NCBI GenBank assembly: GCA_964485445.1
Contig: CAZAJJ010000006.1
Span: 3,321-67,320, forward strand
DNA: 64,000 nucleotides
Reading direction: 5' to 3'
Origin: an uncultured Candidatus Saccharibacteria bacterium
GTDB taxonomy: Bacteria > Patescibacteriota > Saccharimonadia > Saccharimonadales > Saccharimonadaceae
Notes under the pieces: generated by a model
What the model was told of the DNA's origin: nothing
What the model saw: the letters and a program-made list of their open reading frames with translations, nothing else
Database searches by the model: none
Program-made: the position numbers and the translations under genes
Part shown: positions 1 through 64,000 of the stretch, piece after piece
Numbering within the stretch: the stretch's first letter is position 1
Layout of the letters: every line of letters begins with the position of its first letter

Positions 1-498
1 GCCAACACGGCGGATAGCGGAAATACCAGTGTTGCCGTCGCCAGTTTCACCTTCGTTGATAATCTCAGTCATAAGGACGGCGTATTGACCACCAGCGGGG
101 ACGTCAGCGGGGACTGTAATAGTATAAGCAACTTCAACTTCGCTATTCGGCTCAACTTCGCCAGTGGATTGAGAGAACTTAATCCAGTCCTTAATGTCAG
201 TATATTGATTGGTGTCTTCGAAATTTTGGGTATATTTCTCATCGACGACGGAATACGGAGTCGCGGAAACACGGAATTTGAAAGGTTTTTTGCCGGTATT
301 TTGAACTTTCATAATACCTGAATGCGTCTCACCGGGTTTCAAGTCACCAACGTCGATACTAGCAGGTGAAACCTGCAAACGATAATCCGGAATTTCCTCG
401 TCCGCAGCAAATACGGGTTGAGCGCTGAAGAAAAATCCAGCCAGAGCGGTCAATAGGAATGCTCCAAAAATTTTACTGAGTTTTTGAACGATTTTCAT
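1..498 (-). CDS. Cell-surface protein with DUF916/DUF3324-like architecture (N-terminal part; gene continues past window start)
   Basis: Hand translation from ATG 498-496 (AGGAGG at 502-507) is open to base 1. Signal peptide, then a beta-rich domain ending VPAGGQYAVLM. Paralog of 51849-52793. Confidence 0.75.
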   Translation of the reverse strand, partial: MKIVQKLSKIFGAFLLTALAGFFFSAQPVFAADEEIPDYRLQVSPASIDVGDLKPGETHSGIMKVQNTGKKPFKFRVSATPYSVVDEKYTQNFEDTNQYTDIKDWIKFSQSTGEVEPNSEVEVAYTITVPADVPAGGQYAVLMTEIINEGETGDGNTGISAIRRVG

Positions 499-618
499 TT
501 ACCTCCTTATTTTTATTCATTATATAGCATGAGCAGGTAAAAAGCAAGATTCCAGGAAGGAAAACTTGAGTAGTTTTAAAAGGCTCAGGAGATAGGTAGC
601 CTATATTATAATATATAT

Positions 619-654
619 AAGAAAAATCCCACCCCTGCGAGAGGATGGGATTTT
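619..654 (-). terminator. Rho-independent terminator after the 677-1279 gene
   Basis: Stem aaaatccca/tgggatttt (623-631 / 646-654) followed by a U-run in minus sense. Confidence 0.7.
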
Positions 655-676
655 GTAGTTCGAAGTTGATTCGAAA

Positions 677-1279
677 TTAGTTATTGACCGTAGCGGTGAA
701 GACAACCGTAGCTTCATAGGTATCAGGAGTCTGAGTGCCATTAGCAGAAGCCTTGAATTTGAAGTTAGTCGTGTTAATGAAAGGATTAGTGTCCGCATCA
801 TCACCGGTGTTAGCGGCAGTCGTGAATTGCTTAACTTCAGTCAAGGTAGCAGGAACGGCAGCATAAGCGCTGTAAGTGCCAGCGGTTTCAGCGTCAGTAG
901 CGTAACCCCAAGCAGAAGTACCAGCAGCTGGAGTTCCAGCAGGAATGGTAGCACCAGTCTTAGCGCCTTTCATAGCAGTCTCACCGTTGAGGGCATTGAT
1001 GCCGAGACTGTAGGTTTGAGCTGAGTTAGAAGTAACTGTCACAGCAAGCGGATCAGTCATTTCAGTAGTCTCACTGTTAAGCGCCAATTTACCAAGATCA
1101 ACCTTACCGCCAGTAGCATCAACGCTAGTAGCGATTGAGATAGCACCTTCAACTTCAGTGGTAACGATAGCGCTGGCGCTACGGCTATACTCAGCCGCAT
1201 ACGTGCTCATTGGTAAAGCAGCCACACCGAGACCCGCTACTACACCGAGGACAGCGATAGTTTTTGCAATTTTAGACAT
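677..1279 (-). CDS. Secreted 200-aa surface protein, WxL-like beta-sandwich candidate (variant A)
   Basis: Signal peptide MSKIAKTIAVLGVVAGLGVAALPMSTYAA, GGAGAA SD, C-terminal TPDTYEATVVFTATV strand. Paralogs at 2464-3066 and 51250-51846. Followed by a DUF916-like gene, as at 51250-52793. Confidence 0.8.
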   Translation of the reverse strand: MSKIAKTIAVLGVVAGLGVAALPMSTYAAEYSRSASAIVTTEVEGAISIATSVDATGGKVDLGKLALNSETTEMTDPLAVTVTSNSAQTYSLGINALNGETAMKGAKTGATIPAGTPAAGTSAWGYATDAETAGTYSAYAAVPATLTEVKQFTTAANTGDDADTNPFINTTNFKFKASANGTQTPDTYEATVVFTATVNN

Positions 1280-1346
1280 TTTGTTCTCCTTTGTCTATTT
1301 ATTTTGATTTACTTTTTATTTATATGACCTTTGTAATTGTTATTAT
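1191..1346. repeat. Left arm of perfect 156-bp inverted repeat
   Basis: Reverse complement is identical base for base to 2397-2552. Covers 67 nt of 5' UTR, the SD and the first 29 codons + 2 nt of the surface-protein gene. Confidence 0.95.
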
Positions 1347-1370
1347 ATAGGACGCTTACGCTTAGGTCAA
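1342..1370 (-). promoter_or_regulatory. Consensus sigma70-type promoter assembled across the left IR junction
   Basis: Minus strand reads TTGACC (1370-1365), exactly 17 nt, then TATAAT (1347-1342). The -35 and first T of the -10 are outside the IR. The right junction reads CATAAT with no -35. Confidence 0.7.
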
Positions 1371-1498
1371 TATATTTTTCTGGCTTTTTTTGGGCATTTT
1401 TACAGAGTTTTCCACATATTGGGATTTGTGCGACATTTGAGTGAAGCGAGGCTCAGAGTTTTCCACGGTTCCAAATCTTTTTTGCATTTTCAGCTATT

Positions 1499-2356
1499 TT
1501 ACGCTTGATATTTAATTTCATAGAGGTCGCGCAGGTCGTAACCCTCGAGATCGCTGAGATATTTTTCTGTCACCCGCTCAGTAGAATGCCCGAGACCAGC
1601 CTGAATTTTCCGAGTCGAGACGCCGAGTTTTTTCAGGTCGGTGGCGTAGGAATGACGAAGATCGTGTGGGCAAAAGTTTGAAAATCCCGCTCGATTAAAT
1701 GCTGCTCGCATATAGGTTCGCAAGGTGCAGACCGCTAGCGGCACTTCGGGCTGTAACGGACTTGGCCAGAAATAGCCCTTAATCTCCTGCCTTTTTATCC
1801 AGTTCTCAAGTCGCCGCAGAGTTTCCGGCTGCAGATAAGCAAAGCGGCGTTTATTGCCTTTACCGATAATCGTCAGGCAATCTTCGTGTAGATTATTCTT
1901 GCGCAAATTTCTTAGTTCGCTAATCCTCAAACCGCAATCAAAACTAAGGCTAATTAACAGCCATTCAAGTTGATTAGCTTGTTCTAGTACGCACTGGATT
2001 TCCGTGCGAGTGAAGCAATTCTTCCGAGGTGGGCGTTCAGCGGACTTAACAATTAAGCCGAGCTGTAAATGCGGCATCGGTAGATTCATAGCTTGTTGCC
2101 AACGGAGCATGGCGCAGAGATGTGCGAGACGGACATTGACCGAACGCCCAGAATTCCCGCGAGCTTTTTGAACTTTAATCCAATGATAAATATGTTGATT
2201 ATTGATTTTTCGGAGATCAGTTAATCCAGTTTCAGAAATAAAATTATTCAGAATATAAGTCTTACTTTGGATGGTAGCCGGACTCATGCGTTTAACTGCC
2301 GTACAGAATTCCAAGTAATTCTGTAGTTGCAAGTAGATCTGATTTTTACGAATCAT
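1499..2356 (-). CDS. Tyrosine site-specific recombinase (XerC/D / phage-integrase family)
   Basis: Catalytic signature GLRISELRNL (R), GKGNKRR (K), HDLRHSYAT (HxxR), LGHS (H), EKYL (Y). AAGGAA SD. Lies between the IRs. Confidence 0.9.
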   Translation of the reverse strand: MIRKNQIYLQLQNYLEFCTAVKRMSPATIQSKTYILNNFISETGLTDLRKINNQHIYHWIKVQKARGNSGRSVNVRLAHLCAMLRWQQAMNLPMPHLQLGLIVKSAERPPRKNCFTRTEIQCVLEQANQLEWLLISLSFDCGLRISELRNLRKNNLHEDCLTIIGKGNKRRFAYLQPETLRRLENWIKRQEIKGYFWPSPLQPEVPLAVCTLRTYMRAAFNRAGFSNFCPHDLRHSYATDLKKLGVSTRKIQAGLGHSTERVTEKYLSDLEGYDLRDLYEIKYQA

Positions 2357-2396
2357 AGAGTTTCCTTATTATGTAATGATTGATATTTATTCCAAC

Positions 2397-2552
2397 ATAA
2401 TAACAATTACAAAGGTCATATAAATAAAAAGTAAATCAAAATAAATAGACAAAGGAGAACAAAATGTCTAAAATTGCAAAAACTATCGCTGTCCTCGGTG
2501 TAGTAGCGGGTCTCGGTGTGGCTGCTTTACCAATGAGCACGTATGCGGCTGA
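2397..2552. repeat. Right arm of perfect 156-bp inverted repeat
   Basis: Identical to the reverse complement of 1191-1346. Confidence 0.95.
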
Positions 2553-3066
2553 CTACTCTCGTAGTGCTAGTGCCATCGTGACGACTCAAGTCGAAGGCGC
2601 CATTTCGATTACAACTGATTCAACGACCGGTACAGTTGATCTCGGAAAACTCGCTCTTAACGGTGAGACTAAAGAAATGGATGCTCCATTGAAGGTTACG
2701 GTCACCTCTAATTCCCCACAAGCCTACACTTTGACTGCAAGCACCTTAGGCGAAGACAACGCGATGCTCGGAAAAGAGACTGGTGCAAAAATCAATGCTG
2801 GAACTCCAGCTGCTGGTACTTCTGCTTGGGGTTACAAGCACAATGGAACCGGTACTATGGCTGCTGCTTATAGTGCTGTTCCAGCTTCTACTTCTCCGGC
2901 TACGATTAAGGAATTCACTCCTGCTGAAGGCGCAACCGGTACTCAGAACGACGCAGTTGATTTCATGTTCAAGGCTTCTGCTAATGGCACTCAGACTCCT
3001 GATACCTATGAGGCAACCGTCGTTTTCACTGCGACTGTTAAGGATCCGAACGCCGCTGGCGACTAA
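2464..3066 (+). CDS. Secreted 200-aa surface protein, WxL-like candidate (variant B)
   Basis: First 29 aa identical to 677-1279. Central region diverged. C-terminal FKASANGTQTPDTYEATVVFTATV shared. Confidence 0.8.
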   Translation: MSKIAKTIAVLGVVAGLGVAALPMSTYAADYSRSASAIVTTQVEGAISITTDSTTGTVDLGKLALNGETKEMDAPLKVTVTSNSPQAYTLTASTLGEDNAMLGKETGAKINAGTPAAGTSAWGYKHNGTGTMAAAYSAVPASTSPATIKEFTPAEGATGTQNDAVDFMFKASANGTQTPDTYEATVVFTATVKDPNAAGD

Positions 3067-3093
3067 TTGGATAGAATTAGCAATTCGAACTAC

Positions 3094-3130
3094 AAAATCT
3101 TCCGCCCTCTCGCAGGGGTGGAAGATTTTT
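3094..3130 (+). terminator. Rho-independent terminator after variant B gene
   Basis: Stem aaaatcttcc/ggaagatttt (3094-3103 / 3120-3129) plus T-run. Related in sequence to the terminator at 619-654. Confidence 0.7.
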
Positions 3131-3133
3131 ATA

Positions 3134-3142
3134 TGGTATGAT
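3134..3142 (+). promoter_or_regulatory. Extended -10 (TGgTATGAT) 6 nt upstream of ATG 3149
   Basis: TG at 3134-3135, hexamer at 3137-3142, ATG at 3149. Leaderless-type spacing. Confidence 0.5.
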
Positions 3143-3148
3143 AGAGAT

Positions 3149-3520
3149 ATGGAAGAAAATAAAGAATTTTACACGACGAATCAAGTTTGTGAGATTTTGA
3201 ACGTGAAGAAAGCGTGGCTGAAGAAAGTCCTCAATCGAGGTTTAGTACGCGGAGTGAGGCGAGGCCGAAATCACTACCGGCTGATTAGCGCTGACCAGTT
3301 GGAGCTGGTTCGAACTTTGAAGTATTTAAGCCAGGGAGAAGGTTTTATGAAAGACCTCAAGACCTATGCTGATTTAGAACACAGAGGGAAGGCGGCGGAG
3401 GAAGTCAAGAAGGCTTTTCTGGAAACGAAGAAACGGCAGTTTTGGGAGGAATTGAAGAATTTGCAGGACGCGATTGACCATATTGAGCGAAAAATTGAGG
3501 TAATTGATAAAAATAGCTAA
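3149..3520 (+). CDS. MerR/excisionase-like helix-turn-helix protein with C-terminal coiled coil
   Basis: FYTTNQVCEILNVKKAWLKKVL...HYRLISADQLELVRTLKYL resembles a MerR-type HTH. The ORF-track N-terminal extension (from 2783) overlaps the upstream gene and is discounted. Confidence 0.6.
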   Translation: MEENKEFYTTNQVCEILNVKKAWLKKVLNRGLVRGVRRGRNHYRLISADQLELVRTLKYLSQGEGFMKDLKTYADLEHRGKAAEEVKKAFLETKKRQFWEELKNLQDAIDHIERKIEVIDKNS

Positions 3521-3526
3521 AATGGC

Positions 3527-3560
3527 AAACTGGGTACCGGGTACCCAGTTTGGTGTTTTT
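3527..3560 (+). terminator. Rho-independent terminator (palindrome aaactgggtaccgggtacccagttt + T-run)
   Basis: 11-bp stem and 3-nt loop, followed by ggtgttttt. Confidence 0.7.
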
Positions 3561-3579
3561 CTAACAGGGGTGGAGATTT

Positions 3580-3607
3580 GCAAAAGTGGGTACCGGGTAC
3601 CCACTTT
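3580..3607 (-). terminator. Possible terminator for uvrA (palindrome aaagtgggtaccgggtacccacttt)
   Basis: Sister hairpin of 3527-3551 with a compensatory c/g swap. Short U-run in minus sense. Confidence 0.4.
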
Positions 3608-3742
3608 GAGGTTTTGGGCGGATTCTGAGGCATGGTTTTTGCATTAAATTTAGGTCATAATTTTGAGCTGTTTTTGAGCCTTGAATTTGGGCTTCAATAG
3701 GCCTAGACAGAGCTTTTTGGCTCGCCATTTCGGGCTGAGGAT

Positions 3743-6742
3743 TTAGAGTCCGAGAATTTCTTTCAAATAGCGGCCGGTCGGAGTGTCGGAGCGGCGGGCG
3801 AGGTCTTCGGGAGTGCCCTCGGCGCAAACTTTTCCGCCATGCAAGCCGCCTTCAGGGCCCATGTCGATGACCCAGTCAGCAGTTTTGATGACGTGGAGAT
3901 TGTGCTCAATAATAATCATAGAATTACCACCATCGACCAGACGGCCGAGAATTTCGAGAAGGCGCTTAACATCGTCGGTATGGAGACCAGTAGTCGGCTC
4001 GTCAAGGATGTAGAGAGTCTTGCCGGTGCTGCGGCGCGAGAGTTCGGTGGCGAGTTTGATGCGCTGGGCTTCCCCGCCGGAGAAAGTCGTAGCGGGCTGG
4101 CCGAGTTTGATATAGCCAAGACCGACTTCTTGGAGAGTTTTGAGTTTGGGACTGATGGACGGAATGTTGGCAAAAAACTCAGCGGCTTCGTCGATCGTCA
4201 TGTCAAGGACTTCGGAAATATCTTTGCCTTTATATTTAATTTCGAGAGCTTCGCGATTGTAGCGCTTGCCGTGGCAGGTCGGGCAAGTAACATAGACGTC
4301 GGGAAGGAAGTGCATTTCGATTTTATTGACGCCGTCGCCTTGACAGGCTTCACAGCGGCCGCCTTTGATATTGAAACTGAAACGGCCGGCTTTGTAGCCG
4401 CGGACTTCGGCTTCGGGTTGGCGAGCAAAAAGTTCGCGGATTTGGTTGAAGACGCCGGTATAAGTTGCGGGGTTACTGCGAGGAGTGCGGCCGATTGGGG
4501 ATTGATCAATGACAATGCACTTGTCGAGATATTCGATGCCGTCGATACGTTCGTGGTTGCCAGCGACAGTTTGGGCGCGGTGAAGACGGGCCAGCAACTC
4601 GTTAGCCAAAATGCCATTGACTAAAGTGGATTTGCCACTGCCCGAGACCCCGGAAACAACCGTCATGACTCCGAGAGGAAAACGAACGTCGATATTCTGA
4701 AGGTTGTTTTCGCGCGCCCCCACAACTACGAGGGCTTGATCCTGCTTCGGTTTGCGGCGCTTTTTTGGGACAGGAATAGTCAATTTGCCGGAAAGATATT
4801 GGCCGGTGATGGAATTATCGTTTTTCGCAACTTCTTTAGGAGTGCCGGCAGCAATGAGGTGGCCACCGTTTTTGCCGGCGCCCGGGCCGATATCAATGAC
4901 ATAATCGGCAGCGCGCATGGTATCTTCGTCGTGTTCAACAACTAAAACCGTATTTTTCAGGTCGCGAAGATGTTTGAGCGTAGCGATGAGCTTATCATTG
5001 TCACGCTGGTGAAGGCCGATACTAGGCTCATCGAGAACGTAGAGCACACCTTGGAGGCCGGAGCCGATTTGAGTCGCAAGGCGAATACGCTGAGCTTCCC
5101 CACCAGACAAAGTATTCGCGGCGCGGCCAAGTTCGAGATAGCCCAGGCCGACATCTTGCATAAATTGGACACGTTCGCGAATTTCCTTGAGAATCGGTTC
5201 GGCAATCAGGGCTTCGCTGGCGGAAAAATGAAGATCGTTTTTCAGAACTTCGAGAGTCGCATCGACGTCGAGATTACACATATCGACAATGTTCAGACCA
5301 TGAATAGTCACGGCGAGCACGGCAGGCTTGAGGCGGGCGCCATGGCAGGTTTGGCACTCATGAACACGCATGAAACGCTCGATATCTTTCTTGACAAAAT
5401 CCGAATCGGATTCACGATGGCGACGCTCAAGGGTCGGAATGACGCCTTCGTAGGTCGATTGATAAGTGGCGCCGTTGCCCCATTTGCCATGACCACCGAC
5501 GGCGACTTCGTATTTTTGGTCGCCAGTACCATAAAGAATCTTCTCGATAGCTTCGTCGCTGAGTTCGCGAATCGGCGTATGGACCGAGAAGCCTTCCTTT
5601 TCGCCAACGGCGGCGAGGCGCTTGAGCCACCAAGATTCTTGGTTGATGCGATTGAACGGGCGAATGCCACCTTCAGCGATAGTCAGATTCGGGTTCAAAA
5701 CTAGGCTAGGATCAATTTCCATACGCGTGCCGAGGCCGGTGCAGGTCGGGCAGGCGCCCTGAGGAGCGTTGAAGCTGAACAGGCGCGGCTCGAGCTCAGG
5801 AATCAATTCGTCAGGATGGAGTTCGCAAGCATAGCGCTGCGAGAACGTGTAAATCGTAGTGGCTGATTCCGGTGAATCAATTTTGTCTCGGCCCGCGTCG
5901 ATGACGCCTGCCGTCGCAGGGTCATCGCGCTTAACCTCGGCCGAGCCTCCGGATGACCTCGCAAAATGATTCACCGAAGCAGCCGCTGCGATATTCTTCG
6001 ATTCGATGGTTTTAGTATTATCATTGATTTTTAACAGTTTAATGATGCCCTGACCGAGGTCGAGCGCTTGTTCAACTGAGCCGGAGATGCGGCTGAGCAG
6101 ATCAGGCGAAAGAATGAAGCGATCAACGACAAGTTCGATGTCGTGGCGGTCGTTTTTGTTCAACTCGGGGAACTCGTCAAGGTCATAAACCACGCCATCG
6201 ACGCGCACGCGCGAAAAGCCTTTGGCTTGGTATTGTTCGGAAATGTGTTGGAAACTACCCTTTTTCTGGGTGACGAGAGGCGCGAGGAGCATCAACTTGC
6301 TGCCGAGAGGTAATTTCATGACTTCATTGACAATATCTTCGACGCTGCGGCGAGAAACTTCGCGATGGCAAATCGGGCAATGCGGAACGCCGACCCGAGC
6401 AAAGAGCAGACGCAAATAATCATAAACTTCGGTCACCGTGGCAACGGTGGAACGAGGGTTGCGGCTGGTGGATTTTTGGTCGATGGAAATGGCAGGAGAG
6501 AGGCCAGTGATACTATCGACGTCAGGCTTGTCCATGACACCGAGAAACATGCGGGCGTAGCTGGAAAGACTTTCGACGTAGCGACGCTGACCTTCGGCGT
6601 AAATCGTGTCAAAAGCCAGGCTCGACTTGCCGCTACCAGACAGACCAGTGATAATCACAAGCTTATCCCGAGGAATATCAACGTCGAGATCTTTGAGATT
6701 GTGTTGCCGCGCGCCGCGGACTTTGATGAAATTGTCGTCCAT
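3743..6742 (-). CDS. uvrA: Excinuclease ABC subunit A (UvrA)
   Basis: Two ABC ATPase modules ([18 protein letters not shown]; LSGGE signatures) and CxxC zinc modules. ORF-track start 6781 is TTG. ATG 6742 ([17 protein letters not shown]) matches the UvrA N-terminus and lies 10 nt from a TATAAT. Confidence 0.95.
5895..5930. repeat. 36-nt hairpin-forming repeat inserted in frame in uvrA (copy 1)
   Basis: gcgtcgatgacgcctgccgtcgcagggtcatcgcgc. 30/36 identical to 35022-35057. Encodes RDDPATAGV within a ~45-aa segment absent from E. coli UvrA. Confidence 0.7.
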
Positions 6743-6752
6743 TAACTTGATT

Positions 6753-6781
6753 ATTATACCGCAAAAATCCCCCGGCTGCAA
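6753..6781 (-). promoter_or_regulatory. Proximal uvrA promoter (TTGCAG-N17-TATAAT)
   Basis: -35 at 6776-6781, -10 at 6753-6758, ATG at 6742. Confidence 0.5.
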
Positions 6782-6816
6782 GAGTTGAGGGATTATGAAA
6801 ATAACCCTATACTTCC

Positions 6817-6845
6817 ATTATAGCACACATGACTTAAAAAGTCAA
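6817..6845 (-). promoter_or_regulatory. Distal consensus promoter (TTGACT-N17-TGCTATAAT)
   Basis: -35 at 6840-6845, TGC at 6823-6825, -10 at 6817-6822, spacer exactly 17 nt. Confidence 0.7.
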
Positions 6846-6915
6846 TGGTTATTTTTGATTTTCGTCAAGACGACTATTACTACTGCTCATATTACCAAAG
6901 AATACAAATTTTAGG

Positions 6916-8559
6916 CTAAAAATCAGAAGGTTGGAGGCTTTCGTACCAGAGCATAAGTTCTTCGGCGAGAAAGGCGCATTCTTCGGTGGTTTTGTTGCCC
7001 CAAGGGCGGTCGGCGGCGAGGTCTTTTTGAATACCTTGGAGTTCGGCGAGGAATTTGGGAGCCTGGCGGGCGAGGCGAGCGGTGCGATATTGTTCCCAGG
7101 TTTCGACTTCGTCGGCACTAAGACTAGTGGGGAAATTTTTGGCTTTGTAGTGCAGAAGTAATTCGGGAAGGCGAGGGTCGGCGAATTTTGGATGAAAGTT
7201 AGCCAAATCTTCGGCGGTGTTGCTGCGAACGGCGGAGCAAAGCAACTCGTCTTTTTCGGAAAGGAATTCGCCATCATAAACCGCGGACTCAGCATCGACG
7301 GGCTTAGCGAAATTCGTGCCGCGATTCTGGAAAGATTCAGCCATACGGGCGGCAAATTCGGGATGGGCGCGCAAGGCGGCGAGGTTTTTCTCGATGGTGG
7401 CTTGGTCGAGGGAAATCTTTTTCCAGCCATCGGCCTTCTCGAGGACGCCAAGCGGGGCGATGGCGGAGCAATGATTATATTGCAGGACTTTGACAATAGG
7501 AAAGAAATCGGTTGAGGCAGGTTTTTGAGAATCGGCTGAGTTTTTTTCTGGCTCGGCAGACTTTTTCGAGGACCTTGAAGGCTCGACTGAGGGTTCCTGA
7601 GACTGGACAGAAGCGCCTGAGTTCGAGGCGACCTTGGCGGATTCTGAGGACTGTTTTGAGGATTCTGACGGCTGACTGGAAGCGGCTTTTGAACCTGGAG
7701 CGGGCTTTGGATTTTGATAGCGGGCGCGACCGAACTTTTCGGCGTAAGTGCCATCTTGCTCAGCGGCGAGCAATTCATCGAGATTATAGCGTAAATCAAA
7801 AACGATAAGATTACCATTCGGACCTTCAGCGAGCGGATAGGCGACCGTGGTTTTTTCAAACTCCGAAGGATAGCGGCCGGAAGCATAGACGAAGGGCTGA
7901 GGATGGGCGAGGTTAGCGAGTTTGCGGACGGCGGGCTTTTTACGGAGTTCGAAGAGGAAATTAAAAAGTTGAGGCTGTTTCGTTTTAATCAACTTTGTAA
8001 CTTCAATCAAAGCGACGACATCAGCGAGAGCGTCGTGAGCATGCTCGTGAGAGATATGATTAAGTTTAGTCAGAAGCTCAAGGCGGTTCGTCGGCTTGCC
8101 GTCGGGAGTAAAAGGCCACTCGATACCTTCGGGACGTAAAGCGCGAGTCAGACGCACGACGTCGAGCAAATCCCAGCGACTACGGCGATCTTTCCACTGC
8201 CAAGCATAAACGTCATAAAAATTGCGCCACATAGTCGCGCGGATAAATTCATCATCGAAACGGAGAGAGTTGTAGCCCATAATAATCGTCCGCGGAGTGG
8301 CGACTTCTTCGATGAAAAACTTGGCAAAATCGCGTTCGGAGAGACCGTCCTGGCGAGTGGATTGAGGGGTGATGCCGGTCACCATAATGGCAGAAGGGCT
8401 GGGAAGGGTGTCATCGGAAAGTTCAATAAGGAGATTAACCGGCTCGCCGAGAGGACGGAAATTGAGGTCAGTGCGCTGGCCGGCGAACTGCATAATACGA
8501 TCGGCGCGAGGGTTGAGACCGGAAGTTTCGAGATCATAAAAATAAAAACTTTCCTGCAT
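6916..8559 (-). CDS. sbcB: Exodeoxyribonuclease I (SbcB-like DEDDh 3'-5' exonuclease) with low-complexity insert
   Basis: FYFYDLETSGLNPRADRIMQFAGQRTD, RFDDEF, HDALADV and the C-terminal region are collinear with E. coli ExoI. A ~70-aa S/P/E/K-rich insert is encoded at about 7510-7720. Confidence 0.85.
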   Translation of the reverse strand: MQESFYFYDLETSGLNPRADRIMQFAGQRTDLNFRPLGEPVNLLIELSDDTLPSPSAIMVTGITPQSTRQDGLSERDFAKFFIEEVATPRTIIMGYNSLRFDDEFIRATMWRNFYDVYAWQWKDRRSRWDLLDVVRLTRALRPEGIEWPFTPDGKPTNRLELLTKLNHISHEHAHDALADVVALIEVTKLIKTKQPQLFNFLFELRKKPAVRKLANLAHPQPFVYASGRYPSEFEKTTVAYPLAEGPNGNLIVFDLRYNLDELLAAEQDGTYAEKFGRARYQNPKPAPGSKAASSQPSESSKQSSESAKVASNSGASVQSQEPSVEPSRSSKKSAEPEKNSADSQKPASTDFFPIVKVLQYNHCSAIAPLGVLEKADGWKKISLDQATIEKNLAALRAHPEFAARMAESFQNRGTNFAKPVDAESAVYDGEFLSEKDELLCSAVRSNTAEDLANFHPKFADPRLPELLLHYKAKNFPTSLSADEVETWEQYRTARLARQAPKFLAELQGIQKDLAADRPWGNKTTEECAFLAEELMLWYESLQPSDF

Positions 8560-8565
8560 AACTTC

Positions 8566-8574
8566 ATTGTAGCA
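8566..8574 (-). promoter_or_regulatory. Extended -10 (TGCTACAAT) 6 nt from sbcB ATG
   Basis: attgtagca at 8566-8574. ATG at 8559-8557. Confidence 0.55.
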
Positions 8575-8773
8575 GAAAGCGGGAGTTTGGGAAGGGTTAC
8601 GGGGATTATGGGATTTGGCGCTTTGGGCTTTTGATTTTTGGCTGGAGATTCTAGGGTTTCAGAGTTCCAGGCTTTCGGGTTTAGATTGGAGGTTCCGGGG
8701 TTTTGGAAATTATAAGGCAAGAGAAAAGGTTCCGCCGGGAAGGTGGAACCTTGAAAGAAATGTGCGAACCTAC

Positions 8774-9667
8774 TTAGAGTGCCGCCGAGCGGTAACTGGC
8801 GACAATTTGCCCGCCAAGGCGGCTCAGACGAAAGTATCCGCTGCGGCTGAAGGCCAGCTGGACGGCAGTCGGATGGTCGGCGAAATACTGCATGATCGCT
8901 CGGCAGAACTCGTCGATATCAATATCGCCATCCAAATCGGCGCCAGCGGATAATACGGCTTGACGCACGATCAATTCGAGCTGTTTGTCAGACGGCACGA
9001 ACTTGATCGAGCCTTTGGACTTCCGGGCGGGAGACTCCAACTGAGCCTGGGCGGTAGCAAAATCTACCACAACGGCGCTGGCGGGAGTCTCAGCGAATGG
9101 GTCCGGCTGGGCCTGGATAGCTTGGACGCCGTTAGTCAAGACGCTCATGATGCCGTCCGTAGCCGTAATAAACGGACGCTCAGACAGTTTCGCCTCGGCG
9201 GCTGCGGTCTCCTGGCGACGAGCCTCGGCGAGACGCTGAGTTTCGTCTTCAACTCGAGCTGCGGCGGCGGCGCTGGCTTCCTGATACAGTTCAGTGAAGC
9301 TTTCGCCCTGAATTGGTTCGACAGCAGAGCGAGCCACGTCAATCAAATCCTGACGGGTCAGCGTTCTAGAAAAACGAACCGAGCGCTGCAGTCGGGCGCG
9401 ACGAGCAGTCTCAATCGCGAAGGCGATTGCGTAGCCGAGAAGGCCGATACCAACACCGGAAAGCAGGCTGAGCATTAGACGGGCACCGCCATTGCTCCGA
9501 ATGCCTCCAGCGTAAGTCATTACGACCTCCGCGGTGCATATAATTCCGAGTAACGTGTATATTACTCGGGAGTCAAACCTCGAGCCGACAAGCCCGGATT
9601 TCTTAACGACCGGGCGGAAAAACGCTACTATGCCTACCAGAAGCAGGCTAAGAATGTTAAACAGCAT
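8774..9667 (-). CDS. Hypothetical membrane protein
   Basis: 297-aa ORF with N-terminal TM helices. AGGAGGG SD upstream. No recognisable domain. Confidence 0.6.
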   Translation of the reverse strand: MLFNILSLLLVGIVAFFRPVVKKSGLVGSRFDSRVIYTLLGIICTAEVVMTYAGGIRSNGGARLMLSLLSGVGIGLLGYAIAFAIETARRARLQRSVRFSRTLTRQDLIDVARSAVEPIQGESFTELYQEASAAAAARVEDETQRLAEARRQETAAAEAKLSERPFITATDGIMSVLTNGVQAIQAQPDPFAETPASAVVVDFATAQAQLESPARKSKGSIKFVPSDKQLELIVRQAVLSAGADLDGDIDIDEFCRAIMQYFADHPTAVQLAFSRSGYFRLSRLGGQIVASYRSAAL

Positions 9668-9762
9668 AAAATCCCTCCTTTTTATGCTTGCGACCCCTTG
9701 TGAGGGGTATTATAGGTTACTTTTAACTGCTGGAGGACTTCGAATCGGGCCTCCTTAATATC

Positions 9763-9791
9763 ATTGTAGCACAGATTGATGAAAATGTCAA
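9763..9791 (-). promoter_or_regulatory. Consensus promoter (TTGACA-N17-TGCTACAAT) for the 8774-9667 gene
   Basis: -35 at 9786-9791, -10 at 9763-9768. The ~90-nt leader contains two hairpins. Confidence 0.7.
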
Positions 9792-9910
9792 TACCAAATC
9801 GAAGATTTTTGGTATTGCTACGGCTTACGTCAGATAGTATGTTTGACAGTAGTGATAAGGCTGCTTGAGATATTTTTGGAGGTTTGAGTATTTTTAGGTG
9901 TTTTTGAGTT

Positions 9911-11032
9911 TTAATGACTGGAAATGACAAGTTGATCGATGATCTCTAGAGCTGCAGCAACGCCATCGCCGGCGGCGGTGATGACTTGTTGGGGAGAGCC
10001 GAGACGAACGTCGCCAGCAGCATAGAGACCAGGAAGGAGAGTAGAATGGGGAGAAATCGTGGAGGAGTCTTGGGCAACAGATTGCGTTATTGCAGACTGA
10101 GTGGATTCTGGAGTAGGATCTTGGGTTGCAGATAGGGCGGTTTGGGGAGTGGAATCTTGAGCGGCATTTTTCCGTAAAACCGTTTGGGTAGCACTGAAGG
10201 CAATAGCCGCCCGAGCGGTGGGTCCAGTTAAAACATAGCCCCGACGATCGAGCAAAGTCAGCCCCTGCGACTGGAGTTCGGAAGCCAAAGGCTGAAGAAA
10301 TTGCGTGATGGGATCACGACCAATAAAGACAAAAACACGTTCAAACTTGTTAAGCAATTCTGGAGTCGGCTCGAGATATTCGCGAACGGAGAGATTAGAG
10401 GTAGCAGAAATTTGGCGCCTAAGAGCATCGACAGCTTTGAGGTGGGAATGAGTAATCAAGGTGACGGAGTGAGCAAAGCGGGCGAGATAGAGCGCTTCCT
10501 GGGCGGCGGAATTGCCGCCGCCCACCACCGCGATATCTCGCCCGCGGCAGAACTCGGCGTCACAGAGCGCACAATAGGAAACTGGGGGCGTAATCGCGAA
10601 ACTGAGAGGGCGCGGTTCGGAACCAGTGCAGACGAGGACGGAACGGGACAGGATAATTTCGTCGTCGATGGTGACTTCGAAGATGGGCACAGGGACGCTG
10701 GAGTCTAATAGCGCGGGATTTGAGGTTCTCGGAAGGCTAGGAGCGCTAGCAGTGCTGGGGCCTGATGATTCCCTGCTACTGACGAGACGAATAGCACAAC
10801 ATTCGCCATAGCGAATCTCGGCGCCGGCGGAGGTGGCTTGGGTTTGCATAATGCGAATGAGTTCAGAAGCGGGACCAGTGAATCCGGGGTAATTAGAGAT
10901 TTCGAAAATCTTACCGAGGTCACCGCCGATGCTAAGTTTTTCGAAAGCCGCAGTTTTAAGCCCAGCACGAGCCAGATACAAAGCAGCGGAAAGCGCAGCG
11001 GGGCCGGCGCCGATGATGGCGACGTCAAGCAC
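9911..11032 (-). CDS. trxB: Thioredoxin-disulfide reductase with two low-complexity inserts
   Basis: IIGAGPAALSAALY FAD motif, redox-active CALC, VVGGGNSAAQEA NADPH motif, LYAAGDV. 373 aa, with S/T/Q/P-rich inserts. Confidence 0.85.
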   Translation of the reverse strand: MLDVAIIGAGPAALSAALYLARAGLKTAAFEKLSIGGDLGKIFEISNYPGFTGPASELIRIMQTQATSAGAEIRYGECCAIRLVSSRESSGPSTASAPSLPRTSNPALLDSSVPVPIFEVTIDDEIILSRSVLVCTGSEPRPLSFAITPPVSYCALCDAEFCRGRDIAVVGGGNSAAQEALYLARFAHSVTLITHSHLKAVDALRRQISATSNLSVREYLEPTPELLNKFERVFVFIGRDPITQFLQPLASELQSQGLTLLDRRGYVLTGPTARAAIAFSATQTVLRKNAAQDSTPQTALSATQDPTPESTQSAITQSVAQDSSTISPHSTLLPGLYAAGDVRLGSPQQVITAAGDGVAAALEIIDQLVISSH

Positions 11033-11733
11033 TAATTAGCGCCTCCGTAGTAAGCAGAATAGAGTTTGAGATAGATTTCATTGAGTTCGGCGGTAAGCTC
11101 GGCGAGTTTTTCGTCGGTAGCAATAGGCATGACAATGAATTTGAGCGGAGAATTAGTTCCACCGCAGATCTCGCGAGATTCGCCGTAAGCCAGAGAGCCG
11201 GCGATGGAAAGTTCGCGGACGCCGCCGAGTTTCATACCGACGACGCCTTGATTCCAGCCTTCGATGAGACCGGCGGAAGCATCAACTGGCGGCTTAAGGC
11301 TGGTCGGATTATCATTGTCATTGAAAGAGGAATCGAAAATCGTACCATCAGCACACCAGCCGATATAATAAGCAGAATAATTAGTATCGCCAGAGGCTAA
11401 TTCCTTGCCGGCGCCGGTTTTAAGATCCTTGGTTTTGAGGCCGTCAGCATTGGCGCTAGCGGCGTTGAAGGATTTAACGTTAGATTTATACTTAGAAAAG
11501 TCACTAAAATACTTATCAGAAAGTGGTTTAGCGGCTTCTTCGAGTTCGGCGGTTTTAGCATCATATTCAGCAGTAAGTTCAGCAATTTGTTGATCATTAT
11601 TAGTAGTACTGCTATTATTGCCATTCATAACAATCAGCATATAGGCGATCATACTAGAGCCGAGTAGTAGTATGGCGACGACGATAATCAGAATGCGAGT
11701 CCAGATGCTAGTTTTTGACGATTCAGTAGGCAT
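11032..11733 (-). CDS. FKBP-type peptidyl-prolyl cis-trans isomerase, membrane anchored
   Basis: N-terminal TM helix. GTIFDSSF...GLIEGWNQGVVGMKLGGVRELSIAGSLAYGE FKBP core. AAGGAGGAA SD. Confidence 0.8.
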   Translation of the reverse strand: MPTESSKTSIWTRILIIVVAILLLGSSMIAYMLIVMNGNNSSTTNNDQQIAELTAEYDAKTAELEEAAKPLSDKYFSDFSKYKSNVKSFNAASANADGLKTKDLKTGAGKELASGDTNYSAYYIGWCADGTIFDSSFNDNDNPTSLKPPVDASAGLIEGWNQGVVGMKLGGVRELSIAGSLAYGESREICGGTNSPLKFIVMPIATDEKLAELTAELNEIYLKLYSAYYGGAN

Positions 11734-11741
11734 ATTCCTCC

Positions 11742-14192
11742 TTAAATAATCTGCGCGCCAACATGGGCGACAGATGAATTAACTTTTTCTATTATAGCAG
11801 AGATTTCGGCGGTAGTTAAGGTTTTCATGGGATTAGAGAAGCGGACGCGGAAGGAAAGATTCTTGGTCGGGGCGTCGGGAGTGGATTGATAAACCGAAAG
11901 CGGGGTAATCGTGAAACTAAGCGACTCGGAAGAGAAAACCTGTTCAAGGGTAGTGTCGAGACGACCAAAGCTGGCGTCGGCAGCGACCTGGAAAGTGAAA
12001 TCGCGTTCGACGTAAGGAAACTTAGAAATCTGAACATCAATTTGGAAGGAACGCGGAGCGTCCAGCAAAGGCTCGATATTAATCTCGGCGCCAGAAATAG
12101 GAGAATCAAGTTTGAAGCGAGTGAGCACGGACTTCTGGAATTCACCAAAAACGCCGATAACGCGGTCGCCGAGAAGCAGCTCAGCGGAGCGCCCCGGTTC
12201 AAGATAAGGATGATGCTCGGCGGAAGTCGCGGAGAGAGCTTGGTAACTCACGGGAATTTTCAAGTCGCGGAAGAGAGCGAGAACTAGAGCCTTGAGATAA
12301 TAAAAATCATGCAAATCAACAAGGCCAAGGTGATTTTTCAAAATCGGAGTTTGTTCAGAACTGAGCCCGGCGTCGCGACGAGAGACTTGATTAATTTCAT
12401 AAAGAGTAAAATCGAAAAAACCGGCTTTGAGGTTTTCGCGAACCTTATCAAGGAGGCTAGGAACGATCTCGGGGCGGAAATATTCGAGTTCGGGAGAAAT
12501 GGAATTGACAATAGCGTAACAATTATCTGGAGATTTATTAACCTTCTCAATTAAACTACGACTAACAAAGGAATAAGTAATCAACTCATGCAAACCGAGA
12601 CGGAAGGAAAGAATTTCGCGCAGTTCGGATTTGAGTTGGAAAATCGGGTCGATTTCGGACTCGACAAAAGACTTAGTCGGAAGAGAAAGCGGAATGTTAT
12701 CAAAACCACGGAGACGACCGACTTCTTCGATCAGATCCTCGGGGATATGAATGTCGGTGCGCCACTCGGGAACGAGGACGGAAAGTTTATCTCCTGCCGC
12801 AGTTTTAACCTTAAAGCCAACATTCTCAAGAGTTTTAGTAATCTCAGCCGCAGAATACTTAGTGCCGAGAAGTTGATTCAATTTATCTGTTGTAATTTTG
12901 ACAACGTTTTCTGCGGATTGGTCAAGCCATTCATCGACGACAGTGAGCGGCTGAACACCGAGATCCTCTGCAGCGGCCCCTAAAACTGCGCCGGTCGGAG
13001 CAGCGGGAAGACCCTTGGTAAAGCGCGTGATGGCTTCGGAAAAAATACCATGAGCCATTTGAGTTTTACGGAGGTGATAAAGCGAAAAAGTGGCGCTCTC
13101 GAGGACGATGCGGCGAGTACTGGCATCGACTTCAGTATTCTTACCGCCCATAGCGCCGGCCAGAGCAATTGGAATATTATTCGAAGTAATAAGAATATCG
13201 TCGGAAATGCATTGAATCATTTTATCGTCGAGAAGTTGAAGTTCTTCCCCATCTCGAGCTGCGCGGACAATAATTTGAGGCTTCTCACTACCGCCGACGG
13301 CGACGAGTTTGTCATAATCGAAAGCGTGGAGCGGCTGGCCAGTTTCGAGCATGAGCAGATTCGTCAGATCAACGATCGGATCGATGGCACGCATGCCAGA
13401 TTTAGCAAGAAAGACGGCGTCGGGAGTGAGATATTTACTAGGCTGATTGTCGGGCAAATCGAAAACCATGCAAGAGTAGCGCGGGCAAAGCGCGGAATCG
13501 GTAATTTTAACAGAAAGCGGACAGATGTCGGAAGTTTGATTAGGAAGCAGTGCAAAATGAGTAAAAATCTCAGGCTCAGAAAAATCGAGATCGAAAATAC
13601 CGGCGACTTCGCGAGCAAAACCGATCAAGCCAAAACAATCAGGGCGATGAGTCAAGGATTTATTCTCGACGTCAATAATAATATCGTTCAAATCGAATTT
13701 GTCTGCGAAACTATCACCAGGGCGCGCGAACTTTGGATCGATTTCGGCGATGCTTTTATGTTCGTGGTCAAAACCAAGTTCGTCGGCGCCAGCCAACATA
13801 CCATTAGACTCGTAGCCACGCAATTTGCGGACGCCAAGTTTGAAATTTTCGTTGCCGTAAGTTTCAGGAACGATGCTGCCAGGAGCGATCCAGACGGCAA
13901 GCATGCCGGCATGGACATTAGGAGCGCCGCAAACAACTTGAATCAAACCATCGTCACCAGCGAGATCACGACGCTCCGCTCCGGCGTCGATGCGACAGAG
14001 ATGGAGATGAGTATCAGGAATCGGCTCACAGGTCGCAACTTTAACAATGTAAATTCCCTGGTAGCGCGGGGCGAGATCAATAACTTCTTCAATTTCGACA
14101 AGGCGCGAACCGATGCGATCGATTAGTTCTTGGTCAGATATTGAGGAAGGTAATTTAGCGTAATTTTTAACTTTATTGAGAGATATTTTCAT
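11742..14192 (-). CDS. pheT: Phenylalanine--tRNA ligase beta subunit
   Basis: 816 aa with tRNA-binding, B3/4, B5 and FDX-ACB-like regions. Adjacent to pheS. Confidence 0.9.
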   Translation of the reverse strand: MKISLNKVKNYAKLPSSISDQELIDRIGSRLVEIEEVIDLAPRYQGIYIVKVATCEPIPDTHLHLCRIDAGAERRDLAGDDGLIQVVCGAPNVHAGMLAVWIAPGSIVPETYGNENFKLGVRKLRGYESNGMLAGADELGFDHEHKSIAEIDPKFARPGDSFADKFDLNDIIIDVENKSLTHRPDCFGLIGFAREVAGIFDLDFSEPEIFTHFALLPNQTSDICPLSVKITDSALCPRYSCMVFDLPDNQPSKYLTPDAVFLAKSGMRAIDPIVDLTNLLMLETGQPLHAFDYDKLVAVGGSEKPQIIVRAARDGEELQLLDDKMIQCISDDILITSNNIPIALAGAMGGKNTEVDASTRRIVLESATFSLYHLRKTQMAHGIFSEAITRFTKGLPAAPTGAVLGAAAEDLGVQPLTVVDEWLDQSAENVVKITTDKLNQLLGTKYSAAEITKTLENVGFKVKTAAGDKLSVLVPEWRTDIHIPEDLIEEVGRLRGFDNIPLSLPTKSFVESEIDPIFQLKSELREILSFRLGLHELITYSFVSRSLIEKVNKSPDNCYAIVNSISPELEYFRPEIVPSLLDKVRENLKAGFFDFTLYEINQVSRRDAGLSSEQTPILKNHLGLVDLHDFYYLKALVLALFRDLKIPVSYQALSATSAEHHPYLEPGRSAELLLGDRVIGVFGEFQKSVLTRFKLDSPISGAEINIEPLLDAPRSFQIDVQISKFPYVERDFTFQVAADASFGRLDTTLEQVFSSESLSFTITPLSVYQSTPDAPTKNLSFRVRFSNPMKTLTTAEISAIIEKVNSSVAHVGAQII

Positions 14193-14209
14193 AGAATCGA
14201 GGTTTCCTA

Positions 14210-14238
14210 TTGACTTTTTTGATTATCTGTGCTATAAT
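14210..14238 (+). promoter_or_regulatory. Orphan consensus promoter (TTGACT-N17-TGCTATAAT) antisense to the pheS-pheT operon
   Basis: -35 at 14210-14215, spacer 17 nt, TGC at 14230-14232, -10 at 14233-14238. No plus-strand gene downstream. Confidence 0.55.
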
Positions 14239-14307
14239 GAAAAGTTAGAGCATATTTCTTTCGAAAATTGGATTTGGGCTGACCTATAGAGATTTTCCCG
14301 TACTGGT

Positions 14308-15252
14308 TCATAGAAATTTCTCCAAAAAACTGAGTTTGCCGGATTCGAAGTAGCGGACGTCACTGAGACCGTATTTCAAAAGCGCCAAGCGGTCAATACC
14401 GCCACCCCAGGCAAAACCGCGATAAACTTCGGGGTCGATGTTGGCCATTTTAAGGACGTTGGGATGAATCATGCCGCAGCCGCCCATTTCGAGCCAACCT
14501 TTGCCACCCAGAGAAGCAGGTTTTTCAATGAGAAATTCAGCAGAAGGCTCAGTGAAGGGAAAATAACCAGGTTGAGTTTTCAAGTTGAGTTTTTCGCCAT
14601 AGTAGGCCTCGAAGAAATGTTTGAGAATGCCAAAAAGTTGGCCCATATTAGCATCGCGGGAGACAAAAACGCCTTCACACTGATAGAAAGTGTGCTCGTG
14701 AGTAGCGTCGGCATCTTCGTTGCGGAAAACACGGCCAGGAACGACGACGGCGATTTGACCGGATTCTTCAAGACGATGAGCGTATTTTTTGAGAGCGCGA
14801 TGTTGCATGGTTGAGGTATGGGCAGGAGGAATGAAGCCTTCGGCGGTGCGAAAAGTATCATAGCCATCGCGCGCGGGATGTTCTTTTGGAAAGTTCAAAC
14901 TATCGAACATATGGAACTCATCATCGAGTTGGACCGATTCGATGACGTCAAAGCCCATATTGGCATAAATATGAACGACACGCTCAAGTTCGTCCATGAG
15001 AGGATGCTTAGTTCCCTGCGGGAGGCGAGGAAGAGGTTCGTTCGGGGCGGCGGGAGCGGAAATGTCGAGTGACTCAACGACGGCGTCGGCAGCAAATTGT
15101 TGAGCAGCCTCAAGAGCCGCGAGGATTTTTTGTTTCTTAGCGTTCATGCTGCGACCAAATTCTCCGCGCTCAGTGGCAGGCAAAGTTTTGATCTTGGCGT
15201 ATTCTGAGTTAAGGGCTTTTAGCTCAGCTTTCAACTTCTCTATTTCTGACAT
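14308..15252 (-). CDS. pheS: Phenylalanine--tRNA ligase alpha subunit
   Basis: Class II aaRS core (HPARD, FRNE...DATHEHTFYQCEG, GFAWGGGIDRLA), 314 aa. Confidence 0.95.
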   Translation of the reverse strand: MSEIEKLKAELKALNSEYAKIKTLPATERGEFGRSMNAKKQKILAALEAAQQFAADAVVESLDISAPAAPNEPLPRLPQGTKHPLMDELERVVHIYANMGFDVIESVQLDDEFHMFDSLNFPKEHPARDGYDTFRTAEGFIPPAHTSTMQHRALKKYAHRLEESGQIAVVVPGRVFRNEDADATHEHTFYQCEGVFVSRDANMGQLFGILKHFFEAYYGEKLNLKTQPGYFPFTEPSAEFLIEKPASLGGKGWLEMGGCGMIHPNVLKMANIDPEVYRGFAWGGGIDRLALLKYGLSDVRYFESGKLSFLEKFL

Positions 15253-15258
15253 ATATAC

Positions 15259-15267
15259 ATTATAGCA
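15259..15267 (-). promoter_or_regulatory. Extended -10 (TGCTATAAT) 6 nt from pheS ATG
   Basis: attatagca at 15259-15267. ATG at 15252-15250. Confidence 0.55.
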
Positions 15268-15330
15268 TATTATGTATTATCTAGAGGCGAAGTCTCGAGA
15301 AGAAGTAGGAATAGAAATAGCAATAGTAAA

Positions 15331-15552
15331 TTAGATAACAATGATACAAATCAAGGAGATGATAGCAAGAACAATTAAGACAATCCAAACCCAACCAAAG
15401 CGATGTGTTTTTTTCGTGGCCCGATTGCCATCACGTTCGTCATACTCGTCGTCATAATCCTGTAGGCTGACCGCGCGATTACGTAGATCGCTGGAAATGC
15501 GGCGGTTAATTTCTGAACCGTGTTCAGTGTCTTTAGATACCATAATGCCCAT
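15331..15552 (-). CDS. Small tail-anchored membrane protein (hypothetical)
   Basis: ATG 15552 is preceded by GAAGGAA. C-terminal TM WVWIVLIVLAIISLICIIVI. The ORF-track start 15606 lies upstream of the likely -10. Confidence 0.5.
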   Translation of the reverse strand: MGIMVSKDTEHGSEINRRISSDLRNRAVSLQDYDDEYDERDGNRATKKTHRFGWVWIVLIVLAIISLICIIVI

Positions 15553-15654
15553 AACAATTCCTTCTGTCGCTTTTATGCTTAATATTTTACTTTTCAATTG
15601 TAACACAAGTGTGATATAATGGAATGAATATTAGTGTAAGGAGGTTATTTAAAA

Positions 15655-16566
15655 ATGGCAAGTCCCAAGCCAAGTAAAGACCAGAAGGCGAAAAAGCCTG
15701 CTGAGAAACCTGAAAAGAAAGCAGTTGTTGAAACCACTTCTGCCGTAGTGGCCAACGATGAACCTTCGTTGAAGGGCTTTTTTGCGCGCAAATGCGACAA
15801 AGATGAAAACGTGATGACGATTTTCAAGACTCCAAAGATTTGGGGAGCTTTGATCGGTGAGGCGATCGGCACGATGTTAATCACGATGTTAATGCTGACG
15901 TTGGGCGTGCAGCCGCTTTATTTTGTTTTAGCAACTGTCGGTGTTTATGTTGCAGTGGTGGCACTCTCGGGCGCACATCTTAATCCATTAATTACAGCAG
16001 GGATGATGGCGACGCGACGAGTTTCGGCGATTCGAGGCGTTTTATATATGCTGGCGCAAGTGCTCGGTGCGTGGGTTGGCTTGATTATCGTAAATTCGTT
16101 CCGAATTGGTAGCGGTTCATCGTATGAATTGCCGATGATGGTAGAAATTGCCGGTGAAAGCTTCTGGATGGTGGCGCTAGTCGAGTTGATGGGTGCGATG
16201 ATCTTAGCATTTTGTTTTGCTCGTGCAATCCGCTATGCCCGCAGAAGCCCTTTGGCTTTTGGCATGACGATTGCTAGTGCAGTGACTTTGATTACGATTT
16301 TTGGAATTGTGATCACTCAAAGTTACTTCGGCTTCACTGGAACTGCGTTCATGTATAATCCGGCGATTGCTTTGATGTATCAAATTCTGCCAACTGCAGT
16401 AGATGGACTCGGTGAGTTTGCCAGCCTAGCTGGAATGGCCTTGGCAGGTTATGTAATCTTCCCAGTGATCGGCGGGATTCTCGGATTCTTCATTTCTGAA
16501 CTTGCAACTCGCTTGGCTGGTAAGGGTTACGGCTATACTGATTATGACTGCGAGCAAGAAGGTTAG
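15655..16566 (+). CDS. MIP-family channel (aquaporin/glycerol-facilitator-like)
   Basis: Six TM segments with HLNPLIT and YNPAIAL half-helix boxes. AAGGAGG SD. TGTGATATAAT -10 at 15612-15620. Confidence 0.8.
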   Translation: MASPKPSKDQKAKKPAEKPEKKAVVETTSAVVANDEPSLKGFFARKCDKDENVMTIFKTPKIWGALIGEAIGTMLITMLMLTLGVQPLYFVLATVGVYVAVVALSGAHLNPLITAGMMATRRVSAIRGVLYMLAQVLGAWVGLIIVNSFRIGSGSSYELPMMVEIAGESFWMVALVELMGAMILAFCFARAIRYARRSPLAFGMTIASAVTLITIFGIVITQSYFGFTGTAFMYNPAIALMYQILPTAVDGLGEFASLAGMALAGYVIFPVIGGILGFFISELATRLAGKGYGYTDYDCEQEG

Positions 16567-16584
16567 ACTCAGTTAGCATTCACG

Positions 16585-16621
16585 AAATAGCGCTTTTGGT
16601 TTCCAAAGGTGCTATTTTTGT
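16585..16621 (+). terminator. Rho-independent terminator after the MIP gene (overlaps next promoter)
   Basis: 15-bp stem aaatagcgcttttgg/ccaaaggtgctattt (two G-U pairs) plus T-run. Confidence 0.65.
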
Positions 16622-16629
16622 GCTATAAT
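16601..16629 (+). promoter_or_regulatory. Promoter (TTCCAA-N17-TGCTATAAT) for the LtaS-like gene
   Basis: -35 at 16601-16606, -10 at 16624-16629. ATG 16639 is 9 nt downstream. Confidence 0.55.
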
Positions 16630-16638
16630 AAGAATTGT

Positions 16639-18558
16639 ATGAAGAAATCCCTGCAGAGACGTGGCGTTCCAGCAATAGTGCGACTGCTTTTAGCGGTGAT
16701 TTTTCTGGTGGGAGTTTCAATCTTCTGCACCTGGTTTATTCTGTGGCGACAGCAGATGGCTGATACGACGAAAACTTGGGAGTTTATTAACGAAAATCCG
16801 CGAATATTTTGGTATAGTAGTTTGCTGATTTTTCTGATGGTTGCAGCGGTGTCGGCGGCAGTTTGGGGTGTGTTTTTAGGATCGGGGATTTGTTTCGGGA
16901 TTTTTAGCGTTATAACTTATATTCATATGCAAAAATTTCAGTTTCGGGCGGCGCCGCTGTTACCGGAAGATTTTGCGATGGCCGACCAGGCGGGAGGACT
17001 GATAAACTTCGTGGATATTTGGGGGATTGTACGGTTAGTAGTGGGAGTAATATTTATTATTGTAGGGGCGATCTTCTTAGAATACAGCGCACGGCGGATT
17101 TTCGGGCGAAAAAATATTAAACAACTGCCGTGGTGGGAACGTTTTTCGATGATTCCGAGGGTGAGTTTGACACTAGTAGCGCTGGTGGGATTTATCTTAG
17201 CGGCGGATCCGATTGTGCGACGAAATGAGGAGACGGCTTTCGGGATTCCGTGGCTAGGAGTTGAGTTTGAGGCTTGGAATCAAACTTCAAATTATGAATG
17301 GAATGGCTTCGTGATTGGTTTTCTATATAATTTAGGGCGAGCAAGTGTTGATGAACCAAAAGACTATAATGAAGAGCGGATTGCAGAGATAGCTAAGCAT
17401 TATCAAGCAAAAAAGGAGGAGGACGACGCTAATAGAGAAGACCTAGATAAAGTAGTTGATAATTTGATTATTATTTTGGACGAAACTTTTTATGATCCGG
17501 AACTTTTGGATAAATATTATCCACACACTGGCGGGGATCCGCTGCCAAATCTACGAGAAATTTTTAAGAAATATCCGAGTGGGTATATGTACTCACCGGA
17601 GTATGGCGGAGGCACGGCGAATGTTGAGTTTGAAGTGATGACGGGATTGTCAAATTATTGGGCGAATACAACGCCATATGTAGAAATAGTGCCAAAACTG
17701 ACAGGACTAACTAGCGCAGTAAGCATTGCAAAAGATGCAGGATTTAAGGCGACAGCAATTCATGCTAGTAATGGTTCAATGTATAAGCGGAATTTAGTAT
17801 ATCCGAAGTTGGGGTATGATGTGTTTTACGATAGCTCAACAATGAAACATACAGATCGCGAAAATGGGATTTCTTGGTATATTTCTGATGAGGCAGTATA
17901 TAAGGAAATTTTAGATGTACTGAAGGAAGATGACGATAAAAAGATGATTGGTGTGGCAACGATGCAAAATCATACGCCGTATATTACGGCGTGGTATGAG
18001 GATATTCAGTTTTGGGTGTCAAGCGAAAAATATCGTGATGATTTGCTGTATAATATTCAAAGTTTGCATAACTCGGATAAATATTTGGGTGAGTTTTTGG
18101 CGGAATTAGACAAGTTGGAAGAAAAGACGGCAGTACTATGGTTCGGGGATCATGCGGCAGCGCTGCTCGATGACTATATCTTGTCGGATGATAAAAGCGA
18201 ACGTGATTTGGCGCATTTGACTCCATTCTTTATTTATACAAACTTTGATACGGAAGGACTCTTCACAGAGGAGGAGGTGAAGAAAATGAATGCGGAGACT
18301 GGTTTTACTTTACCGACTAAGGGTGTAGATTTGCCAATTACTTCGCCGAATTGTTTGTCGAATGAATTATATGATATTTTGGGGATCAAAAAGCCGAGTT
18401 TATATTATTTGGTGAGCGAGGTATGCGCTGAGACGCCAATTTTGACACGAGCGTACTACGAGAGTGGGATTGCAGGAGAGGTTTCCGAAGCGCTAAAGGA
18501 TTACGAGTTGGTAAATTATGATATATTGAATGGAAAATACTATTGGCCAGAAAAATAG
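16639..18558 (+). CDS. LTA-synthase/sulfatase-family membrane enzyme (LtaS-like)
   Basis: N-terminal TM helices plus an extracellular alkaline-phosphatase-superfamily domain (ILDETF, TMQNHTPY, WFGDHAAAL). GTG 16609 lies upstream of the -10, so ATG 16639 is preferred. Confidence 0.8.
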   Translation: MKKSLQRRGVPAIVRLLLAVIFLVGVSIFCTWFILWRQQMADTTKTWEFINENPRIFWYSSLLIFLMVAAVSAAVWGVFLGSGICFGIFSVITYIHMQKFQFRAAPLLPEDFAMADQAGGLINFVDIWGIVRLVVGVIFIIVGAIFLEYSARRIFGRKNIKQLPWWERFSMIPRVSLTLVALVGFILAADPIVRRNEETAFGIPWLGVEFEAWNQTSNYEWNGFVIGFLYNLGRASVDEPKDYNEERIAEIAKHYQAKKEEDDANREDLDKVVDNLIIILDETFYDPELLDKYYPHTGGDPLPNLREIFKKYPSGYMYSPEYGGGTANVEFEVMTGLSNYWANTTPYVEIVPKLTGLTSAVSIAKDAGFKATAIHASNGSMYKRNLVYPKLGYDVFYDSSTMKHTDRENGISWYISDEAVYKEILDVLKEDDDKKMIGVATMQNHTPYITAWYEDIQFWVSSEKYRDDLLYNIQSLHNSDKYLGEFLAELDKLEEKTAVLWFGDHAAALLDDYILSDDKSERDLAHLTPFFIYTNFDTEGLFTEEEVKKMNAETGFTLPTKGVDLPITSPNCLSNELYDILGIKKPSLYYLVSEVCAETPILTRAYYESGIAGEVSEALKDYELVNYDILNGKYYWPEK

Positions 18559-18604
18559 AGAGTGGATGAAGGGGCTAGTGGCGATTGCGAAAAATACGCG
18601 TTTA

Positions 18605-20122
18605 TTAGCCCTTAGGGAAAAGCGGGGACTCGGGAGGAGTAATGGTTTCAGTAGTGGTAAAGATCGTGAGAATACGATTAGCGGTGTCAGGGAGGAATGG
18701 CACAAGGAGCTGCGCAGCTAGTAGCATTTCATGCACGAGACCGCCAAGCACTTCGACAACCTCAGCGGTGCGACCTTGCTTGGCTAATTCCCAAGGTTTG
18801 GCTTGGTCAATAGATTTATTGAGAGCTTGAATACGAGTCCAGGCGAAATCGAAGGCCTTGGAGAATTCAAAATTTCCCATTAGGCTTAAATATTCAGGTG
18901 GAAAAAGCGAACTTTTGAGGCTAGAGGGAGTAAATTCAGATTCACCAGGCTCAAATTCGGTTTTTTGAAGTTCGTTTTTGGATCTCAAATCCGATTGCGA
19001 TGAAAGGCTCTCGAGCGGAATTCCGGCAATGTGGTTTTTCGAACAGAGAGTCGCGAGGCGTTGAACAAGGTTGCCAAGATCATTGGCTAGTTCATTAGCG
19101 TAGGCTTGATCGAATTTATCATAAGTAAAATCGGAATCAAGAAAGGTATCGACGTGGCGAAGGAAAAAGTAGCGAAAAGCTTCGACGCCATGGCGATCAA
19201 TGATTTCAAGGGGATTCACGACATTGCCAAGGCTTTTGCTCATTTTCTGACCACTAGAGAGAATGTGACCATGGACGACTAAGCGCTCAGGTAGAGGCAG
19301 TCCGAGGCCGAGCAAAATGGCTGGCCAAGTGATGGCATGAAAACGAAGAATATCCTTGCCAATGAATTGAGCAGTGGCGGGCCAAAAATCACTAATATCT
19401 TGGTCGGGATAGCCGAGAATAGTAATATAATTCGAAAGAGCGTCAAGCCAGACATACATAACTTGAGAATCATCGCCAGGAACTGGGACACCCCAACTGA
19501 GACTACCTTTTGGGCGGGAAATGGAAATATCAGGAGTATCTTCGAGTAATTTGAGGATTTCGCGTTTGCGGAACTCGGGGAGAATCTGCAGATCGTCGTT
19601 TTCGATATGACGCTTAATTTCTGATTTAAAATCGGAAATACGCAAATAATAATTTTTTTCGGAAAGATGAATATAGGGCTTTTGATGATCAGGGCAGACG
19701 CCGTGATTCTCAGTGTATTCTTTTTCAGTGACAAAGTTCTCACAGCCTTCGCAGTACCAACCATCATATTCAGCGGAATAAATATGAGGTTCGAGTTTTT
19801 GCCAAATGGCTTGGCAACGGCGCATGTGGTCGGGATTAGTGGTGCGAATCGTGTCGGTATAACTGACATTTAGTTTATTGATAAAATCCTGGAAGACTTG
19901 GGAATTTTGAGCGGCGTAAGTTTCGACGCTGAGATGATTTTTGAGAGCGGAACTAAAAACCTTGTTGCCATGCTCGTCAGTACCGACTTGGAAGCGAACT
20001 TCGTCGCCGAGACCGCGACGGAAACGCGCGTAAGCATCCGCTTGCAAATAATCAATGGCGTGACCAATATGGGGGACGCCATTGACATAAGGAATTGCAG
20101 TACAAATATAGACTTTGGACAT
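18605..20122 (-). CDS. metG: Methionine--tRNA ligase
   Basis: PHIGHAIDY (HIGH), KMSKSLGN (KMSKS), zinc knuckle CEGC...CPDH. Confidence 0.95.
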   Translation of the reverse strand: MSKVYICTAIPYVNGVPHIGHAIDYLQADAYARFRRGLGDEVRFQVGTDEHGNKVFSSALKNHLSVETYAAQNSQVFQDFINKLNVSYTDTIRTTNPDHMRRCQAIWQKLEPHIYSAEYDGWYCEGCENFVTEKEYTENHGVCPDHQKPYIHLSEKNYYLRISDFKSEIKRHIENDDLQILPEFRKREILKLLEDTPDISISRPKGSLSWGVPVPGDDSQVMYVWLDALSNYITILGYPDQDISDFWPATAQFIGKDILRFHAITWPAILLGLGLPLPERLVVHGHILSSGQKMSKSLGNVVNPLEIIDRHGVEAFRYFFLRHVDTFLDSDFTYDKFDQAYANELANDLGNLVQRLATLCSKNHIAGIPLESLSSQSDLRSKNELQKTEFEPGESEFTPSSLKSSLFPPEYLSLMGNFEFSKAFDFAWTRIQALNKSIDQAKPWELAKQGRTAEVVEVLGGLVHEMLLAAQLLVPFLPDTANRILTIFTTTETITPPESPLFPKG

Positions 20123-20128
20123 ATATAT

Positions 20129-20137
20129 ATTATAGCA
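20129..20137 (-). promoter_or_regulatory. Extended -10 (TGCTATAAT) 6 nt from metG ATG
   Basis: attatagca at 20129-20137. ATG at 20122-20120. Confidence 0.55.
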
Positions 20138-20140
20138 CGT

Positions 20141-21337
20141 CTATTCGACGGAGCAAACAAAACCGCTATTTTCGAGGTGAGCTCGAACGTCGTCCATAGA
20201 AAGCGAAGGGTTATTGTCGGTGCTACCGTAAAGAAGGATTTGCGCATCAGAGTCGGAGAAGCTGCTGTCGCTAGATTCAATATCGGCAACGAAGTTAGTG
20301 CCTTCACTACTGAATTTAATCGCGAAAGAATTGCCGATTGTAGAAATCAGCGCAGCGTTCAACTCATTGAATTTGTTCTGGGCATATTCAACGTCAGCCG
20401 TAGTATTATAAGTAGTGCTATAATCGGAAACGAGCGAGGAGAGTTTGCCATCAACATAGCCGGCTAGAATACTACGATTGCCGCTGACCTGATAATAGTT
20501 GTCGATAAATTGGCCAAAATCGGTAGTTTGGGTGCAGGTAAGCATTTCCAATTTTCCTTTTGAGGTCTCGCCAGAAGTATCAGGCATATAGATAATCTTA
20601 GGATTATCGACGGCTTGGCGCCAAAGAATGATAAAGATGATCATGAGAACTGTCATGAGCGCAGCTACGCCACCGAGAATAATCGTCAAGATGCTAGAGT
20701 TGTTCCCAGTTTTGACGACTGGCGACTTAGGTAAATTGAATTTAGATTTTGAAGCCTTGGAGCCAGTAGGGGTGGCGCTAGGATTAACCGGAGGGAGAGC
20801 AGGACCGTTTTGAGAATTCGACGTAGCAGTCGAATCAGCCTTGGCAGGTTCGGGACCGCTGAGATTTTGAGCAAAAGGATTATAAGGCATAGTAGGCGCA
20901 ACTTCGGGGGCCGGCATAGGTCCGCCAGAAAAACCAGCCACGGGAGCAGATTCCGGCATAGCGCTAGGAGTGGTTTCCGGGACGCCGGGAGCCGCAAAAT
21001 TATTCATCGGGTCATTACTCATAGCAGGAGCGCCAAAGGCAGCCGGATCGGAATTTAGCGGCGGGACTGAAGTCACACTACCAATCGAACCAGGAACGGG
21101 AGCAGCCGGAACGAGCGGTTCGTCGATCGGCGGAGTCATAACAGCCTCAGGTTGGCCGATTTGGTCGAGGCCTAAGATATCCGAATTATTACTGGCGGCA
21201 AGTCCAGCAGAAGTGAGATTATCCTCAGCCGAGGCCATGCTATCAGCCATAGAAAGCCCTGATCCCGCAGGACCATTCTGCCCATCCATGCCCGGCATGG
21301 GTGAGTTACTTAATGGATTATTGTTTTCAGGATTCAT
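20141..21337 (-). CDS. Hypothetical single-pass membrane protein with Pro/Ala-rich N-terminal region
   Basis: 398-aa ORF with AGGGAGG SD, one TM (ILTIILGGVAALMTVLMIIFIILW) and a C-terminal globular domain. Confidence 0.6.
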   Translation of the reverse strand: MNPENNNPLSNSPMPGMDGQNGPAGSGLSMADSMASAEDNLTSAGLAASNNSDILGLDQIGQPEAVMTPPIDEPLVPAAPVPGSIGSVTSVPPLNSDPAAFGAPAMSNDPMNNFAAPGVPETTPSAMPESAPVAGFSGGPMPAPEVAPTMPYNPFAQNLSGPEPAKADSTATSNSQNGPALPPVNPSATPTGSKASKSKFNLPKSPVVKTGNNSSILTIILGGVAALMTVLMIIFIILWRQAVDNPKIIYMPDTSGETSKGKLEMLTCTQTTDFGQFIDNYYQVSGNRSILAGYVDGKLSSLVSDYSTTYNTTADVEYAQNKFNELNAALISTIGNSFAIKFSSEGTNFVADIESSDSSFSDSDAQILLYGSTDNNPSLSMDDVRAHLENSGFVCSVE

Positions 21338-21464
21338 GATGCCTCCCTTTTTGCCTGATTTCGCTGTTTAATGTTAATGCCTTATATTGTTCTTATTTTA
21401 ACGCCTGAGCGAGAGTTTGGCAAGAGTTTATTTTATAAAGAGATGCGAGTTTAGCAAGAATGGA

Positions 21465-21498
21465 GAGTTTTAGTGAAAATGGAGTTTTAGTGAAAATG
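21465..21498. repeat. Perfect tandem 17-mer x2 (gagttttagtgaaaatg) with degenerate flanking copies
   Basis: 21465-21481 is identical to 21482-21498. Related units sit at ~21447-21464 and ~21499-21515. Confidence 0.85.
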
Positions 21499-21619
21499 GA
21501 GTTTAAGCGAGAGTAGGTTTCAGGCTAGATCGGAAGCTTAAGTAAAATCGAGGACTTTCGTGCTATATTTGCATCTGTATTAGAACGAGGCGAAGCTTAT
21601 TCTTTGGCAAGGGCAAAAT

Positions 21620-22411
21620 TTAGGTTGAGGATTCAGCGAGATCGGAGACCTGAAAAAGCGCTTGCCAGTCAGACAACTCCAGATCGCCAGGGCGAGCATC
21701 GGGATCGAGGTTCAGCCCAGCGAAGATCCCCTGCCAGTCGGTTTTTGAGCAGGACGTGCCAGCAGCGAGATTATGGATTAGTTTTTTGCGGGGACTGGAG
21801 AAGCCGATCTTGATAAGTTTAAAGACTGAGTCGGGAATGAGGGGGGCGGAGAGAGGGTCGAGAATGAGGACTTCGCTATCAACTTTAGGAGGTGGAACGA
21901 ACTCCGCCCCCCGCACGACGGGGCCGAGCTCCACGGCCGCACGGTTTTGCACTGTGAGCGAGAGCAGGGTATGATGGCCCGGAGCAGCCGCAATGCGCTC
22001 AGCCACTTCTTTTTGGACCAATAAGACAATCCGCTGGGGAGCGAAGGCCCCGTCAAAAATTAATTTATGAATAATAGGCGAGGTAATGTAGTAAGGAATA
22101 TTTCCAGCGACAACATAGTTCGAGGTTTTTGCGAGGCCAGAAATATCAGTTTGCAAAACGTCACCATGAATGACTTGGAGATTTTTGCCAGGGAAAGAGC
22201 CCGGCAAATTATGGGCTAGTTTTTCATCAAATTCAATAGCGATAACCCGAGAGAAACGCTTAAGCAAACTAGAAGTGAGTGTGCCAAGACCGGGTCCAAT
22301 TTCAATACAAAGAGTATCAGAGTCAGCGGGCGCGGCGGCAAGATCGGCGATTTCGTCGAGGATGGCGCGATTTTTGAGCCAATGCTGGCCGAGGGATTTA
22401 TTGTTTTTCAC
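21620..22411 (-). CDS. rsmA: 16S rRNA (adenine1518/1519-N6)-dimethyltransferase
   Basis: LGQHWLKN, IEIGPGLGTLT SAM motif, GNIPYYITSPI. GTG start 3 nt after the upstream stop. Confidence 0.9.
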   Translation of the reverse strand: MKNNKSLGQHWLKNRAILDEIADLAAAPADSDTLCIEIGPGLGTLTSSLLKRFSRVIAIEFDEKLAHNLPGSFPGKNLQVIHGDVLQTDISGLAKTSNYVVAGNIPYYITSPIIHKLIFDGAFAPQRIVLLVQKEVAERIAAAPGHHTLLSLTVQNRAAVELGPVVRGAEFVPPPKVDSEVLILDPLSAPLIPDSVFKLIKIGFSSPRKKLIHNLAAGTSCSKTDWQGIFAGLNLDPDARPGDLELSDWQALFQVSDLAESST

Positions 22412-22414
22412 TGG

Positions 22415-23443
22415 TTAGTACCAACCCTTGGCTTGCTTGAAACTGAGGGCTTGTTGCCAACCGCCATAACGCCCCTTGACATAGGAATCCATCCAACGAA
22501 GTTGAGTGAGCGGGTTCGTCTTCCAGTCGGCACCGGCGCTGGCCATTTTGCTGCCCGGGAGAGCCTGAGGAATACCATAAGCGCCAGAGTGTGGGTTTTC
22601 GGCATCAACGCGACAGCCAGATTCGTGATAAATAATATAGAGAGCGGCTTCAAGGTCGGCGTCAGGAACACCGATTTCGCGGAGCCAGCCGGCACAGACT
22701 TCTTGGCCAGGCGGAATGGAAAGTTTGGCGCCAACTACGACGATTTCGGGAACAGGCTCAAGTTTGACTTCTTCAAGCACGAGCGTGCGAGAAACTTCGA
22801 CGTTATTATCAAAGAGAACTTCATAGACACTGCTCTTGCGGCCATCGGTACCGACTTGTTCGAGGCGAGTTTCACCTTTGGCAAGGTTATAATCGTAGCG
22901 AGTTTCGGTAGGATAAGGGATCGATTCCTCAAAGGTAATCGTCCGACCGCCGTTACGCTCAACGCGAAAAGCGGAAACCGCCCCGGCTTCAAGGAAGTTT
23001 TGGTTCATGATGGGAGTGATTTCGTCGCCATCATATATTGTCAAGCCAGCCTCAACGGCCACTTGGCGCGGATCGAAACTGGCGCTCATAACGTAACGCT
23101 TTTTAGAGCCGTCAATTACGACAGCCGGGCGGGCGCGATGAATGTTAATATGATATTCTTCACCGGCAACCGGAGTCTCCAATCCAGGATCAACGATATC
23201 GGAAGCATTAACCGAAATTCCGGCACGATCAAGCACTTCCTGAACCGTAGAGGCGGAAGTTTTGACCGTGAGAACTGAGTCTTCGTCATAAATTGTCACA
23301 AAATGCGAGCCCCCATCGCTATTTTCATCATCAGCGAAGGCAGCATCATTATGCACGATGGCTTGGAATGACAACAAAATAGCTATCATTGCCGCCAAAA
23401 GCGCACAACAAAAATCTCGTACTTTGTATTGCAATTTAATCAT
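22415..23443 (-). CDS. Secreted cell-wall-active protein: DUF348-like + G5 domain + C-terminal lysozyme/transglycosylase-like domain
   Basis: Signal anchor. G5-like TETRYDYNLAKGETRLEQVGTDGRK. C-terminal HESGCRVDAENPHSGAYGIPQALPGSKM...GWY. Confidence 0.75.
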   Translation of the reverse strand: MIKLQYKVRDFCCALLAAMIAILLSFQAIVHNDAAFADDENSDGGSHFVTIYDEDSVLTVKTSASTVQEVLDRAGISVNASDIVDPGLETPVAGEEYHINIHRARPAVVIDGSKKRYVMSASFDPRQVAVEAGLTIYDGDEITPIMNQNFLEAGAVSAFRVERNGGRTITFEESIPYPTETRYDYNLAKGETRLEQVGTDGRKSSVYEVLFDNNVEVSRTLVLEEVKLEPVPEIVVVGAKLSIPPGQEVCAGWLREIGVPDADLEAALYIIYHESGCRVDAENPHSGAYGIPQALPGSKMASAGADWKTNPLTQLRWMDSYVKGRYGGWQQALSFKQAKGWY

Positions 23444-23452
23444 TGCATAACC

Positions 23453-23481
23453 ATTATAGCAAAGACTGCGAAAATTGTCAA
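23453..23481 (-). promoter_or_regulatory. Consensus promoter (TTGACA-N17-TGCTATAAT)
   Basis: -35 at 23476-23481, -10 at 23453-23458. ATG 23443 is 9 nt downstream. Confidence 0.7.
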
Positions 23482-23756
23482 GTTTTTTTGCAGAAATTTT
23501 AATGCTTAACAGAGGTAGAGACGGGGAAATCAGGCACTAGGATTACTGAAAAACTAAGAAAATCAGGGGGGTAAATTAGGGTAAATGAAGGCAAATGAGA
23601 GGGGCATTGAGAAAAAAATGAGAAAATAGGGGAGATTTCGGGAAAAATGAGGCGATTTGGTCTAGAATTTGAGAGCCGATAATTCCCTGGCTGGCTGAGA
23701 ACATTGAACGAAAACTCGAGACTAGTGATATCATTTGAGATCCGAGAGGTTCGAAG

Positions 23757-26186
23757 TCAGCCCTCATAAACTGGGACATCTTCGGGAAAAGGGTCGAAAC
23801 CTGAGCCGGAACCGCCAAATTCGCCGTCGGGATCACCGCCGAGAATACCGAAATCAGGGCCGGAACCGGGAGAAATGAAATCAACGTCAGAGACGGTTTG
23901 ATCGGCGTCGTAGGCACCAGATTCACCAAAACTGCCAGAGCCGTAAGGATTATAGCCGATTTCGAGGAGGAATTGGGAAGGTGTATTGTAATTCCGGCCA
24001 CTAAAAGTGTAGCGCGAGCCGGCGAAAGTAAGGTAAAGATTTTGCATGGCGCGAGTCATGCCGACGTAGGCGAGGCGACGTTCCTCTTCGAGAGTCTCCT
24101 CGGATTCACCGCAACGACTGCTGGGAAAGAGACCCTCCTCGAGGCCGACCATGAAGACGATCGGGAATTCAAGACCCTTGGCGGCATGGAGGGTCATGAG
24201 AGTAACTGAGTCGGAAGAATTAGACTCATCGGCAGAACTGAGCAGCGAAGCGTCAGCGAGGAATTCGTCGAGCGATTCATAAACGCTGGCATTGCTGGCA
24301 AGAACTTCGAGGTTTTGCATGCGCTCGTCGCCGTCGGGCGTACCGCTATGAACGAGGCTGGCGAAATCGAAATATTTGACGACCTGTTCAATAAGTTCAG
24401 CAGGGGTGATTTCGAGAGAAGTGCTGGAAGATTCAGCGGAAGCATCCAAGTCGGCAGACCGCTCGGCCGGCGCTTGGAGGTCGGCGGGAAAATTAATGAC
24501 GAAATCATCAGAAGCGGAAGAAGCGTCGGAGGCGACAGAGCTAGCCTCAGCAGGCTCAGTAGCTTGGGCTGATTCAATGGAAACTGACTGCGACGATTCC
24601 AAGGCCGCTATGGTCGCAGGCGTTTTCACAGATTTCGGAGATTTGAAAGCTTCTGCGGGTTCTGGCGCTTCGGAAAGTTGCTGGCGAGGGACTTTCGGAC
24701 CGTAGGTTTCGAGAAAGTTGGCCAGACGGGAGACGGAAGTCTTGGCGCGGCCGGAAAGCGCGGTGGCTGCTTCACTGAAACTAGCGTCGGGATGAAGATT
24801 AAAATAGGCGAAGATTTTTTCGAGCGAGGCTTGACCGACGCCAGAGAGGACATTTTTCGTAATGCGTTCGAAACTAACACGGTCGTGGGGATTAACGAGT
24901 AATTTCAAAATCGCGAGAACATCCTTGACTTCTTTGCGGTCATAAAAACGGACGCCACCGATGATTTTATAAGGAATACGCTGGTTAATGAAGGATTTTT
25001 CGAAGGCGGAGGACTGAGCATTGGTGCGATAAAGAACAGCAAAATCGCTAAAAGGATGCTGCGGGTGATTACGGAGGATTTCGTGGGCAACGTAGTTAGC
25101 TTCGCCGGTTTCATCGGCTAGACCTTCGATGATAACGGGGTCACCTTTGCCAGCTTCAGTGAAGAGGGTTTTCTCGCTGCGTTGTTTGTTGAAATTGATG
25201 ATTTTTTGGGAAGCGGAAAGAATGTTGCCGGTGCTGCGATAGTTTTGTTCGAGTTTGATAACTTTTGCGCCGGGGAAATCTTTTTCGAAATTGAGGATGT
25301 TAGTAAAATCGGCGCCGCGCCAGGAATAAATCGACTGCCAGTCATCTCCGACGACGCAGATATTCTGATCGGAATTGACGAGGAATTTGACGAGTTGGTA
25401 TTGAACGGCATTCGTGTCCTGATACTCATCGATCAGAATATGGCGAAAACGATTTTGCCATTTGGCGCGGACGACGGCGTTTTCGCGGAAAAGACGGGCG
25501 GTGCGAGTGAGCAAGTCATCGAAATCAAGGGCGGAAGCGGCGGCTTTTTCGCGCTCATAAAGAGCGAAAACATCGGCGGCTTGTTTTTGGTTCGGGTAGA
25601 GGGCTTCGGACTTAGCGGCTTCGGGAGTGATGCCAGCGGTTTGCCAACTGGAGATCATGGAATGAGCAAATTTAGGAGTGAAACGCTTATCGCTAGTCAT
25701 TTTTTCGGTGCGGATAATGCGACGAATCAGGGCGAGTTGGTCATCGGAATCGTAGATCGTGAAATTGCGGTCAAGACCAGCCGCGTCGGCTTCAATGCGC
25801 AAAATACGAACACAAATACTGTGGAAAGTTCCCATGTAGGGCATGAAGGAACGAGGTGGGGTGTCGGAAAAAGTGGCCGGAGATTCACCAAGGACGGCGG
25901 AAAAACTAGAGGTTTTCAACTCAAGGTCCTGGCGGCCGATAGCGTTTTCGCGTTGCTGAGCAAGGAGACGCCAGAGGCGCGTACGCATTTCAGTGGCGGC
26001 TTTGTTAGTAAAAGTAACGGCGAGAATTTGGCCAGGGCGAACGCCATGAAGAATGAGATTAGCAATGCGATGAGTTAAGACTTTGGTTTTGCCGGAACCA
26101 GCGCCAGCTAAGATAAGCAGAGGACCCTCAAGGGTTTCGACGGCTTCGCGCTGAGCGGGATTAAGACCTCCTAAAATTGTATCCAT
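23757..26186 (-). CDS. pcrA: ATP-dependent DNA helicase, UvrD/PcrA family
   Basis: AGAGSGKT (motif I), DEYQDTN (II), TLHAAKGLEF, VGMTRA. Low-complexity acidic/Ser-rich insert in the C-terminal half. Confidence 0.9.
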   Translation of the reverse strand: MDTILGGLNPAQREAVETLEGPLLILAGAGSGKTKVLTHRIANLILHGVRPGQILAVTFTNKAATEMRTRLWRLLAQQRENAIGRQDLELKTSSFSAVLGESPATFSDTPPRSFMPYMGTFHSICVRILRIEADAAGLDRNFTIYDSDDQLALIRRIIRTEKMTSDKRFTPKFAHSMISSWQTAGITPEAAKSEALYPNQKQAADVFALYEREKAAASALDFDDLLTRTARLFRENAVVRAKWQNRFRHILIDEYQDTNAVQYQLVKFLVNSDQNICVVGDDWQSIYSWRGADFTNILNFEKDFPGAKVIKLEQNYRSTGNILSASQKIINFNKQRSEKTLFTEAGKGDPVIIEGLADETGEANYVAHEILRNHPQHPFSDFAVLYRTNAQSSAFEKSFINQRIPYKIIGGVRFYDRKEVKDVLAILKLLVNPHDRVSFERITKNVLSGVGQASLEKIFAYFNLHPDASFSEAATALSGRAKTSVSRLANFLETYGPKVPRQQLSEAPEPAEAFKSPKSVKTPATIAALESSQSVSIESAQATEPAEASSVASDASSASDDFVINFPADLQAPAERSADLDASAESSSTSLEITPAELIEQVVKYFDFASLVHSGTPDGDERMQNLEVLASNASVYESLDEFLADASLLSSADESNSSDSVTLMTLHAAKGLEFPIVFMVGLEEGLFPSSRCGESEETLEEERRLAYVGMTRAMQNLYLTFAGSRYTFSGRNYNTPSQFLLEIGYNPYGSGSFGESGAYDADQTVSDVDFISPGSGPDFGILGGDPDGEFGGSGSGFDPFPEDVPVYEG

Positions 26187-26192
26187 TCTGCC

Positions 26193-26201
26193 ATTATAGC
26201 A
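26193..26201 (-). promoter_or_regulatory. Extended -10 (TGCTATAAT) 6 nt from pcrA ATG
   Basis: attatagca at 26193-26201. ATG at 26186-26184. Confidence 0.55.
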
Positions 26202-26285
26202 CGAACGGGACAGGGAGGATAGGGCGATTCTGGAATGAAAACGCGGGGGATTCTGGGGTGAAACCGCGGGGAGATATATTATATA

Positions 26286-27560
26286 CTAATTATCGTCGAT
26301 GAGGCGCTCGTTGTAGCGGAGGCGGGAGGCGGAGTGGCGGGCGGTGTAGCGGCGGCGACGCAAGGTGATGAGATGGAAAGCAACGCCGAGCTGGGCGGCG
26401 GTAATAACGGCAGAGACACCGAACATGGCCGAAGGGCCGAATTCGTAAGTGAGACCGCAGATGAGGATGCCGAGAGCTTCGCCGAGATAAGACATGACGT
26501 ATTTGATAGTGCTGTAACTGAATTGATGGCGATTATCAACTAGATTGATATAATGACCGTCGGTTACATCTTCGTAGGCCGTGGAAATGAGGATTGACCA
26601 GGTCATGGCGAGGAGCGAGAGAAAGGGGTCACTAGAGAAGACAACTATCACATAAGAAAGGAGACGGAGACCAAATTTAAGAGTAAGGGTCAGGTAATCA
26701 TTTTTGGGAGTGAAATATTTCAGAGCGACAATGCCGACAACGTCGGAAAGCAGGCCGACGACGAGGAGGTAGTTCGTGGCGGTGCTAGCAGAGAGGCTGA
26801 GGAAGTTCGTCAGAACGAGCATTTTGAGGCCAAGAGCGGCAGCGAAGGATGTAGCAGCGAGAAAAGCGTAGAGCATATACCAACACTGGAGACGGCTGCT
26901 GAGGATATATTTCAGGACAGGAAGGCAGTTTGAGGTGGCGTTTGAAGTAGGGCGAATCTGGAGGCTGAAAAGTATAAGCAGGGCAGGCATGAGGAAGGTG
27001 GCAGAGATCCAGAGGCAGTGATTATAATCAAGAGTAATACCGAAAAAGCTCCAGCCAATTAAGATACCACCAACAAGGATACCGAGGTCGCGAAAGAGAT
27101 ATTCAACGAGCTTGCGGCGACTGTAGGCTTTGTTGCTTTTGAGGATGGTAGTGATAAGAGGATAAACGCTAGTGACGATCAGGCAACTGGTTAAAATATC
27201 AATGATTATGCAGCCGTCAATAAGAAATTTGTTGCCACTGGCGTCGAGAGAAAGGAGAAAAAGGAGGTCAAGGGCTTTGCAAATCAGCACAATAAGCATA
27301 AAGTTTTGCAAGTGGCGAGGTTTGAGGTAGCGACCGACCAAGATGACACCGAAGGCGCTAAGAAAGATACCGAGACTAGTAATAGTGCTGACATCTTGGG
27401 CGGAAAAACCATTGTCTTCGAGCCAAAGTTGTCGGAAATTTTCCCAAAGTCCGACGGAAACGCTGAAAAAAGCCAACATGACCAGAATTTTGAACTCTAA
27501 CTTCTGGGCGCGAGAGGGAGTTTTCTTGGGGATTTTGTGACGCATGCGGACAAAAAACAT
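26286..27560 (-). CDS. MFS-type transporter
   Basis: 424 aa with ~12 hydrophobic segments. TGCTAAAAT -10 at 27585-27593. Confidence 0.7.
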   Translation of the reverse strand: MFFVRMRHKIPKKTPSRAQKLEFKILVMLAFFSVSVGLWENFRQLWLEDNGFSAQDVSTITSLGIFLSAFGVILVGRYLKPRHLQNFMLIVLICKALDLLFLLSLDASGNKFLIDGCIIIDILTSCLIVTSVYPLITTILKSNKAYSRRKLVEYLFRDLGILVGGILIGWSFFGITLDYNHCLWISATFLMPALLILFSLQIRPTSNATSNCLPVLKYILSSRLQCWYMLYAFLAATSFAAALGLKMLVLTNFLSLSASTATNYLLVVGLLSDVVGIVALKYFTPKNDYLTLTLKFGLRLLSYVIVVFSSDPFLSLLAMTWSILISTAYEDVTDGHYINLVDNRHQFSYSTIKYVMSYLGEALGILICGLTYEFGPSAMFGVSAVITAAQLGVAFHLITLRRRRYTARHSASRLRYNERLIDDN

Positions 27561-27704
27561 TGCTTTTGATTAACCTTTGGATTTATTTTAGCATAAAGTG
27601 AATGAGTTGGGAGGAAAATTCGGACGGGTAAGGCTGACGATTCAGGATTTACTAGAGGTTTTGAGGCAATTTTTCGGAAAATGGGAGATGTTATGATTTT
27701 TCTA

Positions 27705-27733
27705 TTGACTTTTTATGAAAAGTGTGATACAAT
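27705..27733 (+). promoter_or_regulatory. Promoter (TTGACT-N17-TGaTACAAT) for the plus-strand islet
   Basis: -35 at 27705-27710, -10 at 27728-27733. A ~170-nt leader follows. Confidence 0.65.
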
Positions 27734-27780
27734 GGAGAGATAGGGCTATGTGCTTGACTCTGAAATGACAGGGGGCGGGC

Positions 27781-27824
27781 GGAAATAGCAGAACTTTAAA
27801 AGGGAAATAGCAGAACTTTAAAAG
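27781..27824. repeat. Perfect 22-bp tandem direct repeat x2 (ggaaatagcagaactttaaaag)
   Basis: 27781-27802 is identical to 27803-27824. Located in the leader of the 27912 gene. Confidence 0.9.
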
Positions 27825-27840
27825 CTGATTAGTCAAATTG

Positions 27841-27875
27841 TCGCAGGGTAAGAGCGGGGGATTCTTATCCTGCGA
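27841..27875 (+). promoter_or_regulatory. 13-bp leader hairpin just upstream of the SD of the 27912 gene
   Basis: tcgcagggtaaga / tcttatcctgcga (one G-U pair), loop gcgggggat. GAGGAGG SD follows at ~27893. Confidence 0.5.
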
Positions 27876-27911
27876 TAAGTGCAGAGAATTCTGAGGAGGT
27901 GCATAAAAATT

Positions 27912-28610
27912 ATGCAGAAAAAACATTATGAAATCACTCACCTTAGTAACGAGAAGTTAATTTCTTCGTATGAAGAAATTATGGCTGCAGCCATGGCACA
28001 AGTCGAAGATTCGGTATGCAGGTATCGTTATCTTTTGCCCAGGGGCTGGAGATGCATCATCAAAATCAAGGGAGCAGACCGCACGGTTGCGCACTTGGAT
28101 CTGCAGTCAAACCAGGGCGGCGGAAGTTTCGCCGAAGTAAAAATGAAAACCTTGGAAGATTGGCAAATTGCGGCGACGGGGTGCCATAATTTAGGTTTTA
28201 TTCGGGAATTAATCAATAGGTCGCCACATCGGGAAGCGGAACGCGCTCAGGAAATCCTGAAAGTGTTCAGCCTGGAGGAACTGAGAAAGATCCATCACGA
28301 GTGGCTACGAGATAATTTCGAATATACGAATTATTACGGTGGGATTAATGTTTATTATGATGAGCTTTCGGCAAAGTTGAGCTCTGCCGATCAACCAGAG
28401 AGAGGATTAATCCAGATCGCGTTCAGCGGGGCAAGCCAGGAGCAGGATACGATGTTCGCTGTGAGAGTGCTGTGGAGCATTCAGGAAGCGATGGTGCGGA
28501 CGCTGACACGGAGTCAGTTTTGGTTCAATCTGCGGGAGCTGGAAGAAATTCCTAACGTAAAGTTTTGGTTAGATAATTTCGGAATCGAGGAGGCGGTGAG
28601 GAGATTTTAG
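27912..28610 (+). CDS. Hypothetical protein (232 aa)
   Basis: ATG 27912 is in frame with ORF-track GTG 27879 and follows GAGGAGG. No recognisable domain. Confidence 0.6.
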   Translation: MQKKHYEITHLSNEKLISSYEEIMAAAMAQVEDSVCRYRYLLPRGWRCIIKIKGADRTVAHLDLQSNQGGGSFAEVKMKTLEDWQIAATGCHNLGFIRELINRSPHREAERAQEILKVFSLEELRKIHHEWLRDNFEYTNYYGGINVYYDELSAKLSSADQPERGLIQIAFSGASQEQDTMFAVRVLWSIQEAMVRTLTRSQFWFNLRELEEIPNVKFWLDNFGIEEAVRRF

Positions 28611-28663
28611 AACGAGAGGAATACAGGTATAAAACTGAATACGGGACGTTGATTGACTCGTTC

Positions 28664-28780
28664 ATGCCGCATCTGCCGAGGATAATCATCGATCGGCCGA
28701 TACATTCGGAGAGGCGGATGGAAGAGGCGGAACTGCTTAAGGAATATGAGCGGATTTACGACGAAATTTTGAGCGACTAA
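28664..28780 (+). CDS. Possible small ORF (38 aa), or a frame-shifted continuation of the upstream gene
   Basis: Hand translation gives MPHLPRIIIDRPIHSERRMEEAELLKEYERIYDEILSD. This frame is open from 28577. A terminator follows. Confidence 0.25.
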   Translation: MPHLPRIIIDRPIHSERRMEEAELLKEYERIYDEILSD

Positions 28781-28794
28781 TCAGTAAAAATATG

Positions 28795-28821
28795 GGAGCG
28801 CTTAGGCGCTCCTGATTTTTT
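28795..28821 (+). terminator. Rho-independent terminator
   Basis: ggagcgc-ttag-gcgctcc followed by tgatttttt. Confidence 0.75.
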
Positions 28822-28889
28822 ATGTGACGGTTATGCTAGAAGAGATAGGGGTTTTAAGGTAGAATTATAGGTAATAAATTGGAGTGATT

Positions 28890-29383
28890 ATGAATAAAAT
28901 AAAGAACTATGCTTTTATCGACGGGAATAATTTGTATCTCGGAGCAAAATCACAAGGTATAAAAATAGATTATCGCAAACTAAGGCTCTATCTCACGCAT
29001 AAATTTAATGTGGCAAAAGCTTTTATCTTCATTGGTTATGATCCCGACCGCACTCAATTATATGCGGCCTTACATAATGCCGGATTTGTATTGGTGCAAA
29101 AACCGACCGTGAAATACTACGAGAATGGAAAAAAGACTATGAAGGGCAATGTGGATGCGGAATTAGTCTTGCATTCTGCGGCTATTGAGTATAATAATTA
29201 TGATAAAGCAGTTGTGATCACTTCGGATGGTGATTTCAGGTGTCTTTTGAATATCTGAAAGAAAAGGAAAAATTGGAGCGCATAATTACTCCGACAAAGT
29301 TTTATTCGTCACTATTTCAGCCGATTAGTGAGTATATTCTGCCACTCAAACAGATAGAGCCGATGGTTAGATTAGACCACTAA
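28890..29383 (+). pseudogene. NYN-domain (LabA/DUF88-like PIN-fold) gene split by a frameshift near 29236-29240
   Basis: Frame 1 gives FIDGNNLY...KGNVDAELV...SDGDF, then stops at 29256-29258. A second frame from 29240 reads VSFEYLKEKEKLERIITPTKFYSSLF...LDH to TAA 29381-29383, the expected C-terminus. Confidence 0.6.
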
Positions 29384-29436
29384 AAATGCCGGCATTCGCG
29401 TTCGGTCGAAACCTTAGGCTAGTCCGGCTTGGTGAT
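29382..29436 (-). ncRNA. Candidate ~55-nt transcript from an orphan promoter
   Basis: Predicted TSS ~7 nt after the -10. Contains a GGU-UUCG-ACC hairpin and GCCGG...CCGGC pairing followed by AUUUUU. Overlaps the NYN stop codon in antisense. Confidence 0.25.
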
Positions 29437-29442
29437 AGTTTC

Positions 29443-29471
29443 ATTATAGCAAACATATCACAAAAAGTCAA
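29443..29471 (-). promoter_or_regulatory. Orphan consensus promoter (TTGACT-N17-TGCTATAAT)
   Basis: -35 at 29466-29471, -10 at 29443-29448. Lies downstream of the alaS stop and points into the 3' end of the convergent NYN pseudogene. Confidence 0.6.
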
Positions 29472-29583
29472 TACTAAAATTTCACGGTAATTGCGTCGCA
29501 AGTAGGCCAGTGGATTGCGCAGATGCTATGATATGGAAAATTCGTGAGCGTTATCAGGCCCGCGCTGAAACGAAGGAGTATGA

Positions 29584-31482
29584 TTATTCCAGAACAGCTT
29601 TGATGCGGCGGACGCCGGCGCTGGAGGATTCTTCTTTGATGATTTTGAAGCGGCCGAGGGCGCTGGTATGAGTGACATGGGGGCCACCACAGATTTCCAT
29701 GGAAATAATCTCAGAAAGAGTTTCAGGAGAATCGCCGCCTTGACCAATAGCATACACAGTTACTCGATCAGGATAGCGATCGCGGAAACTGCCATGAGCA
29801 TGCAATTCATCAAAGGCATAATCTTTATCATATTCAGCGAAAACGACTGGGAGATCAGCCTCGATCCATTCATTGACCTGGGATTCAACCTTTGCCAATT
29901 CTTCGGGAGTAAGTTTATGATCGACGTTGAAATCAAAGCGCAGGCGCTCGGGAGTGAGATTACTGCCTTTTTGTCCAATACTAGAATCGACAACTTTCTG
30001 GAGAGCAGCCAGTAAGAGATGGCAGGCAGTGTGATATTTAATAGTTTGGTCGCTAGTGTCGGAGAGGCCACCTTTGAACATACCCTTCGAGGCGGTTTTA
30101 CTGCGTTCGCGTTGCTCGTTCAGAGCGGCTTCGAACTCGTCTTGATAGTGATCAGAAAGTTTCAAGCCGAGTTTGTAAGCCTCCTCGAGAGAGAGCTCAA
30201 GCGGGAAGCCGTAAGTATCTTGGAGCTTGAAGAGTTCGGCGCCGGTGAGAAGTTGGTCGTCGCCGAGTTTTTGGAGCTCTTTGACGCCTTTGGTGATGGT
30301 TTTGCGGAAGGCGGTTTCTTCGCGAGTGAGGGCAGAGAGAACGTGGGCGCGGTTTGGCAAAATATCGTCAGACAAATCAGCGTAATTCTCAGCAATGACG
30401 GGAATGATTTCGGTAAGGAACTCTTGGCCGATGCCGAGATCGAGGGCTTTCAGGACAGCGCGACGAACGAGGCGACGAAGAGCGTAGCCTTGGGCTTTGT
30501 TGCTGGGTTCGAGACCTTGGGCGGCAAGAAGATAGGCGCCGCGAAGATGATCAGCAATGATGCGCATTTCGTCGGTATTATTCTCGTAGTTTTTGCGGGA
30601 AAGTTCCTCGAGTTTTTCGATAATTGGCCGAAGTAGCGAGATTTTGAAAATATCAAAACTGCCAATAGCGGCAGCGGCAATGCGCTCCAGACCGCCACCG
30701 AAGTCGATGTTTTTATGCTCGAGTTCAGAGAAACTACCGTCAGAATTGCGGCGATAGCCCATGAAGACTTGGTTGCCGATTTCCATAAAGCGAGCACCGT
30801 TAGAGGCGGGGTGGGACTGACCATATTTTTCGATATCTTGCTTATCTTCGCCAAAATCGTAGAAAACTTCAGAATCAGGACCACAGGGGTCGCCAAGTGG
30901 AGTAGTTTCGATACCACCGCCACGACTCCACCAGTTTTCGTGGTCGTCATAGAAGAAAATGCGCTCGCCGGGCTTAATTCCCCGCTCAGCGCCGTGTTCA
31001 GCGGTGCCCATATCGACAATTTTGGCTTCGATGCCAGCTTCCTTAAAGACTGATTGCCAGATCTCGGCGGCTTCAGTGTCTTTAGGAATACCATACTTTT
31101 CGTCGCCGATAAAGCAGGTGGCATAGAGTTTCTCGGGATCGAGACCGATTTCTTGAGTGAGAAATTCGAAAAACCAGCGGATTTGCTGCTCTTTGAAATA
31201 GTCGCCGAGAGACCAGTTTCCCATCATCTCGAAAACTGTAGTGTGGCGAGGGTCGCCGACGTCGTCGATATCTTGGAGACGAAGGCAGGGCTGAACATCG
31301 GCGATACGGGTACCCTCGGGATGGGGCTGGCCGAGGAGATATGGCATCATGGGCTGCATGCCGGAACCGGTGAAGAGAGTAGTCGGGTCGTTCTCGAGAA
31401 CTAATGGAGAAGGCGGCACGATTTTATGGCCATGCCGGGCTTGAAAATCGAGGAATTTTTGACGAATTTGATTTGCGTTCAT
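29584..31482 (-). CDS. alaS: Alanine--tRNA ligase (short form, no C-Ala domain)
   Basis: MNANQIRQKFLDFQARHGH...FTGSGMQPM catalytic core. Editing-domain TACHLL / CGGPHV. ATG 31482 lies 7 nt from TGATATAAT. About 632 aa. Confidence 0.9.
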   Translation of the reverse strand: MNANQIRQKFLDFQARHGHKIVPPSPLVLENDPTTLFTGSGMQPMMPYLLGQPHPEGTRIADVQPCLRLQDIDDVGDPRHTTVFEMMGNWSLGDYFKEQQIRWFFEFLTQEIGLDPEKLYATCFIGDEKYGIPKDTEAAEIWQSVFKEAGIEAKIVDMGTAEHGAERGIKPGERIFFYDDHENWWSRGGGIETTPLGDPCGPDSEVFYDFGEDKQDIEKYGQSHPASNGARFMEIGNQVFMGYRRNSDGSFSELEHKNIDFGGGLERIAAAAIGSFDIFKISLLRPIIEKLEELSRKNYENNTDEMRIIADHLRGAYLLAAQGLEPSNKAQGYALRRLVRRAVLKALDLGIGQEFLTEIIPVIAENYADLSDDILPNRAHVLSALTREETAFRKTITKGVKELQKLGDDQLLTGAELFKLQDTYGFPLELSLEEAYKLGLKLSDHYQDEFEAALNEQRERSKTASKGMFKGGLSDTSDQTIKYHTACHLLLAALQKVVDSSIGQKGSNLTPERLRFDFNVDHKLTPEELAKVESQVNEWIEADLPVVFAEYDKDYAFDELHAHGSFRDRYPDRVTVYAIGQGGDSPETLSEIISMEICGGPHVTHTSALGRFKIIKEESSSAGVRRIKAVLE

Positions 31483-31489
31483 AGAGATA

Positions 31490-31498
31490 ATTATATCA
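31490..31498 (-). promoter_or_regulatory. Extended -10 (TGATATAAT) 7 nt from alaS ATG
   Basis: attatatca at 31490-31498. Confidence 0.55.
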
Positions 31499-31529
31499 TA
31501 GATTTCTAAGGATGGATTCATGTATTTCT

Positions 31530-31604
31530 AGGCACCCGCACGACAGCCCGTCTTTACGGGTGTCGTACTCCGAAATCTTCAGCTTGAAGATTTCTTTAGT
31601 GCCT
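31530..31604 (-). ncRNA. 75-nt structured element (closing stem + two hairpins) upstream of alaS; strand uncertain
   Basis: aggcac/gtgcct closes hairpin cgacagcccgt-cttt-acgggtgtcg (31541-31565) and a 10-bp hairpin gaaatcttca-gct-tgaagatttc (31572-31594). Confidence 0.3.
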
Positions 31605-31698
31605 CTCAATACATAAATTCATCCCCGGTAAGCAGTTAGCGTTCATAGAGCACCATATAATATATATTCATCTCTAGCAAACAGTTGGCGTTTATAGG

Positions 31699-33369
31699 TT
31701 AGCGGGCGAGGCAACGCATAGAATAGCCATCCTCGCTAAGGTTACCTTCGGAAGCAGGATAGACTGGATTTTCGTCGAAGAGGAAGCGGTAATATCTTTG
31801 GTCACTTTCGAGAGTCGAGGAAAGATAGTGGCCGGCGTAGCCTGGGACATAAACTTGAGAATCTTCGCCAACGAAGAGACCGCTACGAGCAAAGTACATT
31901 GGGGCGCCATCAAGACGAGTTTTGCCTGGTCCGACGATAGTCGTGTAGGCGGTGCCGGGGCTATTGCGGACCCAAGCCGTAGTATTGAGTGAATTACTGT
32001 CACTTGAGGAGCCGGTTTCTGGGTAGCCATAGGCGCGGAGAAGTCGATAAAAACTGTCTGTACGATCATAAGGCCAACCAGCGTCGGCGGCAGTATTGCG
32101 ACCAGAGGTCGGGAGACGCCAGCCTTTCGGACAAATCGAATCGACGGCGTCAGTGAATTCGACGGAGAGACTATTAATATTCTCGGTGGTCGTTCGAGTA
32201 GTACCACCAGCAGTAGCGGTTTCCCAAGTGTAATAGTTGCCGAGAAGATAGTGAGGGTCATAGGCGGTAGTGGCGACGTTAGTAGCGAAGAGACCGATGT
32301 AATCATCCTGGGTGTCGGTTTGAGAAATCCAGTTTGGATACCAATTAGCGACATTAGTAATCTGGGCGCATTCAGAAGGGCTACTTGCGGCTGGGATGGC
32401 ACAGTGCGGTCGCATATTAGGTCTTTGCGGATTAGTGATGACATAATTGCCAGGATTCCAGGAGCCAGCGAAAGTGTCCGACTTCTGGCCGGAATGACCA
32501 GTACTGGCCGCCGGCGTCCAACTAGCGACTGAGTTAAGATCCGTATCGGCATTAGTGAGGGTTTTACTAGCGGAGAGATCGAGGGCGAGGTTTTGGGTCA
32601 TCCAGCAATTACCGTCGGCGAGTTTGGCGACGTAGTAGGATTTGCCATCGCGGAGATCGATGAGGGATTTTTCTATATAGTTATTAACGTTTTCGTAGTT
32701 CATAGTGTTAGAACAAATGGCGGAAGTCATATCCTGCATATAGGTGAGTTCGCTGAGACTGGTGGCGGCGACGGGGTTGGCGATGGCGGAGATAATAATT
32801 GAATTATGATAAAGGCCAGCAGGAAGGTTGTTATCAATTTTGACACCAAAAGTTAAGTTATAAGTGTCTTGATTAGAATTTACTGCAGTAGATTTGACAA
32901 GTTCGGGAGTAGCAGGAACGGCTGAATATGAGGAATCACTAGAATCAGTAGTACTGAGATTATAACCCCAGGTGTTAGCGGGCATATCGGTGGCTGAACT
33001 AGCCCCAGGAAGGGCGGAAATGACGGCAGTATTGGATGTGTCAGCGCTGATGAGATCATTGTTACCAGTGGCAGTATGTAGGTAGAGGGAATAGCCAGAA
33101 AGATTATTAGTAGAGACAACTAATTGCGTAGTTTGAGGTGCAAAAGTGCCAGTAGAGGTCGGAGTAACATCGACGACTACGCGATCAGCTAACGCCAGTG
33201 AAAGCGTAGTATCAACATGAGTAGCAAGATTAGAGGTGGCAGTGCTAGATAATTCCGCCGCAGAGGTAGGAGATGAGTTGGTAGGATAAAGCGTGAGTAG
33301 AAAGAGCAGGAGCAAGACGAAAAGTGCGCCATACCCCACGAGATTTAATTTGTTTTTGACTTGTTTCAT
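31699..33369 (-). CDS. Secreted protein: N-terminal WxL-like beta domain + C-terminal FISUMP (Fibrobacter succinogenes major paralogous, TIGR02145-like) domain
   Basis: Signal anchor. DLRDGKSYYVAKLADGNCWMTQNL...GYSMRCLAR matches the FISUMP pattern. The N-terminal third resembles the 200-aa surface proteins (GYSLYL, WGYNL, AGLYHNSIIISA). Confidence 0.75.
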   Translation of the reverse strand: MKQVKNKLNLVGYGALFVLLLLFLLTLYPTNSSPTSAAELSSTATSNLATHVDTTLSLALADRVVVDVTPTSTGTFAPQTTQLVVSTNNLSGYSLYLHTATGNNDLISADTSNTAVISALPGASSATDMPANTWGYNLSTTDSSDSSYSAVPATPELVKSTAVNSNQDTYNLTFGVKIDNNLPAGLYHNSIIISAIANPVAATSLSELTYMQDMTSAICSNTMNYENVNNYIEKSLIDLRDGKSYYVAKLADGNCWMTQNLALDLSASKTLTNADTDLNSVASWTPAASTGHSGQKSDTFAGSWNPGNYVITNPQRPNMRPHCAIPAASSPSECAQITNVANWYPNWISQTDTQDDYIGLFATNVATTAYDPHYLLGNYYTWETATAGGTTRTTTENINSLSVEFTDAVDSICPKGWRLPTSGRNTAADAGWPYDRTDSFYRLLRAYGYPETGSSSDSNSLNTTAWVRNSPGTAYTTIVGPGKTRLDGAPMYFARSGLFVGEDSQVYVPGYAGHYLSSTLESDQRYYRFLFDENPVYPASEGNLSEDGYSMRCLAR

Positions 33370-33532
33370 TCATACCTCCGTTATAGGTTTTGTTTTTTGA
33401 GGTGTCGCTTTGTTTTAGGCTACGCGGTAAAAGATTTAATGAGTTGTTATAGTATTAAGACTAATACCACGGAGAGAGATATAGGCTCCAGACTAGATAT
33501 ATAGTATATGTAGCTAACATTCCCTGCCGCCC

Positions 33533-33676
33533 AACAAAAAGCGACACCGCTCGGGGTGTCTAAGCCTTTTCAAACCACTATCCACAAAGAGATTGTAGTT
33601 GGAGCGATGCCGCTCTTCAATCTCTTCAGTGAAATATGTGGCTTACCAAAAATGGTGGTTTTATTAAGGCTTAGAC
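33533..33676 (-). ncRNA. Candidate ~140-nt rod-like small RNA with its own promoter and terminator (class unknown)
   Basis: Nested helices: GUCUAAGCCUU/AAGGCUUAGAC (11 bp), AAACCAC/GUGGUUU, CCACA/UGUGG, AAGAGAUUG/CAAUCUCUU, GAGCG-GCAU-CGCUC. Then GACACC-CCGAGC-GGUGUC plus GCUUUUU. Confidence 0.4.
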
Positions 33677-33682
33677 AATATA

Positions 33683-33691
33683 ATTATAGCA
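33683..33691 (-). promoter_or_regulatory. Extended -10 (TGCTATAAT) for the candidate sRNA
   Basis: attatagca at 33683-33691. The predicted TSS coincides with the first base of the 11-bp closing stem. Confidence 0.5.
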
Positions 33692-33855
33692 TAGATTTAG
33701 AAAACACAAGGACTTTTGTGAAAAATAGTGCGGAGATTTTATAGGAATCCGGAGACTAAGATAGAGATTAAAAAGGCTAAGCCTCGTAAAATACGTGCAA
33801 GGACATCCCCAATACTTTATATCATATTATAAATTATGATTTTATGGGTTTCAAA

Positions 33856-34977
33856 TTATTCGACAATAATTCCACCACCAAGACAAATGGCGCCGTCATA
33901 GAAAACAATGGACTGGCCAGCGGCGGGGCGCTTGACATCTTGGTCAAAAAGAATCTCGCAAGACTGAGCGGAAGTCGCATTGAAGCGGGCGGGGAGCAGA
34001 GGAGCGCGGTGACGGAGACGAACTTGAAGATATTCAAGAAGACTAAGTTCGGCGAGCGTGTAGCCGCTACGCAAATGGAGATCAGTCAGAGTTAATTCAC
34101 GAGTCCAAAGGTTAGCATTGTTGAGATTACGAGAAACATAAACGATATTGCGCTCGAGATCCTTCTTTACGACATAGTAGGGCAGGCCGCCGCCGAGATA
34201 GAGCCCATGGCGCTGGCCGATAGTATAGAGAAGCGCACCTTCGTGATAACCTAAAACCTGGTCGGTTTCAAGTTCGCGAATTTCGCCGGGCTCAGTCCTG
34301 AGATAAGTTCGGAGAAAATCTTTCATGCCAACTTCACCGACAAAACAAATGCCCATAGATTCTTTCTTGCTGGCAACATCAAGACCAAAGTTGGCGGCGA
34401 GTTTTTTGACTTCAGGTTTATGCAAATTTGCGAGCGGAAAAATAGTATGGGCGGTCGCCTTGTCGCTCATGCGATAAAGAAAATAAGTTTGATCTTTATT
34501 ATCGTCATCGGCGCGCAAGAGAACGGGCGCGGAGTCGGGGCGAGGCTGAGTGTCGATAGGCAGAAGTTCGCCTTCCGTGGCACCAAGAAAGGCGCTGCCG
34601 GCATAGTGGCCAGTGGCAATAAAATCAGCTCCGCGGGCGATGGCTTGGTCGTAGAAAAGTTTGAACTTGATTTCTTGATTACACATGATGTCGGGATTTG
34701 GAGTGCGACCCTTTTTAAACTCAGAGAGCATGTAATCGACGACTTTTTGCTTATACTCGGCTTGGAAATCCCAGACTTCGAAATCAAGATCGAGTCCGAC
34801 AGCGACGCGCTTCGCGTCGGCGAGGTCTTCAGCCCAAGGGCATTTCATGCCAGGGAGGTCTTCGGACCAATTTTTCATATAGACGCCGGTGACGTCGTAG
34901 CCTTGTTGTTTGAGAAGGACGGCGGAGACTGAGGAATCGACGCCACCAGACATGCCAAGGAAGACTTTTTTATTCAT
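33856..34977 (-). CDS. mnmA: tRNA 2-thiouridine(34) synthase
   Basis: MNKKVFLGMSGGVDSSVSA PP-loop. GGAGG SD before ATG 34977. The ORF-track 67-aa N-terminal extension is discounted. Confidence 0.9.
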   Translation of the reverse strand: MNKKVFLGMSGGVDSSVSAVLLKQQGYDVTGVYMKNWSEDLPGMKCPWAEDLADAKRVAVGLDLDFEVWDFQAEYKQKVVDYMLSEFKKGRTPNPDIMCNQEIKFKLFYDQAIARGADFIATGHYAGSAFLGATEGELLPIDTQPRPDSAPVLLRADDDNKDQTYFLYRMSDKATAHTIFPLANLHKPEVKKLAANFGLDVASKKESMGICFVGEVGMKDFLRTYLRTEPGEIRELETDQVLGYHEGALLYTIGQRHGLYLGGGLPYYVVKKDLERNIVYVSRNLNNANLWTRELTLTDLHLRSGYTLAELSLLEYLQVRLRHRAPLLPARFNATSAQSCEILFDQDVKRPAAGQSIVFYDGAICLGGGIIVE

Positions 34978-35239
34978 AATAATCCTCCAAGAAGCAATCG
35001 TCATCCATCTTTTTTCGGGGCGCGTCGCCGACACCCGCCGTCGCGGGGTCGTCGCGCTCGTTCTCGCCGTAGCTCCGAATCCCCTCAAAAAGAAGATGGC
35101 GATTGCCGCCAACAGTATTACTCTGGAATGCAAAAATTCCGTCAATTGACTGATTGCTTTCTCCAGTGAAATCATCAATGACGTTCTTCCAAAGAACTTG
35201 GCGTTCGGCTGGAGTTACTTTTTGAAGATAAACTTTCAT
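34970..35239 (-). CDS. Hypothetical 89-aa protein between the cysteine desulfurase gene and mnmA
   Basis: ATGA overlap with the upstream stop and an 8-nt overlap with mnmA. Contains the in-frame hairpin repeat ([13 protein letters not shown]). Could be a non-coding spacer. Confidence 0.4.
   Translation of the reverse strand: MKVYLQKVTPAERQVLWKNVIDDFTGESNQSIDGIFAFQSNTVGGNRHLLFEGIRSYGENERDDPATAGVGDAPRKKMDDDCFLEDYYE
35022..35057. repeat. 36-nt hairpin-forming repeat (copy 2 of the uvrA-type element)
   Basis: gcgtcgccgacacccgccgtcgcggggtcgtcgcgc. Two of the six differences from 5895-5930 form compensatory pairs in the stem. Confidence 0.7.
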
Positions 35240-36582
35240 TTTGATGACCTTTCGGCGAGGCGGAGATATTCGTTTCGGACGATGGTGGCGATTTTGGGGG
35301 CGGCGGCGGCGATTTGTTCTTCGGTATTGGTTGGGCCGAGAGAGATGCGGAGGGAGCCGGCAATTTCGGAGTCAGAGAGACCGATGGCGGTGAGGACATG
35401 GGATTTGCTGCCTCTACTCGCGGCGCAGGCAGCGCCAGTTGAGACTAAGATTCCCTCGGCTTCAAGTTTATAGATTAGTCGTTCGGCATCAAGTCCAGGA
35501 AAACAAACAGGGACAAAACTGGTAAGTTGATGTTTAGAGTCGCCAAGGAAAAGGGGTTCGGGGATTTGAAAATGGGCGGTTTTTGAGTCAGAAAGGGCGG
35601 AAGAATGAAGTTTATGCTTGACTTTTTCGGAATTCTGTGCTACAATGGAGGTATCCGAAGAAACTTCGGCTAGGTTTTTGATGGCCTTACGCAAGATTTG
35701 GGCCATTTTTTGATATTCTTTGCGGTGATAGGCGAGATGAGATTTAGCCTCGGAAGCGGCGACGGCAAAACCGATAACGCCGGGGACATTTTCAGTACCG
35801 GAACGCAAACCGTGTTCTTGGCCACCACCGGCAACGAGAGGCTGGAGCGGGACGTGATGAGCGACATAGAGAGCGCCGACACCTTTGGGGCCGCCGCACT
35901 TAGCAGCGCTGATAGTGAGCAGATCAACGCCGAGGCGAGCGACATTCAAGTCAAGCAAAGTGAGTGCCTGAGAAGCGTCAGAATGGAGAAAAAGCGGGAG
36001 TTTGATTCCCTGCCGGAGACGGGACTCGCGAGCAGAACGAATGATTTCGGAAATCTCAGAGAAAGGCTGGATAGTGCCGAGTTCGTTATTGACGAGGGCA
36101 ATAGAGACGAGCGCGACATCATCAGTGAGCTGGGCGCGGAAATCGGCGAGGTTGATGAGGCCAGAAGGTTGGACACGGATGGTTTGGTGAGGATAGGCCT
36201 TGGCGGCGGAAAGGACGGCGGCGTGCTCAGTGGAAAGGGTGAGGAGCCGAGCAGAGGGATAAGCACGGAGGGCAGTGAAGGCGAGGTTGATCGATTCGGT
36301 GGAACCGGAGGTAATGATAAGGTCGGAACCTTTGGCGCCGATAATATGGGCGAGTTGATCCTTGGCGGATTCATAAGCGAGGCGGACATGCTTAGCGGGG
36401 AGATAGGGGGCGGAAGGGTTGAAAAATTCGGCGGAAAAATAGGGCTGCATAGCGGAGAGGGCGCGAGGAGTGACTGGAGTGGCAGCAGCGTGATCGAGAT
36501 AAACGAGATCTTCAGGGGCGGCAAAATTAGCGTCGGCTGAGCGCGGCGCTGAGGGAGTGGGCTGAGGATGCGAATTCGTCAT
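35236..36582 (-). CDS. Cysteine desulfurase (class V aminotransferase, NifS/IscS family) with internal insert
   Basis: LDHAAATP, SGSTESINL, HSDASQ and SAAKCGGPKGVG (PLP-Lys region), plus active-site loop GAACAS. Leaderless-type TATAAT 7 nt from the ATG. Confidence 0.85.
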   Translation of the reverse strand: MTNSHPQPTPSAPRSADANFAAPEDLVYLDHAAATPVTPRALSAMQPYFSAEFFNPSAPYLPAKHVRLAYESAKDQLAHIIGAKGSDLIITSGSTESINLAFTALRAYPSARLLTLSTEHAAVLSAAKAYPHQTIRVQPSGLINLADFRAQLTDDVALVSIALVNNELGTIQPFSEISEIIRSARESRLRQGIKLPLFLHSDASQALTLLDLNVARLGVDLLTISAAKCGGPKGVGALYVAHHVPLQPLVAGGGQEHGLRSGTENVPGVIGFAVAASEAKSHLAYHRKEYQKMAQILRKAIKNLAEVSSDTSIVAQNSEKVKHKLHSSALSDSKTAHFQIPEPLFLGDSKHQLTSFVPVCFPGLDAERLIYKLEAEGILVSTGAACAASRGSKSHVLTAIGLSDSEIAGSLRISLGPTNTEEQIAAAAPKIATIVRNEYLRLAERSSK

Positions 36583-36603
36583 AATTAATATTATACAATG
36601 TAG

Positions 36604-37560
36604 TTAAGCGAGATGATAAAGGTTTTGTTTAATAATTTGAAGATAGAGGCGAGCGGCGGCACGGAAATTGTCGAGCTCCCAGCCGTCAAGACGGACGTAT
36701 TTGCCGGCGGAGAGTTTTTTATAGACACCAGAGGGGCGGACTTCGTAGCGGACGATGAGTTGGTCGAGGGATTCAGGACTACCGGGCCAGTCTTCGTACC
36801 AAATCCAGACACCGGCTTGGTCATGGAAGAATTCGCGGCGATGGCCGGCGGGGATGGGGCCAAAAATCTGGCCGCCAAGATGAGATTCGGCATTGATAAG
36901 TTCGGCGCGGCTGTAGTGACGATGGAAGAAACGAGGCTTCGGAGGGGTATCGGCGGAGGTTTCGGCTTGGATATCATTTTCGGAGGCAGGTTTTTGAGCG
37001 ATAACAGTTTCTGATTTTTGAGAGATGGTCGTTTTTTGAGAGATGACTGATTCTTGAGTAAGCGCAGCTGTTTGGGCGGTGGCTTTCTGGGTAATAGTCG
37101 CAGAGAAATAGTGAGGTTTGCGATGGGGACGGATTTGGACGGAGACGTCGGCGAGGAGAAGTTGAGGGCGGTCAGGATGAGGCACCGCTACGGACGGAGA
37201 GGATGACGTAGCTGAGATAAGGGGCGAATTCTCCGGAAGAGATGTTGATGTAGCCAGCAGAGTTGTCGGCTCGACCGGAGAAGTTTCCGCCGGCAGAGTT
37301 GCTGGCTCGGATGGAGAAAATGAAGAAGCGGAGGCTGAGGGAGTTTGAAGATGGCAGCGAGAGCGCAGGCGAGCGATTTTTTGCTCGAGGCGATGGACCT
37401 TGTATTGAAGTTTAAGTTCAACTTGAGATGAAGGCTTAGAGGCGGCAGGTGAGTCGAGCGAGGAAATCTGAGAAGTCAAATGAGCGAGTTTTTGACGCAA
37501 AAAAGGGAGGCGAACCTGAGTCAGGTAGGTTTTACGGTGGGCTAGAGAGAGGCACGGCAT
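36604..37560 (-). CDS. Hypothetical protein (coiled-coil/low-complexity N-terminal half, conserved-looking C-terminal domain)
   Basis: 318-aa ORF. AAGGAG SD. Confidence 0.55.
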   Translation of the reverse strand: MPCLSLAHRKTYLTQVRLPFLRQKLAHLTSQISSLDSPAASKPSSQVELKLQYKVHRLEQKIARLRSRCHLQTPSASASSFSPSEPATLPAETSPVEPTTLLATSTSLPENSPLISATSSSPSVAVPHPDRPQLLLADVSVQIRPHRKPHYFSATITQKATAQTAALTQESVISQKTTISQKSETVIAQKPASENDIQAETSADTPPKPRFFHRHYSRAELINAESHLGGQIFGPIPAGHRREFFHDQAGVWIWYEDWPGSPESLDQLIVRYEVRPSGVYKKLSAGKYVRLDGWELDNFRAAARLYLQIIKQNLYHLA

Positions 37561-37659
37561 TTTTCAATCTCCTTGGCAATGCCCATAAGTTCATGATAAA
37601 CAGCCAACGACGCCGGCGTACGCGCATCAAGACTGCCAGGACCGGCGAAGGGTGACTGA

Positions 37660-38655
37660 TTAAAGTTGGAATATTTTTCTCGCATTTTGAGTAGTTTGCT
37701 CCATAACTAATGATTCTGCCACACCCAATTTCTCCGAGAGACAGCGCGCGATGACGGCGATGTACTCTGGTTTATTTATTGTACCACGGAACGGCACTGG
37801 AGTCAAGAAGGGAGCATCAGTTTCCAGAAGAATGCAATCGAGAGGCGGGAGCGGAGGGGTGGTATAAGTAAGCAGACCATTGACGCCGATGAAAAAATTA
37901 CGAGCAAGGGCGGCTTTGAGGTCTTTTTTGGAGCCAGTGAAGCTGTGGATGACGCCGGAAAGTTCAGGAAAATTGTCGAGAACTGCGAAAGCGTCGGTGA
38001 AGGCTTCGCGGATGTGGAGGGAGACGGGGAGGTGCAGGTCGCGGGCGAGTTGGAGCAGAGATTCGAAAAGGTGGATTTGGGCGGAGCGGGAGTAGCCAGG
38101 GTAATGGTAATCTAAACCGATTTCGCCGATGGCGACAAGATGACCCCCTCCGAGGCAAGCATTATTTTCTCGAGACCCACTCGCCAGCCCGCCTTCATCA
38201 ATAGTTACAGGGCAAGATTCTGGCTGATGATAAACTTTTTTCGTCAAGGTGACGTCGTCAAAATCGAACCCCCTACGGGGGCCGTGATTTTGACAGACGT
38301 CAGCCCGAGGAGTCAAGCTCCATTCCTCAAAAAGTTTATCATCGGCCAGCTTTCCGCCCTGATCACCACTAGCAAAGCGGTCTAAAATGTCGCTTCCGAA
38401 AAGATCATCCTTAGTTAGTTCCCTGACATCGTAATCGTTGGCGAATTCGGGGTGGATGCCGTAGGTCCAGAAGACGTTTTCGTGATTTTGAGAAAAAGCG
38501 GCAGCAGTCTCGGAGTCGGCGGGGTTAGTGCCAATGCAGATGATTTGCTGGACGTTATGAGACGCGGCGGAAACAAGAAAAACAGATTGCTGCTCGGGGG
38601 TGAAAAATTCAGGATCGTGAAGATGGCAATGAGTGTCGATGAGAAAATTACACAT
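37660..38655 (-). CDS. tatD: TatD-family metal-dependent hydrolase with ~75-aa insert
   Basis: DTHCHL, GIHPE, VAIGEIGLDYH, SLHIREA, VIHSFTG and ETDAPFL motifs. The insert lies between the GIHP and GEIGLD motifs. Confidence 0.85.
   Translation of the reverse strand: MCNFLIDTHCHLHDPEFFTPEQQSVFLVSAASHNVQQIICIGTNPADSETAAAFSQNHENVFWTYGIHPEFANDYDVRELTKDDLFGSDILDRFASGDQGGKLADDKLFEEWSLTPRADVCQNHGPRRGFDFDDVTLTKKVYHQPESCPVTIDEGGLASGSRENNACLGGGHLVAIGEIGLDYHYPGYSRSAQIHLFESLLQLARDLHLPVSLHIREAFTDAFAVLDNFPELSGVIHSFTGSKKDLKAALARNFFIGVNGLLTYTTPPLPPLDCILLETDAPFLTPVPFRGTINKPEYIAVIARCLSEKLGVAESLVMEQTTQNARKIFQL
38169..38197. repeat. In-frame repeat in tatD (typA-type element, partial)
   Basis: ctcgagacccactcgccagcccgccttca resembles 40871-40900. 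Encodes GGLASGSRE. Confidence 0.6.
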
Positions 38656-38661
38656 GAATAT

Positions 38662-38670
38662 ATTATAACA
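38662..38670 (-). promoter_or_regulatory. Extended -10 (TGTTATAAT) 6 nt from tatD ATG
   Basis: attataaca at 38662-38670. ATG at 38655-38653. Confidence 0.5.
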
Positions 38671-38746
38671 GAAATCCTAAACTAAGCCTTCCGCTTCTGC
38701 TGACCCCCTTGATATTGATAAGTATATTATGACAGAAGTCCCCGGG

Positions 38747-39604
38747 CTAAGCCGGGGATTCGAGAGAAAGAGAGGACTCGGGCGCCGAGGAGGAATAAAA
38801 TTCTGGAAAGCGCTGCCGATAAAACCGATAGAGACGACGCAAAGTGCGCTTTTTGGGCGATTTGCGGGTAGGTTTCGCCATGAAATCATCGACAATTCTT
38901 TGGCTAAATTTGAAGCCGAACTCGGGCGGAAAAACTAGATATTGATGATGGTTTTCCAGAAAGGCATCAATGGGTTGCGGATTAAATACTACGTCAGTTT
39001 GATCTTTTGGCGTGAAGTATTTATAAAGCTCGACAAAAATCCAGGAAGTTTCGGGGCGCTGGAGGCGATCATGGAGAGTTTCCGTGTCAGGATGGCGCCA
39101 AAACTCGGTGTAGGAATAAACATGGCGGCGCTCTACTCGGAAAAGGCGGTTATAATGACGGCGCGGCACGATAAAAGGCCAAGTTAAAACCGGATCGACA
39201 ACCCACCAAATGCCGATTACTTTTACTTCAACCCAAGAATGCTCGGTTTGAAAATCGGACTTGCGGTCGCGAATAAAACCGCGGAGATATTTTGCGGAAT
39301 GATTATTCTTTAAGGCAAGCATAATGATTCCGGAAACGGTATAACAAAAGCCATCGTGATTAAAATCACCGAAACGCTTGAAGAATTTTTGGCAAAGCAT
39401 CGAATAGAGGTGATGCCCACAGAGATAAGCATTAGAAATCTGGATCAGAAAAGTGCGGCAGGCGGCGTAACGGATTTCTTGGTGATGACGAAGAATATAG
39501 ATTGTCAAATAAATGATAACGGGGATAAGCAGAAGGTCGAGGTAGAAAATGACTCGAACGAAAAGGGGTAACCGGCGGGCAAAATCAGATAGCCATGAAA
39601 ACAT
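38747..39604 (-). CDS. Membrane protein with transglutaminase-like Cys-His-Asp core
   Basis: N-terminal TM helix. GFCYTVSG (Cys), EHSWVEV (His), WVVDP (Asp). AGGAGAA SD. Confidence 0.6.
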   Translation of the reverse strand: MFSWLSDFARRLPLFVRVIFYLDLLLIPVIIYLTIYILRHHQEIRYAACRTFLIQISNAYLCGHHLYSMLCQKFFKRFGDFNHDGFCYTVSGIIMLALKNNHSAKYLRGFIRDRKSDFQTEHSWVEVKVIGIWWVVDPVLTWPFIVPRRHYNRLFRVERRHVYSYTEFWRHPDTETLHDRLQRPETSWIFVELYKYFTPKDQTDVVFNPQPIDAFLENHHQYLVFPPEFGFKFSQRIVDDFMAKPTRKSPKKRTLRRLYRFYRQRFPEFYSSSAPESSLSLESPA

Positions 39605-39667
39605 GAGGTTCTCCTTTCTTAAGGTACAAAAAGCCGAAATCGGCGAAGTTAGAGGTCTTCTCTTTCT

Positions 39668-39696
39668 ATTGTAGCGCAGGTTGATTATTTTGTCAA
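39668..39696 (-). promoter_or_regulatory. Promoter (TTGACA-N17-cgCTACAAT)
   Basis: -35 at 39691-39696, -10 at 39668-39673, spacer 17 nt. Confidence 0.65.
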
Positions 39697-39778
39697 GAGG
39701 AAAGGCAGGGTTTGAGGCGGTACGGGTTATTTTCAGGGAAATTTGGAGCAGTTTTAGGAAAAATAAGCAATTCTGGGG

Positions 39779-41779
39779 CTAATTCCGGGCGGCGCGCTTA
39801 CGCTTGATCGGATCGAGTTCGCGCTTGCGGAGACGGAGAGATTTCGGTGTGACTTCGAGAAGCTCGTCGTCAAGCAAGAAATCAATGCACTGCTCAAGCG
39901 AATATTGGGTATGCGGAGTGAGTTGGATGGCTCCGTCACTAGCATGCGTGCGCATGTTGGTGAGTTGTTTTTCCTTGCAGATGTTAATATCAAGGTCATC
40001 TTTTTTGTTAGAAAGGCCAACAATCATGCCCTGATAAACCGGGACGCCGGGCGGAATGAAGAGGATGCCGCGGGCTTGGGCGGCGTCGAGGGCGTAGGCA
40101 GTAGAAGTGCCGGGCTCAAAGGCGATCAAAGCACCGTTTCGCTCGGGGCGATACTTCCCTTCGACGGGACGATAACCGCTAGGAATTGAAGACATAATGG
40201 CGGTGCCTTTGGTGGCGGTGAGGAGATTATTGCGGAGGCCAATGAGAGCCGCGGTAGTGATATCGTAAGTAAAGCGAGTGCTGCCGGAACCGGTGATTTC
40301 TTGGCTCCTGAGATCGGCTTTGCGGATGCCGAGTTCTTGGCTGACGGCACCAACAAATTCAGGCTCAACTTCGACCGTAAGTTCTTCGACTGGCTCGCAT
40401 TTTTGGCCATCAATTTCTTTATAGACCACTTCAGGGCGACCAGTTTCCAGTTCGTAGCCTTCACGGCGCATGGTTTCAATCAGAACAGAAAGATGAAGTT
40501 CGCCACGGCCAGAAACTTTATAACCGAGACCGTCGGGAACGATTTTGAGAGCGATATTAGTTTCGAGTTCGCGCTCGAGGCGTTCGGCGATTTGGCGCGA
40601 AGTCGTAAATTCGCCTTCTTGACCTTTGAGCGGAGAGGTATTCGGGCCAATATAAATACTCAAGGTTGGCGGTTCGAGTTCGATAGTTGGGAGGGCTTCG
40701 GGATGGTCACCGGTGGCGATGGTGTCGCCGATGTTGGCTTGGGCGATACCCGAGATAGCGACGATGTCGCCGGCTTCGGCAGAATCGACTTCTTCGCGGC
40801 CGAGGCCTTTGTAGGTGAAGATTCGATCTATTTTACCAGTAATCCAAGTCACAGGGGAGACATCTTTGCGCTCGAGAGAACCACTCGCCAGCCCGTCTTC
40901 ACGGGTGTCTCCTTCTGCTCGCTCAGCTTTCGCTCGCTTTATTCTCTCTTGCGCAAAGTCGTCTCCCCCGTCGCTTGCAATGCTAGTAGCTAAGTTAGAT
41001 CCATTCTCCGCCCCAGCAAATTCGCGATCTTCGACCACAGCATCGCTATGCCCGATACGTACGGATTCGCCTTTTTTGAGGCGGCCGCGGAAGATTTTGC
41101 CGATGGCGTATTTGCCGAGATAATTATCAGCAGCGAGAGCGGCAACGAGGAGTTGGGCGCCCTTGCTGGAGTCGGTATCAACACGCGGAGCGGGGATTTC
41201 ATCGATGATGGCGTCAAAAATGACGTGCAAATCAGGGTCAAGATCAGTCGTTTTGCCAGCGCGACCGTCACGAGCGATGGCGTAATAGATCGGATAATTC
41301 AGTTGAGACTCGTCGGTCGCCAGTTCGAGGAAGAGGTCGGCAATTTCACTTTCGACTTCAGGAATGCGAGCGGCGGGTTTGTCGATTTTGTTAATAATAA
41401 CGATGGGCTTAAGTTTCAGGGCGAGAGCCTTTTGGAGGACGAATTTAGTCTGGGGCATGGGGCCTTCTTGGGCATCGACCACGAGAATAACGCCGTCAGC
41501 CATATTCAAAGTGCGCTCGACTTCGCCGGAAAAGTCGGCGTGACCCGGGGTGTCGATAATGTTGATTTTATGGTCTTTGTAAAAAACAGAAGTTTGTTTA
41601 GCGGTGATAGTGATGCCGCGCTCATGTTCCTGGTCCATGGAGTCCATAATGAGGGTCTGGGACATTTCGGCTTGATTGTCACGGAAGGTATGAGATTGCT
41701 TCAAAAGCGCATCGACGAGGGTAGTTTTGCCATGATCGACGTGCGCAATGATAGCGATGTTACGAATGTTATTAGTCAT
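39779..41779 (-). CDS. typA: Translational GTPase TypA/BipA with ~50-aa insert
   Basis: AHVDHGKTT, DTPGHADF and NKID G-motifs. BipA-type C-terminus. The insert (AGAENGSN...EDGLASGSLERK) carries the hairpin repeat. Confidence 0.9.
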   Translation of the reverse strand: MTNNIRNIAIIAHVDHGKTTLVDALLKQSHTFRDNQAEMSQTLIMDSMDQEHERGITITAKQTSVFYKDHKINIIDTPGHADFSGEVERTLNMADGVILVVDAQEGPMPQTKFVLQKALALKLKPIVIINKIDKPAARIPEVESEIADLFLELATDESQLNYPIYYAIARDGRAGKTTDLDPDLHVIFDAIIDEIPAPRVDTDSSKGAQLLVAALAADNYLGKYAIGKIFRGRLKKGESVRIGHSDAVVEDREFAGAENGSNLATSIASDGGDDFAQERIKRAKAERAEGDTREDGLASGSLERKDVSPVTWITGKIDRIFTYKGLGREEVDSAEAGDIVAISGIAQANIGDTIATGDHPEALPTIELEPPTLSIYIGPNTSPLKGQEGEFTTSRQIAERLERELETNIALKIVPDGLGYKVSGRGELHLSVLIETMRREGYELETGRPEVVYKEIDGQKCEPVEELTVEVEPEFVGAVSQELGIRKADLRSQEITGSGSTRFTYDITTAALIGLRNNLLTATKGTAIMSSIPSGYRPVEGKYRPERNGALIAFEPGTSTAYALDAAQARGILFIPPGVPVYQGMIVGLSNKKDDLDINICKEKQLTNMRTHASDGAIQLTPHTQYSLEQCIDFLLDDELLEVTPKSLRLRKRELDPIKRKRAARN
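40871..40909. repeat. In-frame hairpin repeat in typA
   Basis: ctcgagagaaccactcgccagcccgtcttcacgggtgtc. The 5' part matches tatD 38169-38197. The hairpin cagcccgt-cttc-acgggtg matches intergenic 31541-31565. Confidence 0.65.
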
Positions 41780-41787
41780 ATCTATCC

Positions 41788-41816
41788 ATTATAGCACACA
41801 TGGTTATTTTTGTCAA
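41788..41816 (-). promoter_or_regulatory. Consensus promoter (TTGACA-N17-TGCTATAAT) 8 nt from typA ATG
   Basis: -35 at 41811-41816, -10 at 41788-41793, ATG at 41779. Confidence 0.7.
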
Positions 41817-41989
41817 TAGATTTTTGGGATTTTGGGGTTTCAGGGGTGATTAGGTTTCCTTCCTGGGGGTATCGACTGAGGTTTGAAGGCTAGGGGTTTG
41901 GGTTTTTGGAAGGGTTTGAGATTTGGGGGTTAAGTTTTTGGAATTGAGCCCCTTAAATTGGGTTCCTGGAGGCTTGGGGAAATTCTGGG

Positions 41990-42017
41990 TTGATATTTTG
42001 GGGATTATTGATATAAT
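41990..42017 (+). promoter_or_regulatory. Promoter (TTGATA-N16-TGATATAAT) for tRNA-Leu
   Basis: -35 at 41990-41995, -10 at 42012-42017. The tRNA starts at 42032. Confidence 0.65.
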
Positions 42018-42031
42018 GATGGTAGTTCCCT

Positions 42032-42121
42032 GCGCCCGTGGTGGAATTTGGTAGACACGCTACCTTGAGGTGGTAGTGGCGATTTTAAGCTGTGCTAGTT
42101 CGAGTCTAGTCGGGCGCACCA
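42032..42121 (+). tRNA. tRNA-Leu (anticodon GAG), class II long variable arm, CCA encoded
   Basis: Acceptor gcgcccg/cgggcgc, anticodon stem ctacc/ggtag with loop ttGAGgt, 17-nt variable arm, T-arm gctag-ttcgagt-ctagt, discriminator A + CCA. 90 nt. Confidence 0.9.
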
Positions 42122-42126
42122 CACAA

Positions 42127-42149
42127 AAAGACCCCGTGGGGTTATTTTT
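42127..42149 (+). terminator. Terminator after tRNA-Leu
   Basis: Short hairpin accc-cgtg-gggt followed by tattttt. Confidence 0.5.
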
Positions 42150-42194
42150 GTAGGTATTCCTAAGATTATTTGATAGGCTCATATTCTTAAAAAA

Positions 42195-43205
42195 CTAGAA
42201 CTGACGAGAAGAAATATTTGTAAAATGGCTAAACATCCCAGAATTGAGCGATACACTAATTCTATCCATTAACATTGATACTTGATCAGCATCGATTCCT
42301 GCAACATCTAGAAACTCCTTGGCTTTCGCGTACTGCAGTTCGCCAGCAAGATATCCCAAATTAGCTGGTATGTTCTTATTCCTAGAAAAAATGATAACCC
42401 TAGCATCCGGGCTACGAAGGCGCTCCGCTACTAGTTGCCACCAAGTCTGATCCGTTTTGCCTAGAGACATACCGAAGATGCAGATAATATTAGCGTTCGC
42501 GATACGCTTTGCACAATCCTCATCCCGCAGGGTCATACTATTTTTATTCGCGATTGGTTTTATGAGTCTATGCTTTACTCTCTCATGCCTACCTATGTTG
42601 TCACAGCAAACAATTTGCGATGGATTATCCACGCCCAAAATCATATGCTCTTGCGTTGTACCATGTATGTGAGTAATCGAATTCAGGAAGGCATGACTGT
42701 GATTGCTGGAAATCGTCTCTATTGTACCACGCCAGTTATAAAGCCTTTCAAATGTGCTAGTGTAATTAAAGTTAATTACATCAATATTGGTAGGGCCGCC
42801 AATGCGAGCCCTTAGTTTATCGAATGGCGCTCTAGCTCCCCTTGCAAGGAAGAAGTCTGGAGACATGAGGTAATGTATTGCATCATTATCTGGGCGAGAA
42901 TTAGAGGACATAACATTTTTTTGTTGTGAGTTAATGTATTTACCAAGTTCCAAAAGTATATCCATCCATAGCGAGAGATAATCCTCGTAATTTTTATCAG
43001 AAAAATTCTGAGCATATTTACCGAATGACACTTCAAAATCAGACCAGGCTTTATTGTTATTCTTAATTTTATCCAGAAAATTGCGCACATATGGTCGTTC
43101 ATCATTCGTGCGCATCGTGCCATAATATTCATAAAAATCGGTAAATTTCGTACGTAATCCAAGGTTTAGGTCGAAGCCATTGCCTATCATAAAAACGATA
43201 TTCAT
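42195..43205 (-). CDS. AbiH-like abortive-infection protein
   Basis: N-terminus MNIVFMIGNGFDLNLGLRTKFTDFYEYY matches the AbiH family signature (IGNGFDL..GL.T.Y.DF). 336 aa. Confidence 0.7.
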   Translation of the reverse strand: MNIVFMIGNGFDLNLGLRTKFTDFYEYYGTMRTNDERPYVRNFLDKIKNNNKAWSDFEVSFGKYAQNFSDKNYEDYLSLWMDILLELGKYINSQQKNVMSSNSRPDNDAIHYLMSPDFFLARGARAPFDKLRARIGGPTNIDVINFNYTSTFERLYNWRGTIETISSNHSHAFLNSITHIHGTTQEHMILGVDNPSQIVCCDNIGRHERVKHRLIKPIANKNSMTLRDEDCAKRIANANIICIFGMSLGKTDQTWWQLVAERLRSPDARVIIFSRNKNIPANLGYLAGELQYAKAKEFLDVAGIDADQVSMLMDRISVSLNSGMFSHFTNISSRQF

Positions 43206-43211
43206 GCTTCT

Positions 43212-43220
43212 ATTATACCA
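43212..43220 (-). promoter_or_regulatory. Extended -10 (TGGTATAAT) 6 nt from the abiH-like ATG
   Basis: attatacca at 43212-43220. ATG at 43205-43203. Confidence 0.5.
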
Positions 43221-43311
43221 CGAATATTAGCACTCTAGATCAAGATGTGCCAATGCATCCAGTTTTTCTATCTGTGATTACTTTAAAATATATGATACGC
43301 CTTTAATAGAG

Positions 43312-45846
43312 TTAGATTTCCGCCTCGATAATCTCATCTGCCTCACTACGTGTAACGACAGTGTCAAATAGACCAATATTCTCATCGCCATCGTGGGCGG
43401 AGCGTCCGCCAGCATATTCAAGCGAAGCATCTTCGAAGCGCCGAAATTGAGCGATGGCGGCATTAAGTTCGGTTTGGTTGAACACGCCCACTTCACACAT
43501 TTGATCGAATTCTCGGATTGTAAGTCCGGTTACCCTAGTAAAAAGTTCTGGCTCAAGATTACGAATAACGTCAATGAGAGCTTGCTCACGGTAATCAGTC
43601 AGATACATAAATACTGGGATGCGTGTTACGAATTGCAACAACTTTTCTCGCAGCATCTTCTTAAAACCTTGACGTTCCTTTTTCTCTGCCTTCTCTTCTT
43701 CGGTTTCTTCTTTGGTGGCTTCGCGTCCTTCTTCGGCACGTTTTTTCTTTGATTCGTGAACGGCTTTCTCTCGGCTAATTACTTTGGTGAGATCGTTTTT
43801 CAAATTACGAAAGCCTTCGATTTTCTCTAGTGCAGCCATAATCTCTGGATTATTCATTACTTTTTCTAGGATGGCGGTCGTCGTATCGACCAATTTGGCG
43901 GACTGCCAGCGACGAGCAAGCATTGTAGATGCCGTGCCATAAGTAGAGATGTCAAGGATTTCCGTGGCTTTAAGCGGTCGCATTTTCGCACCATCAAAAC
44001 ATAATACTGGCAAGAACTCGATAAACTCTTCCAGTCGTTTTTCTGGTCGTCTGGTATCGCTCGGGCTATCAAGCGTGCCACTATAATCGGCAATGAGTTT
44101 TAATGCACGACTAGGAGCAAAGTCCATCACATAGCAAATTGGCTTCATCACGTTGCGACGCATCGGATCGTCAGCATCTTTCATTACCCACGGACTTTGA
44201 GCACGAAAAGCAGTCTGGAAATAAGTTTCGGGAAACTCGATGTTACGCAAGAACAATACGCCACTCCAAGCCGGCACGGTTACGCCGGTAGTTAGTTTGC
44301 CACACGAGAGTGTAATCGTGGCGGTCGTTATACCATCTTTGACGGCTTCAATTACTGGATCTTTAGCATGTTTGCCACCAGGAGTATCATTACCAGCAGC
44401 ACGAATAATCTTGTAATTATTAAAGAACGGGTCGAGTCGCAGTAATCTTTCCATCGCACGACACGCCGCTACATTAGGTAAAAACCAAAACGTATGCCTG
44501 AGAGCAGACAATAAACGAGCATCTTCATATGGCAGAGCGGGGGCGTGGTAGTCAAACTTGTTTTCCACTTCAATTTGTAGGTCGGAACCGTGTAGAATAT
44601 TAAGGAATTTCTGCACGTCTTTTTCGAGCTCGAACACATAGTCGCCATTAACATTTTTCTTGGCCCGGAAAAACTTATTCAGATCAAATTCATTAAACTC
44701 GCCCTTCATTGCCACTTCACGTAAGTTTTCTGGCATTTGATAAGTTAACATTACGATCTGCGGTAGCTCGCGGTAAGGATTATCGCCTTCGCCATTCCAG
44801 TGAAACTTTGCACGTTGTTCATCGGCATAAGTCCAGTTAAAGATCTGATCTTCGTTAAATTCACCATTTGCAATTGCCTTAAATGGCGTGCCAGAAAGAT
44901 AGAGGTATCCGCGAACTTTTAACGGCATCGTTTCCTCAATCTCATTTAGGTCGTCCGGCATTGCCATTTCGCCTTCTTTTTTATCGTCCTCGTCATGGAG
45001 TTCTTTGGCAGCATCTCGCCACGCCCCGAAGTGATATTCATCTACAAATAAGCAGTCCCATTCGATTTCTCGCATTTTCTTGTGGCGGTCTTTGAGCGTG
45101 CCATCGGTGTTTTTACAAAGCACATCTTGATAACTAGCAAACCAAACGACTGGCTTACTCTCGTCGATTCCGGCTTCTTCCCAAGACTGCAAGCCTTCGA
45201 TAAACTGCCAACCTTCAAAATCTTGATGTCCATAGAGGTCGGTTTTCCACTCTTGTTCTACTCCCGGCTTATAAGTTAATACTAAAATCCTATCCCAACC
45301 CATTTTCTTCGCCAATTGATAAGCGGTAAAAGTTTTACCGAAACGCATTTTGGCATTCCAGAGAAAACGCGGAGCATCTTTCGTTTCTTGCAAACCTTCA
45401 GGCAGTAAATGTTTCTCAAAATATTCCGAGGTCTGCTTAACCGCCAATTCCTGCTCTGGTCGTATTTTGAAATTCTTGCGAGTAGCATTGCCCTTTTCTG
45501 GTGTGCCGTCCTTAATGTTCTGGATGATAGATTTGACGGTTTCTAGGTCGGTATCATAAAACTCACCAGCCAGTTGCTGCTTACCGAAGTTCTTTAGCCA
45601 TTTATGGACGAGATGGTCGGTAAAATATTCACCATCTTTTGTGATTGCCGGTTCGTAATGCAGAATTTTGTATTGCTTGTTTGGGGTTTTAACCAAGCCT
45701 TCCTTAATTCTGGCTTCCACGGCATCAAAGTCGTTGCCAGACTTCATAACACGCTCGGTGTAACCGATTTTGAGACCAGGTTGCCCAGTGGCTTCGTAGA
45801 CATAAATTTGTGGACGCTTGGCGTAGCGGAGGGGGCTACTTTTCAT
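43312..45846 (-). CDS. T5orf172/GIY-YIG-like N-terminal domain fused to an SF2 (ResIII/DEAD-like) helicase; putative restriction/effector subunit
   Basis: N-terminus IYVYEATGQPGLKIGYT...EFYDTDLETV. Helicase motifs MRFGKTFT (I), FVDEYHFG (II), LSGTPFK (III). Long helical, K/E-rich C-terminal region. Confidence 0.75.
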   Translation of the reverse strand: MKSSPLRYAKRPQIYVYEATGQPGLKIGYTERVMKSGNDFDAVEARIKEGLVKTPNKQYKILHYEPAITKDGEYFTDHLVHKWLKNFGKQQLAGEFYDTDLETVKSIIQNIKDGTPEKGNATRKNFKIRPEQELAVKQTSEYFEKHLLPEGLQETKDAPRFLWNAKMRFGKTFTAYQLAKKMGWDRILVLTYKPGVEQEWKTDLYGHQDFEGWQFIEGLQSWEEAGIDESKPVVWFASYQDVLCKNTDGTLKDRHKKMREIEWDCLFVDEYHFGAWRDAAKELHDEDDKKEGEMAMPDDLNEIEETMPLKVRGYLYLSGTPFKAIANGEFNEDQIFNWTYADEQRAKFHWNGEGDNPYRELPQIVMLTYQMPENLREVAMKGEFNEFDLNKFFRAKKNVNGDYVFELEKDVQKFLNILHGSDLQIEVENKFDYHAPALPYEDARLLSALRHTFWFLPNVAACRAMERLLRLDPFFNNYKIIRAAGNDTPGGKHAKDPVIEAVKDGITTATITLSCGKLTTGVTVPAWSGVLFLRNIEFPETYFQTAFRAQSPWVMKDADDPMRRNVMKPICYVMDFAPSRALKLIADYSGTLDSPSDTRRPEKRLEEFIEFLPVLCFDGAKMRPLKATEILDISTYGTASTMLARRWQSAKLVDTTTAILEKVMNNPEIMAALEKIEGFRNLKNDLTKVISREKAVHESKKKRAEEGREATKEETEEEKAEKKERQGFKKMLREKLLQFVTRIPVFMYLTDYREQALIDVIRNLEPELFTRVTGLTIREFDQMCEVGVFNQTELNAAIAQFRRFEDASLEYAGGRSAHDGDENIGLFDTVVTRSEADEIIEAEI

Positions 45847-46381
45847 TCACCTCTCCATTATTCAGCCCACAGTTCAGTTTTATACGTTTAATCTCATTAA
45901 TAATTTCCTCGCTTTTTCCTGGCATAAATTTATCTAAGATCAGGGTTATTAAGGGCTGTATTAGATCTAGGACCACAACATACCCATTTGAACAAAAATG
46001 TATACGAGAATCAATTGCGTCAAGGTATGATTCTGGCTCATGATTTGGTATATTTCTATAATGCCCCTTCATGTTTAATATACGATCATAAGCGAGGTTT
46101 GTTATATTATATATGTCAGCTAATCGCGCTTCTTGTTCAGATGAGTTTTTAATTGCAATCATAAAACGATACGTTGCTCCCTCAATATCTTCAAATTGCG
46201 GAACGAGCACCGACAGTTCCTCTTCTACGTCGCCATAACTAATATAGAAATCTGAGACTAATTGATTCAGCATCCTCTTAAAAGACTCAAGGAAGTTTTC
46301 AAGAAGCATATCTTTTGCTTCATTGAAACTATAATCTATATTCTTTAATAATTCTGCGTACCCCATTGGAAGTGTATCCAT
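45836..46381 (-). CDS. Hypothetical 181-aa protein within the R-M-like operon
   Basis: 11-nt overlap with the downstream helicase gene and a 2-nt gap from the upstream MTase gene. No recognisable motif. Confidence 0.6.
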   Translation of the reverse strand: MDTLPMGYAELLKNIDYSFNEAKDMLLENFLESFKRMLNQLVSDFYISYGDVEEELSVLVPQFEDIEGATYRFMIAIKNSSEQEARLADIYNITNLAYDRILNMKGHYRNIPNHEPESYLDAIDSRIHFCSNGYVVVLDLIQPLITLILDKFMPGKSEEIINEIKRIKLNCGLNNGEVNEK

Positions 46382-46383
46382 AA

Positions 46384-47952
46384 CTACTCCATCTCCTTTA
46401 CCATTTGTTTAATAAAATTTTGTTCATCCTTATCTATAAAATAGCGTTTATATAACTTCTCGTCAGTCCAGATTTCCGTCATAGGTAATAGCGGAACGAA
46501 CGAATAGACTTTACTGGAGGCGTGCTGTGTATTCTTTTGGAGGGAGACGAGGAAGCGGAAAAACCTTGTGCGTATATATGCGGCGTAATTATTCGCTTGG
46601 TCGAGCGAATCGAATACACCAGCGACAACATAGGTAAATGTGCAAACGCTGCCAGGTTCGACAACTATTGGTTTTCCGATAACTTGCCACGGTTTCTTGC
46701 CAGCTCCGCCGTATGCCTCACTAACTAACACCTTATACTTATCAATCCACTGCTTGTTTGTTTGTGCTAGCGATCTTTGAATGTATCCAGTAGCTTTATT
46801 GGCATAAATTTTTATCTTATCTGGATTATTGATCTGATCAAAGTCCTTAAAATTGGTCGCAAAATTAAATGGGTTTATCCCCGACACAATGGTATCCACC
46901 GTCTTATCGTGCAGCCTACTCACCTTTTCAAGAATTTTGACAGCCTGATTGTATCGAACAAAAATATCATATGAATTGAGTGGACGTTCCATCGTTGGTA
47001 GTTCATTGCCGCCAGAAATGGTGTGAACTTCACAATTACCATTGTGATTTGCATCCCAAATGAAATACATCACACCGCCTTCGATCGATACTCCCGGGAA
47101 ACAATCTTCTGCATTCGGATAATCATACAAAACTTTAATATGCTTATCGTTTAACATTGTTTTTCTAAAATCTCCCAGACCCATACCGCCACTAAACCAA
47201 CGAGACGGGATAATAAACGCTATATATGTAGGCTTTAACCTTTTCGCCTGCTCTATGAAAAGATGGTAAATCGGGGCAGCCTGAGCCCCGTGTCCGCCAG
47301 TATTTAACTGGTAGGGTGGGTTGCCGACAATCACGTCGAATTTCATGTTTTTAGCCTCCTCTGGCGTTAAATGTATAAAGTTATATGCGTGGCGTTCCAA
47401 AGTCTCGTCTCGATCTAGTTCGCTATTTTCAGCGTTGCCACAGAAAATACACGAGCCATTCTTGTAAGTGTGCGGGCGATTATCGTAGGAAATATTGCCA
47501 TTCTCGCTAGTGAAGCCAGCGATAGATTTTTCGCCACTAGCATCCTTGGAGGTATAGAGGCTGCGGCGGCTCATCAGAGCGGTTAAATTGGTAATAGCAA
47601 TGCCGTAGAGCATATTCTGGAAGATATGATGTCGACGATCTTCTTCGTCCGGAAATTCGTCTCGTAGTCCTTCCATTAAACGCACGGCAATTTGGCGGAG
47701 AAAAATACCAGTCTTACACGCAGGATCGAGCCATTTTAAGTTTTTGTTGTGCCAAACCTCTTCTGGTAATAAATCCAAAACCTTATTTGCAAGTTCTGGC
47801 GGCGTAAATACTTCATCGTTGGACAGATTGGCAATGCAATCCAGAATGTCTGGCGTGTGCCTTTGGTTGATTAAGTTTTGCAATAGTGTAGAGTTATAGC
47901 CAAGGTTCGTTATGGCTTGTGCATCGTTCTGATCAGATTTTTCGTTATTCAT
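46384..47952 (-). CDS. N6-adenine DNA methyltransferase (gamma-class, Eco57I-like family)
   Basis: EVFTPPELANKVL (motif X), WLDPACKTGIFL (motif I), FDVIVGNPPYQ (motif IV). C-terminal target-recognition-like region. Confidence 0.85.
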   Translation of the reverse strand: MNNEKSDQNDAQAITNLGYNSTLLQNLINQRHTPDILDCIANLSNDEVFTPPELANKVLDLLPEEVWHNKNLKWLDPACKTGIFLRQIAVRLMEGLRDEFPDEEDRRHHIFQNMLYGIAITNLTALMSRRSLYTSKDASGEKSIAGFTSENGNISYDNRPHTYKNGSCIFCGNAENSELDRDETLERHAYNFIHLTPEEAKNMKFDVIVGNPPYQLNTGGHGAQAAPIYHLFIEQAKRLKPTYIAFIIPSRWFSGGMGLGDFRKTMLNDKHIKVLYDYPNAEDCFPGVSIEGGVMYFIWDANHNGNCEVHTISGGNELPTMERPLNSYDIFVRYNQAVKILEKVSRLHDKTVDTIVSGINPFNFATNFKDFDQINNPDKIKIYANKATGYIQRSLAQTNKQWIDKYKVLVSEAYGGAGKKPWQVIGKPIVVEPGSVCTFTYVVAGVFDSLDQANNYAAYIRTRFFRFLVSLQKNTQHASSKVYSFVPLLPMTEIWTDEKLYKRYFIDKDEQNFIKQMVKEME

Positions 47953-48641
47953 ATTTTCTCATCTCCAAATAAACTTTCCTGTCGTTTTTGCTTTACCTTC
48001 TCCGGCGGAGCAAAAGTATTTTTATCTGGGATTTTAATGGGCTGCATTTCCTCGAAACGCACTGGTGGCATTTCCGTTATAACTTTGTCGATGCTATTTT
48101 CCATATCAGTAAGAGCATAAACTCGACGCTTAAACCTGCCTTTTACTGGGGTTGAGTATTCGACAAAATACACCAGTTCTTTGCCGTTTAGCATATCGCC
48201 AACAATCAAGTTAGTTCGCAAGATTTCATCCATTGCCAGAAGAAAACCTTTACTAGATTTCTTTGGCAAATACTCAAAAACTACGCCGGTCAGGCGTTTG
48301 CGGCATTCCGTGATATTATCTTCGGCAATATCGACACCATAAATCGTAGACAAAACTTTCAGGACAGAAAACTCGCGGTTTTTGTGATGCCACTCAATTT
48401 TATCTTGTTTGAGATGATCGAGGCGTTGGCGTAAAATCGCTTCCAAAAAGTTGCCATTACCGCAGGCAGGCTCGAGAAAACGCCAATAGCGGTTTGAAGT
48501 CGCCCCAGTAAGTGCGAGAATATTATTCACTTCTCGCGGCTGCGTAAAAACTTCACCTCGGTCTCTAACCCTAGAACGAGATTTTATGCCAACAGGCGTT
48601 AAACCGGTATTCTTATTGACTTCTTTCATTATAGCGACCAT
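47949..48641 (-). CDS. Methyltransferase-like protein with SAM-binding motif I but no (D/N/S)PP(Y/F/W) catalytic motif
   Basis: GEVFTQPREV (motif X), FLEPACGNGNFL (motif I), IYGVDI. The position of motif IV reads NLIVGDMLNG. ATGA overlap with the downstream MTase gene. Confidence 0.65.
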   Translation of the reverse strand: MVAIMKEVNKNTGLTPVGIKSRSRVRDRGEVFTQPREVNNILALTGATSNRYWRFLEPACGNGNFLEAILRQRLDHLKQDKIEWHHKNREFSVLKVLSTIYGVDIAEDNITECRKRLTGVVFEYLPKKSSKGFLLAMDEILRTNLIVGDMLNGKELVYFVEYSTPVKGRFKRRVYALTDMENSIDKVITEMPPVRFEEMQPIKIPDKNTFAPPEKVKQKRQESLFGDEKI

Positions 48642-48892
48642 TGTTAGTGGTCGCTAATAAATAAAAAAGCGACCACATTCTGATCGCTACAATCATCAAT
48701 TCAAACCTCTTCAAAAAGCTTAAATTCTGCGAATGTGATCGCATCTTTTCGCTTTTTGAAGAACTGAATTGTTCTTCTGTTGAATGATAATTGTAGCAAT
48801 TTCATTATATCACAAGTTTAACCTATTGACTAGGGTATATAGAGTATAATATGCCAAGCTATGCTATAATATACTAAAGAAAGTTACAAAAA

Positions 48893-49351
48893 ATGTCGAA
48901 AAATAATAACTATAGCGATGGCTGGCAAGATGGATATTGGTTTGGCAGCGGATCAGCATATGACAGAGGCTACGAAGAAGGCAAACAAGCCGAGCGAAGC
49001 CGCATTAAGCGTGCAATAGATGGCGACTCTTCGGCAAGCGAAGCGTCAACTTTGGGTTCGATGGTTGGCGGATCGGTTATTTTAATACTTCTCGGGTGGT
49101 GTTTTATCGGACTGATTATGTTCTTATTCTGGGTTGGTGGCGAAAGCGGCAGCTGGTGGTTTCCGTGGATTTGGCGAATTGCGTTTTGGTGCGGAATTGG
49201 TTTTATAGTCGTAATGAGCATTGCTGGCGTGATTATGGCGATTATTGAACATAAAGAGATTAAATCTCCAGAAAAGTCAATAGGTGATCCGAATGCACCG
49301 TGGTATAAGAAATATCCGCCGGCGGATGTAGTGAAGAAGGAAGACGAATAG
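48893..49351 (+). CDS. Hypothetical membrane protein (152 aa)
   Basis: Three hydrophobic segrents rich in W/F/G. TGCTATAAT at 48862-48870 upstream. Confidence 0.55.
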   Translation: MSKNNNYSDGWQDGYWFGSGSAYDRGYEEGKQAERSRIKRAIDGDSSASEASTLGSMVGGSVILILLGWCFIGLIMFLFWVGGESGSWWFPWIWRIAFWCGIGFIVVMSIAGVIMAIIEHKEIKSPEKSIGDPNAPWYKKYPPADVVKKEDE

Positions 49352-49414
49352 GCGGGCTAGGAATTGCGAGAAAAACATAATGAAATGGATTTATGAAGGA
49401 TATTAAAGATGGAA

Positions 49415-49435
49415 AAGACCCCGCGAAGGGGTCTT
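49415..49435. terminator. Bidirectional terminator hairpin between convergent genes
   Basis: aagacccc-gcgaa-ggggtctt. Overlaps the stop codon of the 49434 gene. Confidence 0.6.
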
Positions 49436-50744
49436 ACTCTCGAGAAAGTTGATGAAGGGCAAAAAGTCCGAGAGGGAGAAAAATCAGTAGAGTACTAAGG
49501 GCGGAGTAGCGAATTTCGAAATCGGCAGCCCAGCCAATGAGTAGTGAAGCGGGAATATAGAGGAATTGACCAAGAACTTTGGCGAGCGAAATAATGGTTG
49601 TTTGCTCGGCAGGATCGGTTTCTTCTTGGACGAGTGGCAGCAGAGTGGCGCCGGTCCAACCGCAGATAATGCCCATGAGGCCATAAAAACTAATCGTAAA
49701 AAGATTAAGGCACAGAGAAAGTACTGAGGTGGAGAGCGTCATAAGCAGGAGTGGGACGAGAAAAATCTGACGGGCAGAAAGTCGCGGAGCAAAGCGCAGG
49801 GCGAGACGGGTACCCAGAATCCGGGCAATACTATCAAGAGCCCAAGCCAGCGACACGATCGGAAGCGGGACTCCGGCTAGCATGAGCATGGGAGTCAAAA
49901 ACCAGACGATACCATGCGTCATTTCTCGACCTACGGCATAGACTAAAAGTCGCGAACGAAGGCGAGGCTGACGAAAGGCAATTTTGACAATGCGGAAAAG
50001 ATCTTGGAGAGGGTTGTGACTACGAGATTCTAGTCTAACGCTGTCATCCGTAATAAAACAACCGACTAGACCACCGAGAAAATAAGGCAAACCAGTCGCA
50101 GCGATAGCCAAGCGAAAGTCAATAGCACCCAAAGGACCGCCAAGCAGAACCAGGAACAGCGTGCAACATTGTTGCCAAAAGGCAAGACGAGCGCTGTGGC
50201 GACGAAATTCGCTGGGTTCAGGAGTAATTTGACTAGAGAAATGCTTGAGCAAAGCATAATCGACGCCTTGGCTGAGCGAGAGAAAAATGCCCAGGCAACA
50301 TTCGCAAATCACAACTCCGAGAAAACTATGCACCGTAGAATACAGTAGATGACCGAGCGCGCAACCGAAATCGCCGATGACATTGAGCCATTTGCGACTA
50401 AAACGGTCGGCGAGCCAGCCCATGGGTAAATTAAGCAATGAAACAACGATAGTGAAAATTGCCTGAGAAAGACTGATTTCGACATTGCTGAGGCCAACAG
50501 AGTAGAAAAAGGGGGTCATAATCGACATGGCGATACTGCCGGCAGTGATACTGGATTCAAAGGTGACAAGACGGAGACCGCGGCGTGCGCGAGATTCCCT
50601 AGTGTGACGAGGTTGCAGATTTTCTCGGGATTGACAGAGTTGCGGGGTTTCTTGAGAATGCGGAGGTTTTTGATGCTGTGGAGATTTTCGGGGTGATAAG
50701 TTCGGCTGGGTTTTCTGAGTTTTTGGGATTTTTTGAAATTGCAT
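49434..50744 (-). CDS. MFS-type transporter with basic/Pro-rich N-terminal tail
   Basis: ~12 TM segments. ATG 50744 follows AAGGAAGGAA. ORF-track start 50789 has no SD. Confidence 0.7.
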   Translation of the reverse strand: MQFQKIPKTQKTQPNLSPRKSPQHQKPPHSQETPQLCQSRENLQPRHTRESRARRGLRLVTFESSITAGSIAMSIMTPFFYSVGLSNVEISLSQAIFTIVVSLLNLPMGWLADRFSRKWLNVIGDFGCALGHLLYSTVHSFLGVVICECCLGIFLSLSQGVDYALLKHFSSQITPEPSEFRRHSARLAFWQQCCTLFLVLLGGPLGAIDFRLAIAATGLPYFLGGLVGCFITDDSVRLESRSHNPLQDLFRIVKIAFRQPRLRSRLLVYAVGREMTHGIVWFLTPMLMLAGVPLPIVSLAWALDSIARILGTRLALRFAPRLSARQIFLVPLLLMTLSTSVLSLCLNLFTISFYGLMGIICGWTGATLLPLVQEETDPAEQTTIISLAKVLGQFLYIPASLLIGWAADFEIRYSALSTLLIFLPLGLFALHQLSRE

Positions 50745-51061
50745 AGAGATTCCTTCCTTTCTGAGAGTGTTAAGGTGCTTAAGTTGCATCAGGAAAATCC
50801 TGAATTAGCCGCTATACGGCTAGAAAAGACTCGAAGCAAAAGTCGGGGCTTGTCTAGAAAATGAAGATTTCCGCACAGAGATAAACCGCTGGCGGAAAAA
50901 TTAATTCAGAGAAAAGTGAAGTTGAATATAGACTGAGAAAAGTAGAGATTTTCCGCACAGATTTAGGATGAAAAACCTAGGCCGAAGCCGCGGAGATTCG
51001 CGACTGGCGCTGTATAATTCATCAAAAACTGGTGTGTGGATAAAATCTTACACATACTTCT

Positions 51062-51090
51062 ATTGTAGCACACCTTGTTCAAAAAGTCAA
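51062..51090 (-). promoter_or_regulatory. Consensus promoter (TTGACT-N17-TGCTACAAT) with ~310-nt leader to the MFS gene
   Basis: -35 at 51085-51090, -10 at 51062-51067, spacer 17 nt. Confidence 0.65.
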
Positions 51091-51249
51091 TGGCAAAATA
51101 AGGTTTCTAGGTATTTTGGGAAGATTTACTGGGTTTTCGGGGAGATGGAGAAAAGTGCAAAATCACTATTGCAAAAAAAAGCGGGATGCTGTATCATGGA
51201 GGTACAAAAGTCATGTATAAAAATTTAAAACAAAATAGGGAACACAAAA

Positions 51250-51846
51250 ATGGAAAGGAAGGTCAAAAAGGTTTTATTGGTCGCTGGGATGGTGACTAGT
51301 GCGATGGTGGCGATGTTGCCACTGACGAGTTATGCAGCGGTGACGGGGCCGGGATATGCTGGTGGTCATGAGTGCAATGACGCGCAGGCAGGCAACGAAT
51401 GTGCCAAAACTGAGGGGAATGAGATGGAAGTGCTGGTAAATGTGGCAGATCTGATCGAAATTGATGCGGCTTCCGGCGGGGATGTGATTCACGTTTCACC
51501 AGAAATGTCGCGAACTGGCGAATTGACAGCGCACGTGCGGAGCGCGAAACCCTACACGATTTCGCTGGCGGCTAAGGATAGCCCGGCGCTGGAAAACATT
51601 GAAGATAATTCTTTTGTGATCCCGGCAAGCGAAACGATTGAGGCCGGGAAGAGCGGTTGGGGGATTAAGAAGTTTAATGCTGATACCTACACGGCGCTGA
51701 GGCAAAATCCGGTAGTCTTCTACGAGGGGCCGGCGAATGATGAATTCACGACGACGGCTTTCGAGATTGGCGTGTCAGTAAGTTCAAAGATTCCGCAAGG
51801 AACGTATTCGACTGAGGTCGAGGTGACTGCGGCAGTTAAAGAGTAA
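51250..51846 (+). CDS. Secreted 198-aa surface protein, WxL-like candidate (third paralog)
   Basis: Signal peptide ...LPLTSYAA. SGWGIK and C-terminal PQGTYSTEVEVTAAV mirror the 677-1279 and 2464-3066 proteins. Confidence 0.75.
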   Translation: MERKVKKVLLVAGMVTSAMVAMLPLTSYAAVTGPGYAGGHECNDAQAGNECAKTEGNEMEVLVNVADLIEIDAASGGDVIHVSPEMSRTGELTAHVRSAKPYTISLAAKDSPALENIEDNSFVIPASETIEAGKSGWGIKKFNADTYTALRQNPVVFYEGPANDEFTTTAFEIGVSVSSKIPQGTYSTEVEVTAAVKE

Positions 51847-51848
51847 AA

Positions 51849-52793
51849 ATGCTGAAAAAAATCCTTTCGAGTTTCCTAGGAGTGGTGCTGGCGATAAACA
51901 TGGTCGCCAGCATTTCGGCGTCTGCGCTCGAGCGGGGAGATATCGTGTTCCAGCTGACGCCGGCGGAGCAAGAAATCGACCTGACGCCAGGACAGGAATT
52001 TACGGGGCAAGTGAAGGTGAAAAATACAGGAAGACTGGCGCTGACGGTGACGCCAAAGGTGAAGCCATTCCAGATGAAGGGCGAGAATTATGATCCAGAT
52101 TTCGCAACGGAAAATGCTTATACGAAGTTGCAGAATTGGGTGAGTTTTGAGCAGGCAGAGTATTATATTGAGCCGGGCGCGGAAGTGATAGTTCCCTATC
52201 ATGTGCAAGTGCCGTTAGATGTGCCAGGGGGCGGTCAGTATGCGGCGGTGGTTATTGAGACGAGAGATGGGATTGAAGAGGGGGCAACGTTTCAGACCGT
52301 GAGTCAGCTAGCGAGTTTGGTTTATGCGCATGTGGCGGGCGAAGAGCACGTGGGTGGAGTGCTGCTCACGCATAGTTTGCCGAAATTTTTGCTCGGGGCG
52401 CCGTTTTCAGCGAAAGCGCGGGTAAAAAATGACGGAAACGTGGATTTTCGGTTTCAGCAGACTTTGACGATTTATGATTTCTTTACAGGACATGAGGTTT
52501 TGACGCCGGACGCGGTGACGGGCGATGGAAAGACGCCAGGAAAGGCTTCACCGATTGTGTTACCAGAGACGGAACGAGCGAGCACGCTGACCTGGGAAGG
52601 GGCGCCGCAACTAGGGGTATTTCGGGCGGTGCAGACGATCAGTTTTCTCGATCAGGAGTATAGCTTTGAGCAAATTGTGTTTATTTGTCCGATTTGGCTG
52701 GCGGGGGTGGTGGTATTTTTGATTGGGCTGATGGTGCTATGGCTGGTTCTGAGGATCCGCAAGCGACGACGCGAGAGGCCACAGGTTTTGTAG
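51849..52793 (+). CDS. Cell-surface protein with DUF916/DUF3324-like architecture and C-terminal TM anchor
   Basis: Signal peptide, two beta domains (VPGGGQYAAVVIET; ARVKNDGNVDF), TM WLAGVVVFLIGLMVLWLVL and basic tail RIRKRRRER. Starts 3 nt after the WxL-like gene. Confidence 0.75.
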   Translation: MLKKILSSFLGVVLAINMVASISASALERGDIVFQLTPAEQEIDLTPGQEFTGQVKVKNTGRLALTVTPKVKPFQMKGENYDPDFATENAYTKLQNWVSFEQAEYYIEPGAEVIVPYHVQVPLDVPGGGQYAAVVIETRDGIEEGATFQTVSQLASLVYAHVAGEEHVGGVLLTHSLPKFLLGAPFSAKARVKNDGNVDFRFQQTLTIYDFFTGHEVLTPDAVTGDGKTPGKASPIVLPETERASTLTWEGAPQLGVFRAVQTISFLDQEYSFEQIVFICPIWLAGVVVFLIGLMVLWLVLRIRKRRRERPQVL

Positions 52794-52930
52794 ATTTTTG
52801 GCGGCGTTGGGCGATATTTTGGATGAATAGATTTATAGTGGTCTGGGATGATTTCGGGATTTTAGGCGAATTTAGGTTGATTCCGGATATTTTTTGAATA
52901 TACGCAATACGCTTATGGCAACTACAGATA

Positions 52931-52966
52931 AAACAAACCACCCCGAGAGATGAGGTGGATTGTTTT
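52931..52966. terminator. Bidirectional terminator hairpin
   Basis: aaacaaaccacc...ggtggattgttt (one mismatch) with T-runs on both strands. Confidence 0.6.
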
Positions 52967-52994
52967 GTACCTAAATATATATCGACGTGCCAGA

Positions 52995-53204
52995 CTAAGC
53001 AGCTTTTTTCTTGAGAGTAAGGAAGCCGTTACGGGGATTTTCATTGACAACACGGTCTTCAGGAAGATCGCAGGGAGTGCCTTTGCTGCCTTCGGCAGTT
53101 TTGGTGAAGAAATAAATCGTTTGTGGCTTGCCGCCGCGCAAAGTAACTTCCTTCTTGTGCAGATAGTAGGTGACGCCTTTACTGTTAGTATGTTCGTAGG
53201 CCAT
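52995..53204 (-). CDS. Small hypothetical protein (69 aa)
   Basis: AAGGAGGG SD. Promoter TTGACG-N17-TAATAT upstream. Sequence begins MAYEHTNSKGVTYYLHKKEVTLRGGKPQTIYFF. Confidence 0.6.
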   Translation of the reverse strand: MAYEHTNSKGVTYYLHKKEVTLRGGKPQTIYFFTKTAEGSKGTPCDLPEDRVVNENPRNGFLTLKKKAA

Positions 53205-53291
53205 TAGGTCCCTCCTTAAGTTATTATATCTCTATATTATGCTAGATTATCTTGAGCGTCAAGGGTTTTCTTGAGAGAAATACCGAGAAAA

Positions 53292-53999
53292 TTATTTATG
53301 CTTATCAAGAAAGATAAGAGCGATGCTGAGAATACACCAAACGACGAAACGGATCACGAGAATCGCGATCAGAATTAGACTAGCGATGATGGCAAGGCCG
53401 GCCCACGTGAAGGTCCAAATAGGCGAAGCGAAGTTTCGGCGGTAGAGTTCAGTAGGAGGGATATTGGCGGTGAGATTTGCGTCTAAATTGTCACTAGCGG
53501 GGTATTTGGCGAGTTCGCTAGTCCAACAGTCAAGATAGCCAGGACTATTCCAAGACCAACCATTTGAGATCGCGAGCGGGCGACAGATGGCGGAAACGGC
53601 GGCATAAATATTGCCGTTGGGATTATGATCGTCGGAAAGTTCAGATTCAGCGGCCTCAATAGCGGCGTTGGCAGCGCGACGATACTGGTTTTCGAGGTAG
53701 AAGGGGCCGGTGCCAAAAACGATGGACTGGACGCCGTTAGACTCGACGACGTTGATAACGGTGTGAGTAAAAACGAAATCCTGGAGAGTTTGCAGGCTGC
53801 TAGAGAGAGCCGCTTCATCGCCAGAAGCATCCGCTTCAAGCACGGCAGTGCGAAGTTGGACCATTTTCAGATGATCAAAGCGAAGAAGAGTAGCAGTAAG
53901 AAAGAGAAGTGGGATGAGAATCAAGAGAAGTTGCCAACTGCGGACCGACGCAAAAGTGCGCAAGGCTTGACGAAGATGATTTTTACGTTTGCCACCCAT
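53292..53999 (-). CDS. Hypothetical membrane protein (N- and C-terminal TM helices)
   Basis: 235-aa ORF. No recognisable domain. Confidence 0.55.
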   Translation of the reverse strand: MGGKRKNHLRQALRTFASVRSWQLLLILIPLLFLTATLLRFDHLKMVQLRTAVLEADASGDEAALSSSLQTLQDFVFTHTVINVVESNGVQSIVFGTGPFYLENQYRRAANAAIEAAESELSDDHNPNGNIYAAVSAICRPLAISNGWSWNSPGYLDCWTSELAKYPASDNLDANLTANIPPTELYRRNFASPIWTFTWAGLAIIASLILIAILVIRFVVWCILSIALIFLDKHK

Positions 54000-54133
54000 A
54001 GATTATATATATTGTAGCATATTTTGGTTATGGTTGGAGAGAATATTAAGTGAGTAGCACTTATAAGTGGAGAGCATTTTTTGGAAAGAGGTGAACTTTT
54101 TTGGGAAGGGATATGAACAGACAAAGGTGAATG

Positions 54134-54142
54134 TGGTATAAT
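54134..54142 (+). promoter_or_regulatory. Extended -10 (TGGTATAAT) 6 nt from murC ATG
   Basis: TG at 54134-54135, hexamer at 54137-54142, ATG at 54149. Confidence 0.55.
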
Positions 54143-54148
54143 CGAATC

Positions 54149-55471
54149 ATGAAAATTTATATCTCGGGAATTTCAGGAACGGGGATGGGGCCGCTGGCTT
54201 TGATGGCGAAAAGCGCGGGAATGGAAGTGTTTGGTTCAGATCTAGCGGGTGGGGCGGTGACGAACGAACTCGTTAATAACGGAATTAAAGTTTATCTAGG
54301 TGAGCAAGATGGAGAATTTTTGAAGGCGCGAGCAAAGGATGAGGGGATCGACTGGTTTGTCTATACTTCAGCCTTACCAGAGAACCATCCGGAATTGCTA
54401 CTTGCCAAGAAAATGAAATTGAAAATCTCGAAGCGGGATGAATTTTTGAATTATTTGATTAAGAAGATGAAACTGAAATTAGTGGCGGTAGCGGGAACAC
54501 ACGGAAAAACTACGACGACGGCGATGATTGTGTGGCTGGCGCAAAATTTAGGGATGCCGCTTTCGTATAGCGTGGGGACAACTTTGCCGTTTGCGCCGGC
54601 AGGACGTTATGATCCGGATTCGGAGTCTTTCGTGTATGAAGCGGATGAATATGATCGGAATTTTTTGGCGTTTAAGCCGTGGTTAGCGGTAATTCCGACT
54701 TTGTCATATGATCATCCGGATATTTATCCGACAGAGGAAGAGTATCGGGAGGCTTTTCGGCAGTTTGAGAAGCAGAGCCGAGAAGTGGTACGAGGTGATG
54801 AAATTGATGCAGACTTGAGACTGGCGGGCGAGGCGAGAAGGTATGATGCAACTCTGGCGATTGATGTGATGGAGAGAATGCTGCCAAAACAAGGTAAATT
54901 AACTAAACTTCTGAAAAATCGTCACCAAAAATTAGTGAAAATCATGAACGAATTTCCGGGGGTGGGGCGAAGGTTTGAACAAGTTTCGGAAGGGTTTTAT
55001 TCGGATTACGCTCATCATCCAGAAGAAGTGAAAGCGACGATCGAAATCGCGTTAGAAGAGGCGCATCGGCGAGGATTAAAAGGCGTGGTTGCAGTTTATC
55101 AGCCACATCAAAATAGCCGACAGGCAGAACTGAAAGATGGGTATGCTGAGGTTTTTGAAGGAGTGAAAAAGATTTATTGGTTACCAACTTTCTTAGCGCG
55201 GGAAAATTCGAAGGTGAAAGTTTTAGAGCCGAAGGATTTTATTGAAGTTTTGAAAAATAAGAAAGACGCCGAGGCGGCCGAAATGGATGAGGAATTGGCG
55301 GAAAAACTAATTGAGTGGAAGAAAAAAGGCTATTTAGTGCTTTTGATGTCGGCAGGAACAGCGGATGGATGGCTGAGAAAAGTGGTTTTTCCGGGAAATC
55401 AAGAATCGGCGGCGGTGCAATTTGTGCATGCGCCAAGAACAACAGCCGAGGGGAGCGAGAGAGAAGAATAG
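54149..55471 (+). CDS. murC: UDP-N-acetylmuramate--L-alanine ligase (Mur ligase family; Mpl not excluded)
   Basis: MKIYISGISGTGMGPLA N-terminal Rossmann fold. VAVAGTHGKTTTTAMI P-loop. DEYDRNFL. Confidence 0.8.
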   Translation: MKIYISGISGTGMGPLALMAKSAGMEVFGSDLAGGAVTNELVNNGIKVYLGEQDGEFLKARAKDEGIDWFVYTSALPENHPELLLAKKMKLKISKRDEFLNYLIKKMKLKLVAVAGTHGKTTTTAMIVWLAQNLGMPLSYSVGTTLPFAPAGRYDPDSESFVYEADEYDRNFLAFKPWLAVIPTLSYDHPDIYPTEEEYREAFRQFEKQSREVVRGDEIDADLRLAGEARRYDATLAIDVMERMLPKQGKLTKLLKNRHQKLVKIMNEFPGVGRRFEQVSEGFYSDYAHHPEEVKATIEIALEEAHRRGLKGVVAVYQPHQNSRQAELKDGYAEVFEGVKKIYWLPTFLARENSKVKVLEPKDFIEVLKNKKDAEAAEMDEELAEKLIEWKKKGYLVLLMSAGTADGWLRKVVFPGNQESAAVQFVHAPRTTAEGSEREE

Positions 55472-55501
55472 GGTTTCGGGCAGCTTTGCCTTTGTTCGTG
55501 A

Positions 55502-55867
55502 CTATTCTGGATTTTCTGGTTCTGAATCCGCGTCCGGTGCGATGCCGAGAGACTCATCGGAAAGCGGGTCGGGGGCATAAGGATCAGAAAATTCGTTCAA
55601 ACGATCAGTGACACGCTGTAATTCTTTCAGATATTCGTCGAGTTCGGAGCGGTCAATCGGGCCAGTTTCCGGGAAGACAAAATTAACAGCTTCAGGCTCG
55701 CTAGTAGCTTCTTCTTCGTCCGGTAGATAACCGGGGCGCGAGCGATCGAGATAAATATCGCCGGTGGCGCGATAAATCGCTAAGCTCACTCCGGTAGTAA
55801 AAATGGAGAAGCCAAGGGCGCCGATACCTAGAATAATTAAATTGCGGCCGCCGCGAGTCATACTCAT
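55502..55867 (-). CDS. Hypothetical single-TM protein with acidic C-terminal tail
   Basis: 121 aa. ATGA overlap with the upstream gene. Confidence 0.55.
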   Translation of the reverse strand: MSMTRGGRNLIILGIGALGFSIFTTGVSLAIYRATGDIYLDRSRPGYLPDEEEATSEPEAVNFVFPETGPIDRSELDEYLKELQRVTDRLNEFSDPYAPDPLSDESLGIAPDADSEPENPE

Positions 55868-56373
55868 AGGGAGTCCCTCAGTTTAACAACAGCTTGATAT
55901 TGTTGGTTGGCTAGACTAGTAAGCTGATTAGTCGCGAGGCGCAGGGTTTCTCGACGAGTACGCACGACCAATAATTGTTCATAAAAATGCTCGGGTTCTT
56001 CATGACAGTCGATAGAGATAAGGCTTTCTAGCTCGCGCATATAATTAGTATAGGATTCGCGAAATTGATTTTGGCTGAGGCTAAAATCGGTTTGGATATT
56101 TGATAAGGTCGGAAGATTATTTTTGACTAGGCGAAGGTTAAGTGGGGTGATAAATTTGTTGCTGATAGTTTCATAGGTTGTACCAAGATAAGTACGAGCG
56201 CGAGAATCAACTTTTTGAAGCTGATGAAGAGACTGTTTGATAGTGAGACAATTCTGAGAAATGGTACTATATTTAATATCAGGTTCGTTCGTGGCGCGAA
56301 CTGAATATCCGGAAACCAGAGTTAATGCCAAAGCACAAGATAAAATACCGAGAGATCGTAAAATCTTAATCAT
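55864..56373 (-). CDS. Hypothetical secreted protein
   Basis: Signal peptide MIKILRSLGILSCALALTLVSGYSVRA from ATG 56373 (alternative ATG 56388). Longer ORF-track forms overlap the upstream gene. Confidence 0.5.
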   Translation of the reverse strand: MIKILRSLGILSCALALTLVSGYSVRATNEPDIKYSTISQNCLTIKQSLHQLQKVDSRARTYLGTTYETISNKFITPLNLRLVKNNLPTLSNIQTDFSLSQNQFRESYTNYMRELESLISIDCHEEPEHFYEQLLVVRTRRETLRLATNQLTSLANQQYQAVVKLRDSL

Positions 56374-57415
56374 TTTTGAATAATCCATTATGTTTTTTGC
56401 CGTCGTAAATTGTAATCGGGATACCTTTGGCATGAAGTTTGGATTCGACCATTTCGGAAACTGCAGCCATAATATCGGTAACTTCGGAACTACTCGCCGC
56501 TTCGGAAATCGCGGAAATTTCCTTCTTGCTGGCGCCAAAATCTTTGAGCCAGGATTTCAGCAAGGCTTCGGCGTCAGCGGAAGAAAGCGAAGCCAAAGTC
56601 GATTGATAGTTAATACCATCGGAGCCGCTTTCGGTAAAAAGACGATTTAGCATGGCGGGAGCATAATTTAAATCAAGATGTAAAATAGCATAGAAATAGC
56701 GGGCGAACAGGTCGGAATTTGGGAACTTGGGCGTGCCGTCGGGAAGTTTAATTACATAAACGACCGGAACAACATTATATTCGGAGAAGAAATTGCTGGA
56801 TTTTTGGTTGCGGTAACTTTGCATACAAACAATACAGCCAGGGTCAAAAACATCTATGGCAAGCGGACGACCATCAGCATAAGGTTCAGCGAAAGTATAA
56901 GGTTCGACTAGATAATCTTCAAGGTTAATCTTCTGAATACGATCAGGAATATTAGAAAAGATTTCACCCCATTCAGAAAACCAGCGCCCAACCCATTCAA
57001 CGGGATTACGAGGCTCAGCAGCGTCAATACCGCAAACCTCGGCACCGAGCGCACAACTAGCGGGCTGAGAAACATTGCAAGTGCCAAAAACCCAAATAGC
57101 AAGAAGCGCTTTAATCGACTCAACGAGCGACCAAATCGTAATAAAAACAATGAGAACTGCGCTGACTTCGATAGCCGTGCCGAGTGGTTTGACCCAGCGA
57201 GGATGTTTCAGAACAACTCTACTAAGCAAAGAGTTTTTAACGTCATCCTTGAAGTTAGTTTCACATTTTTGAAGACGAATCTTCTTGCCAACACAGCCCC
57301 AAGCCTTCTTGAAAACAGCCCAATATTTGCGGCCGATGTCGCGACGAAAAATGCTTAAGAAAGCAACAAAGACTCCAACAAGACAAAGAATAATAAAGGC
57401 AGCAACACAGACCAT
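56366..57415 (-). CDS. Membrane-anchored thiol-disulfide oxidoreductase-like protein (CxxC thioredoxin fold)
   Basis: N-terminal TM region with paired Cys (GTCNVSQPASCALGAEVCG). C-terminal DsbA-like domain with DPGCIVCMQSY. Confidence 0.6.
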   Translation of the reverse strand: MVCVAAFIILCLVGVFVAFLSIFRRDIGRKYWAVFKKAWGCVGKKIRLQKCETNFKDDVKNSLLSRVVLKHPRWVKPLGTAIEVSAVLIVFITIWSLVESIKALLAIWVFGTCNVSQPASCALGAEVCGIDAAEPRNPVEWVGRWFSEWGEIFSNIPDRIQKINLEDYLVEPYTFAEPYADGRPLAIDVFDPGCIVCMQSYRNQKSSNFFSEYNVVPVVYVIKLPDGTPKFPNSDLFARYFYAILHLDLNYAPAMLNRLFTESGSDGINYQSTLASLSSADAEALLKSWLKDFGASKKEISAISEAASSSEVTDIMAAVSEMVESKLHAKGIPITIYDGKKHNGLFKND

Positions 57416-57474
57416 GGTTTCATTATACTCTGTGCAAAAATAATGCGCAAGAGGAGGAAAGAATTAAGAACAGA

Positions 57475-59226
57475 CTAGTCTTCGGAAACGACGGCGATAT
57501 GAGCGTCGGAAAGTTGTTGGTCATCGACTTGAGATGGAGATTCCATCATAAGATCGACACCGGAGCCATTCTTCGGAAAAGCAACGATATCGCGGATGCT
57601 CTTCGTATCAAGAAGTTCCATAAGTAAGCGATCAATGCCAAAGGCGCAACCGGCGTGAGGGGGAGCACCGAATTGAAAAGCATGCAAGAGCCCGCTAAAA
57701 CGGCGCTCAACTTCGGCGCGAGAATAACCAAGAATACCAAAGGCTTCGTAGGTAATTTCGGGATCATAGTTACGCACGGCACCAGAACAAAGTTCAAGAC
57801 CATTGATGGCCATGTCGTATTGATCGGCAATAATGTCGAGTTTGTTCTCGGTCTCGCGGAGAGCCTGCAAGCCACCGCGCGGCAAAGAGAAAGGATTATG
57901 ACAGAAATCAATTTTGCCAGTAGCTTCATCCAATTCGTAGAGCGGGAAATCGATAATCCAACAAAGAGCAACTTTTTGCGAATCCTTCAAACCAAGAGCG
58001 TCGGCAAAAGCGATACGCATAACACCAAGGACTTTATTGACTTTTTGACGAGAATCAGCGCCAAAGAAAATAGCGTCGCCATCTTGCGCTGCGGTGAGTG
58101 TGCGAATCTGCGCGAGTTCTTCAGGTTTAAGGAATTTAGCAACCGGACCACGAGCCGTATCGCCTTCACAGATCAGATAGGCTAAACCGCCAGCACCGTT
58201 TTTGCGGGCGAGTTCCGTAAAATCATCAATTTGCTTGCGAGTAAATTTACTGCCGCCAGGGACACGAATGGCTTTTACGCAAGGAGTTTGAAAAACTTTG
58301 AACTCACAATTCTGAAGAGCCGTAGTTAAGTCAATTAGTTCAAGGCCGTAGCGCAGATCTGGCTTGTCGGTACCATATTTTTCCATCGCATCATGATAAG
58401 TGATGCGCGGAACTTCATCGGTAATTAATTCTTTGCCGGCAAATTCGGTAACAAGTTTTTTGATCAGCGGTTCCATCATCGTACGGACAACTTCGCCATC
58501 ATCAACAAAGGACATTTCCATGTCGAGTTGGTAAAAGTCACCATAAAGACGATCAGCGCGTGGATCTTCATCACGGAAGCAAGGGGCGATTTGGTAATAG
58601 CGCGGAACGCCACCAACCATCAAAAGTTGTTTGAACTGCTGGGGGGCCTGAGGGAGAGCGTAAAACTCGCCAGGATGGAGACGAGACGGAACGATAAAAT
58701 CGCGCGCACCTTCGGGTGAAGAGTTAGCCAAGATCGGAGTCGTAACTTCAATAAAATCATGTTCATCCATGTAACTACGCATCACCCGATAAAACTCGGC
58801 ACGGCGGCGTAAAATATTTTGCATAGAGGGACGACGAAGATCGAGATAACGATATTTAAGGCGGAGTTCTTCGCTGGACTGGTCGCCTTCATCGTGAGTG
58901 TTGATCGGCAGAGGGGCGGATTTATTGATTAACTTTAGCTCAGAGACGACGACTTCAAGATCACCGGTGGGCAGATTAGGGTTTTTCAGTTCGGGGGCGC
59001 GCTCGCGAACTATACCAGTGGCAGAGATAACATATTCGTCGCGGAGGCTTTCGGCGATTTGAAAAGCATCCTGAGTATCGGGAGTGATGACTAATTGAAT
59101 AATTCCAGTGTGATCCCGCAGATCGATAAAGATGAGTCCGCCATGATCTCGGCGAGAATTAACCCAACCAGAGAGATAAACTTCTTGGCCAATTTGGTTT
59201 TGCAGGTTTTGCGATAAACTTCTCAT
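57475..59226 (-). CDS. aspS: Aspartate--tRNA ligase
   Basis: OB-fold N-terminus plus class II motifs (FRDEDPRADR, GGLELCSGAVR, PPHAGCAFGIDRL). 583 aa. Confidence 0.95.
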   Translation of the reverse strand: MRSLSQNLQNQIGQEVYLSGWVNSRRDHGGLIFIDLRDHTGIIQLVITPDTQDAFQIAESLRDEYVISATGIVRERAPELKNPNLPTGDLEVVVSELKLINKSAPLPINTHDEGDQSSEELRLKYRYLDLRRPSMQNILRRRAEFYRVMRSYMDEHDFIEVTTPILANSSPEGARDFIVPSRLHPGEFYALPQAPQQFKQLLMVGGVPRYYQIAPCFRDEDPRADRLYGDFYQLDMEMSFVDDGEVVRTMMEPLIKKLVTEFAGKELITDEVPRITYHDAMEKYGTDKPDLRYGLELIDLTTALQNCEFKVFQTPCVKAIRVPGGSKFTRKQIDDFTELARKNGAGGLAYLICEGDTARGPVAKFLKPEELAQIRTLTAAQDGDAIFFGADSRQKVNKVLGVMRIAFADALGLKDSQKVALCWIIDFPLYELDEATGKIDFCHNPFSLPRGGLQALRETENKLDIIADQYDMAINGLELCSGAVRNYDPEITYEAFGILGYSRAEVERRFSGLLHAFQFGAPPHAGCAFGIDRLLMELLDTKSIRDIVAFPKNGSGVDLMMESPSQVDDQQLSDAHIAVVSED

Positions 59227-59233
59227 AGATTTT

Positions 59234-59242
59234 ATTATAGCA
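59234..59242 (-). promoter_or_regulatory. Extended -10 (TGCTATAAT) 7 nt from aspS ATG
   Basis: attatagca at 59234-59242. ATG at 59226-59224. Confidence 0.55.
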
Positions 59243-59297
59243 CAAAATAGGCATTTCGGTACGTCAAAATCTTAACCTTGAAGAAGGTTATGCTTCC

Positions 59298-59326
59298 ATA
59301 ATAGCACACCATAAGCTTTTTGTCAA
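59298..59326 (-). promoter_or_regulatory. Distal promoter (TTGACA-N17-TGCTATTAT) upstream of aspS
   Basis: -35 at 59321-59326, -10 at 59298-59303. Confidence 0.6.
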
Positions 59327-59329
59327 TAG

Positions 59330-61057
59330 CTAGGGCGTACGATTCTTTTCGGTACGATTAACTGCCCAATATTCAACATCAACGAAACGGTCCGTAGCAT
59401 AGACTAAACGATCATCTTCAGAAAAAGTTCGGACATTTTTATTAAAACAATAGACTAGGCTGGCTTGATAAATACCAATAGCGGGAACATCGGTGACCCA
59501 CTGGCGGAGGAAAGTTTCATATTTAGCGACGCGAAGAGCTTCATTAAGAGTGCCACGAGCGGCTAGAATCGAATCATCAACGAGAGTATTGTGATAATTA
59601 GAAAGATTAAGTCCAGAAGCAGAGGCTTGGGAAGAATGGTAATAAGCGAAGAGATCAGGGTCAGCACCAAGCTCGATTTCGTAGAGAAGAATATCATAGT
59701 TGCGAGGACGAATTACGTTAATCAAAAACTCTTGACCGGCGTCGTAAATCGAAAGATTAACTTTAAAGCCAAGGCGCTCGAGTTGTGTTTTAAACTCGCC
59801 GGCCAGAGCGGGGAGGTAACCGGTATTGATAGTGGCGAGACTAAGTTCTTGCTCGACGACACCGCTAGCGTTAATGCGGTCCTGAGCGACTTCGAGATTA
59901 TAGGCGGGGATAGCTGGATAATCATTGAGCTTAATTTCGGATTTCAGAATGGGATAATCTAGAGCTTCTTCGCCATCTAAGACGGAACGGACTTGACTAA
60001 TGTTGATTCCCTGTTGAATAGCTTGACGAACTTCTATACTAGAGAGAAGCGGGCTAGTGGTATTAAGAAAAGCGAAGACGCCATTAGCTAGAGTGGTTTG
60101 TTTTTCATAAATTGTACCAGTGAGAAGCTCAGTATCAAGAGCAGACAGCTCAGCAGTAGCAGTGACTTCGCCACTTGAAAGGGCTTCGGCAATATCGGAA
60201 GTAGTAGGATAGCTATGGATAGCAAAAGTACTAAGCAGAGGTAGGCCTTTATAATAATTAGGATTAGATGTAAGATAAATAAGTTTTTCACCGGTGGCAG
60301 TGAGATTTTGAGAGGCGTTAAAAACGAATGCGCCGGAAGTGATAGGGTTGGTACTAAAACTATGCTCAAGGAGCTTCGTATTAGGCACCTCGGCAAGAAT
60401 ATGAGCAGGAAGAATAGGGATATTAAGCGTGGCGGCAAAATCAGCATAACTAGATGGAAGAGTGAAGACTAAGGTTTGGTCGATAGCCTCAACTTTTACA
60501 CCGGAAAAATTCGAGGAATAAATCGTATTAACGGCGGGATCTTTTGTGAGATTAATGGTATAGATTACATCCTGAATAGTGATAGGTTCGCCATCGGACC
60601 ACTTAAGGTCGTCTTTCAGGGTGACAGACCAAACTTTGCCGGTTTCATCCGGCACAATAGAAGCGGCGAGACCAAGACCGACGTGTCCAGAATAATCAAT
60701 CGTAGATAAAGTAGAAAACATCAACTTCGAAAGCGTACGTTCGCTACTAGTCGAAGCAAAAAGGGGATTCAATGAATTAACATTGCCAATAGTGGCTTCA
60801 ATGTAAGTACCACCAGCAGCATAGGCTTCAGTAGAATAGGATTCACGATACCAAAAAGCCTGAGTAAGAGCTAGGGAAGTGATTACGATAACCAAAAGTC
60901 CCCACTCCAAAATTAGAAGACGAACCCGACGAGCATTCGGCAGACGACTAATAAGATTCTCGCGAATATGCTCACGACTGCCCTCTTTGGCTTGAGCGGA
61001 AAAGTTTTCAAGTTTTTTTGCGATTTTTTGCCCACGCTTTTTGATTTTTTGCTTCAT
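59330..61057 (-). CDS. ABC transporter substrate-binding protein, family 5 (peptide/nickel type), membrane anchored
   Basis: N-terminal TM anchor plus an SBP_bac_5-like fold (WSDGEPIT, YYKG, NYDILLYE). Confidence 0.75.
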   Translation of the reverse strand: MKQKIKKRGQKIAKKLENFSAQAKEGSREHIRENLISRLPNARRVRLLILEWGLLVIVITSLALTQAFWYRESYSTEAYAAGGTYIEATIGNVNSLNPLFASTSSERTLSKLMFSTLSTIDYSGHVGLGLAASIVPDETGKVWSVTLKDDLKWSDGEPITIQDVIYTINLTKDPAVNTIYSSNFSGVKVEAIDQTLVFTLPSSYADFAATLNIPILPAHILAEVPNTKLLEHSFSTNPITSGAFVFNASQNLTATGEKLIYLTSNPNYYKGLPLLSTFAIHSYPTTSDIAEALSSGEVTATAELSALDTELLTGTIYEKQTTLANGVFAFLNTTSPLLSSIEVRQAIQQGINISQVRSVLDGEEALDYPILKSEIKLNDYPAIPAYNLEVAQDRINASGVVEQELSLATINTGYLPALAGEFKTQLERLGFKVNLSIYDAGQEFLINVIRPRNYDILLYEIELGADPDLFAYYHSSQASASGLNLSNYHNTLVDDSILAARGTLNEALRVAKYETFLRQWVTDVPAIGIYQASLVYCFNKNVRTFSEDDRLVYATDRFVDVEYWAVNRTEKNRTP

Positions 61058-61066
61058 ACTAAAATT

Positions 61067-61294
61067 TTAAGCAGGGATTAATAACAGGCTTAAGATTGAT
61101 AAAACGAAGACGAGAACGCAGACGATCGTAGTATTAAACAATGAACGTTCCAAGCCGCGGCGAGTAGTGTAGAGTTCGCCGGAGCTACCGAAACCAGCGC
61201 CGAGCGAAGCACCTCTTTGTTGCAATAAAATCAAAAGGATAGTTAGAATAGCTGACACGAAAGTGACACTTTGTAAAAATGTTCCCAATTCCAT
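61067..61294 (-). CDS. secG: Preprotein translocase subunit SecG
   Basis: 75 aa with two TM helices and the LLQQRGASLGAGFG motif. Confidence 0.8.
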   Translation of the reverse strand: MELGTFLQSVTFVSAILTILLILLQQRGASLGAGFGSSGELYTTRRGLERSLFNTTIVCVLVFVLSILSLLLIPA

Positions 61295-61333
61295 GTCCCT
61301 ATTATACGTCGAGAAGCACAGAAAAACAAGGCG

Positions 61334-61696
61334 TTAGATGAAAAAACTCAAAAAGGCGTTAATCACGCTCATGATAAGGCTAGAAATAAAGGCACCCCAG
61401 AGATCCATCTCGACACCTGGAACGAGGTAAATCGTTAGAGCAAACATAGCAGTGTTGATAATTAAAGTAGAAATACCTAGTGTAATAATCGCAAAGGGAA
61501 GAGCGAGGGTTTTAATCACCGGCTTAATGACGGAGTTAATAATAGAAAAGATCAAGCCAGCAACAACATAAACAAGCCAAGGCTCCGAAAAGGCCTCAGT
61601 GGAAGTAATATGTCCAAAACGCGTAATACAGAGCCACATACCAGCGCTAGTGGCGGCCCAACGGATAAGAAAAACGAAGACTTGCTTTTTGATCAT
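61334..61696 (-). CDS. Phage-holin-family-4 / YvlD-like small membrane protein
   Basis: 120 aa with four TM segments and the GVEMDLWGAFISSLIMSVIN pattern. TGCTAAAAT 6 nt from the ATG. Confidence 0.6.
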   Translation of the reverse strand: MIKKQVFVFLIRWAATSAGMWLCITRFGHITSTEAFSEPWLVYVVAGLIFSIINSVIKPVIKTLALPFAIITLGISTLIINTAMFALTIYLVPGVEMDLWGAFISSLIMSVINAFLSFFI

Positions 61697-61700
61697 GGTT

Positions 61701-63014
61701 TTATTTTAGCATGTTCTTTCTTTTTAATAAAGTGTGATAGGTGATAGCAAAACGATGCGCTTCATCATCGATACGAGCGATCAGTTTGGCGATATGAGAA
61801 TCGGGAGCCAGCAAAACTGAGCGATAATTATCAGCATCGGGAATGATAATACGGACTGCGGCGTTGCGAGTGTGGTCGCCAGATTTATCGCGACCAATTA
61901 CAGCAATATTATGGGCTAGAAGTAAATCTTTAACTCCGCTAAGTTGTGGAATTCCGCCATCCAAAATGACTAAATCTGGAAAATCCCATTCTTGATGCTT
62001 CAGACGGCGTTCGATAACTTCGCGAAGATTAGCAGCATCGTCGTTTTTTTGATGACGAAGTTTGAACTTGCGATATTCAGCACGATCAGACGCGCCGTTA
62101 ATGAAAACTACCATCGAACCCACGACGTTGGTGCCGGATTGATGGGAAATATCATAACCTTCAATACGACGAGGCGGCTCAGGGAGACGCAAAAGTTTTT
62201 GGAGATCAGTTAGAGCTTGATCGGAAGAGATGTCAAGGAATTCTTTGTCGGAAAAAACAATTTTCTTTTGGAGTTCTTTAAGGCCAAAAAGTTGCTGACG
62301 AGCCTCAGCGGCTTCTTCAAAACGTTCTTCGCGAGCGGCAGTCAGCATTTGCTTTTCGAGATCTTTGATTAGACGGTGACGACCGCCTTCGAGATAAAGA
62401 ATAAGTTTGCGCAGATTCTTTTTATATTCCTGCGGAGTACTACGCCCGACTTCGATACCAGGAGTAAGTCCTAGGTCGGTATTTAAAGTTTTTTTGCCGT
62501 CATAGGGTTTATCGTAATAGGGAAAAACTTTGCGCAAAATGCGGAGAGCCTTAGCGACTGAAAGTTTGCCGTAAAAAGGACCGACATAGGTAGCCTTGTC
62601 GTCTTGTGGCGTACGCGTAAAACTAACGTAAGGAACTTCTGACTTAAGATCGATGCGGACATAAGAAACGGTTTTATCATCGCGGAGTAAAATATTCCAC
62701 TTCGGCTTATAGCGCTTAATCATTTCGGATTCAAGAAAGAGAGCATCCATTTCCGTATCAACCACAATCCAATCAGTATCGGCGATTTCACGAACCAAGG
62801 CAGCAGTTTTGATATCTTTATTCGATTTATGAAAATACTGACGCACACGATTTTTCAAAACGGCAGCTTTGCCAACGTAAATAACTTCGCCCTTACTATC
62901 TTTATGAAAATAAACTCCAGGCGCCGCAGGCAAGGTTTTTAATTTCTGCAAAAGTTGATCGCGCATAGCGGGCGTGACGCTAGCATCAAGATCATATTTT
63001 TGGCCGTTATTCAT
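61701..63014 (-). CDS. uvrC: Excinuclease ABC subunit C (short form, 437 aa)
   Basis: GIY-YIG module (PGVYFHKDSKGEVIYVGKA...NRV) and RNase H-like endonuclease region (RIEGYDISHQSG). No C-terminal (HhH)2 region. Confidence 0.85.
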   Translation of the reverse strand: MNNGQKYDLDASVTPAMRDQLLQKLKTLPAAPGVYFHKDSKGEVIYVGKAAVLKNRVRQYFHKSNKDIKTAALVREIADTDWIVVDTEMDALFLESEMIKRYKPKWNILLRDDKTVSYVRIDLKSEVPYVSFTRTPQDDKATYVGPFYGKLSVAKALRILRKVFPYYDKPYDGKKTLNTDLGLTPGIEVGRSTPQEYKKNLRKLILYLEGGRHRLIKDLEKQMLTAAREERFEEAAEARQQLFGLKELQKKIVFSDKEFLDISSDQALTDLQKLLRLPEPPRRIEGYDISHQSGTNVVGSMVVFINGASDRAEYRKFKLRHQKNDDAANLREVIERRLKHQEWDFPDLVILDGGIPQLSGVKDLLLAHNIAVIGRDKSGDHTRNAAVRIIIPDADNYRSVLLAPDSHIAKLIARIDDEAHRFAITYHTLLKRKNMLK

Positions 63015-63071
63015 ATTTATATTATACTATAAAAACGGAATAAAGAAAGTTCAACTCAAGTGTTGCTGGCT

Positions 63072-63503
63072 TTATTTAATTTCGAGATTAGTGGATTGAT
63101 AATTTTGGTAAAGGCGAGCCGAAGTGGCGGTAATTTTAATGACACAGTAATTAGGATCGGTATTATTTTCATAGAAAATAGTATCCATGTCGCGCCAAAT
63201 CTCATCCTTAACGGCCTGATCGTAGATAATTTCGGCAGTGCCAGAAAAAGCAATACCGCGATAAAGCGGGCGATCATAAAAGTAGAGTCCGCAGCGAGGA
63301 TTAGCAAGCAGGGCTTGGACTTTTTCGGAGACGGAATTCGTAGTCAGGTAAAATTCTTTAATCCCCTGGCGCTTACGGGGGTTGAGCATGGTACGAGTCG
63401 TGGGAAAACCTTGGTCGTTAATAAAACTGAGAAAACAGACTTCCTGGCGATCAATGAGTTGTTCAATTATAGTGATGTCGTCTGGGTGATTAGTATTATC
63501 CAT
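63072..63503 (-). CDS. Pyridoxamine 5'-phosphate oxidase-family FMN-binding protein
   Basis: 143 aa with a general-stress-protein-26-like pattern (CFLSFINDQGFPTTRTM...YRGIAFSGTAEII). Confidence 0.65.
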   Translation of the reverse strand: MDNTNHPDDITIIEQLIDRQEVCFLSFINDQGFPTTRTMLNPRKRQGIKEFYLTTNSVSEKVQALLANPRCGLYFYDRPLYRGIAFSGTAEIIYDQAVKDEIWRDMDTIFYENNTDPNYCVIKITATSARLYQNYQSTNLEIK

Positions 63504-63566
63504 GAATATTTTCCTTTTACTTAATAATATTATACTGCAAATAACTAAAAGTTGCTTTTTGCGAAT

Positions 63567-64000
63567 CTAAACACAAGGTTTAATCGGATAGCGGATGATA
63601 GTTTTGAGGTGATCAACTTGGCAGCGGCGAGGGTCACTGAGATAGACCTCATGATGATAACGCGGATTTTGAAGATCAAACTCATAGTGGTTCTGATGAG
63701 CAAATTGACGCATGGCGGCGATCGTAGTGGGCTCATTATCATAACTACCGATGTGAAGACATTGAACGCATAAGCCTTCAGAGTAGGGCAAGAACTCAAC
63801 GGCAGAAAAATCTTGATGCTTTTTCTCGCTAGCGGTTTGAATCGCCCAGTCAAAAACCGACTGGGTGACAAAATCGGGAAGGCGGATAAGGGAAATAAAA
63901 TTGAATTGGTCTTTTTGACGATAATCAACTTCCGTTTTGCCGTCCTGCCACCAAAAACCTTCTAAGGGTGGAACCACAAAATCAGAATAATTCGGAACCT
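63567..64000 (-). CDS. GyrI-like small-molecule-binding domain protein (C-terminal part; probably starts beyond the window end)
   Basis: PPLEGFWWQD and CLHIGSYD patterns. The reading frame is open to the window edge. Confidence 0.55.
   Translation of the reverse strand, partial: VPNYSDFVVPPLEGFWWQDGKTEVDYRQKDQFNFISLIRLPDFVTQSVFDWAIQTASEKKHQDFSAVEFLPYSEGLCVQCLHIGSYDNEPTTIAAMRQFAHQNHYEFDLQNPRYHHEVYLSDPRRCQVDHLKTIIRYPIKPCV

Follow-up and report, generated by a model that had tools for sequence, protein, structure and literature searches.

Results

Organization of the locus

The locus lies in a 64-kb stretch of DNA from an uncultured Candidatus Saccharibacteria bacterium; this whole stretch is called the window in the following. 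Two paralogous genes for secreted proteins, variant A (677–1279, minus strand) and variant B (2464–3066, plus strand), diverge from a unique core of 1050 bp (1347–2396). The core is bounded by a left (1191–1346) and a right repeat arm (2397–2552) that are exact reverse complements of each other (156/156), the first mismatch occurring at position 1347/2396. With the looser alignment of a repeat finder the inverted pair grows to 226 nt at 90%. The window contains no other long inverted repeat with arms less than 6 kb apart, except further blocks of the same two genes, and the 24-nt inner end of the repeat is found in two exact copies in the window vs zero expected by chance. Each arm comprises five of the six bases of a −10 element, the 67-nt leader, the Shine–Dalgarno sequence (SD) and 29 codons plus 2 nt of a variant gene, which make up the signal peptide. 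The ATG is thus located 67 nt into the repeat, and identity of the two variant genes stops at the signal-peptide cleavage site.

Variant A is followed by an intrinsic-terminator-like hairpin (623–654, minus strand) with a 13-pair stem and a T run, and variant B by a terminator-like hairpin (3094–3129, plus strand; inverted repeat I15, 14-nt arms at 93%), likewise with a T run; the two hairpins mirror each other (inverted repeats I6 and I10). An Rfam scan of positions 1–4000 gave sub-threshold chance matches only, and the leader corresponds to no known RNA element in this database. As a side observation, each repeat also holds an inward-facing TTTATA-16-TGtTATTAT that could be the promoter of the recombinase itself, with a TG and a −35 that are not kept in all loci. 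The initial annotation had described perfect 156-bp inverted repeats around a 1050-bp core, a tyrosine recombinase encoded in this core, the 67-nt 5′ UTR, SD and first 29 codons inside each repeat, two divergent paralogous secreted-protein genes and a consensus promoter at the left junction only; all of these features are borne out by the findings given here and below.

Predicted promoter and proposed recombination sites

A predicted sigma-70-type promoter (1342–1370, minus strand) reads outward from the core across the left repeat toward variant A. It consists of TTGACC (1370–1365), a 17-nt spacer and TATAAT (1347–1342), matches the consensus at 11 of 12 positions and is the top site in the region 400–3800. 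Its −35 element is located in the unique core; of the −10 element, the first T alone belongs to the core and the rest to the repeat. Phased A-tracts are found upstream, as well as two direct copies of GTGGAAAACTCTG (1403–1466, minus strand, with the copies at 1415–1403 and 1466–1454) and a TGTGGAAAAC box that is conserved in relatives. In contrast, the right junction reads CATAAT (2396–2401), with no −35 at 16–18 nt. Outward candidates at this junction are limited to a weak TTGATA-16-AACAAT (9/12) that relatives do not conserve.

This asymmetry is a constant feature of the locus. Where pairs of junctions were read, the junction 3′ of the recombinase gene was TTGACt-17-TATAAT in 18 of 18 loci, with the same spacing throughout and phased A-tracts ahead of it, and the opposite junction was CAAC-ATAAT without a −35, also in 18 of 18. 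No locus has the −35 at the other end of the core: it is always found 3′ of the recombinase. Within the repeat, positions 1–5 and 12–21 are invariant in the 18 loci, and changes between species are confined to positions 6–11. From this conservation we propose, as a model, recombination sites of an 11-6-11 layout. The promoter-side site would be GTCCTATATAA-TAACAA-TTACAAAGGTC (1326–1353, minus strand), with arms that are symmetric at 8 of 11 positions and an overlap with the −10 element. The second site would be TTCCAACATAA-TAACAA-TTACAAAGGTC (2390–2417, plus strand), with a weak core-side arm (5/11) and a conserved CAAC. However, recombinase-less relatives (L053–L062) have the promoter and site sequence as well, 17-nt spacer included, ahead of their single variant gene, so conservation alone is no proof of recombinase binding, and part of it reflects promoter or regulator function.

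The 11-6-11 layout prompted us to consider dif sites and a housekeeping Xer system. We rejected this reading because the sites always occur as two inverted copies positioned precisely at the promoter of the variant genes. A further reason is that one metagenome-assembled genome (MAG) carries a separate recombinase paralogue besides.

Recombinase

The core has one long open reading frame (1499–2356, minus strand), co-directional with the promoter, which encodes an Xer-like tyrosine recombinase of 285 amino acids. The protein matches Pfam Phage_integrase (PF00589) with E 1.6e-22 and 80.5 bits (cut-off 27.1), and its N-terminal SAM-like domain scores 23.3 vs a cut-off of 22.3. The catalytic-type residues R144, H231, R234, H257 and Y266 are invariant in 37 homologues, and so is K166. 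The nearest sequence matches in the PDB are XerA, IntI4 and XerD, with 4a8e at 2.4e-27. Scores are nevertheless far under the NCBIfam equivalog cut-offs (XerA 110.7 vs 220, XerC 94.8 vs 335, XerD 75.4 vs 330). The recombinase is hence Xer-like by its nearest solved structures, but stands outside the XerC, XerD and XerA families. The match to the NCBIfam ‘tyrosine-type DNA invertase’ family is weak (E 1.8e-7), and that to the FimB/E family, at 31 bits, is far below the cut-off of 221 bits. Pfam and NCBIfam searches gave tyrosine-type recombinase domains only, with no serine catalytic domain of the Hin/Gin/Cin resolvase type, and a look-up of the exact protein returned no record. MAG CALBZW01 encodes a 46%-identical paralogue in addition to the switch recombinase, and this second enzyme could be the housekeeping Xer.

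Variant proteins

Variants A and B, of 200 amino acids each, are 67% identical. Their signal peptide ends in ...STYA|AE, a Sec-type AxA site, and there is no Cys and thus no lipobox. The variant family is large, with 228 relatives by word-index search and 4058 by profile search, none of which has a Pfam domain or a name; the 10 longer members among the top 150 of a search in 1.84 billion proteins likewise lacked a Pfam domain. The variant proteins themselves match no Pfam or NCBIfam family, and the variant family gave no sequence match to any PDB chain, profiles included. We also considered membership in the WxL proteins. Pfam WxL models matched none of 60 family members at E up to 1, and the family has one invariant Trp (W124), with the second W-x-L absent. 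In view of the missing dual motif and of the missing sequence matches in Pfam, NCBIfam and the PDB, we rejected this assignment.

In terms of fold, the AlphaFold2 (AF2) model of variant A (pLDDT 79) is most similar to chaperone–usher pilins. These make up most of the top 50 PDB matches (CfaB, FimA, CsuA/B, PapA, Caf1), including all of the top 23, with E of 1e-4 to 3e-2 and TM scores of 0.43/0.55. Of the genes read next to the loci, none was recognised as an usher, and a search of a viral structure library gave nothing significant. We hence model the variant proteins as pilin-like, incomplete-looking beta-sandwiches.

Neighboring genes

Downstream of variant A, the window begins within a gene for a WxLIP-like (DUF916-like), membrane-anchored Ig-fold protein, of which the N-terminal 166 codons are present (1–498, minus strand; identified from translation and synteny). 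For the homologues of this protein, PF06030 is precomputed in 15 of 62; of 11 orthologues searched, 10 gave matches under the 27.3-bit threshold (E 7e-4 to 0.07). The top PDB match of its AF2 model is the E. faecium WxLIP 9i25_C with E 1.3e-8, but with TM scores of only 0.35–0.38 and a pLDDT of 68; PapD-type chaperones come next in the fold search. The gene is found beside the switch in all loci, and it also adjoins the single variant gene in relatives without a recombinase. The initial annotation had assigned a DUF916-like partner to variant A. Such a partner is real, as seen from the WxLIP-like fold and homologues with PF06030, yet it probably does not belong to variant A alone: since its gene adjoins the whole locus, including single-gene loci without recombinase, it is probably the partner of whichever variant is made.

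On the other side, a 123-amino-acid HTH_17/MerR-like protein is encoded at 3149–3520 (plus strand; Pfam HTH_17 6.5e-6, MerR_1 6.8e-5). A homologue is present in L001, L004 and L010 and absent from L003, L006–L009 and L011, and a MerR_1/HTH_17 gene was also called in L044–L050, L063, L067 and L068. This accessory neighbor could be a regulator or a directionality factor.

Conservation and variants of the architecture

The close relatives of the locus are all Candidatus Saccharibacteria MAGs, with UvrA 84–90% identical, in agreement with the CPR-type genome assumed beforehand. The architecture occurs at the same chromosomal site (ExoI–UvrA ... WxLIP-like genes) in more than 13 Saccharibacteria assemblies, although the recombinases of the switch loci are only about 60% identical (57–64% in 11 Saccharibacteria loci). 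Repeats of 120–220 bp around a core of about 1 kb are present at this place in eight of 11 close loci, and two of the other three are cut at the repeat. In contrast, repeats flank the gene in none of 14 loci with paralogue recombinases of 39–47% identity. In 12 of the 13 loci with two variant genes, the repeat boundary coincides with the point of signal-peptide cleavage. Within each locus the repeat is perfectly identical, yet it differs between species, as is typical for concerted evolution. Beyond the repeat the mature variant proteins diverge and are even replaced between strains. The second variant gene keeps an intact reading frame, SD and terminator in all species.

Several loci depart from this scheme. 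L043 combines an intact recombinase with a single variant gene and just a 21-bp repeat, ATAATAACAATTACAAAGGTC, corresponding to the inner repeat positions compared above. In L007 the recombinase contains an in-frame TAG and the repeat arms have drifted apart, with two of the mismatches falling in the proposed spacer and arm. In L001 promoter, leader and signal peptide are fixed, and the invertible segment consists of two convergent alternative gene bodies. A further form has the recombinase outside the invertible segment. Close recombinase clusters are in 26 of 41 cases known only from contigs of about 1.0–1.2 kb that correspond to the core alone and end 30 nt into each repeat. A metagenome scan with a degenerate promoter/repeat junction returned four contigs, L034 among them. 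A mobile element or integron was rejected as an explanation for the locus, given that the repeats are 5′ ends of genes rather than element termini, that synteny is maintained at about 60% recombinase identity and that no attC-like cassettes are present.

Both orientations of the core in natural assemblies

Both orientations of the core occur in nature at the level of assemblies, which were compared with one another. In one species, the flanks of the contigs L067 (139 kb) and L068 (70 kb) run the same way at 99.4% and 97.8% identity, and the core with its repeats is 99.2% identical, gap-free and reversed. The two orientations in this species were counted in three vs six long contigs. A second species likewise has the core in opposite orientations, with L004 and L063 on one side and L034 and L064 on the other. 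Between the sister species L003 and L008 (about 80% identical) the flanks align one way and the core the other way. The orientation changes at the repeats, and the promoter faces non-orthologous variant genes in the two species. Breakpoints of inverted cores always fell inside the repeats. This agrees with the initial annotation, which had predicted that the core inverts and thereby changes the gene facing the promoter. The orientation facing the WxLIP side prevails in about 75–80% of the assemblies counted, and switching may hence be rare or biased.

In short-read assemblies the orientation of a segment with repeats of about 150 bp hangs on read-pair resolution and could occasionally be mis-set. 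Logan contigs (k=31) are unusable for orientation, because the repeat exceeds k and the graph becomes ambiguous, and they prove the presence of repeats only; L048, a Logan contig that crosses a repeat, is hence unreliable in this respect.

Discussion

We propose that the locus is a site-specific inversion switch (inverton) under which two paralogous surface proteins, both secreted, are expressed in a mutually exclusive manner, a reading to which we assign a probability of roughly 0.85. One end of the core carries the single outward promoter, predicted to be strong, with A-tracts, TTGACC, 17-nt spacer and TATAAT, and the repeat would supply leader, SD, signal peptide and the rest of the −10 element in identical form to both genes. 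In the sequenced orientation this promoter would drive variant A, and variant B, which sees CATAAT without a −35, should be silent. The recombinase most likely binds the innermost conserved 21–28 bp of each repeat, and in the proposed 11-6-11 site the 6-bp centre TAACAA would be the crossover region. Recombination would flip the core such that the promoter and the recombinase gene face variant B. The remaining 130 bp or so of the repeat would not be needed for strand exchange. As crossover at the inner edge cannot explain perfect identity over 156 bp, one has to postulate a further process, gene conversion or RecA, and probably gene conversion maintains this identity. The toggled proteins probably dock on the membrane-anchored WxLIP-like protein with its PapD fold, in the manner of small WxL proteins of Firmicutes, and inversion would then exchange the subunit exposed at the surface.

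Perfectly identical repeats of 120–220 bp go far beyond the needs of a tyrosine recombinase, and identity over leader and signal peptide requires a homology-driven process anyway. The core could hence invert by RecA-dependent homologous recombination over the 156-bp repeats, with the recombinase gene as a passenger that serves dimer resolution or mobility; conservation of the proposed site even without a recombinase would be in line with this. We consider it improbable, however, since core and recombinase stay together in all species and the recombinase clade is strictly tied to the repeats (8/11 vs 0/14 paralogue loci). Furthermore, the 21-bp repeat that accompanies the intact recombinase of L043 is too short for efficient RecA exchange, and the sole locus with a nonsense recombinase, L007, also has a decaying repeat. 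It is these three observations that point, indirectly, to a recombinase-dependent inversion. In addition, the restriction of inner-repeat variation between species to a 6-bp centre with invariant arms is the pattern of a tyrosine-recombinase site, and with the 46%-identical paralogue CALBZW01 has another enzyme that could act as housekeeping Xer.

Prevalence of one orientation, and heterogeneity seen at the level of assemblies, would also suit a static locus, an inverted duplication of the gene around an unrelated integrase, where differences in orientation reflect ancient single events or the choices of short-read assemblers, which can mis-orient repeat-flanked segments. This appears very improbable to us, because both orientations were found independently in at least two species, at 97–99% identity and on contigs of 70–139 kb (three vs six contigs in one of them), always with breakpoints within the repeats. 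Concerted evolution of the repeats, identical inside a locus and different between species, also argues against a static locus, and the promoter is placed such that it can serve the second gene by inversion only, a gene that has nevertheless kept reading frame, SD and terminator in all species. That both variants are always expressed from a promoter wholly within the repeat, with the core promoter irrelevant or in other use, is the least credible alternative, because the TAGACA-17-TAAAAT (10/12) in each repeat that might serve as such, and which we rejected as a promoter, reaches over the start codon to 10 nt beyond the ATG, would thus give a transcript without start codon, and has a spacing that is not conserved in relatives, whereas the core-borne −35 is kept in 18 of 18 loci and lies directly upstream of the single gene in recombinase-less relatives.

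As an inversion switch, the locus resembles known systems, i.e., Hin, vpma/Xer1 and C. fetus sap. In the vpma locus of Mycoplasma agalactiae and vsp of M. bovis, site-specific inversion by the recombinase Xer1/Mbr sets the one promoter before different silent surface-protein genes, which have conserved 5′ UTRs with the recombination sites and conserved signal peptides but divergent mature parts (PMC2268961). Here, too, we find an Xer-like recombinase in the locus, a single promoter, and a common 5′ UTR and signal peptide holding the proposed site. Unlike vpma/vsp, however, there are two genes instead of six or more, the recombinase gene is located inside the invertible segment together with the promoter, and the crossover region appears to overlap the −10 element. 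Moreover, the signal peptide is of the Sec-type AxA without lipobox, the proteins are unrelated to Vpma, and the host is a Patescibacterium.

In the Salmonella H-segment (hin-fljBA), an invertible segment of about 1 kb with invertase gene and outward promoter controls flagellar phase variation. The invertase, Hin, is a serine enzyme that acts on 26-bp hix sites with a Fis-dependent enhancer; its switch turns fljBA ON or OFF, and the second antigen is controlled indirectly via the FljA repressor. The present locus shares the segment of about 1 kb, which holds recombinase gene and outward promoter, and the predicted change of surface antigen upon inversion, but it has a tyrosine enzyme, and its promoter would physically alternate between two flanking paralogues. 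In the sap locus of Campylobacter fetus, as reportedly described by Dworkin and Blaser in 1996–97, one promoter lies on an invertible segment between opposed sapA homologues. Inversion of sap is RecA-dependent and involves a segment of about 6 kb with secretion genes and no dedicated recombinase. Common to both are opposed surface-protein paralogues whose identical 5′ ends make up the inverted repeat, and a unique promoter moved by inversion; the dedicated recombinase within a 1-kb core sets our locus apart.

Other invertons, such as E. coli fimS (FimB/FimE) and those of Bacteroides and Clostridioides (Tsr, RecV; PhaseFinder-type), are ON/OFF elements of about 200–400 bp with 9–30-bp repeats. 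There also, a tyrosine recombinase inverts a repeat-flanked promoter to control surface structures, but it is encoded outside the element. The arrangement in L001, with fixed promoter, leader and signal peptide and with gene bodies in the invertible segment, is in analogy to the piv pilin inversion of Moraxella and the G segment of phage Mu. Piv is a DEDD-type recombinase and Gin of Mu a serine invertase, whereas the L001 system has a recombinase of the tyrosine type.

For the proteins, the closest parallel is the WxL system of Firmicutes, where a strand of the WxLIP completes the WxL sandwich (PMC10599100). Both there (DUF916–DUF3324; PDB 9i25, 9i1y) and here, a gene for a small secreted beta-sandwich protein of about 200 amino acids goes with one for an Ig-Ig-TM protein. 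Strand completion would also fit the pilin-like, chaperone-complemented look of the variant proteins, although the variant family has neither a Pfam WxL domain nor the dual W-x-L motif. In the literature searched we found no report of WxL clusters under the control of DNA inversion. We likewise found no paper linking Saccharibacteria or Patescibacteria with promoter invertons; for the phylum, this literature describes hsdS invertons only.

Taken together, we may tentatively speculate, at clearly less than even odds for the whole, that this is the first programmed DNA inversion for phase or antigenic variation of surface proteins in Patescibacteria (CPR). A self-contained cassette of recombinase and promoter would toggle pilin-like subunits that are completed and anchored by strand insertion from the PapD-fold WxLIP-like protein, and the exposed surface of the epibiont would change. 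Recombination site and −10 element would form a single composite element, already in place as a plain promoter where relatives lack the recombinase, and the switch would have evolved by capturing it as crossover site. The lineage would then display an evolutionary series from no switch via a 21-bp ON/OFF element to the A/B toggle and, finally, to a fixed promoter with inverting gene bodies. If this is true, the switched surface may determine which host bacterium is bound, or which phage or antibody is able to bind.

Saccharibacteria live as ultrasmall obligate epibionts and have reduced genomes; their regulation is poorly understood. Stochastic surface variation serves mycoplasmas, Bacteroides and pathogens to evade immunity or phage, or to change adhesion. 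A conserved, self-contained switch would show that Saccharibacteria also invest in it. With a 1-kb cassette and a site of possibly 21–28 bp, the locus would represent a compact inversion module of the tyrosine-recombinase type, and its conserved junction sequence makes it possible to read the orientation directly from gut metagenomes that already exist. How such switches can arise would be apparent from the natural series of architectures within a single lineage. Moreover, the switch singles out one protein family, with thousands of unnamed relatives and WxLIP-like neighbors, as an important exposed structure, and this family is thus a concrete candidate for how epibionts recognise and hold their host bacteria.

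Organization of the proposed invertible locus

The initial annotation had read this stretch as a core encoding a tyrosine recombinase between perfect 156-bp inverted repeats, with two divergent paralogous genes starting in the repeats and a consensus promoter at the left junction only, and our analyses recovered each of these elements. The repeat at 1191–1346 is the exact reverse complement of that at 2397–2552 (156/156), identity breaks off with the first mismatch at 1347/2396, and the unique core between them spans 1050 bp. Its single long ORF (1499–2356, minus strand) matches Phage_integrase with an E value of 1.6e-22 and has an N-terminal SAM-like domain. Variant A (677–1279, minus strand) and variant B (2464–3066, plus strand) each encode 200 aa from an ATG 67 nt inside the repeat; the two proteins are 67% identical overall and the same through residue 29, with almost all differences within residues 30–175. 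With a repeat finder, the pair could be extended to 226 nt at 90%, and more diverged inverted blocks reached out to 622/3128. Together with their terminators, the two flanking genes are hence the halves of a single large inverted duplication, diverged but with perfectly homogenized 5′ ends. No second comparable inverted repeat was found in the 64-kb window, which has exactly two copies of the innermost 24 nt, with a chance expectation of 0.

The promoter TTGACC-17-TATAAT (1370..1342, minus strand; 11/12) is the top sigma-70-like match in 400–3800. The core supplies its −35 and the first T of its −10, while at the right junction a C precedes the same repeat, giving CATAAT, and no −35 is found there. 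Transcripts are expected to start about 7 nt past the −10, near 1335 on the minus strand or, after inversion, at the mirror position near 2408. We favour the view that the locus is a recombinase-carrying invertible promoter cassette leading to mutually exclusive expression of variant A or variant B, a reading to which we assign a probability of roughly 85%.

Several further motifs lie in or near the locus. Each repeat contains an inward-facing TTTATA-16-TGtTATTAT match with an extended −10 (1319–1346, plus strand; 2397–2424, minus strand), whose −10 overlaps the outward one on the opposite strand; the copy 5′ of the recombinase gene might serve that gene itself as an orientation-independent promoter. 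Between the recombinase stop codon and the outward promoter, GTGGAAAACTCTG is present in two direct copies (1403–1415 and 1454–1466, minus strand). The TGTGGAAAAC box, about 45–55 nt upstream of the −35, is also found in the related loci L004, L010, L011 and L040 and in the recombinase-less L053, and could be an activator site or UP-type element. Just 3′ of the HTH_17/MerR-like gene (3149–3520), two palindrome copies (3527–3559 and 3583–3615, 88% identical) are built on GGGTACCGGGTACCC, the first of which scores as a terminator.

Conservation among Saccharibacteria

Searching one-genome-per-species contigs with a profile (A1) of the window recombinase and its relatives yielded 25 loci, every one from Candidatus Saccharibacteria MAGs. 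Eleven of them (L001–L011), with recombinases 57–64% identical, occupy the same chromosomal place as the window, in the order ExoI, UvrA (84–87% identical), sometimes a small HTH gene, variant, recombinase, variant and two Ig-fold membrane proteins. Inverted repeats of 120–220 bp surround a 966–1145-bp core in 8/11; L002 and L005 are contigs cut at a repeat and L001 is rearranged. Repeats around the recombinase gene were found in none of the 14 loci with 39–47% identical paralogues. Three more loci with the window's architecture, L038, L040 and L042, came from additional look-ups. The closest recombinase clusters are known solely from 0.9–1.2-kb contigs in 26 of 41 cases; L039 and L041 are of this type and stop exactly 30 nt inside each repeat, as a k=31 assembly of a repeat-flanked core does. 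Such core-only contigs show that the repeats are widespread and are uninformative on orientation. What lies between UvrA and the variant gene varies: the HTH gene in the window, a PemK-like toxin gene in L038 (3828–4238) and an LPD3-domain gene in L042 (3280–3600).

A paralogous recombinase clade (41–47% identical; L012, L013, L016, L020) has its own gene without flanking repeats and a perfect 18–37-bp inverted repeat pair, about 0.7 kb apart, 2–3 kb upstream. In L012, two convergent ORFs begin with these repeats (2050–2086 and 2813–2849) as their first ~10 codons, an arrangement suggestive of a separate system that inverts gene bodies, similar to the Mu G segment. P0119, from this clade, bears the name Caudoviricetes XerD.

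Repeat homogeneity and the candidate recombination site

In 12 of 13 two-gene loci, perfect repeat identity stops at codon 27–29, at or just after the ...SSYA|A cleavage motif; it continues to codon 47 in L010 and stops at codon 19 in L011, and past the repeat end ungapped identity falls to background. The leader differs between species and is identical within every locus, which indicates concerted evolution. If strand exchange occurs at the inner edge, identity of the whole repeat needs a second process; we assume that gene conversion between the arms keeps it identical, and RecA-mediated exchange may contribute. Within one species, strains also differ by outright replacement of the variant gene on the UvrA side. 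In L067 (2585–3645) this place is taken by a 205-aa gene and an HTH gene, and in L008, of the same species and with 97–99.7% identical flanks, by a 198-aa gene. The replacement borders are the outer end of the repeat and a point before UvrA, and hence the conserved signal-peptide region and the conserved 3′ end also seem to act as cassette borders.

At the inner end of the repeat, positions 1–5 and 12–21 are invariant across species. Differences are confined to positions 6–11 (TAACAA, TAATAA, TTATAG, TAATAC, and one T-to-A at 11) and match in both arms of any one locus. The promoter-side site can be read as GTCCTATATAA-TAACAA-TTACAAAGGTC, with 11-bp arms, 8/11 symmetric, around a 6-bp centre; the other site has the centre and outer arm in common, a weak inner arm (5/11) and a conserved CAAC. 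This would correspond to a Xer/Cre-type layout and fits the nearest solved relatives of the recombinase, namely XerA, IntI4 and XerD. We give the exact 11-6-11 site about even odds.

Strand exchange itself is quite probably catalysed by the recombinase. RecA might instead drive the inversion, the recombinase being a passenger, a possibility that we regard as improbable. Only one locus, L007, has an in-frame stop in the recombinase, and it is also the only one with a decayed repeat (perfect run 7 nt; 93% over 122 nt), two of whose mismatches fall in the proposed centre and arm.

Other natural variants of the locus also inform the mechanism. In L043, UvrA is followed directly by an intact recombinase (298 aa), the promoter and one variant gene (2646–3730), and on the UvrA side no more than 21 bp of the repeat (ATAATAACAATTACAAAGGTC) are left, together with CAAC. 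L043 is plausibly an ON/OFF version of the switch; it argues that the functional site comprises the inner 21 bp and a few core bases, and may define the minimal site. In L001 (4962–8218), the recombinase gene and promoter have a fixed place next to UvrA, and repeats at 5929–6105 and 7863–8038 enclose a 2.1-kb segment with two convergent variant genes and an HTH gene between them. Inversion there would exchange gene bodies under a fixed promoter, a different topology with the same outcome. Finally, the loci of many relatives (L053–L062) consist of UvrA, a 141-nt spacer (e.g., L053 2860–3000), one variant gene and WxLIP-like genes, with no recombinase, and have the same upstream sequence, TTGACTTAAACATAACCGTCCTATATAATAACAATTACAAAGGTCATA. 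Conservation of this element is therefore in part a promoter or regulator property, and it seems that the recombination site was recruited from a pre-existing promoter.

Opposite orientations between assemblies

Relative to the conserved flanks, recombinase and promoter face the WxLIP-like side in the window and most loci, and the UvrA side in L003 and L009. Between the sister species represented by L003 and L008 (~80% identical), flanks have the same orientation and core plus repeats the opposite one; alignment boundaries coincide with the repeats, and the orthologous variant genes trade places relative to the promoter. A look-up of the variant protein P0167 returned two types of place with identical neighbours and the recombinase on opposite strands, represented by L067 (a 139-kb NCBI contig and two similar ones) and L068 (a 70-kb ENA contig and five similar ones). 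The samples of these two are recorded under GCA_949432415.1 and ENA ERZ17962656 / SRR5925356. In blastn, their flanks (1–1451 and 2436–5618) are collinear at 99.4% and 97.8%, and the segment 1293–2594 is reversed, gap-free and 99.2% identical. In a second same-species case, L004 and L063 have one orientation and L034 (a JGI contig) and L064 (a 7.5-kb scaffold) the opposite one, at 97–99% identity; L004, L063 and L064 derive from mouse-gut sets. The inversion of the core predicted by the initial annotation is thus seen at the assembly level.

The locus could also be a static duplication, in which case the orientation differences would be artefacts or date from ancient events. The inversion evidence does come from assemblies only, in which orienting a segment bounded by ~150-bp repeats depends on the assembler's read pairs, and we left a third candidate case out of the count, its sole minority-orientation contig, L048, being a k=31 Logan contig that is possibly chimeric across the repeat. 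Even so, exact inversions that recur in different samples, on long contigs and with the repeats as their borders, are what an active switch would predict; we consider a static duplication very unlikely.

Conserved promoter junctions

With all junctions aligned on the motif TACAAAGGTC, the recombinase 3′ junction in 18/18 loci reads phased A-tracts, TTGACt, TAAgCaTAAnCgTCC and TAT|ATAATAAcAaTTACAAAGGTCATA. These are a −35 and, after a 17-nt spacer, a −10 of which the final five bases are the first of the repeat. On the recombinase 5′ side, the junction sequence is CAAC|ATAAT..., and the unconserved stretch before it lacks a −35. In L010 and L037 the repeat extends slightly further inward, which places TATAAT on both sides, and the −35 is still unique. 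A design of one promoter and two identical leaders has hence been kept despite divergence of the recombinase down to ~60% identity and of the mature variant proteins to 33–58%. Next to this conserved, core-borne −35, constitutive expression from a promoter inside the repeat is very unlikely, and the least likely of the alternatives.

The variant proteins and their probable partner

Nothing in Pfam or NCBIfam matched the variant family, which is unnamed in every source searched; a profile search gave 4058 representative relatives. An AF2 model (pLDDT 79) is an all-beta sandwich with a poorly ordered N-terminal stretch of alternating hydrophobic pattern. Compared with PDB folds, its top 23 matches are all chaperone–usher pilins, as are most of the top 50 (CfaB, FimA, CsuA/B, PapA, Caf1), with modest scores (E 1e-4, TM 0.43/0.55); the archaeal cannula subunit CanA is also among the matches.

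Features of the neighbouring WxLIP-like protein (1–498, minus strand; ~309 aa in relatives) include a signal peptide, Ig-like domains and a hydrophobic tail at the C terminus. PF06030 (WxLIP_PGBD, i.e., DUF916) matches occur among its homologues, and its model fits E. faecium WxLIP 9i25 and 9i1y best (E 1e-8), with PapD-type chaperones next. The DUF916-like partner, which the initial annotation had assigned to variant A, is real; it is probably not restricted to variant A. Because the gene lies after a strong terminator, has a possible −10 of its own and is present in single-gene relatives too, we take it to serve both A and B. In Firmicutes, WxLIP was proposed to insert a strand that completes the sandwich of small WxL proteins (PMC10599100). 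In the simplest reading, the locus would be a divergent WxL/WxLIP-like surface module in which the exposed small subunit is what varies. WxL family membership of the variant proteins is unsupported by sequence.

Relation to known switches

By the way it would work, the switch has its nearest counterparts in three known systems. As in the Salmonella H segment, recombinase gene and promoter are both carried on the invertible segment, and as in C. fetus sap, the promoter lies between oppositely oriented paralogues with common 5′ ends. Like Mycoplasma vpma/vsp (PMC2268961), it combines a Xer-like recombinase with a unique promoter and with recombination sites, here proposed ones, located in a 5′ UTR that is conserved along with the signal peptide. 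It differs from each of them in recombinase class or placement, gene number, protein family and host, and its recombinase scores far below the family cut-offs of XerC/D/A and FimB/E-type invertases. For Saccharibacteria, hsdS invertons have already been reported; in our literature search, no link between this group, or Patescibacteria more widely, and invertible promoters or phase variation of surface proteins came up. Ordinary as a general mechanism, the switch would be of moderate to high significance for CPR biology.

Follow-up and report, generated by a model that had tools for sequence, protein, structure and literature searches.

Why the same short hairpin should lie in frame in uvrA and again in a small ORF 29 kb away is the question raised by the window analysed here, a stretch of 64,000 nt from an uncultured Candidatus Saccharibacteria bacterium. 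A sequence-only reading had pointed to two related 36-mers, and both were found where it had placed them (Table 1), with a mutual identity of 30/36. They are the only two sites in the window that match the degenerate pattern with up to three mismatches, the expected number being 0.00 (100 shuffles). The folding described for them also held, as each 36-mer forms a 15-bp stem that is interrupted by two bulges and closed by a loop of 4 nt (-22 to -25 kcal/mol), the folding z-score being -4.3/-5.4 in copy 1 and near -2.1 in copy 2. The six differences indeed include two compensatory pairs (T:A to C:G at stem positions 15/24 and again at 8/30), and the two minus-strand copies share a reading frame, translating as RDDPATAGV. 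The 36-nt hairpins have a GC content of 72-83%; the conserved unit to which they belong is GC-rich, and the host genome has 47% GC. A CRISPR repeat was rejected, the copies being 29 kb apart inside ORFs with no array, and a terminator reading of copy 2 was rejected because the hairpin has no U-run on either strand.

While the repeat proved real, its length of 36 nt did not stand, since a covariance model gives a unit of ~94 nt, laid out as an outer stem, an asymmetric arm of ~24 nt and the 36-nt hairpin. At copy 1, contig depth climbs and the contigs fork at about 5887/5904 to 5951/5967. Further copies do exist: the covariance model and scans of two collections yielded 33 full-length matches, scoring 23-107 bits, at about 28 sites. 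A strict DNA pattern run over 185,579 species gave 8 matches, 7 of them in Saccharibacteria species genomes, and a looser pattern gave 22 metagenome loci, 21 of which fit the full 94-nt model. Two matches were discarded as chance, one in Phenylobacterium (L011) with no likeness beyond the GC-rich pattern, and one (L036) that fails the covariance model. A scan of 2.9 million viral contigs returned zero copies. Wherever the host could be identified, it belonged to Candidatus Saccharibacteria and came from rodent-gut samples. In each of four metagenomes with this organism, the core occurs on 4-11 contigs, which part from one another in their flanks, a figure that counts core-bearing contigs per metagenome; the window holds two copies of this family (family 1). 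A core of ~60 nt, the asymmetric and non-palindromic arm included, is 85-100% identical across the about 28 unrelated sites, and 129-nt segments of the copies fold at -56 to -80 kcal/mol. Literature searches returned no relevant prior description in Saccharibacteria or Patescibacteria.

Table 1. Palindromic elements in the window and the genes that hold them.
Feature	Coordinates	Strand	Remarks
uvrA host gene, 999 aa from ATG	3743..6742	-	Pfam UvrA_inter and UvrA_DNA-bind; intact on either side of the insert
Whole uvrA palindrome, ~140 nt	5853..5992	-	copy-specific arms; insert region folds at -72.8 kcal/mol
Full conserved element, copy 1	5875..5968	-	family 1, subtype 'GGTCATCCGGAGGCTCGGCCGAGGTTAA'; covariance model R1 104 bits, E = 5e-29
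Inner 36-nt bulged hairpin, copy 1	5895..5930	-	coding-strand loop GACG; within UvrA
Intergenic palindrome, third family-2 hairpin	31500..31625	.	CCCGTAAAGACGGG at about 31527-31564
ORF of 89 codons hosting copy 2, putative gene	34970..35239	-	palindrome makes up about 40 codons
Whole copy-2 palindrome, ~113 nt	34994..35106	-	copy-specific outer arms GCAATCG.../...CGATTGC; fold
Full conserved element, copy 2	35002..35094	-	family 1, subtype 'GGATTCGGAGCTACGGCGAGAACGA'; R1 100 bits
Inner 36-nt hairpin, copy 2	35022..35057	-	pattern match and fold
Family-2 in-frame palindrome, long	38190..38365	-	in TatD (37660-38655)
Family-2 in-frame palindrome	40834..40988	-	in BipA-like GTPase (39779-41779)

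The extra segment that had been proposed for UvrA is present, residues 236-299 facing only ~10 residues in solved UvrA structures, and it measures 38-40 aa against the closest insert-free orthologues. The comparison with the solved structures (E = 0) is split at the insert, which the alignment places after residue 255 and before residue 266 of the chain in a solved UvrA. At the codon level, the DNA that is extra relative to the empty alleles L039 and L040 covers roughly 5861-5989, or 38-40 codons. Orthologues that are 85-90% identical range from insert-free to inserts of 38-48 aa, and an alignment of the 120 closest UvrA sequences confirmed that the insert is absent at that position in most of them. 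Because of these insert-free orthologues, and because further copies exist, reading the peptide as ancestral fails. For UvrA, an AlphaFold2 model that drew on a shallow alignment of 39 sequences had a mean pLDDT of 35.6, and no claim on the loop is based on it. The ORF around copy 2 overlaps the stop of a NifS-like gene (ATGA) and the start of mnmA (ATGAATAA). It has no Pfam match, and exact-protein look-ups for it and for MnmA gave no record. Its homologues occur in two clusters only, with the element in both, and the ORF is still open in the orthologous locus L016.

Host genes were named by Pfam and gene context. At least 15 sites lie within genes, identified as housekeeping genes, and about 11 are intergenic or uncertain; more than half of the sites are intragenic. 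The element is read in frame +0 in UvrA, LeuRS (two sites), PriA, ValRS, PheT, a BipA-like GTPase, TatD and PolA, and in frame +1 in PriA (second site), TatD and a membrane protein, and it lies on the opposite strand in IleRS (two sites) and a methyltransferase. Three reading frames are thus in use, with the element pointing either along or against its gene, and a conserved peptide module was rejected on account of the three frames. Judged from these open frames, the element is presumably translated within its host proteins. Its colonisation, in frame, of unrelated housekeeping genes supports the likeness to Rickettsia palindromic elements (RPEs) that the sequence-only reading had suggested. 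The PheT site is filled in one locus (L004) and empty in three others (L014, L039 and L040), the LeuRS insert takes the place of a 5-residue connector, and in TatD one and the same loop harbours copies (L021 and L026) that differ in frame and in subtype. Among the assembled contigs, no within-population transposition event, excision allele or empty/filled polymorphism was found, and the assembled contigs of public runs contained no joints that skip the element. The locus turned up in no RNA run.

A second family of palindromes is present in the window, related to family 1 but distinct from it. Its inserts in the BipA-like GTPase and TatD share a 26-nt core (24/26 identical) that encodes EDGLASGS[LR]E. 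The TatD insert occupies the same protein site as the family-1 copies in L021 and L026, and the site in the BipA-like GTPase coincides with that of a family-1 copy in L031. The large inserts in ExoI and TrxB, also in the window, are of low complexity and non-palindromic (z -0.9 to +1.5), so that not every lineage-specific insert here is palindromic.

The 36-mers are the cores of a dispersed palindromic DNA element present in a clade of rodent-gut Candidatus Saccharibacteria. We propose that it is probably selfish DNA, translated and tolerated by its hosts, and that it may spread and grow by way of single-stranded DNA or template switching at replication forks. Both its movement and the complementarity of its arms would come about via a single-stranded DNA hairpin at the fork, where the nascent strand may fold back or switch template and so copy the core from another copy. 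Neighbouring host sequence would then be copied in inverted form, and the stem would 'zip' outwards. Copies would persist only where the frame stays open and a hydrophilic loop is tolerated at a domain boundary or on the surface, and the encoded peptide would have no selected function.

The orientation of the copies tracks local GC skew and not gene direction. At 26/28 sites the top strand of the element is on the C-rich strand, as it is at 18/18 of the sites with an absolute skew of at least 0.1 (p about 3e-6), GC skew serving as a proxy for the direction of replication. The skew belongs to the strand and not to the coding strand, and the genes of the window lie mostly on the C-rich strand. 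As for the sequence itself, copy 2 and its orthologue in L016 are ~95% identical in the core and ~65-70% in the flanks, and the neighbouring proteins of orthologous copies with ~95% identical cores are just 68-72% identical. This conservation is not a peptide constraint, because the core outdoes the neighbouring proteins and three frames are used. Purely neutral selfish DNA does not predict so strongly conserved a core either, and its conservation calls for recognition by a protein, continuing conversion among copies, or a spread that is recent.

For the mobilisation step, and for that step only, the alternative is a dedicated enzyme that recognises hairpins, a single-strand DNA transposase (HUH/Y1, of the IS200/IS605 or RAYT type) with the bulged hairpin and asymmetric arm as its binding and cleavage signals. 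We consider this possible but unlikely. A GC-rich imperfect hairpin whose bulges are kept in 33 copies, a core far better conserved than its surroundings, and an orientation tied to a replication-related skew, as in IS200/IS605-family elements, are all consistent with such an enzyme. However, no gene of this kind was found in the stretches examined, which comprise the window and the gene tables of the loci, and no 5' tetranucleotide such as GTAG is common to both subtypes when their alignment is inspected by eye. REPs, moreover, are typically extragenic, and these enzymes leave the flanks unpalindromised, so that a copy-specific extension of the stem would need a second process.

The stem is kept by paired changes. 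Across the copies, 96.5% of the stem cells are paired (37-51% in slid controls), and 18/25 stem pairs have changed on both sides, a number reached by 0/500 shuffles. Double changes account for variation at 8/8 pairs of the outer stem, and the outer stems share only a loose consensus (T-rich...GAGG / CCTC...A-rich). The outer stem of the copy-2 palindrome differs from that of the L016 copy by three double compensatory changes. The compensatory changes from which selection on the hairpin had been argued are real, but such changes alone do not demonstrate it. Template switching has been documented to produce perfect stems and multibase compensatory changes (PMC8794818), and because stem variation made up almost only of Watson-Crick double changes fits an arm-to-arm templated copying of DNA (PMC8794818), the covariation may reflect mutation and not selection.

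Another possibility is a hairpin that is selected as an mRNA structure, serving for instance as a processing, stability or translation-pausing signal, whose covariation would stem from selection on the RNA fold. The great stability of the predicted hairpins, the strong covariation, a core conserved above its flanks and the frequent location of inserts at domain boundaries, where pausing could matter, would all suit it, but the composition of the stem does not: of 725 stem cells, 694 are Watson-Crick, and G:U (10 G:T) is no commoner than A:C (6) or other mismatches (15). Copies also lie antisense to their host (IleRS, methyltransferase) and in spacers, the orientation follows skew and not transcription, and no Rfam family was matched at gathering or permissive thresholds. 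We therefore regard a selected RNA structure as improbable.

The palindrome of each copy runs beyond the conserved unit into copy-specific, partly host-derived sequence. The flanks outside the model are still self-complementary, pairing more stably with their own partner (-19 kcal/mol) than in cross pairs (-10 kcal/mol). In LeuRS, the codons for the universally conserved I-E-V-F of EVFTTRPDT fall within one arm, whose counterpart is at the opposite edge of the insert; which arm of the outer stem is ancestral is clear in this protein and ambiguous in UvrA type D and PheT. No direct target-site duplication was found, the flanks being reverse complements of each other.

The same protein sites are used repeatedly. 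Among the 120 UvrA sequences, those bearing inserts carry hairpins at one and the same position, in six or more sequence types, of which B and C are long and show no detectable similarity to the family-1 element. A neighbour-joining tree of the 120 sequences, with the insert masked, was star-like and did not resolve the insert types as clades. Such repeated use of sites could mean that old insertions are overwritten by newer variants and not that new insertions arise. A further possibility is a core that the host itself uses as an orientation-dependent DNA site, following the logic of strand-polarised motifs such as Chi or KOPS or of protein-binding REP/BIME sites, and that is kept by selection with its in-frame location incidental. 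Such a site would account for the extreme orientation bias relative to skew and for a core better conserved than the adjacent genes. However, close relatives are without the element at the same sites with no visible replacement, different lineages carry unrelated hairpin sequences at one site, a 94-nt palindrome in essential genes is a costly binding site, and we know of no protein that binds it. A host-used site is thus, in our judgement, quite improbable.

UvrA types B and C, being unlike the element, would also suit a local birth of each hairpin by template-switch mutation in permissive loops, with the likeness between sites coincidental or convergent and no mobile element involved, and template switching can indeed make perfect hairpins (PMC8794818). 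For family 1, this origin is refuted by the copies found in the genome and metagenome scans, which share the ~60-nt core at about 28 unrelated sites where none is expected by chance, and we give it very little probability. Short-read contigs do break off where the element lies, but an origin of the palindromes as artefacts, produced by assembly or amplification in metagenome-assembled genomes, is next to impossible, since assemblies made independently (ENA, NCBI, JGI and Logan) contain the same in-frame insert and orthologous copies differ by point changes with host frames preserved.

A broader form of the fork-borne hairpin element can be put forward more tentatively, and we think it less probable than not that it will prove right. 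The palindromes may be no ordinary derivatives of transposons but form a transposase-free class, polarised by replication strand and self-extending, in which the core is copied at the fork, zips outwards, is kept uniform by conversion and repeatedly writes loops of 30-50 residues into the same permissive sites of essential proteins. If so, self-extending palindromes would be a general source of lineage-specific protein insertions in candidate phyla radiation bacteria, with a possible tie to the unusually strong strand asymmetry of these bacteria. In practical terms, short-read assemblies break at the elements, and marker proteins such as UvrA, the aminoacyl-tRNA synthetases and PolA look more divergent than they are.

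Among known systems, REP/BIME sequences resemble the element in having a short GC-rich imperfect hairpin unit (20-40 nt; here 36 nt) in many dispersed copies, but REPs are extragenic and their definition includes a RAYT gene and a conserved tetranucleotide, whereas the Saccharibacteria element is mostly intragenic. The orientation of IS200/IS605-family elements is tied to replication, a bias that the Saccharibacteria element shares as far as the GC-skew proxy goes; unlike here, insertion of REP/RAYT and IS200/IS605 elements leaves the flanks unpalindromised. MITEs are likewise small, without coding capacity and of high copy number, with inverted termini and occasional in-frame fusions (PMC10969869). 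On the other hand, the Saccharibacteria element has no direct target-site duplication, its flanks being mutually inverted, and its terminal arms show at most a loose consensus between copies; no parent autonomous insertion sequence was found in the loci examined. Template-switch mutation (quasipalindromes) accounts for the perfect stems, the G:U-free multibase changes and the outward growth of the inverted repeat (PMC8794818), but it is a local process and does not alone account for a core of 60-94 nt common to unrelated loci. The long, near-perfect inverted repeats of Nematomorpha also lie inside coding genes, are apparently translated, and keep structure and coding together. There, however, both arms encode conserved protein and the repeats are gene-specific, while the Saccharibacteria element has a shared mobile core and adds extra loop sequence, so that only its outermost arms touch host codons.

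The closest parallel is with RPEs, although the Saccharibacteria element is an analogue and not a member, since all its identifiable hosts are Saccharibacteria and not Rickettsiales. To our knowledge, palindromic extension into the host, an orientation locked to skew, and the use of the same protein sites by different variants have not been reported for RPEs. RPEs are described as palindromic repeats of about 100-150 bp that occur in spacers and in frame in housekeeping genes (Ogata et al. 2000, 2002, as summarised in PMC10969869 and PMC1779305). Both cases consist of dispersed palindromes of ~100 bp in a small, host-dependent genome, in spacers and in frame in unrelated housekeeping genes with PheT a host in both, and both comprise several families with lineage-specific presence and no known transposase. 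The Saccharibacteria unit is shorter (94 nt) and GC-rich, it is read in three frames and occurs in either orientation, and its host phylum (Saccharibacteria, candidate phyla radiation) is unrelated. The Saccharibacteria case offers many recent, near-identical copies together with empty and filled orthologues, and its skew-bound orientation, Watson-Crick stem evolution and flank palindromisation are clear enough to bring the long-standing question of how such elements move within reach of a test. Overall, protein-coding palindromic repeats have previously been regarded as peculiar to Rickettsia and its close relatives, and an independent, presumably sequence-unrelated case in Saccharibacteria points to a general outcome of small, spacer-poor genomes.

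The two 36-mers reported by the sequence-only reading, at 5895-5930 in uvrA (copy 1) and at 35022-35057 in a small open reading frame (ORF; copy 2), are present there, are identical at 30 of 36 positions, and are the only matches in 64 kb to a degenerate pattern allowing up to three mismatches (0.00 expected in shuffles). Each forms a hairpin of 15 bp that has a four-base loop and is interrupted by two single-base bulges (-22 to -25 kcal/mol), with folding z-scores of -4.3 to -5.4 for copy 1 and about -2.1 for copy 2, and the G+C content of the two segments is 72% and 83% against a window mean of 47%. Both copies are indeed read as RDDPATAGV, on the minus strand, and four of their six differences make up the two proposed double changes, which convert T:A to C:G at the paired positions 15/24 and 8/30; of the other two, one lies in a bulge and one creates a mismatch. 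While the 36-nt hairpin is thus real, it is not the whole repeat unit: alignment with copies from other loci defines a conserved element of ~94 nt (family 1) plus a copy-specific extension. The element consists of an outer stem of loose consensus (T-rich...GAGG pairing with CCTC...A-rich), a partnerless asymmetric arm of ~24 nt and the 36-nt hairpin, and the arm occurs in two subtypes, GGTCATCCGGAGGCTCGGCCGAGGYTAA in the uvrA copy and GGWTTCGGAGCTACGGCGAGRAYKA in the small-ORF copy. Under a covariance model trained on nine copies, the window copies score 104 and 100 bits, and the default filters returned no further match inside the window.

Coordinates of genes, palindromes and motif sites in the window
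Feature	Position	Strand	Remark
uvrA, host of copy 1	3743-6742	-	Pfam UvrA domains
Whole palindrome in uvrA	5853-5992	-	self-complementarity continuing beyond copy 1
89-codon ORF, host of copy 2	34970-35239	-	between NifS-like cysteine desulfurase gene and mnmA, overlapping both
Whole palindrome in small ORF	34994-35106	-	self-complementarity continuing beyond copy 2
Family-2 palindrome in TatD	38190-38365		TatD at 37660-38655
Family-2 palindrome in BipA-like GTPase	40834-40988		GTPase at 39779-41779
Family-2 palindrome, intergenic	31500-31625
ExoI	6919-8658
TrxB-like	9914-11035
AbiH-like abortive-infection protein	42198-43226		within about 42000-48000
Eco57I/MmeI-type methyltransferase	46387-47958		within about 42000-48000
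TTGAC(T/A)-N17-TGTGCTATAATG motif	6809-6848, 9755-9794, 14199-14251, 27694-27746, 29435-29474, 35607-35647, 41780-41819, 51054-51093, 59290-59329
Two adjacent near-perfect palindromes on GGGTACCGGGTACCC	3519-3615		spacer downstream of uvrA; A/T runs flanking

Further copies of the element exist in other genomes and metagenomes. A strict pattern scan of one genome per species (185,579 species) gave eight matches, seven of them in genomes labelled 'uncultured Candidatus Saccharibacteria', with two family-1 copies on separate contigs in one of these genomes; the remaining match lay in a GC-rich Phenylobacterium and was rejected because the similarity was confined to the pattern itself. A looser pattern retrieved 22 metagenome contigs, 21 of which fit the whole 94-nt model. 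In all, full-length matches number 33 (23-107 bits) and are spread over about 28 distinct sites. The public runs with the window's DNA are metagenomes of the rat or mouse gut. Four gut runs each hold 4-11 contigs with a common core followed by diverging flanks, and the window's own contigs in public runs end at the element. No family-1 copy was found in a viral contig collection, and no matching family in Rfam.

Host ORFs, assigned through Pfam and context, include aminoacyl-tRNA synthetases (LeuRS and IleRS at two sites each, ValRS, PheT), DNA enzymes (UvrA, PriA at two sites, PolA in a linker), TatD, a BipA-like GTPase, a UPF0020 methyltransferase and a membrane protein, and ~11 more sites are intergenic or uncertain. 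The suggested insertion into coding regions extends to many unrelated essential genes, in which family 1 lies in frame. Three readings of its DNA are in use, one at most sites, a second at the second PriA site, in TatD and in the membrane protein, and an opposite-strand reading, ASPTPAVAGSARFTSAEP, in IleRS and the methyltransferase, which indicates that the conserved entity is the DNA and not the peptide. The IleRS of one related locus (L020; 1164-4571, 1136 aa) contains three separate inserts: a complete copy of family 1 at residues ~111-142, ~40 residues near residue 560 that L025 lacks, and a ~70-residue diverged copy near 782-850, at which site L022 has an intact copy.

Orthologue alignment also supports the proposed insertion in UvrA. 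In most of the 120 closest proteins (identity 85-90%), the segment flanked by INDNxTTIE and YTFSQRYAC is short and free of an insert; the remainder carry 38-48 extra residues there, representing six or more dissimilar peptide types. The DNA of five insert types was recovered, and all five are long near-perfect hairpins (110-140 nt, -72 to -100 kcal/mol), two of them diverged relatives according to the covariance model (45 and 23 bits). The PheT site is filled in one genome (L004), holds an unrelated insert in another (L013) and is empty in three; two genomes have family 1 in the same TatD loop, differing in frame and subtype; and in the window, long palindromes of a second family (family 2) lie in frame in TatD and the BipA-like GTPase, exactly at the family-1 sites of other genomes. 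Particular protein sites are thus repeatedly used, which could mean either that these are the sole insert-tolerant sites or that newer variants overwrite old inserts. The L013 PheT (3456-5987) insert, ~30 residues rich in A/K/T/P with little hairpin potential, may be a decayed copy.

The family-2 copies in TatD and the BipA-like GTPase have a 26-nt stretch in common (24/26 identical) coding EDGLASGS[LR]E, and the BipA-like and intergenic copies a 24-nt stretch (22/24) with a small hairpin, CCCGT-RAAG-ACGGG, similar to the centres of UvrA insert types D and E. Compared with the L039/L040 orthologues, ExoI and the TrxB-like protein contain 26-59-residue S/P/A/Q-rich low-complexity inserts, none of them palindromic (fold z -0.9 to +1.5).

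In the 33-copy alignment, standard pairs occupy 96.5% of stem cells versus 81% in column shuffles and 37-51% with slid partners, counts that are somewhat biased toward the model structure to which the alignment was fitted. Changes on both sides occur in 18 of 25 pairs, and one-sided changes are almost absent from the two main helices, with 694 Watson-Crick cells, 10 G:T, 6 A:C and 15 other. G:U is normally an intermediate in RNA stems under selection. No G:U excess is present here and some copies run antisense to the host gene, both of which point to complementarity being kept at the DNA level. The compensatory changes had been taken as an argument for selection on the hairpin; they are confirmed, but are better interpreted as arm copying at the DNA level and do not prove selection. 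Between the orthologous nifS-mnmA copies of two species, the core is ~95% identical, the ORF enclosing it 65-70% and the neighbour proteins 68-72%, and the copy-specific outer stem differs at three positions, with a matching change in the opposite arm each time.

Flanks beyond the 94-nt model also pair, with a mean of -19 kcal/mol for a copy's own flanks versus -10 kcal/mol for flanks of different copies; half of the copies fall below the 5th percentile of this control, and the arm sequences vary copy by copy. The LeuRS insert stands in place of a five-residue connector in the Thermus enzyme, and one of its outer arms is formed by the codons of the universally conserved I-E-V-F in EVFTTRPDT, and their reverse complement lies at the insert's other edge. 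As these are conserved host codons, the arm was not brought by the element; the palindrome was made to match the host. Likewise, an arm of window-type UvrA corresponds to the codons of the conserved T-T-I right of the insert, and the ancestral arm is ambiguous in UvrA type D and in PheT. No direct target duplication was found at any copy.

The top strand of family 1, defined as that reading ...RDDPATAGV..., lies on the locally C-rich strand for 26 of the 28 sites, including all 18 with |GC skew| >= 0.1 (p about 3e-6), independent of which strand carries the host gene. The skew itself follows the DNA strand and not the coding strand, since opposite-strand genes are opposite in coding-strand skew, reaching 0.5-0.8 at third positions. 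Such skew-locked orientation would be expected if insertion or retention depends on the strand being single-stranded or nascent at the replication fork. Strand GC skew is very strong regardless of gene direction in the window and in loci L007, L010, L020, L022 and L025, with coding-strand third-position values of -0.3 to -0.67 in minus-strand and +0.2 to +0.67 in plus-strand genes. The C-rich strand carries about 27 of the 34 long ORFs, an unusual arrangement should the leading strand be the G-rich one.

Around 42000-48000 the window has no GC skew and a lower G+C, and an 844-aa protein there has no Pfam match; this region is probably an acquired defence island. A recurrent ~40-nt motif on either strand upstream of genes (TTGAC(T/A)-N17 type) resembles an extended -10 promoter of very uniform sequence, and the paired palindromes downstream of uvrA could act as a bidirectional terminator or represent another small repeat.

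Family 1 is palindromic, is present in multiple copies and has a conserved asymmetric core; its presence differs between orthologues and it is tolerated in frame. We infer that it is selfish DNA translated into dispensable loops. The earlier interpretation holds, apart from the unit size and the compensatory changes as proof of selection. Spread and arm complementarity probably come about through synthesis on single-stranded DNA that involves fold-back or a template switch. Template-switch synthesis is known to yield perfect stems and multibase compensatory changes (PMC8794818), and the same process could be the source of the outward growth into host flanks and of the strand rule. For the mobilisation step, a hairpin-specific HUH transposase is a live alternative. 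A selected RNA structure, to which paired changes would also be open, fits worse given the absent G:U excess and the antisense copies, as do a polarised host DNA site, a purely local origin of each hairpin and an assembly artefact.

No prior description in Saccharibacteria or other Patescibacteria was found in the open-access literature, and family 1 is of high interest for research on mobile DNA, genome reduction and the candidate phyla radiation. It falls outside the definition of classical MITEs, lacking a direct target duplication, and of REPs, being intragenic. Rickettsia palindromic elements (RPEs) are dispersed palindromes of 100-150 bp that occupy spacers and also lie in frame within housekeeping genes, PheT among them (PMC1779305, PMC10969869). 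The proposed resemblance to RPEs is borne out in that they are the closest analogue, PheT being a host in both, but by neither sequence nor host is family 1 an RPE. To our knowledge, neither the use of three frames nor host-flank palindromisation, skew-locked orientation or recurrent sites, all seen in family 1, has been described for RPEs. In the coding palindromes of nematomorph mitochondria (PMC6649704), stem and coding sequence are combined as here, whereas a mobile core is found only in the Saccharibacteria element.

Follow-up and report, generated by a model that had tools for sequence, protein, structure and literature searches.

The closest described counterparts of the locus reported here place a DNA methyltransferase alongside a motor or helicase and a nuclease. 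Type ISP enzymes (LlaGI and LlaBIII) unite nuclease, SF2 motor, linker, gamma-class adenine methyltransferase and recognition domain, and dispense with a separate S subunit. In the DnmA(YeeA)–YeeB–YeeC cluster, the gamma-class methyltransferase contains its own recognition domain and is encoded together with an SF2 helicase and a T5orf172/GIY-YIG nuclease, in a conserved operon found in defence-island-like contexts (PMC2731913, PMC9973331). Homologues of this cluster are reported to affect phage sensitivity in Vibrio crassostreae, which we count in favour of the related architecture, and the Bacillus subtilis cluster neither protected against phage nor restricted transformation (PMC9973331); a similar gene set thus need not be an active restriction system. 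The general kind (gamma methyltransferase, helicase and GIY-YIG nuclease) has already been pointed out (PMC2731913, PMC3553950), and relatives using helicase subunits and GIY-YIG nucleases were explicitly anticipated (PMC3553950).

Here we describe a locus within a 64,000-nucleotide stretch of DNA (the window) from an uncultured Candidatus Saccharibacteria bacterium (GCA_964485445.1, contig CAZAJJ010000006.1). An initial annotation had proposed a five-gene composite or new anti-phage system. Its view of the region as defence-related, with parts resembling Type ISP/Type III-like systems, agrees with our results, and the gene set indeed fits no canonical Type I, II, III, IV, BREX or DISARM layout. 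The region is, however, likely to hold two independent defence units: a three-gene ATP-dependent restriction–modification-like module with an internal passenger, and an unrelated AbiH gene.

Overall organization of the locus

The features of the region are as follows.
42032..42121, plus strand: tRNA-Leu(GAG) (ARAGORN, sole tRNA reported; Rfam RF00005, 48.7 bits)
42130..42150, unstranded: GC-rich hairpin GACCCCGTGGGGTT with T-runs on both strands (plus-strand terminator scan, sequence reading)
42195..43205, minus strand: g5, AbiH family abortive-infection gene, 336 aa (Pfam AbiH PF14253)
43312..45846, minus strand: g4, putative restriction subunit, 844 aa (marginal Pfam T5orf172 match, homologue domains, motifs, model)
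45836..46381, minus strand: g3, orphan cargo gene, 181 aa (between g2 and g4; no family match)
46384..47952, minus strand: g2, putative modification/specificity subunit, 522 aa (Pfam PF07669, PADLOC, conservation profile)
47949..48641, minus strand: g1, conserved third subunit, 230 aa (N-terminal match to PADLOC MTase_II, profile alignments, motifs)
48642..48832, minus strand: operon upstream region, with a promoter-like site and an unusually stable nested-palindrome leader

The tRNA-Leu(GAG) gene, recovered by both ARAGORN and Rfam, marks the left edge of the AT-rich stretch of about 6.8 kb that had been noted beside it. G+C content is 41.5% at 42122-48892 and 47.5% in the rest of the window, and no other 6.8-kb stretch is lower (43.6% for the next lowest without overlap); the drop is real but modest. 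The 3'-end pattern of the tRNA occurs once in the window, with no att-like direct repeat, and no integrase was found. The 'island' of the initial annotation is therefore defined by composition only.

The five open reading frames all lie on the minus strand, and their junctions are exactly as first annotated: a 4-nt overlap (g1/g2), a 2-nt gap (g2/g3) and an 11-nt overlap (g3/g4), followed by a 106-nt spacer between g4 and g5. A promoter-like site (TAGTCA-17-TGnTATAAT, 48832-48804) precedes the operon, in a scan whose number of sites was no higher than in shuffled sequence. The leader RNA (48625-48800, minus strand) has a predicted fold of -66.7 kcal/mol (z = -8.9); it is present as a single copy in the window and had no match in an Rfam search. 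At the other end, the hairpin at 42130..42150 is probably a bidirectional terminator, serving the tRNA on the plus strand and, as we infer, the AbiH/operon transcript on the minus strand.

A methyltransferase and its half-length paralogue

g2 matches the Pfam Eco57I family (PF07669, 2.4e-36) and the PADLOC profiles MTase_II PDLC03375 (1.9e-51) and PDLC03626 (1.8e-45); its match to Pfam MmeI_Mtase (23.9 bits) lies below the cutoff of 27. Motifs X (EVFTPP), I (LDPACKTGIFL) and IV (GNPPYQ, residues 210-215) are present, and NPPY is kept across the family (conservation profile, 66 sequences). These features identify g2 as a predicted Eco57I-family methyltransferase, gamma-class and N6-adenine-specific as originally proposed. 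Its C-terminal target-recognition domain (residues ~300-480) diverges fast among close relatives. At locus L086, g4 is 96% identical to ours and most of the N-terminal methyltransferase half of g2 is 90-100% identical, whereas parts of the recognition domain are only 37-53% identical. This pattern reads as specificity diversification of the type that is typical of restriction–modification systems.

By contrast, g1 matches only the N-terminal part of the PADLOC MTase_II profile (6.2e-11). It is similar to g2 in BLASTP (2e-5), and the two families align in hhalign (97.5%, E 6e-12); further profile matches are to the MmeI methyltransferase domain (5HR4, 6e-4) and HsdM (3UFB, 1e-3). SAM motifs X, I, II and III are conserved (66 sequences), but the catalytic NPPY motif is absent from g1, in line with its first description as methyltransferase-like without motif IV. 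On sequence grounds, g1 is a paralogue of the SAM-binding N-terminal half of g2. It has 3498 homologues; the 120 listed carry no Pfam domain and, where named at all, are only 'hypothetical protein'. The g1 model (pLDDT 70) had no structural match in the PDB.

The predicted nuclease–motor subunit

g4 was first read as a fusion of a T5orf172/GIY-YIG-like domain to an SF2 helicase, and this assignment holds. It comprises a GIY-YIG/T5orf172 nuclease domain (residues ~12-115), a two-lobed SF2 motor (~125-640) and a helical C-terminal domain (~640-844), the latter corresponding to the motor–methyltransferase linker of fused relatives. The Pfam T5orf172 match is marginal (E 0.0013, 19.7 bits, cutoff 20), but many homologues are annotated above threshold with T5orf172 (PF10544), MUG113 (PF13455) and ResIII (PF04851). 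The GIY-YIG-type residues Y15, Y17, K26, G28, R46 and E95 do not vary among 30 sequences that are 51-78% identical. Nor, at about 50% identity, do motor motifs I (GKT, 170-172), II (DEYH, 269-272) and III (SGTP, 318-321); motif VI-like residues are Q544/R548/Q550. Compared with locus L001, g4 is 97% identical in protein and 87% in nucleotides, a gap to be expected under selection that maintains the protein.

In the AlphaFold2 model of g4 (pLDDT 73.7, pTM 0.59), the best Foldseek matches are Chd1, ALC1, SNF2h, ZorD and RadD, with EcoR124I HsdR at rank 20 (E 5.5e-8); the low TM-scores (about 0.3) stem from the multi-domain model and its pTM. The predicted motor is thus nearest in type to Snf2-family double-strand DNA translocases, ZorD, RadD and EcoR124I HsdR. 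No solved Type I, ISP or III enzyme was significantly similar in sequence to the g4 and g2 profiles, so that the mechanistic analogy is one of fold class and architecture only.

A conserved three-gene module

Relatives of g4 occur in at least 597 species genomes, and we compared gene order in the best 80 g4-related loci. The only families common to more than 7 of these loci are g1, g2 and g4 (79, 72 and 65 loci, respectively), and wherever all three are present they are collinear and on the same strand (62/62). These 62 loci are from Saccharibacteria, Bacteroidota, Cyanobacteria/Melainabacteria, Campylobacterota, Pasteurellaceae, Actinobacteria and one archaeal Woesearchaeota MAG. Co-conservation, named beforehand as the test that could refute a five-gene unit, was found for g1, g2 and g4, and not for g3 and AbiH, each of which is present in 0/80 loci.

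Synteny thus largely refutes a single system of five interdependent parts, which we regard as extremely improbable even though g1 to g4 lie close together and are coupled in translation, AbiH comes only 106 nt later on the same strand with no terminator-like site between, and all five genes share the low-GC patch. In the nearest relatives g2 and g4 abut and genomic contexts differ, and AbiH is a recognised single-gene family. g5 matches Pfam AbiH over its full length (1.4e-39, 137 bits, cutoff 30.9) and so belongs, well over threshold, to the family of the Lactococcus abortive-infection protein; it differs in that the PADLOC AbiH model is matched only partially, by the first ~100 residues (1.8e-7). 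The claim that g5 is separately promoted has one consensus match in its favour (43253-43224), from a scan whose total is not above that in shuffled sequence. AbiH is a separate single-gene abortive-infection determinant that shares the low-GC patch and is unrelated to the adjacent module.

Plasmids of Firmicutes carry a single protein of ~1400 aa that joins g4 and g2, with a g1 homologue still in front. WP_217078730.1 (1417 aa, Lactiplantibacillus plantarum plasmid) is collinear with g4 residues 12-830 (1e-88) and then g2 residues 24-494 (2e-61), with a g1-family gene (HMM 5e-31) ahead of it; Enterococcus faecium pAT02-a and Bacillus cereus share this layout. Fused relatives are annotated on 85 plasmid records; the family resides on mobilisable and conjugative plasmids and is found in varying genomic contexts. 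A single PADLOC profile, PDLC03626 ('REase_MTase_IIG'), spans both proteins (positions 180-809 for g4, 1.5e-34; 862-1359 for g2), indicating that REBASE-derived collections already contain the fused relatives, labelled Type IIG. This label seems to have been assigned by default and not from a characterised mechanism, and we found no paper characterising the g1–g2–g4 family. To call the system new was an overstatement, the general kind being in print (PMC2731913, PMC3553950); what stands is that REBASE-derived profiles give the module no more specific name than Type II/IIG.

A variable slot between g2 and g4

g3, initially left without a function, has no family match in Pfam, PADLOC or NCBIfam. 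It has the lowest G+C content in the region (35%) and junction sequences that couple it translationally on both sides. Among 5.8 billion proteins its only homologue is itself; one weak relative, P0297 (E 1e-5), was found among 1.84 billion representatives. In the closest relatives (L086-L091, g4 96% identical) the slot is empty, and g2 and g4 abut with a stop/start overlap, TAATG. Overall, the slot is empty in 47/74 loci and filled in 27/74 (36%) with unrelated genes: YhcG/DUF1016, Bro-N, RhuM, OLD-like AAA_15+TOPRIM, Schlafen AlbA_2, toxin–antitoxin genes and transposases. g3 did not align with the slot ORFs of L001 and L004. We conclude that g3 does not belong to the module but is a passenger in a recurrent g2/g4 insertion slot, where it is co-transcribed and coupled in translation.

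A functional tie, with g3 as a putative second-line effector, immunity protein or regulator that the restriction–modification complex restrains, has a precedent in the anticodon nuclease PrrC, which is embedded in the EcoprrI Type I locus. g3 starts right after the g2 stop, 2 nt downstream of the g4 start in empty-slot relatives, shares the same AAGGAG and provides the g4 ribosome-binding site at its 3' end. Cargo occupies exactly this slot and is enriched in nuclease/NTPase defence-type genes, the same families lie between core genes of Type I loci (PMC9881135), and P0297 adjoins CdiA_C toxin and VbhA antitoxin genes. Against this, g3 has no recognisable domain, essentially no homologues and no physical or functional link to g2 or g4, and the transposases suggest that the slot may simply be a permissive insertion point. 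A tied g3 is thus a possibility of some weight, albeit a doubtful one.

Proposed mechanism

The best reading of the three-gene module, by analogy, is an ATP-dependent Type I/ISP-like restriction–modification variant, with a putative role in defence. g2 would recognise its target through the variable C-terminal domain and methylate an adenine there with SAM; the target may be asymmetric, with one strand modified, as the Eco57I, MmeI and Type ISP families would suggest. g4 would be the restriction subunit, recruited by g2 to unmodified sites. Its Snf2/HsdR-like motor would drive ATP-dependent movement on double-stranded DNA, and the GIY-YIG/T5orf172 nuclease at its N terminus would cut foreign DNA. 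As with Type I and Type ISP enzymes, the cut would probably be made at some distance from the site and be triggered by a collision or a stall. g1, a SAM-binding half-methyltransferase predicted to be catalytically dead, would be an obligatory third component; it may act as a structural or allosteric partner of g2/g4 and possibly couples SAM availability or methylation status to nuclease licensing.

The motor might instead act as in Type III enzymes (an ATP-triggered switch leading to one-dimensional sliding) or in CglI/NgoAVII (long-range signalling that depends on ATP, and cutting close to the site), and not by sustained translocation and collision. Type III Mod, too, is a methyltransferase with a built-in recognition domain that works without an S subunit. 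Several communication modes are in use among ATP-dependent enzymes with SF2 ATPases (PMC5737866; PMC12707154 section 18), and sequence and fold data do not separate these modes. We nevertheless consider such a motor rather unlikely: the nearest structural matches of g4 are bona fide double-strand DNA translocases (Snf2 family, HsdR), the domains of fused relatives follow one another as in Type ISP (nuclease, motor, linker, gamma methyltransferase, recognition domain), and g2 is predicted to be gamma-class, not of the beta-class Mod fold.

That the module is instead an epigenetic or 'orphan-like' methyltransferase whose partners are relics or have been repurposed, and does not actively restrict, as has been proposed for the analogous methyltransferase, helicase and T5orf172 cluster of B. 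subtilis (PMC9973331), is very unlikely. Nuclease and motor catalytic motifs are all invariant across phyla, the g1, g2 and g4 ORFs are full length, the family travels on mobilisable and conjugative plasmids and lies in changing genomic contexts, and recognition-domain diversification and repeated capture of defence-type cargo fit an arms-race function.

Comparison with known systems

The module shares its three activities, and its occurrence as a conserved operon in defence-island-like surroundings, with DnmA–YeeB–YeeC, in which, however, helicase and nuclease are separate proteins with a C-terminal T5orf172 domain, whereas g4 joins them with the nuclease N-terminal. The methyltransferase there is MmeI-like and that of the module Eco57I-family, the gene order differs, and no g1-like half-methyltransferase is described for that cluster. 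Type I systems (HsdR/HsdM/HsdS) are likewise multi-subunit and ATP-dependent, have a restriction subunit that runs from an N-terminal nuclease through an SF2 motor to a helical C-terminal domain, and accumulate embedded cargo families such as DUF1016/YhcG and RhuM (PMC9881135). By contrast, the module has no HsdS, specificity being placed in the g2 C-terminal domain; its nuclease fold differs, its methyltransferase is Eco57I-family and not HsdM, and it includes g1. Type IIG/IIL enzymes (Eco57I, MmeI) share the methyltransferase domain family of g2, but those characterised lack an ATPase motor, and the nuclease that shares a chain with their methyltransferase is of the PD-(D/E)xK type.

Compared with Type ISP enzymes, the module is split into a methyltransferase gene (g2) and a nuclease–motor gene (g4), has a GIY-YIG/T5orf172 nuclease in place of the Mrr-type PD-(D/E)xK nuclease, and adds the conserved third subunit g1, of which we know no Type ISP counterpart. 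The module had no detectable sequence similarity to any solved structure in the PDB, which we take to include LlaBIII and LlaGI. The domain set of g4 and g2 is otherwise that of Type ISP, and the fused plasmid relatives have exactly the Type ISP domain order in one chain of ~1400 aa.

A three-gene core within a low-GC patch

The single tRNA gene of the window is followed directly by an AT-rich stretch of about 6.8 kb, as the initial annotation had described. With a G+C content of 41.5%, compared with 47.5% in the remainder of the window, 42122–48892 is the lowest-GC 6.8-kb stretch of the 64 kb (stretches elsewhere are all at or above 43.6%). The patch was originally viewed as an island. The compositional part of that description stands, but the 3′ end of the tRNA is not repeated in the window, as an att site would require, and no integrase was found; the region is thus a compositional patch and not a demonstrable integrated element. 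It contains five minus-strand open reading frames (ORFs), g1 to g5: g1 and g2 overlap by 4 nt, g2 and g3 lie 2 nt apart, g3 and g4 overlap by 11 nt, and g5 follows g4 after a 106-nt spacer. The ORF sizes and junctions originally reported for g1–g4 were confirmed on the minus strand, and the domain assignments for g1–g5 hold in Pfam and PADLOC, that of T5orf172 in g4 being marginal.

Features of the tRNA-Leu-adjacent patch
42032–42121 (+), tRNA-Leu(gag), identified by ARAGORN
42195–43205 (−), g5, 336-aa ORF, AbiH
43312–45846 (−), g4, 844-aa ORF
45836–46381 (−), g3, 181-aa ORF
46384–47952 (−), g2, 522-aa ORF
47949–48641 (−), g1, 230-aa ORF

To establish which of these genes belong together, one genome per GTDB species was scanned with an alignment of g4 homologues. 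Relatives of g4 are encoded in at least 597 of these genomes. The 80 best loci made up the synteny set; they are headed by one in a Candidatus Saccharibacteria metagenome-assembled genome (MAG; 97% identity), which makes a saccharibacterial origin of the window probable. A megablast comparison with E. coli genomes matched the tRNA only, and the window is therefore not of enterobacterial origin. Two analyses, tblastn with the five window proteins and an independent all-against-all clustering of 1136 ORFs, agree on the recurring families: g4 (79 of 80 loci), g2 (72 of 80) and g1 (65 of 80), the next commonest family being present in 7 of 80. In each of the 62 loci that contain all three, the genes share a strand and are arranged g1-g2-g4. 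Loci without g1 or g2 almost all end at a contig edge; in the single exception seen (L074), DNA is present upstream, yet g1 is missing. The hosts include Saccharibacteria, Bacteroidota, Melainabacteria/Cyanobacteria, Campylobacterota, Pasteurellaceae, Actinobacteria, Elusimicrobia and one Woesearchaeota MAG, and the window genes are 43–97% identical to their counterparts. Neither g3 nor AbiH was found in any of the 80 loci. The proposed five-gene system therefore resolves into a three-gene core, g1-g2-g4 (hereafter the module), and two unrelated additions.

The window carries every feature of the g1-g2-g4 family: in collinear order, a half-methyltransferase, an Eco57I-family methyltransferase with a recognition domain, and a T5orf172–SF2 protein. 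Clustering at 90% identity gives more than 8000 groups of proteins that match g4, with source names that read 'hypothetical protein' only; elsewhere, parts of the module are labelled 'DEAD/DEAH helicase', 'GIY-YIG nuclease', 'Eco57I methylase domain' or 'hypothetical'. A literature search found no paper characterizing the family, and an exact-protein look-up found no copies of the window g4 and AbiH proteins on record.

Two further genes near the patch are worth recording. Its right border is formed by a gene (48893–49351, +) for a predicted 152-aa membrane protein with hydrophobic Gly/Trp-rich segments, a weak, sub-threshold holin-like match (E 0.007) and no exact copy on record. The TypA/BipA translational GTPase encoded at 39779–41779 (−) has 666 aa and is matched by TIGR01394 (594 positions) in two stretches, which suggests an insertion of about 60–70 residues relative to the canonical protein.

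Operon leader and AbiH

The stretch just upstream of g1 (48625–48800, −), a putative operon leader or promoter, folds into an unusually stable nested palindrome, with a minimum free energy of −66.7 kcal/mol over 176 nt (z = −8.9 relative to shuffled sequences). Within it, a perfect 9-bp inverted repeat (GTGGTCGCT / AGCGACCAC) overlaps the first ATG of g1. The palindrome occurs once in the window, matches nothing in Rfam and lacks conservation in L001, a related locus; it could be a regulatory operator, an attenuator or the remnant of a small mobile element.

The g5 protein matches Pfam AbiH (PF14253) with 137.2 bits (cutoff 30.9; E 1.4e-39), its residues 4–273 covering profile positions 1–259 of 260. 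AbiH is an independent, single-gene abortive-infection determinant and not part of the module. The suggestion that it is separately promoted finds one consensus match in its favour, but the promoter scan returned no more sites than chance predicts.

Structure of the module proteins

The g2 protein matches Pfam Eco57I (PF07669; E 2.4e-36) and carries GNPPYQ. Its first ~300 residues contain the gamma-class motifs X (EVFTPP), I (LDPACKTG) and IV (NPPY), all conserved across 66 homologues, and residues ~300–480 are variable. In L086, a locus in which g4 is 96% identical to that of the window, g2 is 90–100% identical in most of its N-terminal half but only 37–53% identical in parts of its C-terminal half. 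Such a mosaic is what restriction-modification enzymes usually show when their target specificity changes. No nuclease domain was detected in g2 by Pfam or PADLOC, and a sequence search of the PDB returned nothing useful. Between the SAM-binding motifs and NPPY lies an insertion (residues ~150–195) in which H161, C168, C171 and H194 are invariant in 25 homologues from many phyla; it may be a small zinc-binding element, of a kind that Eco57I and MmeI methyltransferase domains are not known to contain. In Haemophilus haemolyticus M19099 (L046, 8294–9811), the g2 homologue consists of two ORFs (249 and 206 aa), although the tblastn alignment spans the entire gene; this may reflect a frameshift, a pseudogene or phase variation.

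The g1 protein matches methyltransferase profiles only in their N-terminal part. Across phyla it keeps motifs X (GEVFT), I (FLEPACGxGNFL), II (YGxD..DN) and III (GDxL), and the (D/N)PP(Y/F) motif is absent from the family. Profile–profile comparison places the g1 family as homologous to g2 residues 45–134 (97.5%, E 6e-12), and in the PDB the g1 profile picks up MmeI (5HR4, E 6e-4) and a Type I HsdM (3UFB, E 1e-3), in each case at the methyltransferase domain. The best Foldseek match of its AlphaFold2 model (pLDDT 70) in the PDB has an E value of 0.19, and so the fold gives no functional clue. Of the 3498 family members, the 120 listed include no protein with a Pfam domain, and the few names given read 'hypothetical protein'.

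The g4 protein has a marginal Pfam match to T5orf172, and its homologues are annotated T5orf172, MUG113 and ResIII. In 30 sequences (51–78% identity), the GIY-YIG-type residues Y15, Y17, K26, G28, T30, R46 and E95 are invariant, as are helicase motifs I (GKT, 170–172) and II (DEYH, 269–272), residues G319, T320 and P321 of motif III (S318 is nearly so) and Q544, R548 and Q550 of a motif VI-like element. In the AlphaFold2 model (pLDDT 73.7), an alpha/beta domain at the N terminus is followed by two RecA-like lobes and then by a long C-terminal domain of helices. Its top Foldseek matches in the PDB are the Snf2-family motors Chd1, ALC1 and SNF2h (E about 1e-9), with ZorD (Zorya), RadD, EcoR124I HsdR (E 5.5e-8, rank 20) and RapA lower down. 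The TM-scores are low (about 0.3), as expected from a flexible multi-domain model, and the matches thus indicate the fold class of g4 and not family membership. Neither the g4 profile nor a fused relative (below) has a significant sequence match among PDB chains. Two g4 homologues, L039 3897–7205 and L078 9917–12688, are longer than the typical ~840 aa (1102 and 923 aa), and the g1 homologues of these loci are likewise longer (336 and 280 aa).

Fused and split relatives on plasmids

A tblastn search of plasmids yielded about 85 records with relatives. In WP_217078730.1 (1417 aa), encoded on Lactiplantibacillus plantarum plasmid LP2025_7, g4 and g2 are joined: the protein is collinear with g4 residues 12–830 (E 1e-88) and then with g2 residues 24–494 (E 2e-61), in the domain order nuclease, motor, helical linker, methyltransferase, recognition domain. 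Directly upstream lies a g1-family gene (E 5e-31 with an HMM built from 66 sequences). The same two-gene layout is found on Enterococcus faecium pAT02-a and one Bacillus cereus plasmid, whose g1 homologues (E 8e-53 and 4e-56) are named 'N-6 DNA methylase' by PGAP. In PADLOC, positions 180–809 of the profile PDLC03626 ('REase_MTase_IIG', 1359 positions) align with g4 (E 1.5e-34) and positions 862–1359 with g2 (E 1.8e-45). Collections derived from REBASE thus already contain the fused form, with a generic label.

On pAT02-a (NZ_CP097062.1), the fused version is located ~0.9 kb downstream of optrA, a linezolid (oxazolidinone/phenicol) resistance gene, and relatives occur in about 33 Enterococcus plasmid records.

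A relative on Treponema saccharophilum plasmid pTS1 (L085, 24–4416) is split at another point: its 'Eco57I methylase' (344 aa) begins with the NPPY motif (MKFDFCIGNPPY), and a 'DEAD/DEAH helicase' of 1118 aa comes next. A second REBASE-derived profile, PDLC03375 (348 positions; E 1.9e-51 against g2 in PADLOC), covers only the NPPY and recognition-domain half of g2. Evidently, the SAM-binding and catalytic halves of the methyltransferase can be encoded apart, and such a split may be the source of g1.

A cargo slot between g2 and g4

Of 63 loci, 58 have g1 and g2 abutting or overlapping, and five have gaps of 0.3–0.6 kb between them. At the g2/g4 junction, the two genes are adjacent in 47 of 74 loci and separated by an insert of 0.4–3 kb in the other 27. 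The inserts are mostly same-strand ORFs of many unrelated families.

Cargo found at the g2/g4 junction (number of cases in brackets where counted)
YhcG/DUF1016 PD-(D/E)xK (8); Bro-N (4); RhuM (2)
OLD-like AAA_15+TOPRIM protein; Schlafen AlbA_2 + HATPase_c_4 protein
HTH and DUF433 genes; 23S-rRNA-IVP-like protein
Tn5 and IS200 transposases; several unknowns

In Type I loci, DUF1016, RhuM, Fic and GIY-YIG genes sit between core genes (PMC9881135), and the g2/g4 slot thus shows the same kind of embedding. The slot is empty in L086–L091, where the g2 stop overlaps the g4 start (TAATG), and in L001 it holds a 165-aa ORF unrelated to g3. When the window and L001 are aligned by blastn, only g4 and g2+g1 match (87% identity), and homology is lost a few bases from the g2 stop on one side and from the g4 start on the other. 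In both, the cargo starts just downstream of the g2 stop, a few bases from the would-be g4 start. The cargo ORFs use an AAGGAG located inside the end of g2, and the 3′ end of the cargo carries a new ribosome-binding site for g4.

The occupant in the window, g3, has the lowest G+C of the region (35%) and no family match. Aligned with slot ORFs of similar size in L001 and in L004, another related locus, it shows 15–23% identity and no evident homology. A search of 5.8 billion proteins returned only g3 itself, and an exhaustive HMMER scan of 1.84 billion representatives detected a sole, weak relative, P0297 (153 aa, E 1e-5, 28% identity). We conclude that g3 is an orphan passenger in the cargo slot. 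P0297 (L092, 3230–3691, on a metagenomic contig) has as neighbours a gene with a CdiA_C toxin domain and one for a VbhA antitoxin, a neighbourhood resembling a polymorphic-toxin or toxin–antitoxin locus; for a role of g3 in a conflict system, this is a hint, no more.

In the closest relatives of the module, a gene for a KAP-family P-loop NTPase (L086, 15857–18478, 873 aa) is found about 3.3 kb downstream on the opposite strand, separated from the module by small unknown genes, one with a weak Sf6-terminase-like match. The region may be another defence or mobile-element patch.

Proposed mechanism and significance

From the domain content, the fusion, the strict synteny, the conserved catalytic residues and the diversification of the recognition domain, we infer that the module carries out motor-driven restriction-modification. 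The g2 protein would recognize and methylate the sites of the host. At unmodified sites, g4 would be engaged by the g2-bound complex; its Snf2/HsdR-like motor would spend ATP moving along double-stranded DNA, and its GIY-YIG nuclease would cut. Translocation followed by collision-dependent cutting appears to be the most economical model, given the Type ISP domain order of the fused relatives; communication in the manner of Type III or CglI enzymes is a possible alternative. The g1 protein keeps its SAM-binding motifs, cannot methylate and is retained in both split and fused forms, suggesting an obligatory regulatory or structural subunit. It would perhaps couple SAM or methylation status to nuclease licensing, the least supported step of the mechanism.

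A bolder joint reading, which we consider unlikely, is that the module represents a distinct, unnamed ATP-dependent restriction-modification class in which g1 is an obligatory licensing or restraining subunit and the junction a dedicated effector slot, with second-line effectors such as g3 translationally coupled to the restriction gene. If so, g1 might sense SAM or the methylation state, providing a response to phage SAM-degrading counter-defences, and the slot would generalize the arrangement of PrrC in Type I loci.

The module is common; it occurs in host-associated Saccharibacteria, gut Bacteroidales and Pasteurellaceae and on Enterococcus plasmids, including the one next to optrA. Its characterization would add a GIY-YIG-based, three-component branch to the Type I/ISP motor-driven restriction enzymes and would explain the conserved dead methyltransferase partner. 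In the genetic transformation of Saccharibacteria, it would be a barrier to reckon with, and its slot is a defined place in which new small genes for defence or immunity could be sought.

Comparison with known systems

The initial annotation stated that the cluster matches no canonical Type I–IV, BREX or DISARM layout, and defining features of each type compared below are indeed lacking. Type I systems have a separate HsdS with two target-recognition domains, and an HsdR that combines a PD-(D/E)xK nuclease with an SF2 translocase. None of the five genes has a Methylase_S/HsdS match, and only g1, g2 and g4 are conserved over the 80 loci. The SF2 motor of g4 resembles EcoR124I HsdR structurally (E 5.5e-8, rank 20), but its nuclease is of the GIY-YIG/T5orf172 type and a sequence-level HsdR match was not found. 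Type ISP enzymes unite nuclease, motor, methyltransferase and recognition domain in one polypeptide, with an Mrr-family PD-(D/E)xK nuclease and homology to LlaGI/LlaBIII. The window has two genes with g3 between them, the single chain occurring only in the fused plasmid relatives; the N terminus of g4 is T5orf172/GIY-YIG and not Mrr, and no significant sequence match to a solved structure in the PDB was found.

Type III systems pair a beta-class Mod (N6_N4_Mtase) with a Res that has a C-terminal PD-(D/E)xK nuclease. This class was rejected, since g2 has the gamma-class motif order (X, I, IV) of the Eco57I family and the nuclease of g4 is N-terminal and GIY-YIG-type. In Type IIG/IIL enzymes (Eco57I/MmeI), nuclease and methyltransferase share one chain without an NTPase. 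Here the methyltransferase family is shared (PF07669, 2.4e-36), but a nuclease domain is missing from g2, and the restriction role falls to another protein, the ATPase-nuclease g4, which excludes Type IIG. BREX is defined by PglZ, BrxC and BrxL, and DISARM by DrmA, DrmB and DrmC, alongside a methyltransferase. PADLOC gives weak PglX-like methyltransferase matches (E 1.5e-4 to 6e-4) and no other component, and no such accessory genes are conserved near the module in the 80 loci; both were rejected for this reason. MADS was likewise rejected, with weak mad2/PglX matches at the methyltransferase level only.

The closest described architecture is the DnmA(YeeA)-YeeB-YeeC cluster, which shares the three activities of the module. 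The Bacillus subtilis cluster showed no defence, although Vibrio crassostreae homologues altered phage sensitivity (PMC9973331). The cluster, an MmeI-like methyltransferase with a helicase and a T5orf172/GIY-YIG protein, was noted by Morgan et al. in 2009, together with 'large single polypeptides' joining nuclease, helicase and methyltransferase (PMC2731913), and Sisakova et al. mentioned further relatives of the Type ISP/IIL enzymes that have helicases and GIY-YIG nucleases (PMC3553950). By description, helicase and T5orf172/GIY-YIG are separate in DnmA-YeeB-YeeC, whereas in the module they are fused, with T5orf172 N-terminal. DnmA is MmeI-like and lacks a nuclease, whereas g2 belongs to the Eco57I family (its MmeI_Mtase match of 23.9 is below the Pfam cutoff of 27). 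The dead half-methyltransferase g1 and the cargo slot set the module further apart. The claim of a new system thus holds for an uncharacterized variant but not for the kind, which is known and already represented in its fused form by PDLC03626. The module is a new, widespread, uncharacterized variant of motor-driven restriction-modification and not a categorically new system: its kind is recognizable to a restriction-enzyme specialist, and the dead g1, the GIY-YIG/Snf2-like g4 and the cargo slot are its unstudied, testable features.
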